The notes under the pieces: generated by a model
Databases searched by the model: none
What the model saw: the letters and a program-made list of their open reading frames with translations, nothing else
What the model was told of the DNA's origin: nothing
From: Mobula hypostoma
Taxonomy: Eukaryota
Assembly (NCBI RefSeq): GCF_963921235.1
Contig: NC_086110.1
Location: 434,001 to 498,000 of the forward strand
Length of the DNA stretch: 64,000 bases
Reading direction: 5' to 3'
Position numbers and translations under genes: made by a program
Part shown: piece after piece, positions 1 to 64,000 of the stretch
Numbering within the stretch: the first letter of the stretch is position 1
How the letters are laid out: every line of letters begins with the position of its first letter

Positions 1-2103
1 TAGGGAGTTATGAAGGAGGGTGAAGATCAGGACCTCCAAGGTGGTAATTTCCAGATTACTCCCAGTGCCACGAGCTAGAGTTAGGGTAGGTCAGAACAGG
101 AGGACAGCGCAGACAAATGAGTGGCTGAGGAGATGGTGCAGGGGGAAGGGTTTCGGGTTCTTGGATCATTGGAGGCTTTTCTGGGGAAGGGTGACCGGTA
201 CAAGTGAGATGGATTGCACCTGAACTGGAGGGGAAGCAATATTCCGGGGGTGGTGGGGGGTATTTGCTAATTCTATTCAGGAGCGTTTAAACAAGATTTT
301 GAACTAGAGTGGGAACAGAAGTGAAGAGGCAAAGGATGGGGCAGTTGGCGTACAAGTAGAGACGGGAGTTTGTGAGGAAGGATAGGCAGATGTTAGGGCA
401 CAGATGCATTCAGCCTGATGGCTTGAGATGTGTCTATTTAATGCGAGGAGTGTCATAAACAAGCCGGATGAACTTAGAGCATGGATCAATATGTGGAACT
501 ATAATATTGCAGCCATTATAGAGACGGATGTCTCAGGGACAGGAATGGCTGCTGAGAGTGCCAGACTTTAGATGTTTCAAAAAGGACAGGGAGGGAGGCA
601 AGAGAGGTGGGGGAGTGGCACTGCTAATCACTGATTGTATCACGGCTGCAGAAAAGGAGGAAGTTATGGAGAGATTGTGTACTGAGTCAGTGTGGGTGGA
701 AGTCAGAAACAGGAAAGGGGCAATAACTCTACTGGGTGTTGTTATAGAACTCCCCCCTAAATAGTGCAGAGACATCGAGGAGCAAACAGTGAGGCAGATT
801 CTGGAACGGTGCAATAATAATAGGGTTGTTGTGATGGGTGATTTTAACTTTCCTAATATTGACTGGCATCTCCTTAGAGCAAGGGGTTTGGATGGGGTGG
901 AGTTTGTTAGGTGTGTTCAGGAAGGTTTCCTGACATAATATATAGATAAGCCAACTAGAGGAGAGGCTGTACTTGATCTAATATTGGGAAATGAACCTGG
1001 TCAGGTGTCAGATCTCTCAGTGGGAGAGCATTTTGGAGGTAGTGATCACAACTCTATCTCCTTTACTGTTGAGCTGGAGAGGGATAGGAGCAGACAATTT
1101 GGGAAAACGTTTCATTGGGGTAGGGTGGAATATGATGCTATTCAGCAGAAACTTGGGAGCGGATGTTCTCAGGGAAATGCACAGCAGAAATGTGGCAAAT
1201 GTTCAGGGAACATTTGAATGACATTCTGTATAGGTATGTTTCATTAAGGTAGGGAAAGGATGGTGGGGTACAAGATCCATGGTGCACAAAAGATATAGAA
1301 AATCAAGTTAGGAAGAATAGAAAAGGTCATGAAAGGTTTAAGAAACAAGGTACTGTTAGAGTTCTAGAAAATTACAAGGTTGCCAGAAAAGAGCTCGAGA
1401 ATGAAATGAGGACAGCCAGAAGGGGCCAACAGAAAGTTCTGGTGAGCAGGATTAAGGAAAACCCCAAGGCATTCTAAAATATGTGAAGAGCAAGAGGATA
1501 AGATGTGACAGAATAAGACCAATCGTGCGAGAGTGGAAACGTTTGCATGGAGTCAGAAGAAGTAGCTGAGGGACTTAATTAATACTTTGCTTCAGTATTC
1601 ACCAAGAAAAAGGACCTTGGCAATTGCGGGGATGACTTACAGCGGACTGAAATGCTTGAGCAAATAGACATTAAGAAAGAGGATGCGCTGGAGCTTTTGA
1701 AAAGTATTAAGTGAGATAATTCGTGGATCTGGATGAGATGTACCCCAGGCTACTGCAGGAATTGAGGGAGGAGATTCCTGAGTCTCTGGCGATGGGCTTT
1801 GCATCATCAATAGGGATGGGAGAAATATCAGAGTATTAGAGGATTGCAAATGTTGTTCGCTTGTTCAAGAAAGGGGGTAGACATAACCCAGGAAATTATA
1901 GACCAGTGAGTCTTAATTGAGTGGTTGGCAAGTTCTTGGAGAAGGTCCCAAGAGGCAAGACTTATTAGCATTTGGAGAGATATGATCTGATTAGGGATAT
2001 TCAGCATGGCTTTGTCAAGGGCAGGTTGTGCTTTACGGACCTGATTGAATTCTTTAAGATTGATGAAGGCAGAGTAGTGGATGTGGATGTGGATGTAGTG
2101 AAT
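1..2103 (+). mobile_element. CR1 LINE copy A, 5' part (end of ORF1 esterase-like domain, APE endonuclease, start of RT), decayed
   Basis: ORF1-like VVISRLLPVPRA...WCRGKGFGFLDHW (20-223); endonuclease motifs from ~420 (YLNARS, GGGVALLI, GDFNFP, SDHN); RT start YRPVSL and QHGFVKGR near 1900-2030; many stops and frameshifts. Confidence 0.9.
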
Positions 2104-5100
2104 GTGCATTTCTGTGGCAACAGGCGAGATTTAAGGATGGTGTGTTGCCTCTCTGGTGCCGGGATCCAGGATGTCACGGACCGATTGCAGGGAATCGTCA
2201 AGAGTGAAGGTGAACATCCGGAAGTGGTGGTGCATGTCGGCACAAATGACGTGGGGAAGAAGGGGAACGACATTCTGCAGAGTGACTTCAGAGAACTCGG
2301 AAGAAGGCTGAAAAGCAGGACTTCCGGGGTGGTTATCTCCGGTTTGCTTCCAGTTCCTTGTGCTGGAGTGGTCATGAACAGGGAGATAATGGATCTGAAT
2401 GTGTGGCTGCAGAACTGGTGCAGGAAGCAAGGATTTACATTCTTGGACCATTGGGGTACGTTTCAGGGTAAGGATAAATTGTACAAAAGGGACGGGTTGC
2501 TCCTTAATAAGTGGGGCACCAGCTTTCTGGCAGGCAGGTTTGCCTCTGCAACACGGGTGTTTTTAAACTAAGCAGTGGGAGGGAGGGGACGATCTGGAAA
2601 CATAAGGATGGAGATAAAGGGAAAGTGAGAATAAGAAAAGTTAAGAATGACAGCAGAATCAACAGAGCAGAAAGCTCAAGTAGGGATTGTACAGTATGGC
2701 AAAGTGAAATAGGAATTGATATGGGAGGTGAGGGGAGTAATGAATTAAAAGTAGTGTACATGAATGCACGGAGTATAAGAAATAAAGTGGATGAGCTTGA
2801 AGCACAGTTGGTAAGTATGATGTGGGAATAACAGAGACATGGCTTCAAGTGGACAGGGCCTGGGAAATGAATATTCAAGGGTATACGTCCTATCAAAAAG
2901 ACAGATTGATGGGCAGAGGGGGTGGGGTGGCTCTGTTGGTGAGGAATGATATTCAGTCCCTTGTGAGGGGGGACTTGGAATCAGGAAACATAGAGTCAGT
3001 ATGGAAGAAATGAGAAATTCTAAGGGTAGTAAGACCCTAATGGGAGTTAACTACAGACCTCAAACAGTAGTCTGGATGTAGGGTGTAAGTTGAATCAAGA
3101 GTTAAAATTGGCATGTCGCAAAGGTAATGTTGCAGTTGTTATGGGGGATTTCACCATGCAGGTAGACTGGAGGAATCAGGTTGGTACTGGACCCCAAGAA
3201 AGGGAGTTTGTGGAGTCCCTCCGAGATGGATTCTTAGAACAGCTTGTACTGGTGCCTACCAGAGAGAACGCAATTCTAGATTTAGTGTTGTGCAATGAAC
3301 CGGATTTGATCAGGGACCTCGAGGTAAAGGAGACATTAGGAGATAGTGACCATAATATGATAAGTTTTAATCTGCAATTTGAGATGGAGAAGGGAAACTC
3401 AGAAGTGTCAGTATTACAGTTGAACAAAGGGAACTATGTTGCTATGAGGGAGGAGCTGGCCAAAGTTCAATGGAACAATACCCTAGCAGGGATGACGGTG
3501 GAACAGCAATGGCAAGTGTTTCTGGGAATAATGCGGAAGGTGCAGGATCAGTTCATTCCAAAGAGGAAGAAAGATCCTAAGGGGAGTAAGGGGAAGCCGT
3601 GGCTGGCAAGGTAAGTAACGGACAGTATAACAATAAAAGAGAAGAAGTATAACATAGCAACGACGATTGGGAAGCAGGAGTATTGGGAAACTTTTAAAGA
3701 GCAACAGAAGTTAACTAAAAAGGCAATACGTGGAGAAAAAAAATGAGGTACAAAGGTAAACTAGTCAAGAATATAAAGGAGGATAGTAAAAGCCTCTTTA
3801 GGCATGTGAAAAGGGAAAAAATAGTTAAGACCAAAATTGGGCACTTGAAGACAGAAGCAGGTGAATTTATTATGGGGAATAAGGAAATAGCAGACGAGTT
3901 GAACAGGTACTTTGGATCTGTCTTCACTAGGGAAGACACTAACAATCTCCCAGATGTAATAGTGGCCAAAGGACCTAAGGTAATGGATGAACTGAAGGAA
4001 ATTTATATTAGGCAGGAAATGGTGTTGGATAGGCTGTTGGTTCTGAAGGCTGTTAAGTCCCTGGGACCTGATGGTCTGCATACCAGGGTACTTAAGGAGG
4101 TGGCATTAGAAATCATGGACGCATTGGTAATCATTTTCCAATGTTCTATAGATTCAGGATCAGCTCCTGTGGATTGGAGGATGGCTAATGTTGTCCTTCT
4201 CTTCAAAAAGAGAGGAAGAGAGAAAACAGGGAATTATAGACCGGTTAGCCTAACGTCAGTGGTGGGAAAGATGCTGGAGTCAACTACAAAAGATGAAATT
4301 ACGACACATCTGGATAGCAGTAACAGGATTGGTCCGAGTCAGATGGATTTACGAAGGGGAAATCGTGCTTGACTAATCTTCTGGAATTTTTTGAGGATGT
4401 AACTATGAAAATGGACAAGGGAGAGCCAGTGGATGTAATGTACCTGGACTTTCAGAAAGCCTTTGATAAAGTCCCACATAGGAGATTAGTGGGCAAAATT
4501 AGGGCACATGGTATTGGGGGCAGAGTACTGACATAGATTGAAAATTGGCTGGCTGACAGAAAACAAAGAGTAGCGATTAACGGGTCCCTTTTGGAATGGC
4601 AGGCGATGACCAGTTGGGTAACGCAGGGTTCAGTGTTGGGACCGCAGCTGTTTACAATGTATATTAATGATTTAGATGAGGGAATTAAAAGTAACATTAG
4701 CAAATTTGCCGATGACACAAAGCTGGGTGGCAGTGTGAAATGTGAGGAGGATATTATGAGAATGCAGGGTGGCTTGGGACAGGCTGGGTGAGTGGGCAGA
4801 TGCATGGCAGATGCAGTTTAATGTGGATAAGTGTGAGGTTATCCACTTTGGTGGTAAGAACGGGAAAGCAGATTATTACCTAAATGGAGTCAAGTTAGGA
4901 AAAGGGGAAGCACAACTAGATCTAGGTGTTCTTGTACATCAGTCACTGAAAGCAAGCATGCAAGTACAGCAAGCAGTGAAGAAAGCTAATGGCATGCTGG
5001 CCTTCATAACAAGGGGAATTGAGTATAAGAGCAAAGAGGTCCTTCTGCAGCTGTACAATGCCCTGGGGAGACCACACCTGGAGTACTGTGTGCAGTTTTG

Positions 5101-5633
5101 GTCTCCAAATTTGAGGAAGGACATTCTTGCTATTGAGGGAGTGCAGAGTAGGTTCACAAGGTCAATTCCTGGGATGGCGGGACTGTCATATGTCGAAAGA
5201 TTGGAGTGACTGGGCTTGTATACTCTGGAATTTAGAAGGCTGAGAGGGGATCTTATTGAAACATATAAGTTTATTAAGGGATTGGACACGCTGGAGGCAG
5301 GAAGCATGTTCCCGCTGATGGGTGAGTCCAGAACCAGAGGCCACAGTTTAAGAATAAGGGGTAGGCCATTTAGAATGGAGTTGAGGAAAAACTTTTTCAC
5401 CCAGAGAGTGTGGATATATGGAATGCTCTGCCCCAGAAGGCTGTGGAGGCCAAGTCTCTGGATGCTTTCAAGAAAGAGACGGATAGAGTCTTAAAGCTTG
5501 CGGAATCAAAGGTTATGGGGTTAAGGCAGGAACTGGATACTGATTGTGGATGATCAGCCATGATCACAGTGAATGGTGTGCTGGCTCGAAGGGCCGAATA
5601 GCCTACTCCTGCACCTATTGTCTATTGTCTATT
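2104..5633 (+). mobile_element. CR1 LINE copy B (5'-truncated), inserted into the RT region of copy A
   Basis: ORF1 esterase fragment PEVVVHVGTNDVGKK (to 2571); ORF2 endonuclease and RT pieces (YRPVSLTSVVGK, QGSVLGP, KFADDTK, RPHLEYCVQFWSP); 3' end with a (CTATTGT)n tail at ~5615-5633. Copy A stops at VDVV- (~2100) and resumes at -FSKAFD (5634). Confidence 0.9.
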
Positions 5634-6783
5634 GAATTTTAGTAAGGCATTTGATAACATTCCACATGCAAGGCTCATTCAGAAAGTAAGGAGTCATGGG
5701 ATCGAAGGAGACCTTGTTTTGTCAATCCAGAATTGGCTTGCCCACAGAAGGCAAAGGGAGGTTGTAGATGGGTCATATTCTACATGGAGGTTGGTGGCCA
5801 GTGGTGTTCCACAAGGATCTGTTCTGGGACCCCTCCTCTTTGTGATTGTTATAAATGACCTGGACGAGGAAGTAGAAGAGTAGGTTAGGAAGTTTGCAGA
5901 TGACACACAATTTGGGGGTGTTGTGGATAGTTAGGAGGGTTGTCAGAGGTTACAGCAGGACATTGATAGGATGCAGAAATGGGCTAAGAAGTGGCAGATC
6001 GAGTTCAGCCCAGGTAAGTGTGAAGTGGTTCATTTTGGTAGGTCAAATTTGAAGACAGAATATAATACTAATGGTAAGATTCTTGGTAGTGTGGAGGATC
6101 AGAGAGATCTTGGGGTCCACGTCCATAGGACACTCAAAACTGCTATGCAGGTTGATTGTGTGGTTAAAAAGGCATGCGGTGCATTGGCCTTCATCAATCG
6201 TGGGATTAAGTTTAAGAGCCGAGAGGGAAAGTTGCAGCTGTATGGGACCTTGGTCAGACCCCGCTTGGAGTACTATGCTCAATTCAGGTCGCCTCACTAC
6301 AGGAATGATGTGGAAACCATAGAAAGAGTGCAGATGAGATTTTCAAGGATGTTGCCTGGATTCGGGAGCATTCTTTTCGAAAATAGGTTGAGTGAACTCT
6401 ATCTTTTCTCCTTGGAGCTCAGGATGAGAGGTGACTTGATAGAGATGCACAAGACAATGAGAGTCATTGATCGTGTGGATAGTCAGAGGCTTTTTCGCAT
6501 GGCTAGCACTAGAGGGCATAGTTTTAACGTGCTTTAAATTAGAGAAGTTGTCAGGGGTAAGTTGTTTATGCAGAGAGTGGTGAGTGCGTGGAATGGGCTG
6601 CTGGTGACAGTGGTGGAGACGGAAACGATAGGGTCTTTTAAGAGACTCCTGGATGGCTACATGGAGCTTAAAAAATAAAGGGCTTTGGGTAAAGCCTAGG
6701 TTGTTCTAATGTAGGGACGTGTTCGGCACAGCTTTGTGGGCCGAAGGTCCTGTATTGTGCTGTATGTTTTCTATGCTTCTATG
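5634..6783 (+). mobile_element. CR1 LINE copy A, 3' part (RT C-terminus and tail)
   Basis: [38 protein letters not shown]; ends in a TTCTATG-type tail at ~6765-6783. Confidence 0.9.
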
Positions 6784-6789
6784 TAGATT

Positions 6790-9700
6790 TACAGAGCGGC
6801 CGTTGGAGGAGCGGGCGACGGAGCAGTAGGAGACAGAGTAGGAAGGCTTTGGCTCAACGAGGCTGAGGCGATAAGGGGTCCAGGCCTTTTAGGTTATCTG
6901 TTTAAAATAAAGTCAGAAAGTATGTGTGTTAGGCCGGTTTTCTGTACTCGGTGTCAGGTGACGGAGGTCCTGGAGGTTCCCGGCTTCCCGGACGACCACA
7001 TCTGCACCAGGTGCGTCGAGCTGCAGCTCCATAGAGACTGAGTTAGGGAACTGGAGATGCAACTCGATGACCTTCGCCTGGTCAGGGAGAGTCAGGAGGT
7101 GATAGAGAGGCGCCATAGGCAGGTGGTCACCCCGGGGCCACAGGAGACAGAGAAGTGGGTAACAGTCAGGAGAGGGAAGGGCAAGAAGCAGAGAGTACCC
7201 CAGTGGCTGTCCCCCTTAATAATAAGTATTTATATTTGAGTACTCTTGCGGGGGGGGGGGGCGGGGAACGGCCTACCTGGGGAAGCAACAGTGGTCGCGC
7301 CTCTGGCACAGAGTCTGGCTCTATGGCTCAGAACAGTAAGGAAAGGAAGAGGATGGCAGCAGTAATAGTTGACTCTCTACTTAGGGGGTCCGATTGGCAT
7401 TTCTCTGGTCGCAGAAAAGAAACGTGGCTGGTAGATTGCCTCCCAGGTGCCAGGGTCCGGGATGTTTCTGATTGCGTCCACGATATCTTGAAGTGGGAAG
7501 GAGAACAGCCAGAGTTCCGTGGTACATATTAGTACCAACGACATAGGTAGCAAAAGGGATGAGGTCCTGAAAACAGTCCACAGGGAGTTAGGAAGGAAGT
7601 TGAGAAGGAGGACCTCGAAGGTAGTAATCTCTGGATGACTGCCGGTGTCACGTGACAGTGAGTATAGGAATAGAATGAGATGGAGGATAAATGCGTGGCT
7701 GAGGGTTTGGAGCAGGGAGCAGTGATTCAGATTACTGGATTATTGGGACATCTTCCGGGGCAGGTGTGACCTGTGCAAAAAGGACAGTTCGCACTTGAAT
7801 CCAAGGTGAAACAATACCCTGGCAGCAAGATTTGTTAAGGCTATTGGGGAGAGTTTAAAATAGAATGGCTGGGGGGTGGGAACCGAACTGAAAAAAAGGA
7901 GGAAAGGCAGGTTGGTTCACAAATAGATAAAGCTTGGAGGCAATGCGAAAGGGAGGATAGGCAGGTAATAGAGAAGGGACGCACTCAGACCGATGGTTTG
8001 AGATGCGTCTATTTTAATGCGAAGATTATCGTGAATAAAGTGAATAAGCTTAGAGCGTAGATCAGCACTTGGAGCTATGATATTGTGGCCATAACAGAGA
8101 CTTGAATGGTGCAGGGGCAGGAATGGCTACTTCAAGTGCCAGGCTTTCGATATTTCAGAAAGGATTAGCAGGGGGGCAAAAGAGTTGGGGGGGCGTGGCA
8201 CTGTTGATCAGAGATAGTGTCACTGCTACAGAAAAGGAGGAAGTCATGGTGGGGCTGGCTACGGAGTCTCTGTAGGTGGAAGTTAGGAAAAGAAAGGGGT
8301 CAAGAATTCTACTGGGTGTTTTTTATAGACCGTCCAATAGTAATAGGGACATCGAGGAGCAGATAGAGAGACAGATTCTGGAAAGCAGTAATAATAACAT
8401 GTTCGTTGTGTTGGGAGATTTCAATTTTCGAAATATTGATTAACATCTCCCTAGAATGAGGGTTTTATCTGGAGTGGAGTTTGTTATGTGTGTTTAGGAA
8501 GGTTTCTTGACGCAATATGTAGATAAGCCTACAAGGGGAGATGCTGTACTTGATTTAGTATTGGGAAATGAACCTGGTCAGGTGCCAGATCTCCCAGTGG
8601 GAGGGCATTTTGGAGATAGTGATCAAAATTCTATCTCCTTTACCATAGCATTACAGAGAGAGAAGTTAGGGAAACGTTTAATACGAGTAAGGTGAAATAT
8701 GAAGCTATCAGTAAGGAACTTGGAAGCATAAACTGGAAAAAGATGTTCTAAGGGAAACGTACGGAAGAAATGTGGCAAATGTTCAGGAGATATCTGCGTT
8801 GGGTTCTGAGCAGGTACGTTCCAATGAGATATGGAAAGGATGGTAGGATACAAGATCCGTGGTGTACAAAGGCTGTTGTATATCTAGTCAAAAAGAAAAG
8901 ATGAGGTTACGAAAGGTACAAAAAGATAGGTAATGATATGAATCTTGAAGATTATAAGGCTAGCAGGAAGGATCTTAAGAATAAAATTAGGAGAGCCAGA
9001 AGGGGCCATGAGAAAGCCGTGGTGGACAGGATTAAGGAAACCCCCAAGGCATTCTACAAGTATATGAAGAGCAAGAGGATAAGACGTGGGAGAATAGGAC
9101 CAATAAAATGTGACAGTGGGAAAGTCTGTATGGAGCTGGAGGAGTTAGCGTATATACTAAGTGAATACTTTGCTTCAGTATCCACAACAGAAAAGGTTGT
9201 TAGCGATTGTAGGGATGACTTGCGTTGGACTGGAAAGCTTGAGAATGTAGATATTAAGAAAGAGGACGTGCTGGAGATTTTGGAAAGCATCAAGTTGCAT
9301 TAGTCACCGGGACTAGAAGGGATGTACCCCAGGCTACTGTGATAAGCAAGGGAGGAGATTGCTGAGCATCTGGCAATGATCTTTGCTTCAACAATGAGGA
9401 CGTGAGAGGTTCCGGTGGATTGTAGTATTGCGGAGGCTGTTCCCTTATGCATGAACGGCAGTAGGTATAGCCCAGGGAATTATAGGCCAGTGAGTCTTAT
9501 TTCAGTGGTTCTTAAGTTGATGGAGAAGTTCCTGAGAGGCCAGATTTATGAAGATTTGGAGAGGCATACTATGATTCGGAATAGTCAACATGGCTTTGTC
9601 AAAGGCAGGTTGTGCCTTACGAGCCTGATTGAATTTTTTGAGGATGTGACTGTGCACATTAATGAAAATTGAGCCGTAGATGTAGTATATATGGATTTCA

Positions 9701-10840
9701 GCAAGGCATTTGATAAGCTAACCCGTGCAAGGCTTATTGAGAAAGTAAGGAGGCATAGGATCCAAGGGGACATTGCTTTGTGGACCCAGAACCGGCTTAT
9801 CCACAGAAGGTAAAGAGTGGTTGTAGACGAATCATATTCTGCATGGAGGTCAGTCACCAGTGGAGTGCCTGAGGGATCTATCTGGGAACCCTACTCTTCG
9901 TAATTTTTATAGATGACCTGGATGAGGAATTGGAGGGATGTGTTAGTAAGTTTGCTGATGACACAAAGGTTGGGGCTGTTGTGGATAGTGTGGAGGGCTG
10001 TCAGAGGTTACAGCGGGACATTGATAGGATGCAAAACTGGGCTGAGAAGTGGCAGATGGAGTTCAACCCAGATGAACCCAGTGGTTCATTTTAGTAGGTC
10101 AAATACGATGGCAGAATACAGCATTAATGTAAAGACTCTTGGCAGTGTGCAGGATCAGAGGGATCTTGGGGTCCGAGACCATAGGACACTCAAAACCGCT
10201 GCGCAGGTTGACTCTGTGGTTAAGAAGGCATACGGTGCATTGGCCTCCATCAATCTTGTGATTGAGTTTAAGAGCCGAGAAGTAATTTTGCAGCTATATA
10301 GGACCCAAGTCAGAGACCACTTGGAGTACTGTGCTCAATTCTGGTCGCCTCACTACAGGAAAGACGTGGAAGCCATAGAAAGGGTGAAAAGGAGCATTAG
10401 GTGGATGTTGCCTGCATTGGGCAGCATGTCTTATGAGAATAGGTTGAGTGAACTCAGCCTTTTCTCCTTGGAGCGACGGAGGATGAGAGGTGACATGATC
10501 GAAGTGTATAAGATGATGAGAGGCATTGAGCGTGTGGATAGTCAGAGGCTTTTCCCCAGGGCTGAAATGGCTAGCACGAGAGGGTATAGTGTTAAGGTAG
10601 GAAGTAGGTACAGAGGAGCCGTCAGGGGTAAGTTTTTCTCGCAGAGAATGGTGATTGCGTGGAATGTGCTGCCGGCAGCCGAAACGATAGGATCTTTTAG
10701 GAGACTCCTGGATGGCTACATGGAGCTTAGGAAAATAAAGGACTCTGGGTAAAGCCTAATTAAGGGGATGTCCGCCAGAGTATTTTGGGCCGAAGGGCCT
10801 GTATTGTGCTGTATGTTTTCTATGGTTCTATGTTTCTGTG
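6790..10840 (+). mobile_element. CR1 LINE copy C, near full length but decayed
   Basis: ORF1 from ATG 6921 with zinc-finger-like C-x2-C...H-x-C-x2-C (FCTRCQV...HICTRC) and an esterase-like part (7360-7860); ORF2 endonuclease and RT pieces 7990-10752; TTCTATG-type tail at ~10815-10840. Confidence 0.9.
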
Positions 10841-11789
10841 CTATCCTCTTTCCCACCCTTATGAATTCCAGCGTGTAGAGCCACAGAGCCATCAAGCACT
10901 TGTACGTTAACCCATTCGTTCCCGGAATCATTGTTGTAAACTTCCTCTGGTCATTCTCCAAGAGCAACACATCCTTCCTTTGGTATCAAGTCGAAAATTG
11001 CTCAGAAAGTTCCAAATATGATCTTACTAACGCGTCATGAAGCCTTTGCATTACATCCTTGCTTGTGAAATCTAATCGTCTCGAAATAAACCCCAACATT
11101 GTATTCGCCTTCTTGGATATCGACTCAACCTGCAAAATATCATGTCGGGATTATTTCATTAGGACGCCGAAGTCTCTTTACACCTCTAATTTCTGAATTA
11201 TTTTTGCACTAGTAAAGAGCATACACCGTTATTTCTTCCACCATGACCACACACGTTCCTATCACCTGTTCCGTTTGGCATTTCTTTCCCCATTCCTCCA
11301 AACTATCCAGGCACTCTGCAGATACAATCTTCCTTTAAAATGACTGGACCCTCTACATATCTTTGTACCGTCCGCAAATATGGACAGACTGTATTCAGCT
11401 TCGCCATGTAGACCATTACATAACATGCGAAAATATCAGAACGAACGTCAACTACTGCAGAACACCGCCAGTCACTGGCAGCCAACCAGAAAATGGCCTC
11501 TTTATTTTAGCTCATCACCTTCCGCCAGCCAGCCAATTGTCTGTGCATGTTAGCGCTTTTGTTGGAATGCAATGTGCTCCAGGTTTGTCCAGACATTCTA
11601 AACGCAATGGACACGTGCAGCACAATATGGAGTTAAATGAGTTTACCCACCTCAGTGATACATATCAGATTGGTGTTTAAATAGCACAATACTGCTATTT
11701 AAAATCGTGAAACAAACGCATTTACAATGGGAATGCAGGAGAACGTTGGCCCTTAATGCGAAAATAACGGAGTATAATAATAAGAAATG

Positions 11790-14700
11790 CACATTGGGAG
11801 CTTCCCGCAAGACCACATCTGGTACAGCTCTGTGGGCCACACTCTCCGCTATGAGGAGGTACCTGGCGTCACTATCCCAGTCAGTTCCACATGTCCAGGA
11901 CTCCCTCTTCGCCGTTTGTAATGGACCTGTCTGTTATTTTATCCTCCGTCGGATGCCTGCATGTAATCGCCATTTCTTCGACTTTGTCACGTCCTGCAAG
12001 GCTCGTAAGATAGTCCGTCTGCAGAGCACAGAGCTTGCCGTCTCCAACGCTAGCAGGCGTGAACTGCGGACCGCGGTCCCCGACGACGATCTCTGCTGTT
12101 CTACCGACTCAGAGCATATTCAGGACCCGCACTCCAACACCATCCATGCGGGTTCCAGCGACTATGGACACCTTCAAAGCGAATGCGCAGCCTCCAACTA
12201 CGACACCAGCCTTGAACACCAGGCCGGGTCGTCATGTGCTGCTATTGCAACTCCCGTGTCCCCTCCTCCCACCACGGCTCTTCAATCCCATCTCGCTCAG
12301 ATCCCATCGTCAGCTCCTGGGCCCTCCGAGGCTTCACTTTCCTCTCACCGCAACCCTCCCCTCTCCACTGACACTACCAACCTCCCTCCCCACTCTGATC
12401 CCAGCTCTCATCCGTGCCAGGTCTTCACCATCCCCTCCGACCACCCAGCCTCTGAGTCAGAACGCTCCGTCCTCAGTAAGAGCCTCAGTTTTGTCCCCCG
12501 GCGCCCACACCTCAGCGAGTACGGAGTGAGCCATGACGCTAAACTCTTCTTCTGCCGGCTCCGTCTCCGAGCTTACTTCTTCGGCAAGGATGACCTCTTC
12601 TCCCTTCCTCAACCCTCCTCTGTAGCCTGCTCTGGAGCTTTTTATTGCTAACTGCCGACGGGACATCGACGGTCTCGACATCATCACACCTTGTTCCAAT
12701 TCCAACCTTACTCCTTCCGAACTCTCTGCTCTCCACTCCCTCCGGACCGATCCTAATCTTACTATAAAACACGCTGATAAGGGGTGTGCTGTTATAGTCT
12801 GGCGTACCGACTTCTACCTTGCCGAGGCACAGCGACAACTCAGTGATGCCTCCTCTTATTTACCCCTCGAACCCGACCCCACTAAGAAGCAACAGGGCAT
12901 TGTCTCCCACAGCATCACCAACCTTATCAGCTCTGTGGATCTCCCATCCACTGCCACCAACCTCATAATTCCCACATCCCGCACTTTCCATTTCTACTTC
13001 CTACGCAAGGTCCACAAACCTGTCTGTCCAGGTAGACCCATTGTCTCAGCTTGCTCCTGCCCCACCGAACTCATTTCTGCATACCTCGACACTGCTTTAC
13101 CCCCCCCCCCCCCCTTTTTCAATCCATCCCCACCTATGTTCGTGACACTTCTCATGCTCTGGAAATTTTCAATGATTTCATGTTCCCTGGCCAGCATCGT
13201 CTTATATTCACCACGGATGTCCAGTCCCTATATACCTCCATCCCCCACTAGGAAGGTCTCAAAACTCTCCGTTTCTTTTTGGATTCCAGACGCAACCAGT
13301 TCCCCTGTACCACCACTCTCCTCCGTCTAGCGGAATTGGTCCTTCCCCTTAATATTTTCTCCTTTGGCTCCTCCCACTTCCTCCAAAGTAAAGGTGTAGC
13401 CATGGACACCCGTATGCCTGCCTTTTTGTTGGCTTTGTGGAACAATCGATGTTTCAAGCCTATATTGGGATCTGTCCCCCACATTTCCTTCGCTACATTG
13501 ACGACTGCAATGACGCTGCTTCCTGTACGCATGCTGAGCTCGTTGACTTCATTAACTTTGCCTCCAAATTCCACCCTACCCTCAAATTTATCAGGTCCAT
13601 TTCCGACACCTCCCTCCCCTTCCTTGATATCTCTGCCTCTGTCTCTGGAGACAACTTGCCTGCTGATGTCTACTAAAATCCCACGGACTTTCACAGCTAC
13701 GTGGACTATTCCTCTTCCCACCGTGTTACCCGTAGAAACGCCATTTCCTTCTCTCAATTTCTCCGTCTCCACCTCATCTGCTCTCAGGATGAGGCTTTTC
13801 ATTCCAGGTCGAAGGAGATGTCTTTCTTTTATAAAGAAAGGGGCTTCCCTTCCTCCACCATCAACTCTGTCCTCAAACGCATTTCTCCCATTTCACGCAC
13901 ATCTTCTCTCACCCCATCCTCCAGCCACCCCACTAGGGATAGCGTTCCTTTTGTCCTCTCCTACCACCCGATCAGCCTCCGTGTCCAACAATAATTCTCC
14001 GTAACTTCCGCCACCTCCAACGCGATCCCACCACCAAGAACATCTTTCCCTCCCCCTCTCTCTGCTTTCCGCAGGGATCGCTCCCTAATGACTCCCTTCT
14101 CCATTTGTCCCCCCCTCCATACTTTCCCACCGAACTCTCTCCTGGCACTTATCCTTGTAAGCGGAACAAGTGCTACACCTGCCCTTACACTTCCTCCCTT
14201 ACCACCATTCAGGGCCCCAAACAGTCCTTCCAGGTGAGGCGACACTTCACCTGTGAGTCGGCTGGTGTGATATATTTTGTCCGGTGCTCCCGGTGTGGCC
14301 TTCTGTATATTGGTGAGACCCGATGCAGACTGGGAGACCGTTCCGCTGAATACCTACGCTGTGTTCGCCGGAGAAAGCAGGATCTATCAGTGCCCACTCA
14401 TTTCAATTCCACGTCCCATTCCCATTCCGATATGTCAATCCATGTCCTCCTCTACTGTCGACATGAAGCCATACTCAGGTTGAAGGAACAGCACCTTATA
14501 TTCCGTCTGGGTAGCCTCCAACCTGATGGCATGAACATTAATTTCTCTAACTTCCGTTAATGCCCCTCCTCCCCGTCTTATCCCAGACCTTCTTTTTATT
14601 TATTTATTTATTTATTTATTTATTCATTCATTCATTCATTCATTCATTCATTCATTCATTCATTCGTTCTTCTCTCTTTCCTTCTCACAATAACTCCTTG

Positions 14701-15055
14701 CCTCTTCTCCATCTTCCTTTGATGCTCCCCTCCCCCTTACTTTCTTCCAAGACCTTCCATCCTGTGATACTCCCCATTCTCCACACTTGTATCCCATTTA
14801 CCAATCAACTTTCCAGCTCTTAGCCTCATCTGTCCCCCTCCTGTCTTCTCCTATCATTTCGGATCTCCACCTCCCCCTCCCACTTTCAAAACTCTTACTA
14901 TCTATTTTTTCCGTTAGTCCTGACTAAGGGTCTCGACCCCAAATGTCGACTGTACTTCTTCCGATTGATGCTGCCTGGTCTGCTGCGTTCCACCAGCATT
15001 TTGTGTGTGTGTGTGTCGCTTGAAATTCCAGCGTCTATAGATTTTCTCGTGTCTA
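11790..15055 (+). mobile_element. Penelope-like element (RT plus GIY-YIG endonuclease), decayed
   Basis: KHADKG, GRPIVS, DVQSLYTSIPH and RYIDD RT motifs; C-terminal GVIYFVRCSRCGLLYIGET GIY-YIG motif (~14260); stop at 14560, followed by the pyrimidine-rich terminal region. Confidence 0.9.
14594..14665. repeat. Compound microsatellite (TTTA)n(TTCA)n
   Basis: Directly visible, inside the Penelope 3' region. Confidence 0.95.
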
Positions 15056-16915
15056 CGTTTTTAAATTCACCGCTGCGAAGACTCTTCCAGCGATACCTAC
15101 ACTGAAGAAGTTTAAATCTTCTCTTCGACGGGAGTTTAGTGAAACCCTCTCTCACTGTTCCTCATCTATAATTTCTTCGGCCCTTCAACTTTACGACCAT
15201 ACGCTCACCCACAGCCTCTATTATAGCCATATATCTTTCCTAGGAACGTGTCACCGCCGTCAACCGACTCCAGTTGGATTCAGGATTCGTTTTCGAGCCT
15301 CTCAACTTGGACCTTCTGAGGACCCCAGGTACTCACATTTAATTGACTCTGCCTTCCGGTTCTTCTCACGTTGAACTCTGGGGTTCATACTCTCCGCCAT
15401 GAGGAGGTGCCTGGCGTCCCTATCCCAGTCCCTTTCACATCACCGGAACTCCCACTTCGTCGTTTGTATTGGACCTGTACGTTATTTTATTCGCTGTCGG
15501 ATCCATGCTTGCATTGGCAATTTCTTCGACTTTGTCACGTCCTGCAATGATCGTAAAATCGTCCGTCTGCAGATCACAGAGCCCGCCGTCTCCAACGCTA
15601 GCAGGCGTGAACTTCGGACCGCGGCCCCTGCCGTCGATCTCGGCGGCTCTACCGACCCAGAGCATGTGCAGGCCCGCACTCCACCACCAGCCATGCGTGT
15701 TCCAACGACTATGGACATCTTCAAAGCCATTGCGCAGCCTCCAGCTGCAACTCCAGCCTCGAACTCCAGGCCGCGTCGTCACGTGCTGCTATTGTGACTC
15801 ACGTCTCCCCTCCCCCCCCCCCCCCCACCGCTCTGCAATCCCGTCTCGCTCAGATCCCATCGTCAGCTCCCTGGGCCCTCAAAGGCTTCACCTTCCTCTC
15901 ACCGCAACCCTCCCCTCTCCACTGACACTACCAACATCCCGCCCCCTCTGATCCAGCTCCCAAACTCTCATCCGTGCCGGGTCTTCACTATTCCCTCCGA
16001 CCTTCCAATCTCTGAGGCAGAGTGCTCTGTCCTCAGTAAGGGCCTCACCTTTGTTCTCCTGCGCCCACACCTCAGCGAGTTCTGCGTGCGCCATGACGCG
16101 GAACTCTTCTTCCGCAGGATCCGTCTCCGAGCCTACTTCTTCGGCAAGGACTCTGCTACCCCCACTGATGACACCTTCTCCCGTCCTCAACCCTCTACTT
16201 CTTCATGGACACACCGCTCTGAACTTCTGCCTGCTCTGGATCTCTTTATTGCTAACTGCCGACGGGACATCAACCGTCTCGACTTCACCACATCCTGCTC
16301 CAATCCCAACTTCACACCTTCCGAACGCTCTACTATCCACTCCCTTCGCACCAATCCCAGCCTTACCATAAAACCCGCTGATAAGGGGGGCGGCGCTGTA
16401 GTAGTCTGCCGTCCTGACATTTTCCTTGCCGAGGCAAAACGACAACTCAGTGATCCCTCTTATTATTTACCCCACGAACCTGACCTCACTAAGAAGCACC
16501 AGGCCATTGTCTCCCACACTAACACCAACCTTATCAGCTCTGCGGATCTCCCATCCACTGTCACTAACCTCATAGTCCCTGCACCCCGAGCTTCCCGTTT
16601 CTACCTCCAACCCAAGATACACAAACTTGCCTGTCCAGGTAGACCCATTGTTTCAGCTTGATCTTGCCCCACCGAACTCATTTCTGCATAGCTCCACTCT
16701 ATTTTATCCCCCCTTGTTTAATGTCTACCCGCCTATGTTCGCGACTCGTCTCATGGTCTGGATTTTTTTTCAATGATTTCAAGTTCCCTGGCTCCCATCG
16801 TCTTATTTTCACTATAGATGACCAGTCCCTATATACCTCCATCCTCCACCAGGAAGGTCTCAAAGCTCTACGCTTCTTTTTGGATTTCAGACCCAACCAA
16901 TTCCTCGCTACCACC
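15056..16915 (+). mobile_element. Second, tandem Penelope-like copy (5' half), truncated at an LTR
   Basis: Parallel to 11790-13300 (KPADKGGG, PKIHKLACPGRPIVSA, DDQSLYTSILH); ends abruptly where the LTR starts at 16916. Confidence 0.88.
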
Positions 16916-16955
16916 TGTGACGGGGTCCTGAATCATCCTTATGAACTGTGCTTTT

Positions 16956-16991
<36 letters not shown>

Positions 16992-19900
16992 GTAAAGCAC
17001 AAACACCTTGTTATTAAGAGAGAAGACTTTGTTTGGAGTTTCTGCAAGGACACTGCCAGCTTCTGAGTTCCTACAGGGAGAGAAGGCAGGAGCTACTTGA
17101 TGGACAGCTGGTGTTCAGCTTGCTGAGATAAATACAAGGTCAGCTGGTTTTTAGGCACACATGGTTTTGGAAACTGGATGAGCTTTGCTGTGCCCACAGA
17201 AAGGTGGGTTTTTAGAGGATCGATCAGAAGAATCTATCAGTGGCTCTCGCAGTATGGAAAAGGTGTGACCGGTGGGATGTTTTAGTGTACCCAACCCTCG
17301 CCCGGGTTGATAACTCCACCACTGCAAACGGTCCCCTTGTTGTGGTCACATTCGGTGACTTCTAAAGGATTTCGGAGGACAACGGGAAGAATTGACGGCA
17401 TCGGCTTACTCGGACAACCACAACACCTCTCTCTCTCCATCACTACTCAACCCAATACCACAAACTGGACTGAACTTTACCCATCATCGTAAGACTGTAT
17501 CCATTTACCCCCAGGCTTGAGGAAGCTTGGTTTTATATATTTCCACACTTGTATATATATAATCATTGCGTAGTTACTAATAAATAGCGTTAGTTAACAG
17601 CAAAACCAGACTCCATGGTGTTTTCCATTTTCGCTGGTTCTTTAACCCATCACGGGGTACGTGACAAAATTGGGGGCTGGTCCTGGTTTTGAACAAATTG
17701 TGTGAGGACTTGTTTGAATTGATTGGGGAAAATGCTTCTGGATTTGTTTGTGTGGAAAAAAAGCAGGAGTGGAGGTTAGTGTTGAGAAGGTTCTATTGGA
17801 ACCAACCCCTGAAGCGTTGGAGAACGGTGCGAGGAATGTTCTGTTGGCAATCGCTCAGAAGTTAAGACTAAGAGGGACCACTAAAATGAGGAGATCTCAG
17901 ACGCAGACGGTATTATATAACTAACGGACAGTTTGAAGAGCAGATGTTATAGTTATGCGATGGAGGTAAACTTACTGAGGCTGAGATTCAGCTTCAGGTA
18001 GAGCCATTCAGGCTGGAGGCTGAGGATAGGAAAAGAGAGCATGAGTTGCAACTGAAGCAGCTCGAGGCCGCTGACGCAGAAAGTCAGAGAGAGAGTTCAA
18101 GAGGGAGATGTGGCAGCTGGGAGGCTCAGTGTTGGACTCTGCTGATTTTTACAGCTCGAAAGAGTTTATGTTGATTTAAGAATTTAAAAGTTGTGCTCCC
18201 GATTATGTAAGGGCTTACTAGATGAAGAGCATGCCGCCATCCTGCGGGGTCTACTAAGACAGCAAACGAGTTTGTTTTAAACCACCAGGTTCAGTTTACT
18301 CCGGATGAGAGTTTCTCAGAGAGTAGCTGGGAAGATCAAGGTAACCTTGAATTTGAAACTGGGACAAGTGATGATGGCCCAGGTTGTTGAAGTACCTGTG
18401 TGAACCTTGTGAAGAAGCTCAGTTCAGGTCTGAGGTGTCTGACTCGGTTGAAAGGAATGCAGTCCCTTTGTGTCAGATGGTCTTGGTTCAGTGAATAAGG
18501 GGTTATCCTTAGTACCAGTTGAAGTTGAGGATTCTCAGTCACTTGAATTAGACAGTGTTCTAAAAGTTAGAGATGAGATGAAAATTGTTGAGGTAAATGT
18601 TACTGAATATATTGAGAATAGTGTTGTTTCTGGACTTTTGAATGATGTACTTGTGAAGTTTGGATTGGTTTTGCGCCCTTTGGCCCTGCCTTCAGGACAA
18701 AGGCCTGCTAAAGACATGTGCCACTCTGTTGAATTTTCTATTAACACTTGAATGTAAACAACTTCAAAGTTATGTGGTTGCTTTTCACGATTGTAATGTA
18801 GAGAAAAAGATTGTTTTGGGTTTGAGAACTCATTTGAAGAAGTTACTATGGAGATAGATCGAGTTGAAGGTTGTAGAAATAAAATAAATGGATTGTTTGG
18901 GATTTTTCACAGTATACACATGGTTTCCGCAAGTCTGGTGATAGTGCTGAACTTAGAAAACATTGGGGGGAGATTGACACCTATTCAAGATGATGTTCAT
19001 CCAGCAGTTATGCTAACTAGCAATCTTGCTGCTGCTAATGACCCACACATGCAGACTGATGTTTACCCTGCTGGCGTAGTCACTCGAAACATGTTTGGAA
19101 AGTCTGCTGATACTCGTAATGATTTATCAGCGACTTTCTTACAGCCCCTATTCTAAAAGGACCTAGAAGATAGTAAAGCCGATGAGAGTAAGGTTGATGA
19201 GAAAGGTTTGTCCTTATCTAGGAAGGAATGTATAGAGGAACAGAATTCAGCTTCTGAAATTGACGCTTTAAAGGAGACAGCCTTCACAGAAGAGGAGGTT
19301 CAGTCAGAGTCAGTAGAATACTACCTTAAAGATAGTTTGTTAATGAGGAAGTGGAGACCACCTACTGTGCTTCAAGTGAGGATTGGACTATTGAACATCA
19401 GGTTGTGGGCCCGAAAGTTTACAGAGCTGAGATTTTAAACATGGCTCGTAGTATGCATTTAGATGGATATTTTGGAATGATAAAGACAGCGAATAGGATT
19501 ATGAAGGAATTCTACTAGCCTAATTTAAGAAAGGATGTTGTGAATTTTTGCAGGACTTGCCATACTTGCCAGGTTGTGGTGAAACCTAATCGGGTTATTC
19601 AAGTAGTACCACGTAAACCGTTACCTACTTTTGGTGAACTTTTTTTCTGGGATCATAGTGCGTTGTGTTGGCCCATTGCCGAAGACTGCAGCTGGTTATC
19701 ACTACTTGTTAACAATTATGTGTGCTGCGTCTAGGTTCCCTGAAGCCGTGCTTCTCAGAAACATCCAGGCCAAGACTGTGGTAAAAGCATTCATCAAGTT
19801 TTTCACACTGGTAGGTCTGCCCAAAGAAATTCAATCTGACCAGGGTAGTACCTTTACTTCGAGAACATTCCAGTGGATAGTTAGAGAACTGAGAGCTAAG

Positions 19901-21720
19901 CACATTGTGTCATCTGAATATCACCCACAGTCCAAGAGAGCCCTAAAGCGGTTCCACTCCACTCTTAAGACAATAACTAAAACATATTGTGTGGAAAATC
20001 GAAAAAAAAAAGCTGGGATGAGGTGGTTCCCCTACTCTTATTTGCTGTTAGAGACTCGATTACAATTCATTGGGGTGTAGTCCTTTTGAGCTTATTTTCG
20101 GTCACAGGCTCTGAGGACATTTGACCTTGCTCAGAGAAAAGTGGTCTGATCTGAAAGTAAGTGTCAGTGTGCTGGATTATGTTTTGGAACTCAGATAAAG
20201 GCTTAACAATGCTTGTGACCTTGCAAAGCAGATTTGCAAAACTCCCAAATTAAAATGAAATACGGGTTTGATAGGAAAGCGAGAGAAAAGGTGTTTCAGG
20301 TTGAAGGTAGGGTCTTGGTCTTGTTCCCCCTTTTGACCAACCCCCTCCAAGCGCAATTTCATGGGCCGTACCAGATAATTAAGAACATTGATTCTTTAAA
20401 TTATGTTACTAGAACTTATGACCGAAGGAAGGCTACTCAAGTCGTTGACGTAAACATGCTCAAGCCTTATCATGACACGGAAATATCACCTGTGAGTACT
20501 GTTATGAAAACAAATGAAGCTGTGGGGCCTGGTACCGAGATAACAGATAACTTTAATGTACCCAGTGCAGTCTCCACAAAGCTCGAAAACACTATTGTTT
20601 TGAAAGATATTAATAACAAAGTCCATCATTTGGTGCTTGCACAGCGAAAACAATTCGAAGGCTTAATTAGTAAGTATAAAGATTTATTCCATGACATTCC
20701 AAGACAGTGCACGGCTGCAGTGCATGACGTCATTGTAGGCTCAGCCGAGCCGATCAAACAGCATCCCTACAGAATGAACTTTGGAAAAAGTAGAATGGTT
20801 GAACAAGAAATTGGAATCAAGAAAGAACAAGGAAACAGAGTGGAGGACTGTATTGATAAAGTGGGAAAGGCTAAATACCTTACAAAGATTGACCTGTTAA
20901 AAGGATACTGGAGTGTTCCTTTGACAGAAAGGGCTAAAGAAATATCCTCATTTGTGAAAACCATCTGGACTGTATGAGTACAATGTTTTACCCTTTGGGA
21001 TAAAAAAATGCTCCAGGGATATTCCAAAAGATGGTGAATTAAGTAATTCAGGTTTCAAAAAATACAGGGGCTTATATTGATGATCTGGTTGCATGGAATG
21101 ACACGTGGGAAGAGCATATTGCGGCTGTAGAACAACTGTTTGAAAGGCTGTCCAATGCAAATCTTACCGTAAACCATGCTAAAAGTGAGTTTGAGCACAC
21201 CACTATTACTTATCTTAGCTACGTAGTAGGCCAGGGCCAACTGCCTCCTGTACAGGCCAAGGTTCATACTATTGCTGAGGTTCCCGTTCCGACGGGCAAG
21301 AACGCTTTTAGAATGTTTTAGGAATGGTTGGGCATTAGCGTAAGTTCTGTCAGAGCTTCGCAGGCATCTCTCTCCGCTTAACGAAACTTCGAGGGGAGAA
21401 TGAAAGCTTTGCAGGGAGTGGCCTTTGACAGGAGGCATTTGAAAACTATTTTGTGTTATCATCCTGTCCTCAAAGCACCCGATTTTAATAAACCATTCTC
21501 TACAGTGATAGACACTAGTGACGAATCTGCTGGTGCAGTATTGTTGGAAAAGGATGATAATGACATTGAACATCCAGTAGCTTATTTCTCAAAGAAATTT
21601 AATATGCACCAGAAAAAATACTCTACCGTTGAAAGGAGTTGCTATCACTTATTCTGGCTTTACAACATTTCTCGCCAGAGTTTCAAAGCCACAGAACTTT
21701 CTGTTATACTTGTGGCGACC
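16916..21720 (+). mobile_element. Gmr1-type Ty3/Gypsy LTR retrotransposon (order LTR-PBS-gag/pro-IN-RT-RNase H), 3' LTR missing
   Basis: LTR 16916-17666 (TGTGACG...GTGACA). PBS TGGGGGCTGGTCCTGG at 17671-17686 resembles the tRNA-Pro PBS. Integrase (CRTCHTCQ; IQSDQGS; YHPQS) at 19440-20110 lies before RT (KIDLLKGYW, YIDD) at 20700-21300 and RNase H (PVAYFSKK) at 21400-21650. Confidence 0.85.
16958..16989. repeat. (AG)n microsatellite inside the LTR
   Basis: Directly visible. Confidence 0.95.
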
Positions 21721-21723
21721 TTA

Positions 21724-22965
21724 CACTGAAATCTCAAAGACGGAGCACGGCTCCTCTTATTCAGGAAGCCAATGAGCCACTTTTTATGTTAAATTAGCGA
21801 CGATGACAAAGCCCGGGTTCCACGCATTGCTGCGCAACATGTGCTGTCGATCTTAGAGCTTGGCTTAGAGGGAGTCCGAAGTCAATGCATTCGTTGTCCC
21901 GATGATGTGGCAAGAACAGTAGGATCATGTGACAGAATGCTACTTTTGTCTGACCAGTGTGTCTAGTTTCTCTGGTAAATACAATAATTCCATTGAGTAT
22001 CCTAAACTCCCTTCGAGCATGACACCTGTACCACATGATGATGCTCTTCCAATACATAAGCTACTAGAGACATAGAGTCTAAGGGACACAGACGAAGATG
22101 CCATGATGCACGAACAAGGAATGGAAAACGGCACTGATATTGATAAAGACTTTGAACCCTTTCTGCCGAGAGAACCTTATCCTATAACTCGATCTGAGTT
22201 AAATGACCTGATCAGAGACTTGGTTTTTGTCACAGCGAAAAGCAAAATTACTGCGTTCAAGACTGCAAAGATGGAATCTGCTGTTAGCAGGCACAGATCT
22301 CTCCGTGAAGGATTTCGATATTTCCGTAGGTTTCAATAGGCTTTCAAGCAGATCTTTCTCAGAAAAGTTGATACCAAGATTAAGGAAGGAATTTGTGGTG
22401 TTCCACAAATCAAACAGGTCACCATGGTAGACAATTCGAAGAAATTCAACTGGTACTGGAGGAAATCGCATGGAAAGCATTCAAGGACGTTGATGATCCT
22501 TTTTCTTGGCAAATATAGAACACCAATCTACGTGCAGTTGTTTAACAACATGCTCCAGACATTCACAATCTCGGCATAAAGCATGTCACTAAAGATTAAT
22601 TTTCTGCATTCCCATTTAGACTTTTTCACTGCAAATTTTGGCGCTGTCAGAGTCGAGCATGGTGGAAGGTTTTGATCAGTCATTGCGGTCATGGAGAAAC
22701 TGTATCAGGGCAACTAGTGTCTACCAATGCTGGCTGACTACTGTTAGATACTTAGGCGAGAAGCCTCAGACACTGAGTACAAAGGAAAAACATGAAGAAA
22801 CCATTTTAGCCTAGTTCAACTATGACAAGCGTCAGCACCGTCATTCAATTAAACGCATTATAACAATTAAAAGTTAATTTCCTGCTTCCCCAAATATCTA
22901 CGTGATACAAGTAGTCTGAAATTAAATTTGTGATCAGCTTCGAGCAATCTATCATAAAAACGTTG
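21724..22965 (+). mobile_element. Chapaev-like (CMC superfamily) DNA transposon remnant, internally deleted
   Basis: Left end CACTG. Decayed transposase pieces ELNDLIRDL, KAKLLRSRLQRWNLL, MSLKINFLHSHLDFF, EHGGRF, YQGN and MLADYC match my recollection of Chapaev transposases. Confidence 0.7.
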
Positions 22966-23456
22966 AAACATAGAAATCCCACAGCACAGTACAGGCCCTT
23001 CGGCCCTCAAAGCTGTGCAGAACATGTCCTTACCTTAGAACTACCTAGTCTTACCCATGACCCTTTATTTATTAAGCTCCATGTATTCATCCAGGAGTCT
23101 CTTAAAAGAACCAAAAAAGAGGAAAAAAAATTGAGCAAGTAACACCTTCGAGAAGAAAATCCCGTCCTGTATAATTAGCCATTTCGGACAGGATGTTCAC
23201 AACGAGAACACTGCTCATTAGAGAATGTAGCTACAGGAAAAAAACACATTCATATTTTTGCGCATTCTTCACAGATTCCCGAGTGACCAGTAACAACCCT
23301 TGATGTGCTTCGCTGTGCAGAGATGTAATTAATATGTGTGCAGATTTGAAGCCGGACACGCCCACTGGAACCAAACCTTTCTCGTAGCACTCCTCTCTCT
23401 GTTCATTTGTCACTTCGTTCATTCAACTGTTTCTTTCAGTTTTGTGCTGTGAGATA

Positions 23457-23502
23457 ATGAGACTCTTGCTGCCTTTGATCATCCTGAATGTCAGCGGCAC
23501 CG
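23457..23502 (+). CDS. Leader (signal peptide) exon of an IgSF V-C1 receptor gene
   Basis: ATG 23457, MRLLLPLIILNVSGT plus G, phase-1 donor G|gtatac. An upstream acceptor ttctttcag (23439) suggests a further 5'UTR exon. Confidence 0.7.
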
Positions 23503-23690
23503 GTATACTTCTCTCTCGCTACAATCTTACTTTATATTCAACTGATTAATATTTAATATTACATTTCATTTGTTATTTTCTATCAATGTAGCTGTATTTT
23601 TTTTTTGTTTTTCGTTGAACGCCAATTTCATATGATTTGCGTAATCGTCTGTGTATTTTTCGGACTAGATGTTTGATTTTGTGTTTAAAG

Positions 23691-24010
23691 CTTTCCCAGC
23701 AGCCAAAGGTACCTTGCGTTCACCTTGAGGCAAGATCCCGAGGTTACGGTGACGAGAGGTGACACGGCAAAACTTTACTGCATCTTTCCAATTTTGCCCC
23801 ATAAATACGTGAGAGTGCATTGGTGGAGAGACGGGGAAGACAGTTTCCTGGACGAGAGACTCGACAGAAGAATCTATTCATATTTCCTAAACCAGGGAGG
23901 TGCCATTTTACAGATTAATGCTGTGACAGCAGAGGACGCCGGGGTTTATTTCTGCCGGTTGACACATGCCACAGTTTCAAATGGGACAGGTACAAAGCTG
24001 ATGGTTTACG
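23691..24010 (+). CDS. VJ-type Ig V-set domain exon (NKp30/SIRP-like, germline-joined)
   Basis: AFTLRQDPEVTVTRGDTAKLYC...VHWWRDG...AILQINAVTAEDAGVYFCRLTHATVSNGTGTKLMVY: B-strand Cys, C-strand Trp, D-x-G-x-Y-x-C and J-type G-x-G-T-x-L-x-V in one exon; strong phase-1 donor G|gtgagt at 24010/24011. The 5' boundary is uncertain (see findings). Confidence 0.92.
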
Positions 24011-25793
24011 GTGAGTGCCAGAGGACCAGGCGAGATCTGTCTGTCCCATTCGCTCGCTCCCCTTGTGTAAAATGTATTGTGCTTTTTCTATCTAATGGAT
24101 TTGGGCGTTACTAGGAAAACCAACATTACTGTCACTGCCGAGCTGATTTAGTGATCCATGATTGTTAGAAGCATACTATGTAGCTAATGGGTAACTTCCT
24201 AAATTCTCAACCAACTATCTGGGAGTCAGAACTGATAGTGCTTGATCAGTAAATGCGGCATGCCTTTCCTACCCTGGATAGTAAAATGACTGCGGTCTGT
24301 GGCAGTATTAATCGTATTGATGAAATGCTAATGGGAGGCTGTTGTAATATCGAATGCGCACACTATAATCAACCTGTCGAAGTTGTTGAAAGAGGTTTTA
24401 TTTGTGGTGTCGAATATGCTCGCGCTCAGTGAGACTATTTATTAATTTTTTAAAGTGCATAGAATGACGAATCGTAGACGTGTCGTACAAAGACATTGTC
24501 CCAGCTGAATTTGATTTGCCTGATTTCGGTTTATACTCGCCCGAGCCTTCCCAGCAAGTTTCGGTACAATTTACTGGTTGTGGCACCAGCCTCTATGTGG
24601 GGCAAAAACGAACCCATAAAGTTTCTAAATTTCCGCCCTTACAAAGTGCCTTTTCTTTCTGGAATCACCTGCCACAGGAAAGAAAACGAGATTTTCTGAC
24701 CATCTGGACTATCTCAGCCTCACATAAATCTATAAGGCCAAGATTCTTTTTCCATCCAGACTTCTGATATCATCTCACAAGTACAGTGCTTCTTTCACTG
24801 TGTGTGTACATTTCTCCTGGACCAGCTTCATTGCTGCCACATATTTCTCTGAAGTGCATGCTTTGATCACACTCCTGTTTATTTTCCTGGAAAATGCCTG
24901 GACTTGAAAGACTGAATGATTGATAATGCAATGATGATCTATGAAATTTATTACATGGATCCCTCTTATTTTCAGAATCGGAAACGACGGTACGATCACA
25001 CATATAGAGTGATGATTATGGGCACAAAGTTACTTGAGTCTTTGCATCTCAAGCTCACATTCTGTGTGAACTATTGTAAATGGAGCTTAGCAATGACAAA
25101 TCCATGATGGGAATACAACTTGAAAGGGATTTGGACCTTTCACATAGTCTGAATAATTTCTGTGTCAGTATTTTTGGTTCGGTAAAAGGTTTTCGAATCG
25201 CAGAAACATTTTTTTTTCTCTCTCTTTTCTCTTTGATAAACAATTCTTCTTACTGAACCGTGTTCTTCATCTGGATTTATTAATCAATAAACCTTGTCCC
25301 CTGGTTAGGTACTCTAATTAACAATCAGTGAGAGTGCAATTTTCAAATTGACCTGCTGAACTATTATAAAGAAGTAAAGTTCCTTCAGTTGGGTCACCGA
25401 ATTATAATCGAAAACGGGGCAATGTAACTTTCAATTTAATGCTTTGAATCTGAACTTTTGTACATGAAGCTCAGCGTTTCATTCATTTTGTCTGTAGCTA
25501 CCTCTCTTTTAGTTCCGCAAGATCTAGAAATAGCAAGAGATGTACAAGTTGGCGTGACCCATGAAAACAAAGTATTCAACAATCAAATTTAAAAGAAAGG
25601 CAGTTGGGTTTGGAGGGAATGAATATCACAGAGAAAACAAGTTAAACATTTAAATAAAAAGTTCTAACTTCTCTGCAGAAGAAAACTGAAGGACAATTGT
25701 CATTCCATGAAGTTATTTTTTGATGCTGCAATGTAATTTGCTTCAAATTTGTTAAAAGCTTTGTGTTGCTAAAAAAAAACACTTTATTTCTAG

Positions 25794-26096
25794 ATCCTCC
25801 AACCCCCCTGCGTCTGATGGTTATGCTGCCTAAGAACGAGTCAGTCACCCTCGCTCTTATTTGTAACACCGCTGCGTTTTTCCCGCAAGGTCTGAACATA
25901 ACTTGGTACAAGAATTGCTCAGATATTATACCTGAAGTCCAGCCTATCAAAACAAAGACAACTGCGGGATTGTACGAGGCTTCAAGCTGCCTGACTGAGA
26001 CTGAGCCTGTGGAGGACGGGACAGTTTATACCTGCCAGGTTTCTCACATCGCTCTTCCAAACCCTGCTAACATCAGCTACATTTTCTACAATTCAG
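25794..26096 (+). CDS. Ig C1-set domain exon
   Basis: Acceptor ctttatttctag|AT and donor TCAG|gtaag, both phase 1, in frame with the V exon. DPPTPLRLMV...LICNTAAFFPQGLNITWYKN...YTCQVSHIALPNP carries the C1 signatures C-x4-F-[FY]-P, W and Y-x-C-x-V-x-H. Confidence 0.93.
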
Positions 26097-26749
26097 GTAA
26101 GATCAGTTATTAGCTCCGTGTATTTAGCATCTAAGCGGTTCACAATAAACTACGTTAAACATTTTGCACTCGTTTGGCTGTCCATACTTTATGTACGAAT
26201 ACTGTATGAGTTGATGATCTGCAATCTACTTGTACCTTTGTTGCGAAAATGAAAAGGGCAAGCTCCAAAAGGTATTAAGCTTAGAAATTTAAAAGAATGG
26301 AAACCCCATCACCAAGAATAATAATAACTGATAGGTAAATCTTGTTTAATAAGTTTTATAGGTGGCATCCGTCATTTATGAAAAAAATAGATATATAAGT
26401 CCACATAAGTCAGATACTGAGGACATAAGGAATGGGACCTCAATGTTTCATTGAATCCTGTCCTGTCTTTCCATATGACTGCATCTTATACGTCACTTTC
26501 CTGTCAAATTTTCTGCACTAATATAACGTTGCATGATTCTATCAATATCGGTGAAACTGAGCAATGTCTAAATTAAATATCAAAGCCAAAGTAGACGTTA
26601 TAGTGTTATGAAAATGCTACCTGCAGCAGCATCAGATACACAGCAATAATCAAAATCATATTAAATATAAATTGCAAGGTTATGGAAAAAGAAGCGCAAT
26701 CCTAATAAAAGGTGAAGTTTAGTGAACGCTCTCTCCATTATTTGCTTGC

Positions 26750-27350
26750 CCATTCGTCCCTCCCCATTAATCTACATTGGCGATACTAGTATTAAGCGGG
26801 AAACTGCTTTGTCGAGCACCTCTGTTCCATCCGCCAAAAGTGGAACTACCCGGTGGCCAAATATTTAAGTTCAATTCCCACTCCTATTCCTACATGTCGA
26901 TCCATTGCCTCTTGTGTCTGGATGAAGCGATATTCAGGGTGGAGTAGCAACGGTTTATATTCTGTTTGGGCAGCCTGCAGCCTAATTGCATGAATATCGA
27001 TTTCTCATTCCGCAAACTTTCTCCTTCTCTCCACTCTTTTTACATTCTGCAGTCTAGCTCATACGCCTTCTCACCTGCCTAGCACCTTCTTCTGGGTGCC
27101 CCCACCCCTTCCCTTCCTCCTGTGATCCGCTGTCCTCTACTATCAAATTCCTTCTTCTCCAGATCCGTATCTTTTTAAGCCAGCTGCCTATCCTCCTTCC
27201 CCTCCCCTATCTTTTTTTTTATTCTGCCCTCCCCACCTACCTTCCTTTTCTGTACCAAAGAAGGGTCTCGGCCTGAAACATCGACTGTTTATTCCTTTCC
27301 GCAGATACTGACTGACCTGTTGAGTTCCTCCGGCATTCTGTGTGTGTTGC
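26750..27350 (+). mobile_element. Old Penelope-like 3' fragment in an intron
   Basis: Degenerate match to the GIY-YIG end and terminal region (gggcagcctgcagcct...catgaatatcgatttctc; aagggtctcggcctgaaac). Confidence 0.65.
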
Positions 27351-27503
27351 TGTAGATTATCTCCTGTTTGGGAGCTACAGGAAGCTGAGTAGCAGCAGTA
27401 CCGAGTTTAAGAATAAGCACTTCTTTTCGATGAACCAGCTGTCAAAACCCCGATTAGTACAGATCAGGCAAACGCTGACCCCTTGATAATTTGCACCAAA
27501 CAG

Positions 27504-27601
27504 AACTCCTTTGGTCTCACCTTCTGTTCTCTGTTCTAAAAATTCTTATTTTATTGCGAACGCTGCATTCACGATCGCATGTCCCTCTGATGACAATGGA
27601 G
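27504..27601 (+). CDS. Candidate transmembrane exon 1 (intramembrane Lys)
   Basis: Acceptor ccaaacag|AA (phase 1) and strong donor GAG|gtaagt; reads ELLWSHLLFSVLKILILLRTLHSRSHVPLMTME. Confidence 0.6.
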
Positions 27602-29156
27602 GTAAGTTTTCTCTGTACCTGTGAATACAGGTATATTTGCATAGGGCAATAACCTCGACTGACTTTGACTTTGAATCTTCGGTGTGAAGGCAAATTAAAG
27701 GCGCGTGTGCGCCATCTTTGTGAATGCATCTAAGTATTGGGACGTGGGCAGATCATCTAACAGGTTAGCGCCCGAGAATTGTTAACAACATGGCAACATC
27801 TGCCCTTTGATTTTGAAATTGTGACGACAGGTTCGAGACAATGCACCACCCCTTAAAACGCACAGGGGGTATACCTACAAGCCCGCTAAGACGTTGTGAT
27901 TTAGGTTCGATGACATTGTCTCTTATTGGGATGCAAACGTTCCCTGAAACAAAGAAAAACAGAATCCTGACATAAGAATGAAACGCAGAAGATGGGGTTC
28001 CTTGTGTAACTGAGGTAGCTAAGACACCGTCACCGTTATTTACCTGCCTGTTCTAGTGGCCATACGTTATACAGTAGAACAAAAATCCGTAGTATCAGGG
28101 AGCAGCCACCAGCAGTATACGCACCAAAGTAATGCACTACTTAATCAGCTGTCACAACCCCGAGGCCTATCTAATGTCGCCTCTGGATACGCATGCTGTT
28201 CCAAAATATCACATAGTTAATGTAAGTTAACATTGCTTCTGACAAATTTGGATTGATTGATTTGAATTAGTAACGTAATTCTGCGAGTGATTCTACAGTC
28301 TGCGAGAATGACTGTGAAGCTGTTACAATGTACAACAACTCCAATCCTAATTCATTTTCTCTACGTAGACAAATCTTATCAATTATATTCTGTGATGATT
28401 TTAAGGACGCACTGATCTCCCACAACGTACAGTGCTTTAGAGAGAAGATAAAAACAACTAACAAGTCATTAGATCAGCGGAGTGCTGGATTACAAATATT
28501 TAAAAACAGCAACGAGGTCCTGGATGAAAAATATAAGATAAAACGAAGGAATGGTGGCTTTGGACAACGTGAAACTCAGTCGGAACGGACATCCTTTTTC
28601 ACTGCTCGGTCACGGCGAATAAATCGACCTTAGGGTATCCTATCGTTATTTTCAGATAAATTTCAAAGTACCCAGTGGATTTGGAAGAGCTCGAGGCCAG
28701 GCGCCAGGCAGATAACTTTGTCCTCAATGTAAACTTGACAAGGACGATGATTACCCGCTTCAAGAAAACTCGCACCCACTTTACACCCGCGGTACAGCAG
28801 GGAAAACTACGAACAGTTTTAAACTCCTGGGCGTGCACAAGTCACACAACGTCTGATAGTCTCAGAGTACATCCTACACAAAACAGGGAATCTCGGCTAC
28901 GTTTCGACTTTCTGAACAGGCTGAAGAAAACAGGTCTATGCGATATAATACTCACAGCCTTCTACAGAGATTCACTAGAGAGCATCCTAACACACTGAAC
29001 CATGGGGAAACAGCTTTGTATGTTTATCTCGCCCGTACAGTCATAATCTAATATTATGCAAAATACTGTGAAAATGATGAAATATTTGACTGAGTTACAA
29101 TTTAAATGCCGTATGCAATTTAAAGCTCGTCACTAAATTTATTATTAACGTTACAG

Positions 29157-29255
29157 ATTCAGGCAACTACAATTCATTTGCTGATCAGAATTTCGGTTAC
29201 GTAGCAAGAGGAGTAATGTTCTTCCTGATTCTCACCTTCATTGTGACAGGCAGAG
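29157..29255 (+). CDS. Candidate transmembrane exon 2 (Arg-Gly at the start of the TM segment)
   Basis: Acceptor gttacag|AT, donor AGAG|gtaaga, 99 nt, phase 1-1. Reads DSGNYNSFADQNFGYVARGVMFFLILTFIVTGR; the other two frames contain stops. Confidence 0.68.
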
Positions 29256-29733
29256 GTAAGACTCTAGACTTTTTTGGTCTTCTGTTTATTGTGTAATTAC
29301 GCAGTTGAATTAAACAATAGTATCTGAGGGAATGCTTGGTTCGGATATTATACATTTGCTCGAAAAATCCAAAAGTTGGCCGACCTGTGACGCATCAGTT
29401 TCATCTCCTTGAGTGCAGCGTCTCCCGAAATTTAAACTCTGACGGTCAAAGTGCTCCTAAATATCGTATTCCTTTAACCATTCAAACGCCACTAGATAAA
29501 CTTCTGTTGGCTGTGTGATAAATTTACACGACGATATTAGGGCAACTGAAGGTAAGCGGTATTGTCAACCCATGCAACCGTAATGCTGAACGGCCCTGAA
29601 TATTAGCAGATGACAGTCCAAGGTACTCCCAATATCGCCGATTCGTAAGACTAATATTTCACTCCTATGTTATTGTCTCGGTCTACAACAATATCTGCTC
29701 TATTTTGAATATATTTAATGATTGTGATTCCAG

Positions 29734-29801
29734 AAATTGCAGATATTAAGAGCTGCACAGTTTCAATCCTCTCCGACGGAGTGCAATGACTTCGGTCTTA
29801 G
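29734..29801 (+). CDS. Candidate cytoplasmic linker exon (phase 0 to 2)
   Basis: Acceptor gattccag, donor TTAG|gtacct (moderate); KLQILRAAQFQSSPTECNDFGL. Supported mainly by phase fit between 27601 and 33858. Confidence 0.35.
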
Positions 29802-32800
29802 GTACCTTTCTCCATTTTGCAATGGCCTCCCTCTCCATTGAGCGCATCATTCCTGCATCACATCTTTCTAGACCTGTCAATTTAAAACCACATATGAAAC
29901 CCCCTGTCATGCTGCTAAACTCCAGAGAAAGCTCATAAACCAGAACTTAATCTCTTGAACTTCCACTGAACGCCTTCAAAAGTTAGAAGAACTTTGAGCA
30001 GGAAATAGTCCAAGACTGCCCACGGTATTGAAATTGCGGTCAGATAAAGGTGTACCATTGCAGAGAGATCTGCCTAGCAGCTTATTGGACTATTCCTGAG
30101 AGGAAGATAAGCACTCCATCTCCCTCTTACGTTCCAAGTTTTGGCTGCGTGCTGACATTCATCAACAAGATGCTGGAAATCCAAGCAACACACACAAAGT
30201 GCTGGAGGAACTCAACAGGCCAAGCAATTTTTTGTGTGAGTTGCCAACATTCAGCTCTGCCTTTCCTATTGACTTAGTATTCACAAAATTACTTCCCTTG
30301 TTTTTAGCCCCAAAGTTAATCTATTTGGATTTTTTCGTCATCTGCCAGATATCTCTACATTCTCTCAGTATGGAGTTTCTTGGTTTCGTTCTCAAGGCTT
30401 ACTTTCTCACACAACATTATGCTGTTCTCAAATATTGGATGGATTCCATTTAATCCTCTTATTGAATTGATCATCATATATGCTGAATAACTGCAATCCC
30501 AGCATGTTCACTGTGGTTTCTCATTAGGCACCGTTTTCCATTTGGGGCAAAAAGCTCTGTTCCTTTTTGGCCAACTCATTCTCGATCGTGGTTCACGTTT
30601 TAATAAATCTCTAATACCACAAGTTTTAATTTTGCACCAAGCTCTGTTGTGGGATGTTATTGAAATGTTTCGGAATTGTAATTACACGAAATAATTAATT
30701 CCCTGAATGATATTTGCCAGCTATACTGTCAAAACATGACTTACTATAAATTTTAAACATAACTTTGCTTTAATAGATCATGCTTTTACCTCTCCCCATC
30801 AAGTTCTCCAAGGCTACCTTTGCAACATTTTTCCACCCACTTATCTACAATTCCCTGCTTTCATTGCACTTTATAGTTTACATATCGGGCTTATATGTTG
30901 GGTCTTGCAGTCCTGCGAAACTGTTCTGCATTCCAGCGACTCCATAAAATTCTGGAAAGTAACCACAATTATTTTGGGGCCAATTTCTTACGTATTCTGG
31001 GGTGTAGGCCATTAGGCCCTCAGCTTTTGAGTTGTTATTTTCTACTTACGCCTTCACTGCCTTTATAATAATTCTGCTGAATTCTAAACTGCCCCCAGTT
31101 GTCAAACTTTCCGGGCCTTCCCACGTTTTTGTATTACTTCTTCTTTGTCCTAATGCTATCTATACTTCAGAAGCTGTGTACAGACCTCATCATATCGGGG
31201 AAACCAACCTCCTCTCCATGGACTTTGTCTACGCTTCCCGATGTCTTGTACAATAGCCAAATGAACAGGGATAATTTTCTCTTCTGCTGCAACTCCGCCC
31301 GTCACCATACCAAAGTCTGGAAGCATGTAACAGCAGATTCCTGGAGAGTTTGTCTCCCGCTCTTAAAAGACAATTTAAAGGTCCTTTAGGTGGACTCTGG
31401 ACCACACAGTCTAGCTCGTTATGGCATCCTGTTGTTTGCCCGCACTGTGCGACAGTTTATTCTGCAATTGCTTCTGTTTTTAACTTTTACTGATATGTAT
31501 GGTTGGCAAATTAAGTTTTATTTCCACAGTAGTTCGGTACATGTGACAATAATAGATAAAGTTACTAACTTATCAATTTAATAATGAAGATCTATAATTG
31601 AGCCAAACAAGTTATATTGTTCCATTTGCTCTGGACAGCAAAGGATAACTGATGCTTTCTTGACATTCTGCTTCGCTTTTTGAAGTGTCATCCAATCTAT
31701 CAGAGCCACTGTACTCGTACTTTTATGGCTCCAGACTCTGGTAATTATTCTCAAAATTAATTCTTTCACTCTCCAACTTGATAAATATACTATTCCTTCA
31801 GCAGGGAATCCCGCACAACAGAACCTCTTAATCTATTCCAGTCGCATTTTGCGATTCATGCACAAACACTCCGAAGTCGCCTTGCTAAACAGCGTGCTGT
31901 AAAATATCCACATATAATTAATGTCTGATCTTCACTTTGTTTCTTTAAAAGCTAACGACCTTGACCAAAGTTGTGCATCATCTGCCAGATTTTTGCCCGC
32001 TCTCTGAAATGTAGCCTTCACCGTCTAACATAGCGGTGCTAGCTTAATGGGCAGGGATAGCAGACAAGTGATAGTATTTCATATGTAAAGTGAAGAAATG
32101 GATTGGAGATTAGCACTGGCAATTCGACTACAGCCCGGCCTATTTGTGGTTGTAATTTAATCATTCTGTGTGAGTGATGTATTTTAGAAAGCTAGGTAAC
32201 AGTAGTGCCCATAGTGTAAATGTTAGGACAGTCGTGCATGTTAATGAAAAGAGTGATTCGAAGGGTGCCTTTCCATAATTGCCTGATAAATGATTGGATG
32301 GTGAAGGCATATAAAATGCTTGCTTTCATAGATCACCTATATAAGAGTATGCAGTTTTGGAGAACGCTAGTTAGACAAAGTTTAGAACATTGTTTGCAGT
32401 TTTTTGAATGTTTCTCGTCGACACACTATAGAAATGTGTGGATTGTATTGAAAATGGTGCATAGAAAATTCACCAAAGTATTGCCTAGATTAGAATACCA
32501 TAGTTGTGTGGAGAGAATGAATTGGTGGGGTTTGTTTACTCTGGAGCTTGAGGCTAAGGAAAAGCCTAATAGAACTATATAAAAGTAGGAGAGGCATATA
32601 AAGCACATATGATAAGCACATTTCCCATATAACAAGGGTATCAATGCAACAGGGAATAACTTGAAGGGGAATTTTAATGCCCATGTGAGAGAGTGTGCGA
32701 TCCTCGTCGTTTCATCAACTATGACAAGGGGAATATCAGCAGCGATGGGACGTTTTCACTTTGTTACGATACGAAGTACGAGTTATATTATGAATTTTTA

Positions 32801-32989
32801 AAAGTGCACTAGAGAATGGGATTGTAAATAATGCATATATTGGCACATAAGAGGTCAAATCAATTTCTGATCAGTCAGGGGTGTAGACCGTATAATGAAG
32901 AATGAGAGCCATATTACTAATTCGCTTTATTAATTAGAAAGAGATAATTACAGAAATCCGAATTTCGAAATTATTTGTACCGATAATGG

Positions 32990-33772
32990 TTGACGGGACT
33001 GAGTGACAGACGCACCTCAGGGATGTGTACTTAGCCCACTGATCTATTCTATTCTACATCCATGACTGTGTGGCTAGGCACAGTTGAAATGACATATATA
33101 AATTGCTGATGATACAACCATTGTTAGCTGAATATCAGATGGAGACGAAAAGGCGCACAGGAGCGATAGATGCCAGATGTGGTGTCGCAGAAACAAAATT
33201 GCACTCATTGTCAGTAACATAAATGAACTGATTCTGGACACTGGTAATTTTTTACAGATATACCGTGGACAGCAGTCTAACTGGCTGCATTACCACCTCG
33301 TATGGGGGAGGGGGCACTTCACAGAATCGAAGTAACCTGTAGTGAGTTGTAAAATTAGGCAGCTCCATCATGGGCACTAGACTCCGTAGTACACAGGTCA
33401 TCTTAAAGTTTCGGTACATTAAAAAGGAGCATACATTATTAAAGTCCCTTCTCACCCAGGAGATGCCCTCTTCTTATTGTTACCGTCAGGAAGGGAGTAC
33501 AGACGCCTGAAGACACACACTCAAAGATTTAGCAACAGGTTCTTCTCTTCCGCCACCCGATTTCTGAATGGACATTGAACCCATGAAAACTACATCACTA
33601 CTTTTTTTATTTCTATTTTTTTTTACACCGCTTGTTTAATTTAAATATATAAGATATATACTCTTTATGCAGTATACTTTCTTTCTGTCTATTACTATGC
33701 ATTCTATTGCTGCGGCTAAATTAATAAATGTCATGACATATGCAGGCAATATGAAACCTGATTCTGATTCTG
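32990..33772 (+). mobile_element. Decayed L2/Rex-Babar-group LINE 3' fragment
   Basis: RT-like GAPQGCVLSPL and ADDTT; ends in an (ATTCTG)n tail at ~33757-33772. Confidence 0.65.
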
Positions 33773-33857
33773 ACAGGTAGTGCGCTCATGGTGCCCGTGT
33801 AAATACACAAGCTTGAAAGGAGAACAGTAGACATAATACGCTGAATTTGTTTGATAG

Positions 33858-33999
33858 GGTATTACTCTACTCGGCAATTCGATTTAAAACCGAAAAGTAT
33901 AATATTGTAAAAACAGCCTATAGCAATCTTCGAATAAGCCAGGAAGATGCAAGAAAAATAAAATTTATTCAATTAGGGAAGGTAATTCTCATAAGATGA
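33858..33999 (+). CDS. Candidate cytoplasmic tail exon with three tyrosine motifs
   Basis: Acceptor tttgtttgatag (phase 2); VLLYSAIRFKTEKYNIVKTAYSNLRISQEDARKIKFIQLGK, then either a donor AAG|gtaatt at 33981 or a stop at 33997-33999. Confidence 0.5.
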
Positions 34000-35099
34000 A
34001 GCAGGGATTGAAAAAGAGGCGTGAAATACTTCAGGACCTGAGTGCTGGGAGAAGGAGGACCAAGAGACATAGATGTTTCAGTGGTGATAGAGATAGGAGT
34101 GTGGTATACAGTTGAAACATAAACGCAGAAAAAAAATGGAAATAAATTCTCCTGGTTACAATTGACGGACAATTGGCATGCAGCCTGAAAGTGAAACAAA
34201 AATGACTGCCCTGTGTATCACTCCTCTTTTACTTGTCTCGGAACTAATTAAGAAAAATATTGATGCGTACAGCTACCATCTTCATAAAGCATCGGGTAAA
34301 ATGTTTAAATAACCCAAGTGATCAATACATTTTCTTTGTTATTCTCGATCACCCATCTTCAATTATTACAGGATACCCGTAGAAGCAGTTTTGCTCTTTG
34401 GTTGTTTCACGAAAGGAAAAGCAAGTTCGGAATTATAACGGGCTTCTCATTGCTATCGGCGTTTTGTTTGTTGCTATGATGATTTTTTTTGAGATGTTGT
34501 CGGATATTTAGTTTTAAAAGATATCCATTTTATTGATGGAAATATAATAACAGAATTCTAATAATTTTCAGCTTACGCTAGCCGGAGGAGATCAAAAGCG
34601 ACATGAATTGAAAGAAAAGAAAGCAAATTGAAAGAAAGCAATTGAACTGCCGTGGTGTGATATACCCTAACGCCCAGATTCTGGGCCATTGCAGCCCGGA
34701 GATCTGATATAAATTGGGCACCGACATCATACGTCACTCTGAAATTGGCTTGGGCTAAGATGTCTGCTGAAGTCAGACATGCTGAACAGAAAACAATATA
34801 TCCCCAGGTTTGTAGAGCATGGCAGTTAATGCAGGAACGAACTAATCAAATATGAAAACGTTTTAAGTAATTATTTCTACTGCATTTATGGTTTTGTAGA
34901 TATTCGCAAATAAAACGACATTATGTTTAAGAAGAACTGTAATAAATGACTTATTGCAATCCAAACACTGGACACAAAAGCGCGGTCACAATCCTTTACG
35001 TAATTATTATCTTCACGTCAGACCAGCCTCTTACAGTGCACTCAGTGTCGGTGGCTGTGAATTATGTAGGTTTCCATCAATTACATTATTGTACACAAC

Positions 35100-36530
35100 A
35101 TCATCATCCCCCCAGAATTCAGTAAAACCGGCAGTGTGAGGCAGTCCGGAGCTGGGACGAGCCACTTGGCTCGGATCCTATGTTCAATGGGAAGAGGATC
35201 GGTAGGTGGCTCCGGCTCGTCCAGAGGTTTGTGGACACGTTAGTGGCCATGTCGTGACGGCAGGGGCATGGTAGCGAAATCCTACAGATTTTGTTGGGCC
35301 GGTTTACGGCGATATACCGAAACACATTCAGGTTCACACCACTTATCTATAACAAAAGTCTTTTTATCTCCATTCAAAAACGCGGAACGACCCATCGTAA
35401 AGGGTACCAAGGGGATGTTGCTGTGCATCACGGCGGACGAAAACAAACGAGGCGGAATGTAGGACAACAGGAGTTATCTAGTGTTGGATGCCATGATGCG
35501 AAGTAGAAATAGCTGTACAGCAATTCAGTTTACTGTGGAGGGTGGAACATTGTTGACAGGCCGACCAGACGGGAGAGGTGTCAGGAATGCCATCAGCTGC
35601 CAGTCGTAACGGCGACCCGTATTCAGACACGGACACATATTCAGACGCGGAGGCGATTATGCGGCCACATATATATGGAAAACCCTCATATCAGCTATTA
35701 ACGAGCGTGAGACCGCTCGAAAAGGCAATTAAACTGCCGTGGTGTGATATACCCAAACTCCGAGATTCTGGGCCATTGCAGCCCAGAGATCTGATATAAA
35801 TTGGGCACCGACGTCAGAGGAAATATTAGGTAGAGTGCCAAACCGAGTACCTAGGTGCTCATGAACTCCCGAGCCACATCTGCAGCCATCGTTGATGTTA
35901 GAGTGACGACCTCTAGCCATCCGGTGGTACGGTCTACCATGGTAACGATATGCGTAAAACCGTGGAAAGGAGGAAACCAATCAACAAGGTAGACATGGAC
36001 ACGGTCAGGGACTTCAAAAGGAGCCAGTGGCACTTACGCTTTGCCTGCCATACCACACAGGCTGCACCCCAATCACATCACACACGTCCTGTCTAAGTCA
36101 GGGCCACACACAGTTTAGTGCAACCACTTACTGAGAGGCCATGTATGAAGTTAAAATCAGTCCGCCTCCAGCTTGTGGGCACTATGGGGCGAGGGCAACC
36201 TGTTGAGACATCGCACAGGAGAGCAACTCCAGCTTCGCAGAACTTAGTGTCAGCCAAACACAGGTCCCTGACTGCTGTTCAGTAAGGCTGGACGGCTGGG
36301 TCAGTAGCATGGTCGGCTGCATGCCGGCATAGTCAGCCCCTATTGCTATGGCTTCAACGGCTGAAGGCCAGAGGCAATCAGCCACGGCATTATTTTTCCC
36401 TTTGATATTTTGTTTATCAGTTGTGAACACGGATATGGATGGCTGGTGGGGTTGCTGCCGTGTAGACCAGAAATGCAATACTTTGGCCATCTTGGGCAAG
36501 AGGGGTTTATGGTCAACGAACTTTGTCAAA
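35100..36530 (-). mobile_element. Fragmented Gypsy-type integrase/RNase H remnant
   Basis: Minus-strand pieces PLAPFEVPDRVHVYLVD, VTMVDRTTGWLEV, FVDHKPL, KGKNNAVADCL and an integrase C-terminal GDKKTFVID...VSVYRRKPA. Confidence 0.7.
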
Positions 36531-36834
36531 ATGCGACCCTATAGAAACGAAAATGGGAAACTGCAAGATAGAGATTGAGAAGCGCACGGTGAAACGTGTC
36601 GAATTTTTTTTTCGGTGGGTCAGATCTGGCTGCTGAAGAAGGCGGGCAGCTGCCACATGCCTCCGACCTATAAGTATCTTGGAGAGCAGGTGCAGCAGAA
36701 GAGCCGCGTGGTAAGTTCTGCTGTGGTATAATCGAATATTCTGGTCATGCTCACTGACCAGTCAAGCACCTGATTAGGGATATTGCAGTTTAGGGTACTG
36801 CACAGAGGGACCATAAGTTCAGCGGGTCGCTGAA

Positions 36835-37865
36835 TGAATAAGACCGTAAGACATAGGGGCAGAATTAGGCTATTTGGCTAATCGAGTCTGCTCCGCATTC
36901 AGTCATGGCAGATCGTTTTTTTCTCTCCTCAGTCCCACTCCCCGGCTTTTATCTGTAACATTTGATGCCGTGTTCTATCAAGAACCAATCAATCTCTGCC
37001 TTAAAGATAGCCAACGACCTGGACTCCACATCTGCCGTGGTGAGAAATTCCACAACTTCACCACCCTCTGGCTAAAGAAAATTTTCCGCATCTCTGTTTT
37101 AAATTGACGCCCCTCTATCCTGAGCCTGTGTCCCCTTGTCCTAGAGACTCTCGCCATGGGAAACGGTCGTTCCTTATGTTCTCTGTCTAAGCTTTTCAGC
37201 ATTCGAACGGTTTCAAGATGAATCTCCCCCGCTCCAATCTGTTCTACTTCCAACGAGTACAGACTCAGAGCCATCAAACCTTCCTTGTATGATATCCGTC
37301 TCAGTACCTGAATCAGCCTTGTGGACATCCTCTGAACCACCTCTAATGCCAGCACATCTTTTCTTGGATAAGGAGCTCAAAATTGTTCACAATTTCAAGG
37401 TGAGACCTCACCAGTGCCTTATAAAGCCTCGTAGTCACATCCCTGTCCTTGTATTCTAGACCTCTTGAAATGAATATTCCTCAGCACCGATGCAGCCTGC
37501 AAGATAACCTTTAGAGTATTCTGCACAAGGATTCTCAAATCCCATGGCATCTCAGATTTTTGGATTTTCACCCTGTTTAGAAAATAGTCTGTACATGTAT
37601 TTCTTCTACCAAAGTGCATGCATTTTCCAACATTGTATTTAATTTGCCACGTTCTTGCCCATTCTCCTAATCTGTCTAAGCCCTTCTTCAGCCTACCTGT
37701 TTCCTCAACACTACCTGCCCCTCCACCAATCTTCATATCATCTGCAAACTTGGCAACAAAGCCATCCACTCTGTCATCTAAGTCATTGATAAACAGCATA
37801 AAAAACAGAGGACACAGCATCAACTCCCGCGGAACAACACTATTCACTAGCAACCAACCAGAAAA
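36835..37865 (-). mobile_element. CR1 LINE 3' fragment
   Basis: Minus-strand FINDLDDRVDGFVAKFADD, WQIKYNVGKC and RTRGHRLRIEG. Confidence 0.85.
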
Positions 37866-40800
37866 TTCTCTCTAGCTGTCAGTACCTCCAGTTGAACTTT
37901 GTCTTTTTGTGTGTTTTACCCCTAGCTGTCACTGTGTGATTTTGCATTGCCATGTGCTCTTGTTTGTTCTCATGCCCCATGTGCTCCTGTCCCCACCCCT
38001 GCTCTACTCCGGCCCCTGTATTACTGAGTACTCCACCTCTCACCTGTTTCTCATTATTACCTGTTTTGATGCCACTTGTGACTCATTGTGCTCCACCTAT
38101 CATCTGCCTCTCTGTTTATTGCTCAATGTATTTTAGTCCTGTGTTTTCAATAGTTTGTTGCCAGATTGTGCCAGTGGAAATTCCTGAGACTTTCCATCAT
38201 TCGTATCTCTGCTCTGTCTGTCTGAATATCGACTCTGCCTGTTTCTCGATCCTGGTGTGGATTTCGCTGGTTGTTTTAATCTCTGCCTGAAGTTTGACGC
38301 CGACTTTATTTGCACCGCAGAATTGTACTCTGTCCTTGTGAATATCGACTCTGCCTGTTTCCCGATTCTGGTTTTTGGATTTCTCTGTCTGTTTTGATTT
38401 CTGTCTGAACTTTGACGCTGACTTTGTTTGCACCTCGGGATTTATTACTCAATTAATATCACCGTGTGTACAGCACTGGGTCTGCGATTGGATTCCTGAT
38501 CCAGTGCCCCGACGGTACAATCTGGCCAGAAAAGATCCAGCAGACGCCGGTCGTCTGAGAGTTGCCCTGGAACAGCAGGGAGTGATGCTGGCGAGATACC
38601 AGAACCAGCTGGGCTCCATGTTCAGGACAGTAGAGTCGCTTTCTGCGAATATAGCCGATCTTTTGGCCCAGACTCATTCACTCCAGCTGTTTCAGAGCGC
38701 CCGTCGACGTTCTGCGGCTGCATCTTCCGCTCCGCCCTCCGCATTCTCGCTGACTCCTCCCGTCCTAGAACCCTGTCTGCCTCCTCCAGAAAACTACTCA
38801 GGTGAACTCTGCCGCTCTTTTCTTTCCCGGTGCATCCTCATCTTTGAATTACAACCAACAGCCCTTCTGACTGATCGAGCCAAGGTGGCTTACGTCATCA
38901 CCCAACTGTCCGGTCGGGTGAGAGAATGGGGAACAGCTGTCTGGGAGGAAGACTCAACTTTCTGCAGTAGTTTTCAGTTATTTTCTGAAGAGTAGAGACA
39001 AGTGTTTGATCGCTCCAAACATGGGACAGAGGCTGCCCGTGAAATGCTGCACATGCACCAGGCGCGCAGATCTGTGTCAGATTACGCCATAGAGTTCCAG
39101 ACCCCAGGCACCTCCAGCGGATTAAACACGGCGGCAAAGTACAACACCTTCCTGAATGGCCTCACCGAAGACATCAAAGATGAAGTGGTTACCCAGGACC
39201 GTCCTGCCACCTTTGAAGCCCTGGTGGATTTGGCCATCCGCATTGATGCTGGCCTTCAGCAGCGCCGCAGTGGGAGGGGTTCCAAAGCTTCCCTAGGGGC
39301 ATTAGGTGAGCTCCAAGTTCCTCATCAGTCTACAGTGCCGTGCCGTTTGCCCCCATCCTGTTCCAGAGTCCGAAGCTATGAAGGTTAACTGTACCCGGCT
39401 GACGCCGATTGAAAGACAAAGGAGAATCAGCACCCATTCCAGTCTGTACTGCGGACAAACAGGCCACTTCATCTTCACCTGACCAATAAAAGCCAAGCGC
39501 TCACCAGTAGGACGAGGAGTACTGATGAACGTGATCCTTGTCCGGACCTCCTGGACGCCACTCACTCTCATACCTGCTTATCGGCAGTGGGGCGTCCAAC
39601 GCCGAGCGGTCTCCGTCTTAGTCGATTCTGGTGCAGAGGGACGTTTTATCGATTCTTGCTTGGCTGCCCAATAGCGATTCCCCACGTCTGCTATCCAGTC
39701 ACCGTTGGTGGCCAACGTCTGGAACGGTCAGAGACTGGCTAACGTCACCCATGTCATGACCTTGGTGAGTCTCAGTTTATCCGGCAACCGTTATCAACCG
39801 TTAACCCTTTATGTTATTGGCTCTCCTCAAGCTCCCATTGTCCGGGGCCATCCCTGGTTAGTGAAACAGAACCCCCACATTGACTGGCTCAGTGACATGA
39901 TTGTAGGCTGGAGCCCATTCTGTCACTTCCACTGCCTCCACCAAGGCAAGATTCCCCTGAGGAATTTCCGTTCCTTGGCGCCATCCCTCCTGAGTACATT
40001 GTCGTCCATATGACTGCGCCATTGACCTCTTGCCTGGCACATCTCTGCCTGTATTCCCTGTTCGTACCTGAAACAGAAGCCGCGAGTAAGTACATTCATG
40101 AGTCTTTGGCTACAGGCATCATCCGGCCGTCTTCCTCCCCTGCTGATGCCGTTTTTTTTTATTCGTCGAAAAGAAGGACTGCTCCTTACGTCCGTGCATT
40201 GATTACCGGGGACTGAATGAAGTCATTGTTAAGAACTGTTACCATCTTCTGCTCACGACCTCGGCATTTGAACTACTGCAAGGAGCCTCAGTTTTCGCCA
40301 AGCTTGATCTCCGTAACGCCTACCATCTTATCCGCATCCGCAAAGGGGACGAGTGGAAGACTGACTTCAACGCCACCTGAAACCATTACGAGTGACTGGT
40401 TAAGACATTCGGTCTCACCAGTGCCCCCAGCGTCGTCCAAGGTCTGGTAAATGATGTTCTCAGGGACATGCTGAACCAATTTGCTTTTTTGTATCTCGAT
40501 GATACTTTGATTTTCTCTAAGTGACTTGCTGAACACACAGGGCACGTCCGCAATGTTCTCCAGCACCTTCTGGAGAACCAGCTCTTTGTGAAGGCTGAGA
40601 AATGTGAGTTTCATCACAATACCGTTTTCCTCCTGGGGTATGTAATTTCAGGCGGTTCCATTCAGATGGACCAACAGAAGGTCAAGACGGTGGTCGAATG
40701 GTCCCAACCCTTGACGCATTGGGAGTCGCAACGCTTCTTGGGCTTTTCTAACATCTATCGCCGCTTCATCAGAAATGACAGTACACTGGCTGCACCAGTC

Positions 40801-41830
40801 ACTGCTCTTGCCTGATCGGCTGTCAGATCCTCCTGCAGGTCCCCTGCTGCTGAAAAAGCATTCCCTGACCTGAAGGAAAGCGTCACCTCTGTCACCACCC
40901 TAATTCAACCTGACACCGACCGGCAGTTCATTGTGGAGGTGGATGTGTCTGACATTGCCGTAGGAGCTGTTCTCTCTCGGCGCTCGGCCAAGGATAAGAA
41001 GGTACATCCCTGCGCCGCCTTCTCTTACTGCCTCACTCCCACGTAGCGGAATTACGGTGTCAAAACCGGGAGCTTCTGGCTGTGAAACTAACTCTGGAGG
41101 AGTGCAGGTATTGGCCGGACGGAGCCAAAGTGTCATTCTTGGTCCGGACTGATCACAAGAATCTGGAATATATTCGTACCGCCAAGCGTCTCAACTCCAG
41201 TCAAGTTCATTGTTCCCTATTTTTCTCAATATTCAATTTTACTCTGTCCTTCCATCCCGGTTCCAAGAATGGAAAACCTGATGCCCGTTCCAGAAGATTT
41301 CCTTCCTCTGAGACCCCTGAGGTCCCCGATGTCATCCTCCCTTCTCACTGTATCGTGGGTGCAGCACAATGGGACATTGAATTCATTGTGCGAGCTGCTC
41401 ACAGAGCGATGCAGCCCCTTGTCAATGCCCCACTAACCGTGTTTATGTTCCCAGCTCTGTCCACTCACAGGCACTGCAGTGGGGTCATTCTTCCCGGTTA
41501 TCCTGTCACCCTGGAACCAAGCGTACTCAGGCCTTCATCAGTCGGCGGTTCTGGTGGCCCTCCATGGGAGATAACATCCGCAACTTCGTCTCAGCCTGCT
41601 CGGTCTGTGCTCAAGGCAAGAACTCTAACTGGTCACCTGCTGGTCCGTTACAACCCCTGTCGTCCCCGAGAGACGCTCGTCCCACATTGTCTTGGATTTT
41701 GTCACCAGTCTGCCCCCATCAGATGGTAACACCACCATTCTCACAGTAGTTGATCATTTCTCCAAGTCTGTACACTTCATTCATTTATCTAAACTCCCCT
41801 CGGCCAAAGAAACAGCCAAACTACTAGTAC

Positions 41831-44370
41831 CACACATCAAAGTTGCTGGTGAACGCAGCAGGCCAAGCAGCATCTATAGGAAAGGGCGCAGTCGACGTTT
41901 CAGGCCGAGACCCTTCGTCAGGACTAACTGAAGGAAGAGTGAGTAAGGGATTTGAAAGCTGGAGGGGGAGTGGGAGATGCAAAATGATAGGAGAAGACAG
42001 GAGGGGCAGGGATGGAGCCGAGAGCTGGACAGGTGATTGGCAAAAGGGGATACGAGAGGATCATGGGACAGGAGGTCCGGGAAGAAAGACAAGGAGGGGG
42101 GTTGACCCAGAGGATGGGCAAGAGGTATATTCAGAGGGACAGAGGGAGAAAAAGGAGTGAGAGAAAGAATGTGTGCATAAAAATGAGTAACAGATGTGGT
42201 ACGAGGGAGAGGTGGGGCCTTAGCGGAAGTTAGAGAAGTCGATGTTCATGCCATCAGGTTGGAGGCTACCCAGACGGAATATAAGGTGTTGTTCGTCCAA
42301 CCTGAGTGTGGCTTCATCCTTACAGTAGAGGAGGCCGTGGATAGACATGTCAGAATGGGAATGGGATGTGGAATTAAAATGTGTGGCCACAAACCTGCCT
42401 GTCCTGGCCGACTTATTGTCTCAGCTTGCTCCTGCCCCACCGAACTCGTTTCTGCATACCTTGACACTGTTTTATCACCCCTTGTTGAATCCCTTCCGAC
42501 CTATGTTCGTGACACTTCTCACGCTCTTAAACTTTTCGATGATTTTAAGTTCCCTGGCCCCCACCGCTTTATTTTCACCATGGATGTCCAGTCCTTATAT
42601 ACTTCCACCCCCCATCAGGAAGGTCTCAAAGCTCTACGCTTCTTTTTGGATTCCAGACCTAATCAGTTCCCCTCTACCACCACTCTGCTCCGTCTAGCGG
42701 AATTAGTCCTTACTCTTAATAATTTCTCCTTTTGCTCCTCCCATTTCCTCCAAACTAAAGGTGTAGCTATGGACACCCGTATGGGTCCTAGCTATGCCTG
42801 CCTTTTTGTTGGGTTTTTGGAACAATCTATGTTCCGTGCCTATTCTGGTATCTGTCCCCCACTTTTCCTTCGCTACATCGACGACTGCATTGGCGCTGCT
42901 TCCTGCACGCATGCAGAACTCGTTGACTTTATTAACTTTGCCTCCAACTTTCACCCTGTCCTCAAGTTTATCTGGTCCATTTCTGACACCTCCCTCCCCT
43001 TTCTAGGTCTTTCTGTCTCTGTCTCTGGAGACAGCTTATCCACTGATGTCTACTATAAGCCTACTGACTCTCACAGCTATCTGGACTATTCCTCTTCTCA
43101 CCCTGTCTCTTGCAAAAACGCCATCCCCTTCTCGCAATTCCTCCGTCTCCGCCGCATCTGCTCTCAGGATGAGGCTTTTCATTCTAGGACGAGGGAGATG
43201 TCTTCATTTTTTAAAGAAAGGGGCCTCCCTTCCTCCACTATCAACTCTGCTCTTAAACGCATCTCCCCCATTTCACGTACATCTGCTCTCACTGCATCCT
43301 CCCACCACCTCCTAGGAATAGGGTTCCCCTGGTCCTCACCTACCACCCCACCAGACTCCGGCTCCAACATATTGTTCTCCGTAACTTCCGCCACCTCCAA
43401 CGGGATCCCACCACTAAGCACATCTTTCCCTCCCCCCCTCTCTCTGCATTCCACACGGATCGCTCCCTACACAACTCCCTTGTCCATTCGTCCCCCCCAT
43501 TGATCTCCCTCCTGGCACTTATCCGTGTAAGCGGAACAAGTGCTACACATGCCCTTACACTTCCTCCCTTACCACCATTTAGGGCCCCAAATAGTCCTTC
43601 CAGGTGAGGCATCACTTCACCTGTGAGTCGATTGGGGTGATATACTGCGTCCGGTGCTCCCGATGTGGCCTTTTATATATTGGTGAGACCCGACGCAGAC
43701 TGGGAGACTGCTTTGCTGAACATCTATGCTCTGTCCGCAAGAGAAAGCAGGATCTCCCAGTGGCCACACATTTTAATTCCACATCCCATTCCCATTCTGA
43801 CATGTCTATCCACGGCCTCCTCTACTGTAATGATGAAGCCACACTCAGGTTGGAGGAACAACACCTTATATTCCGTCTGGGTAGCCTCCAACCTGATGGC
43901 ATGAACATCGACTTCTCTAACTTCCGCTAAGGCCCCACCTTCCCCTCGTACCCCATCTGTTACTCATTTTTATGCACACATTCTTTCTCTCACTCCTTTT
44001 TCTCCCTCTGTCCCTCTGAATATACCTCTTGCCCATCCTCTGGGTCACCCCCCCTCCTTGTCTTTCTTCCCGGACCTCCTGTCCCATGATCCTCTCGTAT
44101 CCCCTTTTGCCTATCACCTGTCCAGCTCTCGGCTCCATCCCTGCCCCTCCTGTCTTCTCCTATCATTTTGCATCTCCCCCTCCCCCTCCCACTTTCAAAT
44201 CCCTTACTCACTCTTCCTTCAGTTAGTCCTGACGAAGGGTCTCGGCCTGAAACGTCGACTGCGCCTCTTCCTATAGATGCTGCTTGGCCTGCTGCGTTCA
44301 CCAGCAACTTTGATATGTGTTGCTTGAATTTCCAGCATCTGCAGAATTCCTGTTGTTTACGTTTTTAAAT
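41831..44370 (+). mobile_element. Penelope-like insertion with inverted terminal arm, inside the chromovirus integrase
   Basis: Inverted arm 41831-~42390, then forward RT and GIY-YIG to the stop at 43930 and the terminal region. 9-bp TSD TACTAGTAC at 41822-41830 and 44371-44379; removing the insert restores [23 protein letters not shown]. Confidence 0.93.
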
Positions 44371-44941
44371 TACTAGTACTGCATGTCTTTAAATTGCATG
44401 GTTTACCTGTAGATGTTGTGTCAGACGGGGGCTCTCAATTCACATACAACTTCTGAAGAGCATTCTGTAATCTGGGCGCCTCTGAGTCTGTTTTCAGGAT
44501 TCCACCCACAGACCAATGGCCAGACCGAGCAGGCCAACCAACAGCTAGAGACCGTATTGCGGTGTCTGGTCTCCCAGAACCCCCGTGCGTGGTGTCAGCA
44601 GCCATATATTCTCATCCGATACCCGTCTGTCCCACTTCCAGTGGGGCCTTGGCTACCAACCTCCACTGTTTCCTGCCCAGGAGGAGGAGGCTGGTGTTCC
44701 ATCTGCAGAGGCATTCATCCTCGGTTGTCAGCGGACGTGGAGGCGCACTCGCTCTGCCCTTCTCCGTGCCTCTGCTAGGATCAAGCTTCAAGCTGACCAG
44801 CATCGCTCCAAGCCCCACGTTATCGCCAGGGACAGCGTGTGCGGCTTTCATACTGAGACCTGCCCCTCAAGGTGGATTCCTCCAAATTTGACCCCCTGCT
44901 TCATCGGCCACTTTCCCATTGCGAAAGTCATCAGCCCTGCT

Positions 44942-47900
44942 GCCACCCGTCTCAAGCTCCCCTCCAATCTCCGCCGCCCGTCTCAAGCTCCCCTCCAATC
45001 TCCGCCGCCCGTCTCAAGCTCCCCTCCAATCTGCACCGCCCGTCTCAAGCTCCCCTCCACTCTCCGCCGCCCGTCTCAAACTCCACTCCACTCTCCACCG
45101 CCCGTCTCAAGCTCACCTCCAATCTCCGCCGCCCGTCTCAAACTCCACTCCACTCTTCACCGCCCGTCTCAGGCTCCCCTCCAATCTCCGCCGCCCGTCT
45201 CAAACTCCACTCCACTCTCCACCGCCCGACTCAAGCTCCACTCCACTCTGCACCGCCCGTCTCAAGCTCCCCTCCACTCTCCGCCGCCCGTCTCAAGCTC
45301 CCCTCCAATCTGCACCGCCCGTCTCAAGCTCACCTCCACTCTCCGCCGCCCGTCTCAAGCTCCAATCCACTCTCCACCGCCCGTCTCAAACTCCACTCCA
45401 ATCTCCGCCGCCCGTCTCAAGCTCCCCTCCAATCTGCACCGCCCGTCTCAAGCTCACCTCCACTCTCCACCGCCCGTCTCAAGCTCCCCTCCACTCTCCG
45501 CCGCCCGTCTCAAGCTCCCCTCCACTCTCCGCCGCCCGTCTCAAACTCCCCTCCAATCTCCACCGCCCGTCTCAAGCTACCCTCCACTCTCCACCGCCCG
45601 TCTCAAGCTCCAATCCACTCTCCACCGCCCGTCTCAAGCTCCACTCCAATCTCCGCCGCCCGTCTCAAACTCCCCTCCACTCTCCACCGCCCGTCTCAAG
45701 CTCCAATCCACTCTCCACCGCCCGTCTCAAGCTCCCCTCCAATCTCCACCGCCCGTCTCAAACTCCCCTCCACTCTCCACCGCCCGTCTCAAGCTCCCCT
45801 CCAATCTGCACCGCCCGTCTCAAGCTCACCTCCACTCTCCACCGCCCGTCTCAAGCTCCACTCCAATCTCCGCCGCCCGTCTCAAACTCCCCTCCACTCT
45901 CCACCGCCCGTCTCAAGCTCCCCTCCAATCTCCGCCGCCCGTCTCAAACTCCCCTCCACTCTCCGCCGCCCGTCTCAAACTCCCCTCCACTCTCCGCCGC
46001 CCGTCTCAAACTCCCCTCCACTCTCCACCGCCCGTCTCAAGCTCCCCTCCAATCTCCACCGCCCGTCTCAAGCTCCCCTCCACTCTCCGCCGCCCGTCTC
46101 AAGCTCCCCTCCACTCTCCGCCGCCCGTCTCAAACTCCCCTCCACTCTCCGCCGCCCGTCTCAAACTCCCCTCCACTCTCCACCGCCCGTCTCAAGCTCC
46201 CCTCCACTCTCCGCCGCCCGTCTCAAGCTCCCCTCCAATCTCCGCCGCCCGTCTCAAGCTCCCCTCCACTCTCCGCCGCCCGTCTCAAGCTCCCCTCCAC
46301 TCTCCGCCGCCCGTCTCAAACTCCACTCCACTCTCCGCCGCCCGTCTCAAACTCCCCTCCAATCTCCACCCCCGTCTCAAGCTCCCCTCCACTCTCCGCC
46401 GCCCGTCTCAAGCTCCCCTCCAATCTCCGCCGCCCGTCTCAAACTCCCTCCATCTCCGCCGCCCGTCTCAAACTCCCCTCCAATCTCCACCGCCCGTCTC
46501 AAGCTCCCCTCCACTCTCCGCCGCCCGTCTCAACCCGTCTCCACCGCCGTTCAAGCTCCCCTCCAACTCCACTCCCCGCCCGTCTCACTCTCCACCGCCC
46601 GTCTCAAGCTCCCCTCCACTCTCCACCGCCCGTCTCAAGCTCCCCTCCACTCTCCGCCGCCCGTCTCAAGCTCCCCTCCACTCTCCGCCGCCCGTCTCAA
46701 GCTCCCCTCCACTCTCCGCCGCCCGTCTCAAGCTCCCCTCCACTCTCCGCCGCCCGTCTCAAGCTCCCCTCCACTCTCCGCCGCCCGTCTCAAGCTCCCC
46801 TCCACTCTCCGCCGCCCGTCTCAAGCTCCCCTCCAATCTCCGCCGCCCGTCTCAAGCTCCCCTCCAATCTCCGCCGCCCGTCTCAAGCTCCCCTCCACTC
46901 TCCGCCGCCCGTCTCAAGCTCCCCTCCACTCTCCGCCGCCCGTCTCAAACTCCCCTCCACTCTCCGCCGCCCGTCTCAAACTCCCCTCCAATCTCCGCCG
47001 CCCGTCTCAAGCTCCCCTCCACTCTCCGCCGCCCGTCTCAAGCTCCCCTCCACTCTCCGCCGCCCGTCTCAAACTCCCCTCCACTCTCCGCCGCCCGTCT
47101 CAAACTCCCCTCCAATCTCCGCCGCCCGTCTCAAGCTCCCCTCCACTCTCCGCCGCCCGTCTCAAGCTCCCCTCCACTCTCCGCCGCCCGTCTCAAGCTC
47201 CCCTCCACTCTCCGCCGCCCGTCTCAAGCTCCCCTCCAATCTCCGCCGCCCGTCTCAAGCTCCCCTCCACTCTCCGCCGCCCGTCTCAAGCTCCCCTCCA
47301 CTCTCCGCCGCCCGTCTCAAGCTCCCCTCCACTCTCCGCCGCCCGTCTCAAGCTCCCCTCCACTCTCCGCCGCCCGTCTCAAGCTCCCCTCCACTCTCCG
47401 CCGCCCGTCTCAAACTCCACTCCACTCTGCACCGCCCGTCTCAAGCTCCACTCCACTCTCCACCGCCCGTCTCAAGCTCCCCTCCACTCTCCGCCGCCCG
47501 TCTCAAACTCCCCTCCAATCTCCGCCGCCCGTCTCAAACTCCCCTCCAATCTCCACCGCCCGTCTCAAGCTCCCCTCCACTCTCCGCCGCCCGTCTCAAA
47601 CTCCACTCCACTCTCCGCCGCCCGTCTCAAACTCCACTCCACTCTCCACCGCCCGTCTCAAGCTCCCCTCCAATCTCTGCCGCCCGTCTCAAGCTCACCT
47701 CCAATCTCCGCCGCCCGTCTCAAGCTACCCTCCACTCTCCACCGCCCGTCTCAAGCTCACCTCCACTCTCCACCGCCCGTCTCAAACTCCCCTCCACTCT
47801 CCGCCGCCCGTCTCAAGCTACCCTCCACTCTCCACCGCCCGTCTCAAGCTACCCTCCACTCTCCACCGCCCGTCTCAAGCTCACCTCCAATCTCCGCCGC

Positions 47901-50643
47901 CCGTCTCAAACTCCACTCCACTCTTCACCGCCCGTCTCAAACTCCCCTCCAATCTCCGCCGCCCGTCTCAAGCTCCCCTCCACTCTTCACCGCCCGTCTC
48001 AAGCTCCACTCCACTCTCCGCCGCCCGTCTCAAGCTCCCTCCAATCTCCGCCGCCCGTCTCAAGCTCACCTCCAATCTCTACCGCCCGTCTCAAACTCCC
48101 CTCCAATCTCCACCGCCCGTCTCAAGCTCCCCTCCAATCTCCACCGCCCGTCTCAAGCTCCACTCCAATCTCCACCGCCCAGCTCCCCTCCAATCTCCAC
48201 CGCCCGTCTCAAGCTCCCTCCAATCTCCACCCGTCTCAGCTCCTCCAATCTCCACCGCCCGTCTCAAGCTCCCCTCCACTCTCCACCGCCCGTCTCAAGC
48301 TCCCCTCCAATCTCCACCGCCCGTCTCAAGCTCCCCTCCAATCTCCACCGCCCGTCTCAAGCTCCCCTCCAATCTCCACCGCCCGTCTCAAGCTCCCCTC
48401 CACTCTCCGCCGCCCGTCTCAAGCTCCCCTCCACTCTCCGCCGCCCGTCTCAAGCTCCCCTCCAATCTCCGCCGCCCGTCTCAAGCTCACCTCCAATCTC
48501 TACCGCCCGTCTCAAACTCCCCTCCACTCTCCACCGCCCGTCTCAAGCTCCCCTCCACTCTCCGCCGCCCGTCTCAAGCTCCCCTCCAATCTCCACCGCC
48601 CGTCTCAAGCTCCACTCCAATCTCCACCGCCCGTCTCAAGCTCCCCTCCACTCTCCGCCGCCCGTCTCAAGCTCACCTCCACTCTCCACCGCCCGTCTCA
48701 AGCTCCCCTCCACTCTCCGCCGCCCGTCTCAAGCTCCCCTCCAATCTCCGCCGCCCGTCTCAAGCTCCCCTCCACTCTCCGCCGCCCGTCTCAAGCTCCC
48801 CTCCACTCTCCACCGCCCGTCTCAAGCTCCCCTCCACTCTCCGCCGCCCGTCTCAAGCTCCCCTCCACTCTCCGCCGCCCGTCTCAAACTCCCCTCCAAT
48901 CTCCGCCGCCCGTCTCAAGCTCCCCTCCACTCTCCGCCGCCCGTCTCAAACTCCCCTCCAATCTCCGCCGCCCGTCTCAAGCTCCCCTCCAATCTCCGCC
49001 GCCCGTCTCAAGCTCCCCTCCACTCTCCACCGCCCGTCTCAAGCTCCCCTCCACTCTCCACCGCCCGTCTCAATCTCCCCTCCACTCTCCGCCGCCCGTC
49101 TCAAACTCCCCTCCACTCTCCGCCGCCCGTCTCAAGCTCCCCTCCACTCTCCGCCGCCCGTCTCAAGCTCCCCTCCACTCTCCGCCGCCCGTCTCAAGCT
49201 CCCCTCCACTCTCCGCCGCCCGTCTCAAGCTCCCCTCCACTCTCCGCCGCCCGTCTCAAACTCCCCTCCAATCTCCGCCGCCCGTCTCAAACTCCCCTCC
49301 ACTCTCCGCCGCCCGTCTCAAGCTCCCCTCCACTCTCCGCCGCCCGTCTCAAGCTCCCCTCCACTCTCCGCCGCCCGTCTCAAGCTCCCCTCCACTCTCC
49401 GCCGCCCGTCTCAAGCTCCCCTCCACTCTCCACCGCCCGTCTCAAGCTCCCCTCCACTCTCCACCGCCCGTCTCAAGCTCCCCTCCACTCTCCGCCGCCC
49501 GTCTCAAGCTCCCCTCCACTCTCCGCCGCCCGTCTCAAGCTCCCCTCCAATCTCTGCCGCCCGTCTCAAGCTCCCCTCCAATCTCCGCCGCCCGTCTCAA
49601 GCTCCCCTCCAATCTCCGCCGCCCGTCTCAAGCTCCAATCCACTCTCCACCGCCCGTCTCAAGCTCCCCTCCAATCTCCGCCGCCCGTCTCAAGCTACCC
49701 TCCACTCTCCACCGCCCGTCTCAAGCTCCCCTCCACTCTCCACCGCCCGTCTCAAGCTCCCCTCCACTCTCCGCCGCCCGTCTCAAGCTCCCCTCCAATC
49801 TCCGCCGCCCGTCTCAAGCTACCCTCCAATCTCCGCCGCCCGTCTCAAGCTCCCCTCCAATCTCCACCGCCCGTCTCAAGCTCCCCTCCACTCTCCCCCG
49901 CCCGTCTCAAACTCCCCTCCACTCTCCGCCGCCCGTCTCAAGCTCCACTCCACTCTCCACCGCCCGTCTCAAGCTCCCCTCCACTCTCCGCCGCCCGTCT
50001 CAAGCTCCAATCCACTCTCCACCGCCCGTCTCAAACTCCCCTCCACTCTCCGCCGCCCGTCTCAAGCTCCCCTCCACTCTCCGCCGCCCGTCTCAAGCTC
50101 CCCTCCACTCTCCGCCGCCCGTCTCAAGCTCCCCTCCACTCTCCGCCGCCCGTCTCAAGCTCCCCTCCAATCTCCGCCGCCCGTCTCAAGCTCCCCTCCA
50201 CTCTCCGCCGCCCGTCTCAAGCTCCCCTCCACTCTCCGCCGCCCGTCTCAAGCTCCCCTCCACTCTCCGCCGCCCGTCTCAAGCTCCCCTCCAATCTCCG
50301 CCGCCCGTCTCAAGTTCCCCTCCAATCTCCGCCGCCCGTCTCAAGCTCCCCTCCTCTCTCCACCGCCCGTCTCAAGCTCCCCTCCACTCTCCGCCGCCCG
50401 TCTCAAGCTCCACTCCAATCTCCGCCGCCCGTCTCAAGCTCCCCTCCAATCTCCGCCGCCCGTCTCAAGCTCCCCTCCACTCTCCGCCGCCCGTCTCAAG
50501 CTCCCCTCCAATCTCCGCCGCCCGTCTCAAGTTCCCCTCCACTCTCCGCCGCCCGTCTCAAGTTCCCCTCCACTCTCCGCCGCCCGTCTCAAGCTCCCCT
50601 CCACTCTCCACCGCCCGTCTCAAGCTCCACTCCACTCTCCGCC
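44942..50643 (+). repeat. 31-bp GC-rich minisatellite array, about 184 units (consensus GCCCGTCTCAAGCTCCCCTCCACTCTCCGCC)
   Basis: Directly visible; the 31-aa periodicity of the three overlapping ORFs equals 3 x 31 nt. Confidence 0.97.
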
Positions 50644-51668
50644 ACATTCATCCCGCGTTCTATGTGTCCCGCATGAAGACTTTCATGAGCCACCCCTGTG
50701 GCCTGTCTCTAAACCCTCCCCTCCCCCACGGATCATCGATGGGTCAGAGGCCTTCACCATGCATCGACTGCTGGATGTTCATCGCCGGGGCCGTGGCCTG
50801 TAGTACCTTGTGGACTAGGAGGGCTACGGTCTTGAGGAGAGGTGCTGGATGCCCGCCCGTAACATCCTAGACCCCTCTCTCAACGGGGACTGACATCGCC
50901 AGCAACCAGCTCTACCTGCCGTGACGCCAGAAGCCGCCTGTGGAGGGGGTGGGGGTGGGGGGTGGTTATTGTCAGTACCTCCAGTTGAACTTTGATTTTT
51001 GCGTGTTTTTCGCCTTGCCTGTGGTTTTGTATTGCCATGTGCTCTGGTTTGTTATAATTCACCAAGTGCTCCTGTCCCCACTCTTTCTCTACCCTGGGCA
51101 AGTAATACCCTGTATTACTGAATACTCCGCCTCTCACCTGTTTCTCATTATTACCTGTTTTGCTGACACTTCTGTCTCATTGTGCTCCACCTCTCATCTA
51201 CCTCTGTTTATTGCTCAGTGTATATTTGTACTGTATTTTCACCTGCATGTTGCCAGATTGTGCCTGTGAATTTTTCTAAGTCTTTCCAGTATGCGTATCT
51301 CTACACCGTCTGTCTGAATATCGACACTGTCTGTTGCTTGATTCTGGTTTGGATTTCTGTGGCTGTTTTAATTTTTGCCGGAACTTTGACGCCGATTTTA
51401 TTAACACCTCGGGTTTTGTTACTCAAATACTATCACTGGGTGCACAGTACTGGGTTTGCGATTGGATCACTGCTCCAGCGCCCTGACACTAACTGCCTAC
51501 TACCAATCAGCCAATGTTTTAACCATCTCAGTAACTTCAGGTCCAGAATCTGGTTCATTATCACCGGCATGTGACGTGAAATTTGTTACCTTAGTAGTAG
51601 CCCTCAAAGCAATACATAATACAGATTAAAAAAAAAACAAATAAAATAATAATAACACATAAACAAGT

Positions 51669-53570
51669 AACTCACATCAAAGATGCTGGTGAACGCAGCA
51701 GGCCAGGCAGCATCTCTAGGAAGAGGTACAGTCGCGTTTCAGGCCAAGACGCTTTGTCAGTACTAACTGAAGGAAGACTTAGTAAGAGATTTGAAAGTGG
51801 GAGGGGACGGGGAGATCCAAAATGATAGGAGAAGACCGGAGGGGGAGGGATGGAGTCAAGAGCTGGACAGGCGATTGGCAAAAGGGATACATGAGGCTCA
51901 TGGTACATGAGGCCTAGGGAGAAGGAAAAGGTGGGGGAGGGGACCCAAACGATGGGCAAGGGGTATAGTCAGAGACACAGAGGGAGAAAAGGGAGAGTGG
52001 GAGAAAGAATGTGTGTATATTGTGACGAGAATACACATAAAATTAAGATGTTTGCTGGCCTGGGTTAGCATCAGTGACATCAGCAAGTGGTCTGCCACCT
52101 GCCCTCAGGAGAAGGAGAGATAAGGAACAATGGAGCAGCGTCTGGAGATGTGTAATGAAGGGACGGGGGAGAGAGAGCTGTCTGGAGCGGCTCCCCCCTT
52201 TGAACCTTGAACTGTTTGAAGTGATGGACAGGCGATGCCCCAGCAGGGGGATAAAAAGGGACAGGTTCGCTAAGGCAGGACACACGCCACCCGAGGTAAC
52301 GAGACCCTGGAAGCGGTACGCTTCTCACGAGTCGGTGGGAGGTATCAGACAACGGCCAGGGTGGAAAGGTACGATCAGCGGGAACCCGGTGTGTGTCCGC
52401 CCTTGCCTGGGTGCCGGGTTCACTGCAGAGGATCGACCGCATCTGGAGGAGGGGTCACAGTCGGTGACCTCAGGTGACATCACCAAGGACCCGCCCAAAA
52501 GCTGCTTGTGAGCAATATCGCCAGTCTGTGAGTGAAGCCGTTCTGAATGATCAGTTGTTCCTGTTCTATCTCTCTCTTCCCCCACGTTGTCCATCGCCAT
52601 GGCAACGAATACTGCGAACTGAACTACTAAACTGGACTGAACTTTGAGTCACTTTGAAATTTGGTCATTTACACCTAGACAACGATAGAGCTTGATTGAT
52701 GCTGTTATCTTAATTCTGTGCACATGTGTGTTTATCATCGCTGAACTGTTGCATTTATTGTCCTTTCGATTACTGTGTTCCTTATTTTTTTTAATAAAAC
52801 TTTCTTAGTTCTAGTACTCCAGACTCCGACTGAGTGATCCATTTCTGCTGGTTTGGCAACCCAGTTACGGGGTACGTATCAATATAAATAAATAATGGAT
52901 GGGGTCCGAGGGGTAGGTGGGGCATTAGCGAAAGTCAGAGAAGTCAACGTTCATGCCATCAGGTTGGAGGCTACCCAGACGGAATATAAAGTGTTGTTCC
53001 TCCAACCTGAGTGTGGTTTCATCTTTACAGTAGAGGAGGCCGTGGATAGACATATCAGAATGAGAATGGGACGTGGAATTAAAATGTGTGGCCACTGGGA
53101 GATCCTGCTTTCTCTGGCGGACAGAGCGTAGGTGTTCAGCAAAACGATCTCCCAGTCTGCGTCGTGTCTCGCCAATATATAGAAGGCCACATCGGGCGCA
53201 CCGGACGCAGTATAACACCCCAGCCGACTCACAGGTGAAGTGTCGCCTCACCTGGAAGGACTGTCTGGGGCCCTGAATGGTGGTAAGGGAGGAAGTGTAA
53301 GGGCATGTGTAGCACTTGTTCATCTTACACGGATAAGTACCAGGAGGAAACTCAGTGGGGAGGAATGGGGAGGAGGGCGGGGGGAACGAATGGACAAGGG
53401 AGTCGCGTAGGGAGCGATCCCTGAGGAAAGCAGAGAGAGGGGGGACGGAAAGATGTGCTTAGTGGTGGGATCCCGTTGGAGGTGGCGGAAGTTACGGAGA
53501 ATAATATGTTGGACGTGGAGACTGGTGGGGTGGTAGGTGTGAACCAGGGGAACCCTACTCCTAGTGGGAC
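51669..53570 (-). mobile_element. Penelope-like 3' fragment (GIY-YIG and terminal region), split by a solo LTR
   Basis: Minus-strand ORF 52925-53323 GVLYCVRCARCGLLYIGETRRRL; terminal sequence shared with the other copies. Confidence 0.88.
52021..52881 (+). mobile_element. Solo LTR with 4-bp TSD ATAT
   Basis: TGTGACG...GGGGTACGTATCA termini resemble the LTR at 16916-17666; ATAT at 52017-52020 and 52882-52885. Confidence 0.85.
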
Positions 53571-54524
53571 ATAAATAAGTATATCAGTTACAGTATATTT
53601 ATATTTAATAGATTGAAATCGGTCAAAAAATCAGAAATACTATATATTATAAAAGCAGAGTCTGAGCGTTCAATATCCATTTAGGAATCGAATGCCAGAG
53701 GGGAAGAAGCTGTTCCTGAAACGCTAAGTGTGTTCCTCTTGCCTTCTGTACCTCCTACTTGATGGTAACAGTTTGAAAAGCGCATGCCCTGGGTGCTGGA
53801 GCGCCTTAATAATGAACGCTGTCTTTCTGAGACACCGCTCCCTGAAGATATCCTGGGTATTTTGTAGACTACTACCCAAGATAGAGTTGTCTAAATTTAA
53901 AACCCTCTGCAACTTCTTTCGGTCCTGTGCAACAGCCCTCTCCCCCATTCTAGACGGCGACACAACCAGCCAGAATGCAGGTCCAGGTCTTTGGCAAGTG
54001 AACCATGGATAAGAGCAGTTTAAGTATATTTTTTGGGTTTACCAACTTTTCTGCACGAGGCTCCCACAAAGTCAGATGGGACACATTGCCAGGCCTGGAA
54101 ACTTATCAATCCTAATTCACCGCAAGACAGCAAGTACTCCTCTTATATTATCTGGTTAGCATCCGTGCACAGGCGACTCTTTTGACTCAGTTCTGTAGTC
54201 TCTGTGTTTGTCGTCTCTGAGTAAATTCAGACACCAAAATAATACAAGATCACTCCTATCTCTTTCTGCTCTATGATGACGTCGCTGATCTACAAGAAGG
54301 ATATCTTTGGTCCTTGCTATCCTCCGGCTATTAACATAGCTATATAATCACTTGGGGCTGGCTAGATAAATTTTGGCTCCGTTCTGTAGTCTCTGTGTTT
54401 GGCTCCTGAGTAAAATCAGACACCAAAATAATATAAGGTCTCAACCGTGTCCTTCTGCTCCATGATGATCTCGCTTATTTACAAAGGGAATTGTTTTGAA
54501 CCTTGCTATCGTTTTGCTGTTAAT

Positions 54525-55170
54525 AATGCAAGTCCTGTGATTGTCAGGTGCCAGATCACTCGGTGGGAGAGCATTTTGGAGGTAGTGGTCACAACTGTAT
54601 CTCTGTTACCAGAGAGCGGGACAGGGATAGGAGAGGAAAATTGGAAAAAAAAATTGGGGTAGAGGGAAATATCATGATACTAGAAAGGCACTTATGAGCA
54701 TAAATTCGGAACCGATATTCTCAGGAAAATGCACGTGAGAAATGTGGCAAACATTCAGGGAACATTTCCATGGCTTTCTACATAGGCATGCTCCATTGCG
54801 GTAGGGAAAGGATGATAGGCTAAAAGAACCATGGAGTACAAAGGATGTGGAAAAAGCAGTCAAGAAGAAAAGAAAAGCTCAGGACAGGTTCAGAAACTAG
54901 GTACGGATAGATTTCTAGAACATTACAAGGTTGCCCGGAAGAAGCCGAAGAATCAAATAAGGAGAGCTAGAAGGGACCATAAGAGTACTTTGGTGATTAG
55001 GATTAAGGAAAACCCCAAGACATTCTACAAGTATGTAAAGAGCAAGACGATGAGCTGTGTGAGAATATGGCTAATCAGGTGCAATAATAGTAACATGTGC
55101 ATGGAGACAGAGGAGGTGGCGGAGGTACTTAATGAATACTTTGCTTCAGTATTCACCAGAAAATACGAGC
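54525..55170 (+). mobile_element. CR1 ORF2 internal fragment
   Basis: IKENPKTFYKYVKSK and VAEVLNEYFASVFT. Confidence 0.82.
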
Positions 55171-55183
55171 TTTATTATTGTGG

Positions 55184-56600
55184 GAACACACATCAAAGTT
55201 GCTGGTGAACGCAGCAGGCCAGGCAGCATCTCTAGGAAGAGGTACAGTTGACGTTTCAGGCCGAGACCCTTCGTCAGGACTAACTGAAGGAAGAGTGAGT
55301 AAGACATTTGAAAGTTGGAGGGGGAGGGGGAGATCTAAAATGATAGGAGAAGACAGGAGGGGGAGAGATGGAGCCAAGAGCTGGACAGGTGATAGGCAAA
55401 AGGGATACGAGAGGATCATGGGACCGGAGGTCCGGGAAGAAAGACAAAGGGAGGGGGGAGCCCAGAGGATGGGCAAGGGGTATATTCAGAGGGGCAGAGG
55501 GAGAAAAAGGAGAGTGAGAGAAAGAATGTGTGTATAAAAATAAATAACAGATGGGGTATGAGGGAGAGGTGGGGCATTAGCGGACATTAGAGAAGTCGAT
55601 GTTCATGCCATCAGGTTGGAGGCATCCTCTCGTATCCCTTTTGCCAAACACCTGTCCAGCTCTTGGCTCCATCCCTCCCCCTCCTACTAAAATTATCTAA
55701 AATGTTAAAAAATGAAACCATAGTCAAAGTAATAACGCAAACAACAGGAATTCTGCAGATGCTGGAAATTCAAGCAACATACATCAAAGTTGCTGGTGAA
55801 CGCAGCAGGCCAAGCAGCATCTGTAGGAAGAGGTGCAGTCGACGTTTCAGGCCGAGACCCTTCGTCAGGACTAACTGAAGGAAGAGTGAGTAAGGGATTT
55901 GAAAGTTGGAGGGGGAGGGGGAGATCCAAAATGATAGGAGAAGACAGGAGGGGGATGGATAGAGCCAAGAGCTGGACAGGTGATAGGCAGAAGGGGATAC
56001 GAGAGGATCATGGGACAGGAGGTCCGGGAAGAAAGACAACGGGGGGGGGGGGGGACCCAGAGAATGGGCAAGAGGTATATTCAGAGGGACAGAGGGAGAA
56101 AAAGGAGAGTGAGAGAAAGAATGTGTGCATTAAAATGAGTAACAGATGGGGAGGTGGGGCCTTAGCGGAAGTTAAGTAACTCGTACCCCATCTGTTATTC
56201 ATTTTTATGCACACATTCTTTCTCTCACTCTTCTGTTTCTCCCTCTGTCCCTCTGAATATACCTCTTGCCCATCCTTTGGGTCCCGCCCCCCCCTTGTCT
56301 TTCTTCCGCAACCACCTGTCCCATGATCCTCTCGTATCCCCTTTTGCCAATCACCTGTCCAGCTCTTGGCTATATCCCTCCCCCTCCTGTCTTCTCCTAT
56401 CATTTTGGATCTCCCCCTCCCCCTCCAACTTTCAAATCCCTTACTCACTCTTCCTTCAGTTAGTCCTGACGAAGGGTCTCGGCCTGAAACGTCGACTGCA
56501 CCTCACCTACAGATGCTGCTTGGCCTGCTGCGTTCACCAGCAACTTTGATGTGTGTTGCTTGAATTTCCAGCATCTGCAGAATTCCTGTTGTTTATATTT
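55184..56600. mobile_element. Cluster of Penelope-like terminal arms in alternating orientations, plus a short captured LINE piece
   Basis: Arms at ~55184-55620 (-), 55621-55683 (+), 55732-56175 (-) and 56176-56600 (+); 55684-55731 matches 61758-61810. Confidence 0.85.
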
Positions 56601-56604
56601 ATTT

Positions 56605-57195
56605 TAGATCCCACTCTTTTTCAGAAACAAATTTCCAATACCCCTTGAAAACCATGGCTTTCTCAAGCTTTTAACCTTTCCTTTCAACCTAACAGGAATA
56701 TATAAATCCTGTACCCTCAAAATTTCACCTTTAAATGACCTCCATTTCTCTATTACATTCTTCCCATAAAACAAATTGTCCCAATCCATTCCATCCAAAT
56801 CCTTCCGCATCTCCTCAAAGTTAACCTTTTTCCAATGAAAAATCTCAACCCTGGGTCCAGTCCAACCCTTCTCCATAATTATATTGATAGTAATGATATT
56901 GTGACCACTGGACCCGAAGTGCTCCCCAACACATACCTCCGTCACCTGCCCTATCTCATCTCCTAACAGGAGATCCTACGCTTTTCTTTCTCTAGTTGGT
57001 ACCTTTATGTATTGCTGCAAAAAACAATCTTGCCCACATTTTAGCAACTTCAAACCATCCAGCCCTTTTACAAAATGGGCTTCCCAGTCAATGTGTGGAA
57101 AATTTAAATCTCCCACAATCACAACAATGTGCTTACTACAAATATCTGTTATCTCCTTACAAATTTGCTCCTCCAGTTCTCGCTCCCCATTAGGT
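56605..57195 (-). mobile_element. CR1 endonuclease-region fragment
   Basis: Minus-strand VGEHFGSSGHN...FEEMRKDL...PWFSR. Confidence 0.8.
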
Positions 57196-60100
57196 TTAAG
57201 TCATTGAATCGATTCTGAAAATCCTTCTTCTGGACTACAGGTGTTAGCATTACTCCTGCAAATTACCGACCGTGAAAGAGAGAGAGAGAAAGTCATTCTT
57301 TCCATGTAGGGAAATTGTGAGAACATTGTTCTCCCAATTTTCTGATAAAAGTGGATATAGCACATTTTGCATGGATTAAATTGAAATTCATGCTGTCATG
57401 GAAAGTGGTAGAAAACGGTTGGAGTCTGCTTCGGGAATAGAGATGATGAGTATACGGACGTGGATTACTGTTACTGGGAACACAGCATAGGGAATGATAT
57501 AGGATAGGTGATCTTTTAGTGATGAATACATTTCACCAAAGAAGAGGACATTGAAGAAGATCTGCGTTCGTTTTCTGCTAACAAACTGAATCGCGCCATT
57601 TGGCAGCTCGCCAGTTAATCACTCAGTAAGTTTAACGGAATGTAAAACTGCAATGTTTCATTTCTGTTCAACGGCTTAGATTGTCCTGCATTATCGTAAC
57701 ACGGATATATATCGTTATTGACTTATTTTATTCAAAAATTGTCCAATAATTAAAAGTAGAAATCGGTTTTCTTAACCAAAAATTAACAATCGCATGCTTT
57801 GTAAATATGTCTGGACATTTGCACCCCGTCACCAACTTGATCTGATTGGTTCGTTACTCCTCTGGCAAAGTAACTTCGCTCCTAATAGGAAGACATGTAG
57901 TTGAAATATTCGGAAGACTATAAGGAACAACAGATCCATTATTTTCCTCCCTGCATTGGATGAAGGAAACGCCTAAATATTTAGATAATATCGGAAAACT
58001 GGCTCTCTAATACTAAAGCTACCTTAGCGATTAAGAGGACCTGGGAGATTCAGAAATATCAGGAAACAACATAAAAAAAAAACTCATGATGTTTCGGAAA
58101 GACAAACATGCACGCGCCACTTTTAATTGTCTGGCAACAGGAATATAAGCACACCAAACATCAATTCCTATCTACATTTTAATGCTTTGAAATGCACAAG
58201 CCATGTCGGCAAGCTTTCATTTCGGGTGAACTGCAGCATATGATGATATTTTGTCCATTATATCATTTGTCGTTTGAAATGAAGATTCTTCCTGAGTTCT
58301 ATTAGTTTATTTTTGGAAAAGGAACTGTTTGGGAATATGATTTAAATTAGCATACTAAACAAAAATACTGGTCTGAATAGTCTATATCTGTCGACTTTAT
58401 ATTTGACAGCAAGCAGGGATGATTCTATATCAGGACACCACAGGGAGCAAATAGGTTAATTGTATGCTGCGTCACAGGAAATCTGGAAGCATAAATAAAA
58501 GAACAAGCACAGTTTCTCTGTGTCTTACTTACAGTAAATACCCACATCCAACTAAAGCCTGATGTATTTCTCTGCCATGAAATAAATTTTACTGGGCCAT
58601 GTTCGTGTCCCCATAACGAACTGTTTTCACGCCATCAGTGCTTTTGACTACAGATATGGGAAAGACAACGTTTACCATTTTGGACATGGTTATTTTGCAT
58701 TAACGAGATACGTAGGAGAGGTTTTCCGTTACTACGTTTTAAATACATTTCCACCGCTTTATTTTAAAGTACCACGGATTACAGTCATTTCATGGCCCTT
58801 TTTGTTCACTGTTCCCAGCGTACGACCATCCTTCACAGTTGTTCCATGCAGAAATCGGTAGGTTTACATTTGCAGATGTTACAAAGGTATTGAAAACCGC
58901 GCCATATTCTGCCATTGTTGCTACTTAGTAATTTATGTGGGATAATTAATTGAATATATTTTAGAAGGTGATATTATGATGCATTGAGTTATGCCAGAAG
59001 TGACTCTAACCAACCTTCGGACATATGGGACATGTAAATGTTTGGCCTCTACAAAGTGATCTAAAATATGCACCTGGAAAGCAGGCAAAACATTCAATTG
59101 AAGACAGAATTACGGGGAAGTTAAAGGTCAAAGTTTCAAAGGTCCAATTTAATTTCAGAGAAATGTATACGATATGCATCCTAAAATGCTTTCTCTTCAC
59201 AACCATCCTCGAAAACAGAGTAGTGCCCCTAAGAATAAACGACAGTTAAATATGAGAACCCCAAATTAACGCAACTATCCAGATGAAGATCAAACATCAT
59301 GTCTCATCTGCATACAAAAGAGAATTTAACCCACTTTGTCAACGGACCATTAATTAATCATATGATTCCTTGCTGAGAGTAAACACAGGCGCACCTCAAA
59401 GATGAGTGCTTTGACCTCTGCTTTACTCTCTTTACACGGTAGTTTATATGGCTAAGTAAATTGGAGAAGCCAATCTTCGATGGCGATGGCGAAGAGGAGC
59501 TGAACTGGAAGGAGATATCTCGGCTAATTGAGTGAGGTCAGGACAAAAACCTTGCACTCAACATCAACTTGATCAAGGAAGTTATTGTTTGTTTCAGAAA
59601 AAGAGAATTCCGGAGAACACTCGTTAGTCCTTATTGGAATGCCAACTGTAGAAAGAATAATCAGCTTCAAGTTCCTCAGCGTTTACATATCACTACAGGT
59701 CAGTGTTAAGAACTTTCAGTTTAAAATTCCTTCACCTGTCTTACTTTAATAAGCAGCGCGAATGTGGGCCCATATGAGCAGCTTCTTTGCATTTTCACGC
59801 GGAGATGCAGTATGCCTCCATTAGTATGTACTCGGAATTGTGAATTCCCATAAACAAAATCGTAACGTTTGCCTTTATTTTGACAGTAGAGCTCTTAATG
59901 CACAAATTCGCAACACTTTCTTGTTGCAAGTAAACATTTAAATTTACAGCACTGCCGGGGTCGAGTCAAGATCGTTCACGCCGTGACCCTGTTAATCCGA
60001 AAGCAGACCAATCCTGAGATTACACGCCAGACCAAGTGATCCAGTGGGTGGTAAAAGGATAAACCCTCTGCCCACTGGAAATCATGAAAATGGTTAGCCA

Positions 60101-61810
60101 CAACATCAAAGGCTTCAGCACAGTAAAGCAGAAATCCTGGCAAACTTAAAACTGGACATCTTGTGCATACAAGAAACTCATAGGCTAAACAACCAACCCT
60201 ATGTGTCTCTAAATGCACTTGGCTATTGACAACCTTTGCCAAACTTATGGAAGTGCAATCTTTGTTAAAGAGAAATCTATATTAATGAGCACAGCAAACA
60301 TCCAAGCTGGTTCAATGGAAGTTCTGAAAATTGAAACAAAACGCAAAAATATAATCTCGGTCTACAACCCCCCCCCCCCGCCCCCCTTGAACCATTCATG
60401 TGGCCACTTAATCTAGATCTCCAGAGCAAAATGTACCTCATTATTGTTGACTTTAATAGCCATAGTACCCACTGGGGATATGCAGATGACGATGCAATTG
60501 GAGAACAAGTTGTATCATGGGCTCTAAACAACAGCATTGAGCTACCATACAAATCAAAGGACACCACTACCTTCACAAGTGCCAGATGGAGAAAAGGATA
60601 CAACGCAGACCTTGCCTTTGTTACTTCGGCAAGCTCCAACCTCTTCTCACGAACAGCCTCCAACATATACCCAAATCCCAACACTGTCCAGTCCAGTTAG
60701 AATCCCTTCCAGTTCTGAGACCTGTACCATCAAAATACCTACCAAGATGTAATCTGACAAAAGTGAATTGGACATATTTCGCAGAATCCCTTGATCAACT
60801 TATCGATGCCATACCAACAGAACCTAATTATTAGGATGAATTTGTCTGTCTAATCTGGAAAGTAGCAAAAGAGTACACACCTAGAGGCTGCAGAACTAAA
60901 TATATTCAGGGATTGATTAGTGATATCAAGCAAAGTTATGATGAGTATGTCAACTTATACGACCAAGATCCATTTGGTCACGACACAATTGAAATGGGAG
61001 GGTCGGTTCTGTCCCTGCTAAGCGAAGAGAGACAGCAACGTTGTCAGGAACTGATAGAAAACGCAGATATGACTAAGAACAGTAAGAAGGCATGGGTAAC
61101 TGTTCGGAAACTCAACTCAGACAATAGACCACCGCAGAAAATTGCTGCCGTAACACCTAATCAGGTTGCCCACCAATTGATAGTAAATGGTCGACCAAAT
61201 AACGAGGAACGGAGGCAAAAGAAAAAGCAACATCAAGAGATGGAGTCAGCTCTGTCAAATGGGTATAACAACTTCCCACCTCTCACGCTAGAAGAATTAA
61301 AGGATGAAGTATTGCAGTTAAAATCCAACAGAGCTGCTGGCATAGATGAGATTCTTAATTAATTCTTTAAACATCTAGGACCTAAAGCACTCTACTGGTT
61401 TCCGTCCCGTTTTAACTGATGCCTAAGATCATTAAATATACCGAAAAATGGAGAAGAGCCAAAGTTGTTGCTCCTAAAACCCAATAAAGACCCCAACATT
61501 CCTAAAAACTATAGACCGATTTCCTTGTTCTGCACCCTGTATAAACTCTACGACAGACTCATACTGAAAAGAATATCCCCCTTAGTCGAAGGTCTTCTAA
61601 CACCAGACCAAGCCGGGTTCAGGCCAGCCCGCTCTTGCTGTGGTCAAGTCCTGAACTTAACACAGTATATTGAGGATGGCTTTGAAATGCGGCAAATTAC
61701 AGGGGCAGTAGTCGTTGACTTAACAGCAACATACGACACTGTGAATCACAGAGGCCTTCTACTAAAATTATCTAAAATGTTAAAGAATGAAACCATAGTC
61801 AAAGTAATAA

Positions 61811-62518
61811 CGCAAACAACAGGAATTTTGCAGATGCTGGAAATTCAAGCAACATACATCAAAGTTGCTGGTGAACGCAGCAGGCCAAGCAGCATCTATA
61901 GGAAGAGGTGCAGTCGACGTTTCAGGCCGAGACCCTTCGTCAGGACTAACTGAAGGAAGAGTGAGTAAGGGATTTGAAAGTGGGAGGGGGAGGGGGAGAT
62001 CCAAAATGATAGGAGAAGACAGGAGGGGGAGGGATGGAGCCAAGAGCTGGACAGGTGATTGGCAAAAGGGATACGAGAGGATGCCTCCAACCTGATGGCA
62101 TGAACATCGACTTTTCTAACGTCCGCTAATGCCCCACCTCTCCCTCATACCCCATCTGTTATTTATTTTTATACACACATTCTTTCTCTCACTCTCCTTT
62201 TTCTCCCTCTGCCCCTCTGAATATACCCCTTGCCCATCCTCTGGGTTCCCCCCTCCCCTTGTCTTTCTTCCCGGACCTCCGGTCCCATGATCCTCTCGTA
62301 TCCCTTTTGCCTATCACCTGTCCAGCTCTTGGCTCCATCCCTCCCCCTCCTGTCATCTCCTATCATTTTAGATCTCCCCCTCCCCCTCCAACTTTCAAAT
62401 GTCTTACTCACTCTTCCTTCAGTTAGTCGTGACGAAGGGTCTCGGCCTGAAACGTCGACTGTACCTCTTCCTAGAGATGCTGCCTGGCCTGCTGCGTTCA
62501 CCAACAACTTTGATGTAT
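61811..62518. mobile_element. Short fold-back Penelope-derived insert with 13-bp TSD
   Basis: Minus arm 61811-~62082 and plus arm ~62083-62518, both element 3' ends facing outward; GTCAAAGTAATAA at 61798-61810 and 62519-62531. Confidence 0.9.
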
Positions 62519-62974
62519 GTCAAAGTAATAAGACGGCACCGAGAAAATCGTAGATTTTATGTAGAAATGAATGGAATTAAGAGTAGAATGCGTCCACAAA
62601 TGAACCGACTACCATAGGGATCAGTCCTGGCACCTCTACTATTTAACGTCTACACAAATGACCAACCAACCTTTCCTAACTCACGCAGGGTTATCTATGC
62701 AGATAATTTATGCATAGCAACACAAGTTAACTCCTTCCAAGAAGTTGAAGTACGAGTTACAGCAGACCTCGAAGTAATGAAGCAGTATTATGAAAAATGG
62801 TTTCTGAACCCAAATCCATCAAGAACTCAAGTGTGTGCATTCCACCTGAGGAATCGACAAGCAGCTCGGAAACACAACATCTTCTGGTGTTGGAAGTAGC
62901 TCGAACACCACCCGACTCCAATTTGCCTGGGCGTGACACTGGATAGAACGCTCTCATTTGCCACCCACAACTAA

Positions 62975-63600
62975 AAAAATGGGAGGTGATGCAGCGCGCT
63001 CAGCTCTCTGGTGAAATGATATCGTATTTATAAGTAGTATGCCACGCACAATTCTGATCTGATGTAGACAAACGTGAGAAGCACTGAGGAACATCTGGAG
63101 AAACTTCTGAAATGCCCGGTTCGCTGCCGCTGCTACTGTGCGATCGGGAATCTCCGGAGGGAAGGCCCCAAATTCCCGGCTTTGCCTGCTACTGGCGACC
63201 GAGGCTGGGTTCGAAGCGTTCAGCAGAGATGGTGCTCGTTACTCGGTGTCGGAGGGCTGGTCGGAGGCTCGAAGTTTTCGGACGACTCAGAATCGGACTG
63301 TGGTCGGGCATGGCAGGGAGAGTTTTCTTTCTTCTCCCATCTGCGTGAGGTGTGGGACTTGCGAGAGACTTTGAACTTTTTAACTGTGCCCATGGCCTGT
63401 TCTTCAACAAGTTATGGTATTGTTGCACTGTTATAACTATAAACTATAATTATGTGTTTTTTGTTAGTTTTTGAGTCTTGGTTTGTCCTGTGTTTCTGTG
63501 ATATCACACCGGACGAATATTATATCGTTTCTTAATGCATGCATTACTAAATGACAATAAAAGAGGACTGCGTGTCCTCATAATCTAATATCTAATCTAA
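62975..63600 (+). mobile_element. Non-coding retroposon-like insertion ending in an (ATCTA)n tail
   Basis: Interrupts the Vingi-like RT C-terminus; AATAAA followed by ataatctaatatctaatcta; possible CTAAA duplication at the ends. Family not identified. Confidence 0.6.
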
Positions 63601-64000
63601 ACACTCCGAGGGAAAGTTGGTTCTCGCAATTCTCTCTTGATAAAAATAGCCGGCACGAAATGGGGAGCTAATGCTCACACACTTAGATCAACTGTCCTAG
63701 CACTCCGCTATGCACCTGCAGAACACTGTGCACCTGTGTGGGGCAGATCAGCCCATGCGAAGATAATAGACCCGTTGCTTAACGAAGCCTGCCGAATAAT
63801 CACAGGCACCCTGCGCCCCACACCCACTAACATCATTTACAGACTTGCAGGCATTGCTTACTCAGAGATCCGAAGACACACTACAACAAAAATTGAAAAA
63901 AAATAAACAGAACTGGGATCCACGGCACCCACTACATTTTCATGTGCAGTTTCTAACCGCCTAAAATCGAGGAAAAGCTTTGCTACAGTGGAGGAACCAT

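Follow-up and report, generated by a model that had tools for sequence, protein, structure and literature searches.

The window analysed here, a 64-kb (64,000-nucleotide) stretch of Mobula hypostoma DNA, contains on its forward strand a five-exon gene whose parts are, in order, a leader, a V domain with its J strand already joined (VJ), a C1 domain, a stalk with a transmembrane segment, and a tail. The exon chain and its splice joints are taken from the RNA contigs of three runs (X1, X2 and X3). The remainder of the window holds transposon and satellite sequence only, and tblastn with both domains found no V or C1 paralogue elsewhere in it. The features are as follows.

Positions 23457 to 23502, forward strand: exon 1, start codon and coding part of the leader (translation; start taken at the ATG)
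Positions 23691 to 24010, forward strand: exon 2, V-set domain with the germline-joined J strand GTGTKLMV (Pfam and RNA; 3' end in phase 1)
Positions 23712 to 23719, forward strand: inferred site of the loss of one nucleotide (protein comparison with the paralogue P0154)
Positions 23726 to 23728, forward strand: premature TGA at codon 28 of the ATG frame (translation of the spliced mRNA)
Positions 25794 to 26096, forward strand: exon 3, C1-set domain, LICNT...W...YTCQVSH (Pfam and RNA; phase 1 at both ends)
Positions 25888 to 25890, forward strand: cryptic acceptor in the C1 exon (AG at 25888-25889, exon then from 25890)
Positions 29157 to 29255, forward strand: exon 4, stalk and transmembrane segment FGYVARGVMFFLILTFIVTGR (RNA and translation; ends in phase 1)
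Positions 34572 to 34916, forward strand: exon 5, tail and 3' UTR (RNA, sequence and translation)
Positions 34727 to 34807, forward strand: relic ITIM (SYVTL) and ITSM (TIYPQV) in the 3' UTR (frame translation and tblastn)

Exon structure and splicing

The preliminary description, made from the sequence alone, proposed a leader, a V and a C1 exon, and these are real and are joined in the RNA contigs at GT..AG borders. The coding part of exon 1 is 46 nt long and reads MRLLLPLIILNVSGT plus one nucleotide, ending in phase 1, and it is joined to the V exon in the RNA contigs (23502|23691). The RNA contigs span exon 2 from about 23690 to 24010 with no mismatches and no gaps, and the V domain it encodes is recognized by Pfam V-set (1.3e-9, above the curated cut-off) and modeled by AlphaFold with a pLDDT of 93.5. 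The C1 domain is likewise recognized by Pfam C1-set (5.1e-10, above the curated cut-off), and the Ig hallmark residues are all kept in both domains, at all invariant columns of the family alignments. Translation bears out the proposed phases, such that the 3' end of V and both ends of C1 are in phase 1 and mutually in frame, and inspection of the RNA contigs established that spliced V-C1 transcripts exist (runs X1 and X3 both carry the joint 24010|25794).

The span first given for the gene stopped at 26096, which proved too short: the RNA contigs run directly from 26096 to 29157 and from 29255 to 34572, the latter joint being present in runs X1 and X2, and exactly one C1 exon lies between the V and transmembrane exons. 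Two candidates in the intervening introns were rejected on the strength of these direct joints, one an exon for a Lys-type transmembrane segment (27504-27610), the other a path of ITIM/ITAM exons (29734-33999). The tail encoded by exon 5, (R)AYASRRRSKAT, is 12 residues long and is followed by the stop codon TGA at 34604-34606 and the 3' UTR. An AATAAA lies at 34909-34914 and the RNA contigs stop at 34916, and the real 3' end may lie some tens of bases further on.

A second splice form uses the cryptic acceptor within the C1 exon, by which 96 nt (32 codons) are skipped in frame and strands A and B of C1 are lost together with its first Cys. The corresponding joint, 24010|25890, is present in run X1 (depth 6.9) and run X2 (depth 21.8), and in the RNA contigs this acceptor is about as frequent as the normal one. 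RefSeq isoform X2 of the Mobula birostris paralogue (protein P0001) has this same form.

The J-type strand GTGTKLMV lies inside the V exon, as had been noted, and the accompanying claim that the V-C intron holds neither a separate J segment nor a recombination signal also stood. There are no RSS-like heptamer/nonamer pairs on either strand between 23400 and 26200, where shuffled sequences average 0.27, and the RNA joints reveal no used J segment in the intron. A J-like string at 24576, GCGTSLYV, was considered as a J segment and rejected, as it has neither an RSS nor a splice joint.

A frameshift between the leader and the V domain

The leader does not belong to an intact gene, as had been supposed, since the ATG frame is out of register with the V frame: the leader exon ends in phase 1, and the V domain requires phase 2 at 23691. 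Read from the ATG, the spliced mRNA encodes MRLLLPLIILNVSGTAFPAAKGTLRSP, 27 residues, and then stops. The frame from signal peptide to stop, which an intact family member would keep open, is interrupted at codon 28. The frame from V to the stop codon of the tail is otherwise open for 251 codons.

The lesion can be placed with the aid of P0154 from Mobula birostris, which is the gene's closest relative. Its leader is identical at 15 of 15 positions, and when P0154 is aligned to the spliced mRNA by tblastn, its residues 1-25 and 22-302 fall in different frames. Where P0154 reads AKGNSTFTLRQ without interruption, the Mobula hypostoma gene reads AKGTL(R)/FTLRQ, with AKG in the ATG frame on the 5' side of 23712-23719 and FTLRQ... 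in the +2 frame on the 3' side; the exact base lost is inferred from the protein of a paralogue rather than from orthologous DNA.

One hypothesis is that the frameshift is an error of the assembly. However, the site is not a homopolymer, and the contigs of runs X1 and X2 cross it without gaps and agree with the genome, and an assembly error was rejected for these reasons. No insertion or deletion variant at the site was reported in the contigs of the three RNA runs. The frameshift is known from one assembly, the RNA runs possibly come from the same animal, and RNA contigs lose rare variants, such that an allele without the lesion, or a rare splice form that restores the frame, could escape this comparison; the frameshift could therefore belong to one allele and not to the species as a whole.

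An alternative is that splicing restores the frame. The sole in-frame acceptor that would do so, 23734|23735, would yield MRLLLPLIILNVSGT-DPEVTV... and would remove the start of V strand A, and its use is not seen in the RNA contigs. All leader-V joints seen in the RNA contigs are 23502|23691, out of frame. Read in phase 2, the leader exon contains no ATG and meets a stop at 23450.

Family membership and the origin of the short tail

The gene was proposed to be a non-rearranging VJ-C1 member of a poorly characterised shark and ray receptor family, and this is supported, with chimaera sequences now included. It belongs to an old family of cartilaginous-fish V-C1 receptors, germline-encoded and with inhibitory or short tails. 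Many relatives are already machine-annotated in RefSeq under inconsistent names (SIRP-alpha-like, NCR3LG1-like, tapasin-related-like, Ig lambda-like or TCR-beta-like), and include models from Mobula birostris (XP_072135201 and isoform X1) and Heptranchias (XP_067853506), a Heterodontus 'Ig lambda-1 light chain-like' protein and Callorhinchus A0A4W3GFD2. The gene shares with them the order of leader, VJ, C1, stalk/transmembrane and tail, the phase-1 junctions, and the motifs HWW(R/K)xGE, NGTGTxLxV, PPTPL, NITWYKNG and TVYTCQVSH; unlike them, it carries the frameshift after the leader. A search of the literature found no published description of this family. Homologue searches with the whole protein, the C1 region and a family profile returned cartilaginous-fish relatives and one CD22-like fish protein only, and no SIRP, NKp30, PRARP, IgL or TCR sequence was among the word-indexed matches.

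In a family tree calculated without outgroups, the gene is sister to P0154 within a subfamily (100/99) that takes in a chimaera sequence, and its ectodomain branch is 0.012 versus 0.052 for P0154. Identity to P0154 is unevenly distributed, at 96% in V, 90% in C1, 52% in the transmembrane segment and 59% in the tail, whereas P0154 and its Hypanus counterpart share 79% and 85% in the latter two. The value of 52% is from a global alignment of the 33-residue stalk and transmembrane segment, and tblastn matches the stalk and transmembrane segment of P0154 to exon 4 at 43%. Within C1, the gene has a Cys in YKNCS at a position that is mostly Gly (YKNGS in relatives). Searches found neither an annotated protein for this copy nor an orthologue of it, intact or broken, among Mobula birostris proteins.

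The membrane-proximal part was absent from the earlier description and is of the activating type: the transmembrane segment has an Arg at its outer edge (codon AGA, 29207-29209, by translation), and the tail is short. P0154 differs in both respects, as it lacks this Arg-bearing segment and its tail bears an ITIM (LTYVTL) and an ITSM (TIYAQT), and the tail of the present copy is cut by stops. Behind three stop codons, and still in the coding frame, the relic ITIM and ITSM can be read in the 3' UTR, a region that the tail of P0154 matches by tblastn (59% identity, E 3e-4). The gene therefore descends from one of inhibitory type. Moreover, an Arg at the transmembrane outer edge combined with a short tail recurs among intact family members of several species (P0091, P0112, P0136, P0158 and P0079).

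We consider it probable that this is a cartilaginous-fish V-C1 gene that passed from an inhibitory to an activating-type or truncated form and is now, most likely, a recently disabled but transcribed pseudogene. The family ectodomain would consist of one V domain with joined J strand and one C1 domain on a type I membrane anchor, and this copy would be a version of it with the Arg near the outer face of the membrane. A transmembrane Arg usually docks to an Asp-bearing ITAM adaptor, for example FcR-gamma, CD3-zeta or DAP12, and, judging from other receptor families, one of these may have been the partner here; the Arg could instead be a change without effect in a copy that is breaking down. Stop codons would have cut the tail of the inhibitory-type ancestor to 12 residues, and the resulting mosaic, with a conserved V and C1 beside a transmembrane segment and tail at 52-59%, would be as expected for paired inhibitory and activating receptors. 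One base would then have been lost between the region of signal-peptide cleavage and V strand A. Transcription and correct splicing persist, translation from the sole ATG would halt after 27 codons, and the mRNA is a predicted target of nonsense-mediated decay. The very short ectodomain branch suggests that decay is recent.

A first alternative, which we regard as unlikely, is that the gene still encodes a working activating receptor and that the frameshift either belongs to one allele carried by the animal that was sequenced or is bypassed by a minor splice form or an unseen first exon. The 251-codon open frame, the full set of Ig hallmark residues, the short ectodomain branch, the transcription and splicing evident from the RNA contigs and the existence of one in-frame acceptor are all consistent with function. 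However, the one leader-V joint observed is out of frame, the three RNA runs carry no indel variant, the rescuing acceptor would cut into strand A and is without RNA support, and the upstream phase-2 frame is closed by the stop at 23450 with no ATG.

Slightly less likely again is the proposal that the copy is an inhibitory duplicate that never became activating, in which the tail stops, the Arg, the C1 Cys and the frameshift are all neutral damage. The three in-frame stops of the tail exon together with the frameshift, the odd Cys, and the want of an annotated protein or orthologue in the searches made are what such a history would leave. Against this, since the split from the intact paralogue less change has accumulated in the V and C1 of this copy than in those of P0154, and drift of the whole gene would not be expected to produce so short a V/C1 branch next to a divergence of 40-50% in the transmembrane segment and tail; the recurrence of the outer-edge Arg with a short tail in intact members of several species also counts against the proposal.

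That the locus is a germline-joined Ig light-chain gene or another true antigen-receptor chain gene is very improbable, as the preliminary description had itself inclined to think: although Ig lambda light chains are the best solved-structure matches to the V-C1 ectodomain of a paralogue (21-28% identity) and the V exon contains a J-like GxGTxLxV strand, RNA contigs contradict this reading by splicing on transmembrane and cytoplasmic exons, the family has ITIM/ITSM tails, there is no RSS, the window holds no second V or C segment, the gene is set apart from IgL by its V framework (HWWRDGE) and by the family tree, and SIRP-alpha comes first in the whole-protein fold search.

If the favored reading of a disabled activating-type copy is true, the locus would be a clear case of an activating-type receptor carved from an inhibitory one, the carving being visible in the ITIM and ITSM still legible behind the stops, in an ectodomain matched to that of the inhibitory paralogue, and in the divergence of the transmembrane segment and tail. 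The value of this particular copy is limited, because it is very probably disabled by the frameshift and because the family is already machine-annotated.

Comparison with NKp30, SIRP and germline VJ genes

Relatives of the gene whose splitting by the RAG transposon gave rise to antibodies and T-cell receptors are looked for among germline-joined VJ-C1 genes. The large shark, ray and chimaera family would offer new material for comparative immunology, all the more so with a V like that of NKp30, a C1 like that of Ig and paired signalling like that of SIRP. The affinity of V to NKp30 proposed beforehand is supported modestly. When V alone was searched by fold against Swiss-Prot, macaque, rat and human NCR3 took ranks 1, 3, 4 and 5 (27-29% identity, TM 0.82-0.85), with a small lead in which the E-value is ~10-fold ahead of Ig and TCR V regions and CD79B and CD8-beta are close. 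Xenopus NCR3 was the sole match from outside the cartilaginous fishes among the name-checked matches of fewer than 520 residues in an unbiased HMMER search, and hhalign paired it with a probability of 98.7% at 36% identity. By protein language model, V lies among generic V domains of antigen receptors, PD-1 or TIGIT. NKp30 pairs through a transmembrane Arg with CD3-zeta or FcR-gamma, is located in the MHC (class III) and binds B7H6. Like NKp30, the present gene has an Arg at the transmembrane outer edge and a germline-joined J-like strand; a C1-set exon is spliced straight after its V, however, whereas NKp30 lacks C1 and Xenopus NCR3 is V-V. It is conceivable, if quite speculative, that the V-C1 family is a sister or ancestral form of NKp30 in which C1 was kept, with tetrapods having lost it. 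If true, NKp30 would go back to a VJ-C1 chain of antigen-receptor type that existed in inhibitory and activating versions, and the present locus would preserve one stage of that history, the passage of an inhibitory gene to a short-tailed form with a transmembrane Arg and with ITIM/ITSM relics that can still be read.

In overall design the gene resembles SIRP, in which an N-terminal V with a J-like strand is followed by C1-set domains and inhibitory (ITIM) members are paired with short-tailed members that have a charged transmembrane segment. P0154, with its ITIM/ITSM, and the present gene form such a pair with near-identical ectodomains, a functional resemblance that does not imply orthology. 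SIRP-alpha proteins head the Swiss-Prot fold matches to the whole-protein model of a paralogue (E about 1e-16), with only about 16% of aligned positions identical, and they also make up the nearest named clusters by protein language model. In contrast to the V-C1-C1 of SIRP, the arrangement here is V-C1, and SIRP-beta uses Lys with DAP12 where this gene has Arg.

The gene shares a non-rearranging VJ exon followed by a C1 domain with shark UrIg and UrIg2, the latter a V-C1-C2-C3 protein that forms disulfide-linked dimers resembling IgG Fc (PMC12227049); it differs from UrIg2, which has several C domains, in its one C domain, its transmembrane segment and its inhibitory-type ancestry. The UrIg2 chain 9dmx was among the better PDB matches of the C1 profile, in a search that does not discriminate, as multi-domain proteins and antibodies dominate the PDB profile searches with both the V and C1 alignments and the families are not separated. 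PRARP, the non-rearranging VJ genes of bony vertebrates, are named in PMC10751288 and PMC11599192; like genes of the present kind, they are counted among the joined-VJ genes of the IgSF and are discussed as remnants of the precursor of antigen receptors. Set against these systems, V appears closest, by a small margin, to NKp30, C1 is nearest to the constant domains of Ig, and the gene as a whole is built most like SIRP.

Exon structure and transcripts of the receptor gene

The receptor gene comprises five exons over ~11.5 kb and has the layout of a type I membrane receptor gene, since contigs join exons 4 and 5, which encode the stalk and transmembrane segment and the tail, respectively. The preliminary description had placed the gene at 23457-26096; its leader, V and C1 exons are real, with coordinates that hold and contigs that join them at GT..AG borders, but the 2.6-kb span is too short by two exons. 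The features discussed below are as follows, P0154 being the closest paralogue, an inhibitory-type protein (ITIM/ITSM tail) of Mobula birostris.

23457-23502, + strand: leader exon, ATG at 23457, followed by GT (sequence, RNA-contig joint)
23691-24010, + strand: V exon (translation, Pfam V-set, RNA-contig joints)
25794-26096, + strand: C1 exon (translation, Pfam C1-set, RNA-contig joints)
25888-25890, + strand: cryptic acceptor in the C1 exon (contig joint 24010|25890)
29157-29255, + strand: exon 4, stalk and transmembrane segment DSGNYNSFADQNFGYVARGVMFFLILTFIVTGR (RNA contigs, translation)
29207-29209, + strand: Arg near the outer end of the transmembrane segment (translation)
34572-34916, + strand: exon 5, AYASRRRSKAT, TGA at 34604-34606 and 3' UTR with AATAAA at 34909-34914 (RNA contigs for the end at 34916, sequence, translation)
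34727-34807, + strand: relic ITIM (SYVTL) and ITSM (TIYPQV) (frame translation, tblastn with P0154)

The contigs derive from three runs (X1, X2 and X3) of a single organism, of uncertain record type (labelled 'RNA?'), and are near-identical between runs. Aligned to the window, they reveal GT..AG joints at 23502|23691, 24010|25794 and 24010|25890; beyond 26096 they enter sequence with the unique map position 29157, and from the joint 29255|34572 they extend to 34916. One X2 contig of 1001 nt spans all five exons in order, with C1 in its short form, and the last three of these exons recur in a 652-nt X1 contig. Pfam recognizes a V-set in the V exon (E 1.3e-9, 38.6 bits versus a cut-off of 26) and a C1-set in the C1 exon (E 5.1e-10, 40 bits versus a cut-off of 21). 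Translation bears out the phase-1, mutually in-frame junctions proposed earlier for V and C1 on either side of the V-C intron; the C1 3' end shares this phase and frame. The proposed J-type G strand is indeed built into the V exon, which ends ...YFCRLTHATVSNGTGTKLMVY. Also as proposed, canonical RSS are absent from the V-C intron: both strands of 23400-26200 were scanned for a CAC-anchored heptamer (>=6/7) and a nonamer (>=6/9) at a spacing of 12 or 23 +/-1, with 0 pairs returned (shuffle mean 0.27).

Three further candidate elements were rejected. A J segment in the V-C intron (GCGTSLYV, 24576-24599) has neither an RSS by the scan rules nor a splice joint and is probably due to chance. A Lys-bearing hydrophobic candidate for a second transmembrane exon (27504-27610, ELLWSHLLFSVLKILILL..., AG/GT borders, phase 1) is bypassed by contigs that join 26096 straight to 29157, and tblastn found no family-protein match to it. 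Proposed extra tail exons with ITIM/ITAM/ITSM-like tyrosines at 29734-33999 lie outside the observed transcript, as the joint 29255|34572 in contigs from two runs passes over them.

The AG of the 24010|25890 joint lies after the pyrimidine-rich codons of AAFFPQ, and its use drops 32 codons in frame, about half of the C1 domain, including the first Cys. Contig depth at this joint is 6.9 (X1) and 21.8 (X2), compared with 4.4 (X1) and 3.1 (X3) at the full-length joint, such that depth at the cryptic acceptor is at least that at the normal one. The same short-C1 form is also annotated for the M. birostris paralogue as isoform X2 (P0001). It is unlikely that half a C1 domain folds. Separately, the window copy carries a Cys in YKNCS (25908-25916) where all close relatives carry Gly (conserved NITWYKNGS motif); this residue is an extra unpaired cysteine in the C1 domain.

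Elsewhere in the window, short intronic or flanking stretches (27137-27530, 30085-30281, 33434-33630 and 23000-23196) reach RNA-contig depths of thousands to tens of thousands and probably represent interspersed repeats that are expressed as part of many transcripts. Retroelement fragments (integrase core, integrase C-terminal/SH3, RNase H and reverse transcriptase) lie at 19607-20974, 40998-41726 and 61420-61950, and no cellular gene besides the receptor gene was recognized in the window. Long blocks of strong GC skew (up to +0.39 and -0.67), with G+C up to 67%, occupy 1-10000, 12000-16000 and 44000-50800; three overlapping open frames of ~2000 codons at 44.5-50.9 kb are typical of a tandem repeat array.

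A frameshift after the leader

The leader exon contributes 46 coding bases and ends in phase 1, and the V-domain frame starts one base, not two, past the acceptor 23690|23691. Read from the ATG, the spliced mRNA encodes MRLLLPLIILNVSGTAFPAAKGTLRSP and meets a stop at 23726-23728; the frame of V, C1, transmembrane segment and tail is open for 251 codons, without a start codon or signal peptide. P0154 (325 aa), the closest database protein, has a 15-residue leader identical to that of the window gene and continues AKGNSTFTLRQDPEV...; in the window gene, AKG belongs to the ATG frame and FTLRQDPEV to the +2 frame. By tblastn, P0154 residues 1-25 and 22-302 fall in different frames of the window-gene mRNA. 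Because 8 bases (ACCTTGCG, 23712-23719) stand in for three P0154 codons, we infer that one base was lost within this interval.

Assembly error is an unlikely cause, since no homopolymer occurs at the site and the X1 and X2 contigs that cross it match the genome without gaps. The sole frame-restoring acceptor, 23734|23735 (yielding ...SGT-DPEVTV), has no RNA-contig support, and the leader exon read in phase 2 contains no ATG and has a stop at 23450. The deletion may have reached fixation in the species or may be allelic in the animal sequenced. The frameshift looks recent, because the ectodomain branch since the split from P0154 is short (0.012, versus 0.052 for P0154, in a maximum-likelihood tree) and all invariant Ig positions are retained in family alignments. 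The most likely reading is that the window copy is an activating-type family member that acquired its frameshift recently and is still transcribed.

Relationship to an inhibitory paralogue

Comparison with P0154 suggests that the window gene descends from an inhibitory gene and has become activating in type. The C-terminus of P0154 reads ...DDQKLTYVTLNMARAKTSTIVRDSEQNTIYAQ..., and the last exon of the window gene, read in frame past its stop, gives three stops and then ...APTSYVTLKLAWAKMSAEVRHAEQKTIYPQV. Identity between the two is 96% in V, 90% in C1, 52% in the stalk and transmembrane exon and 59% in the tail relic; between P0154 and P0155, its counterpart in Hypanus, the values are 79% in the transmembrane segment and 85% in the tail. 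Two readings fit these values: the 5' half may have been homogenized with an inhibitory paralogue, or a switch in function may have been followed by rapid divergence of the 3' half, and each is typical of paired receptors. Transmembrane charges pair with ITAM adaptors in NKp30, SIRP-beta, KIR and similar receptors, and by analogy the transmembrane Arg of the window gene would be expected to pair with an Asp of an ITAM adaptor.

A cartilaginous-fish family and its relation to named receptors

An exhaustive HMMER search gave P0001/P0154 of M. birostris as the best V-domain match, with further V-C1 matches in Heptranchias, Heterodontus, Chiloscyllium, Scyliorhinus, Mustelus, Cetorhinus, Carcharodon, Hemiscyllium, Hemitrygon, Hypanus, Amblyraja, Mobula hypostoma and the chimaera Callorhinchus; Pristis, Rhincodon and Leucoraja provide additional members. 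RefSeq and UniProt give them no uniform name (SIRP-alpha-like, SIRP-gamma-like, NCR3 ligand 1-like, tapasin-related-like, Ig lambda-1 light chain-like, TCR beta-like, uncharacterized). Common motifs are HWW(R/K)xGE, DAGVYYC, NGTGTxLxV, PPTPL, NxTWYKNG, GLYEVSS and TVYTCQVSH; some tails are long with ITIM/ITSM-type tyrosines, and others are short with an Arg at the outer transmembrane edge. In a maximum-likelihood tree of 31 ectodomains the window gene is sister to P0154 (100/99), and both belong to a clade (100/99) that also includes sequences from skates, sharks and a chimaera, so that the subfamily predates the holocephalan-elasmobranch split. The HMMER matches, shared motifs and tree thus uphold the suggested membership in a shark/ray V-C1 receptor family: the earlier observation was real but incomplete, its family assignment is right, and the gene belongs to the paired Ig-superfamily receptors with a germline VJ-C1 ectodomain. 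We found no account of this V-C1 membrane receptor family in an incomplete literature search, so that an earlier description may exist; the value of the result is moderate for the family and low for the single locus.

In the AlphaFold model of P0154, pLDDT exceeds 90 in the Ig domains. The Swiss-Prot fold search with this model is led by SIRP-alpha of four mammals (E 9e-17 to 2e-15), followed by B7-H3, B7H6 and butyrophilins; among solved structures, Ig lambda light chains are best (21-28% identity, ~210 columns). Protein-language-model neighbours are V-C1 clusters, SIRP-alpha clusters among them, and V alone returns only generic antigen-receptor, PD-1 or TIGIT neighbours. The suggested combination, a V resembling that of NKp30 joined to a C1 of Ig type, holds, although margins are small. 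With the window V-domain model (pLDDT 93.5), NCR3/NKp30 of macaque, rat and human takes ranks 1, 3, 4 and 5 of the Swiss-Prot search (27-29% identity, TM 0.82-0.85, E 4e-8 to 1e-7); V regions of Ig kappa/lambda, together with CD79B, CD8-beta and TCR-gamma, rank lower (E 7e-8 to 1e-6). Xenopus NCR3 is the sole match outside cartilaginous fish among the sub-520-aa HMMER matches with source names checked, and hhalign aligns it to the family V profile at 98.7% probability and 36% identity. For C1, Ig constant domains (C-lambda, C-mu), UrIg2, SIRP, tapasin-related protein and B7H6 score highest.

Joined-VJ families include SIRP, CD8, CD79, NITR, NKp30 and PRARP (PMC11599192), and UrIg and UrIg2 are non-rearranging VJ-C genes of sharks (PMC12227049, PMC10751288). 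The window gene differs in architecture from NKp30, SIRP, UrIg and IgL: NKp30 has no C domain, so the C1 of the window gene departs from its defining architecture, and Xenopus NCR3 is a V-V protein without C1. SIRP has two C1 domains and UrIg three or more C domains, whereas the window gene has one, and IgL lacks the membrane anchor that the window gene possesses.

Follow-up and report, generated by a model that had tools for sequence, protein, structure and literature searches.

A GC-rich minisatellite inside a Mobula chromovirus, probably expanded in place from a 31-bp piece of the SH3 domain

Introduction

A tandem array of 5.7 kb interrupts the pol region of a retrotransposon in the genome of Mobula hypostoma, within the 64-kb stretch of DNA analysed here (434–498 kb of an 80.6-Mb contig; hereafter the window), and raises the question of how and when a mobile element gives birth to such an array. 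For human, the portion of Ahmed and Liang (2012; PMC3389668) used here counts 7,276 transposon-derived minisatellites, 1,597 of them from ERVs, and 300 cases with flanking direct repeats of 5–20 bp. In the Haber-Louis model, as outlined in the consulted sections of PMC3389668 and PMC6947457, a motif lying between direct repeats of 5–10 bp is duplicated and then amplified by slippage, conversion or unequal crossing-over. The ancestors of minisatellites are usually lost; at this locus many unexpanded copies of the family survive, and a single genome shows the breakpoint, a point change beside it and the turnover that followed. We conclude that the array is very probably a single-locus, GC-rich minisatellite derived from a piece of an SH3 domain, which would have arisen after insertion by a slip between 5-bp repeats and then passed through long turnover.

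Results

The array sits in a full-length but decayed element copy (37877–51488; Table 1). With stops read as X, its internal region matches the Pfam families Retrotrans_gag, Ty3_capsid, Asp_protease_2, RVT_1, RT_RNaseH and Integrase_H2C2, giving the Ty3/Gypsy order of gag, protease, reverse transcriptase, RNase H and integrase. The 3′ LTR runs TG...CA and the 5′ LTR TG...CG, with target-site copies CTAGC and CTAAC outside them, and the two LTRs align along their length except for the 118-bp duplication, differing at 15.9% of 509 aligned bases (K2P 0.179). The left flank of the array, 84–90% identical to sister copies, has an SH3_Tf2-1 match under the curated cut-off (E 1.4e-4), and the right flank a Chromo match (PF00385; E 0.02), also under its cut-off; in all four sisters scanned, SH3_Tf2-1 is followed by Chromo, both over cut-off. 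On these predicted domains, the host is a Ty3/Gypsy chromovirus. Its integrase is interrupted by a 2.5-kb nested non-LTR element that gave no Pfam match at E 0.01, and which we take to be Penelope-like from its YIDD and GIY-YIG-type motifs. The surroundings of the host copy, read from 36.5 to 63.9 kb of the window, are mostly mobile-element debris.

Table 1 Features of the host element and its array (positions in the window).
Feature	Position	Strand	Basis
5′ LTR carrying a 118-bp duplication inside it; target-site copy CTAGC (37872–37876) just ahead	37877–38514	+	LTR alignment
Gag, protease, reverse transcriptase, RNase H and N-terminus of integrase, all decayed, with numerous stops and frameshifts	38530–41830	+	Pfam
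Nested non-LTR element in integrase; 5′ part inverted; 9-bp duplication TACTAGTAC on both sides	41831–44370	.	Sequence
Rest of integrase core and first half of SH3 domain (left flank)	44371–44941	+	Pfam, sisters
Left copy of 5-bp direct repeat GCCAC	44942–44946	+	Fifth base T in 88/91 sister pattern matches
Minisatellite, about 184 × 31 bp, ending in right GCCAC (50641–50645)	44947–50645	+	TRF, anchor split
End of SH3 domain, proline-rich linker, decayed chromodomain (right flank)	50646–50940	+	Chromo match
Purine-rich tract ahead of 3′ LTR	50942–50965	+	Sequence
3′ LTR (TG...CA), followed by target-site copy CTAAC (4/5 match)	50970–51488	+	LTR alignment

TRF reports a period of 31 with 184.1 copies and 92% matches at 44942–50643 (score 5625, far above chance), and its further periods of 62, 93 and 124 are multiples of the 31-bp unit. 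Counted with the right-hand GCCAC, the array extends over 44942–50645; it is C-rich on the + strand, and there is no N anywhere in the window. Splitting at an 8-base anchor gave 183 unit anchors; 174 of the units measure 31 bp exactly and comprise 34 types, while the other eight anchor intervals bear indels and are confined to two short stretches (46342–46598 and 48025–48258) that may represent real decay or read errors. The 31-bp, roughly 184-fold array described in an earlier, sequence-only reading of this DNA is thereby borne out, and its head-to-tail unit falls within the 10–100 bp size range of minisatellites. Long open frames cross the array because the unit has no stop codons, and we rejected them as genes.

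The left flank enters the array as ...GHFPIAKVISPAATRLKLPSNLRR and the last unit exits as ...LRHIHPAFYVSRMK, in agreement with the flank translations given previously; the frames of entry and exit are one base out of step. The Pfam domain SH3_Tf2-1 contains the unit, at about profile positions 39–49 of 64 (read from the match in a sister copy, L061), and the former description of the unit as part of an integrase linker is therefore wrong. A microhomology of GCC had also been proposed at the unit bounds. A short direct repeat is indeed present, with a length of 5 bp (GCCRC) instead of three: GCCAC stands at both edges of the array, inner unit junctions read GCCGC or ACCGC, and the edge-type A is found in 0 of 174 inner units.

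A search with the right flank found at least 298 candidate copies of the family, and among the best 40 of the 298, which were scored, the top sister reached 87%. Our sister set holds 61 loci, one of them a duplicate, leaving 60 distinct copies out of those candidates. All 60 have at most one unit, with small indels inside it in two, and the commonest array unit is identical over all 31 bases to the single-copy segment of 3 out of 51 sisters. A two-unit tandem pattern matched the genome 156 times, 154 of them inside the array and two in unrelated sequence; it demands two exact 10-mers, so that decayed dimers or strongly decayed arrays could escape it, and at this genome-wide stringency no second locus of the tandem unit was found. 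Since these 60 sisters have at most one unit and the tandem pattern, two unrelated sites aside, is limited to the array, the expansion was local and very probably followed insertion. This upholds the proposal of a local origin from a single-copy piece of chromovirus pol and disfavours the alternative timing shortly before insertion, as no sister has even two units; the genome search likewise found no independent satellite of the 31-bp unit, which the same reading had named as contrary evidence. The term satellite does not fit. Satellite families form very long or multi-locus arrays independent of their parent, whereas here one array of 5.7 kb, without spread, lies inside its parent, with a unit that still sits in the element and has its single-copy homologue there, as in transposon-derived minisatellites. 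A looser C-rich pattern was discarded as evidence: among 100 of its 223 matches listed, most were unrelated low-complexity arrays, and controls gave 33 and 61.

The sisters also indicate how the first duplication may have come about. In them the 4-bp motif GCCG, which CpG decay has often altered, is repeated at a distance of 31 bp; the next base is T after the left copy and C after the right one. Across the 91 matches to genome-wide patterns, the fifth base of the left repeat is T in 88 copies and C in three, including the host copy, and all inner junctions of the array have C at this base. Starting from a family that carries the 31-bp piece once, a T>C change would have lengthened the repeat from 4 to 5 bp, and slippage or misaligned repair between the 5-bp repeats would have produced the first dimer; the T>C change could instead have come after the first duplication. 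The GCCAC edges correspond to the direct repeats of 5–10 bp that the Haber-Louis model places at both array ends. Direct repeats of 5 bp at 20–60 bp spacing number 42 per kb in a sister pol stretch, and are thus so common by chance that the repeat accounts for the breakpoint, not for the expansion. Furthermore L061, one of the two other C copies and no nearer to the host copy than other sisters, contains the commonest array unit once, between GCCGC and GCCGC. It has the same unit and the same 5-bp repeat, yet is unexpanded; sequence alone is therefore insufficient.

The locus lies 0.48 Mb from the contig end, with other minisatellites around it. Sampled stretches at the contig start, up to 50 kb, consist of a 25-bp satellite, and no telomere repeat was found in them. 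Of the stretches sampled at 70–590 kb, 7 of 17 contain arrays of period 10–100 (one microsatellite-like), versus 2 of 19 in the interior; the bases in arrays are equal (10.6 kb distal, 10.4 kb interior) because one interior stretch is entirely satellite. Human minisatellites cluster terminally, according to the consulted part of PMC2599865. Location near this minisatellite-rich contig end might have favoured expansion, a weakly supported step that is consistent with terminal clustering rather than proved by it.

A bolder reading, which we regard as unlikely, is that the array is a recombination-driven, hypermutable minisatellite that has left a one-sided mutation scar. Non-CpG differences from the family majority amount to 3.5–6.6% in five segments left of the array and 4.2–5.3% in sisters, versus 9.7% and 11.8% in two segments on the right, about twice the usual value; over the 850 bp on the 3′ side, non-CpG substitutions are approximately twice as frequent as on the 5′ side or in sisters, and transversion-rich. 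Among the assigned LTR changes, 42–48 fall on the 3′ copy and 25–27 on the 5′ copy (p 0.014–0.07; p 0.12–0.22 without the duplicated part). CpG decay in the flanks is 25% in the host copy, which shares the lowest value, the median of the 59 sisters being 53%, and it is low through the entire host copy, even 3–4 kb from the array. Both the 3′ excess and the low CpG decay may be regional effects or chance. Two other sources of the 3′ excess were tried and rejected: a second subfamily as donor found no support (the best of 40 scored LTR matches reached 83%, with few differences shared), and the changes run mostly from G/C to A/T, against GC-biased conversion. If the hypermutable reading were true, some 60 or more paralogues would serve as controls in a natural experiment at this locus, in which chromosomal position and not sequence decides the birth of a minisatellite, and in which a long array mutates its own flanks in a slowly evolving vertebrate. 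The locus would gain weight if a one-sided substitution excess turned out to be general for long arrays.

The units themselves record what followed the first duplication. Their mean divergence is 6.2%, with 18 of the 31 columns invariant and private changes at only 5 of 5394 bases. Common variants are found in all four pairwise combinations and are weakly clustered among neighbouring units (permutation p 0.017); no higher-order repeat was detected, the longest repeated block of four units equalling that in shuffles. This pattern, the interspersed variant repeats with exchange between units of hypervariable VNTRs, fits birth-and-death turnover, in which unit gain, loss and exchange would have multiplied a small number of variants and removed most of those that newly arose, likely over a long time by unequal exchange or gene conversion, while the outermost array bases, beyond the reach of exchange, decayed. 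Both edge CpGs are decayed, while all 174 inner units keep the CpG at the corresponding site, a difference that points to the time elapsed since the birth of the array. At the mutation rate of the flanks, the mean common ancestor of the units would date to about 0.4 of the insertion age, as an upper bound.

If a captured origin event is taken to mean that the array was born recently or in a single 184-fold burst, it is at odds with these variants. Simulating one burst with passive decay to the same diversity yielded 69–108 types of unit with no fewer than 29 variable columns, compared with 34 and 13 seen; few private changes and shuffled shared variants thus reject one burst followed by decay. 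A newborn satellite whose variants stem from a raised mutation rate within the array is improbable as well. The in-array rate could exceed that of the flanks, making the age estimate an upper bound, and two of the three CpG sites are free of C>T and G>A decay across the 174 units, against 57–65% non-CG in 51 sisters; however, neighbouring arrays likewise retain most CpGs, the edge CpGs of this one are decayed, and sample S1 has junction words together with pieces at single-copy depth about 98% like the left flank, which may be an orthologue in a relative. C>A makes up 5 of the 16 distinct changes in the array, but we dropped the idea of a spectrum peculiar to it, such changes being frequent in the flanks too (7 of 45).

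Could the tandem have been made in a donor element or at reverse transcription, and inserted ready-made? Retrotransposition has been proposed as a starter of tandem repeats (in the part of PMC3389668 seen), and the pristine commonest unit suits an early first duplication. Against this, two units occur in 0 of 60 sisters and at no other genome site, and divergence among the array units is far lower than between the two LTRs, making the bulk of the array younger than the insertion. We consider a ready-made insertion highly improbable; a dimer may have formed at insertion itself, with the bulk of the array added later.

We also looked for the array in sequencing reads. Words spanning the tandem junction reach summed depths of 6915 and 8530 in contigs of runs X1 and X2, both from one sample, compared with 77 and 24 for two further organisms in whose runs the family is present; the X1 and X2 contigs have a loose end identical to an inner junction variant. 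That sample has 0.31 of the sampled words, with pieces about 98% like the flank (runs with small shares were left out), and may be a relative or the source sample itself, and would then not count as independent. The array, or its length, is exceedingly unlikely to be an assembly artefact: there are two indel-rich stretches inside it, and the check in reads covered words of the tandem junction, with no record across the whole array, but the 34 unit types are built from recurring, regionally clustered variants and the junction depth in X1 and X2 far exceeds that in the other organisms.

No function of the array is indicated. The junction between units forms a CCGCCC box, which we take to be Sp1-type, and such boxes number 181 in the array and 12 in the rest of the window; the box also lies inside a 13-base run without common variants (P 0.017 in a single test picked post hoc; 0.20 using all variable sites). 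That the array was retained for a function, for instance as an unmethylated island of GC boxes, has next to no likelihood, because arrays without the box keep CpG too, CpG decay is low several kilobases away from the array, and the region is the mobile-element debris described above. Protection of CpG by the boxes was rejected on the same box-less neighbouring arrays. A G-quadruplex driver was set aside as borderline (G4Hunter mean 1.2, and no canonical set of four G3 tracts joined by short loops), and no hairpin was found in the array.

Discussion

The process is of a known kind: the locus is a clear but ordinary example of a transposon-derived, single-locus minisatellite. Such minisatellites with flanking repeats are documented by the thousand in the sections of PMC3389668 used here, which makes this one less remarkable than it was first rated. 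As in those human cases, a piece of a transposon expanded in place at one locus. The human arrays described there mostly have two or three units, whereas the Mobula array has about 184; its unit moreover comes from chromovirus pol coding sequence in a non-mammalian vertebrate, with 60 unexpanded paralogues as controls. The literature searched, supplements and subscription journals aside, held no paper that treats the locus or describes arrays of this type from sharks and rays. The value of the locus is that of a tidy teaching case and a usable marker.

The edges fit the Haber-Louis model as presented in the consulted parts of PMC3389668 and PMC6947457, with a repeat that just reaches the lower limit of 5 bp and that a rare point change would have made; L061 adds an unexpanded copy in the identical state. 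Tandem repeats derived from LTR retrotransposons are also described in the parts seen of PMC3648361, for the Gypsy-derived maize arrays CRM1TR and CRM4TR, the variation of CRM1TR being ascribed to gene conversion, and of PMC6947457, for the LTR-born mouse Ms6-hm. Those arrays come from LTR or UTR sequence, and the CRM monomers are far longer, while the Mobula unit is 31 bp of integrase coding sequence.

With human MS32, MS205 and CEB1, as far as the consulted part of PMC2599865 describes them, the array has in common a GC-rich, strand-asymmetric unit, interspersed variant repeats and a place near a chromosome-scale end. For the human loci, germline mutation rate, polarity and a flanking hotspot have been shown. 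A look for a comparable hotspot or polarity found the 3′ flank more diverged, yet with changes that do not favour G and C.

Reading frames and substitutions in the host copy

All three forward-strand reading frames are open across the array (window 44549-50870), each for about 2000 codons, because the 31-bp unit contains no stop codon. CpG decay in the host copy is 25%, compared with a sister median of 53% (window 41000-51488), and its CpG retention exceeds that of nearly all sister copies of the family; the low decay extends to 3-4 kb away from the array. Non-CpG substitutions, many of them transversions, run at about twice the usual level in the 3' flank of the array (window 50646-51488), and the excess is confined to that flank.

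The two copies of the tandem duplication in the 5' LTR match at 84%, implying that this duplication is old. The target duplication flanking the nested non-LTR element contains a palindrome.

Features of the host copy, its surroundings and other minisatellites
Feature	Location	Remarks
Tandem duplication, 118 bp	window 38212-38434	5' LTR only, absent from 3' LTR
Nested element	window 41831-44370	5' part inverted; 9-bp target duplication
Pieces related to nested element	window ~51670-53560, 55190-56590, 61820-62510	
LTR-like piece, 800 bp	window ~52030-52840	within one of these pieces
GC-rich minisatellites	L068, L073, L075, L080	units of 38, 36, 53 and 42 bp
Distinct 31-bp C-rich minisatellite	G000:C21:33492615-33494204; G000:C50:74387499-74387600	

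Satellites elsewhere on the contig and in the genome

The window's contig starts in a 25-bp satellite (sampled stretches L064-L066, G000:C55:1-50000) and its far end is a 41-bp satellite (L103); no telomere repeats were found in the stretches sampled at either end. Long GC-rich minisatellites occupy four further sampled stretches of this contig, at most 400 kb from the array locus. Elsewhere in the genome (G000), a distinct C-rich minisatellite, also of 31 bp and unlike the array's unit, is present at at least two loci, on different contigs (C21 and C50).
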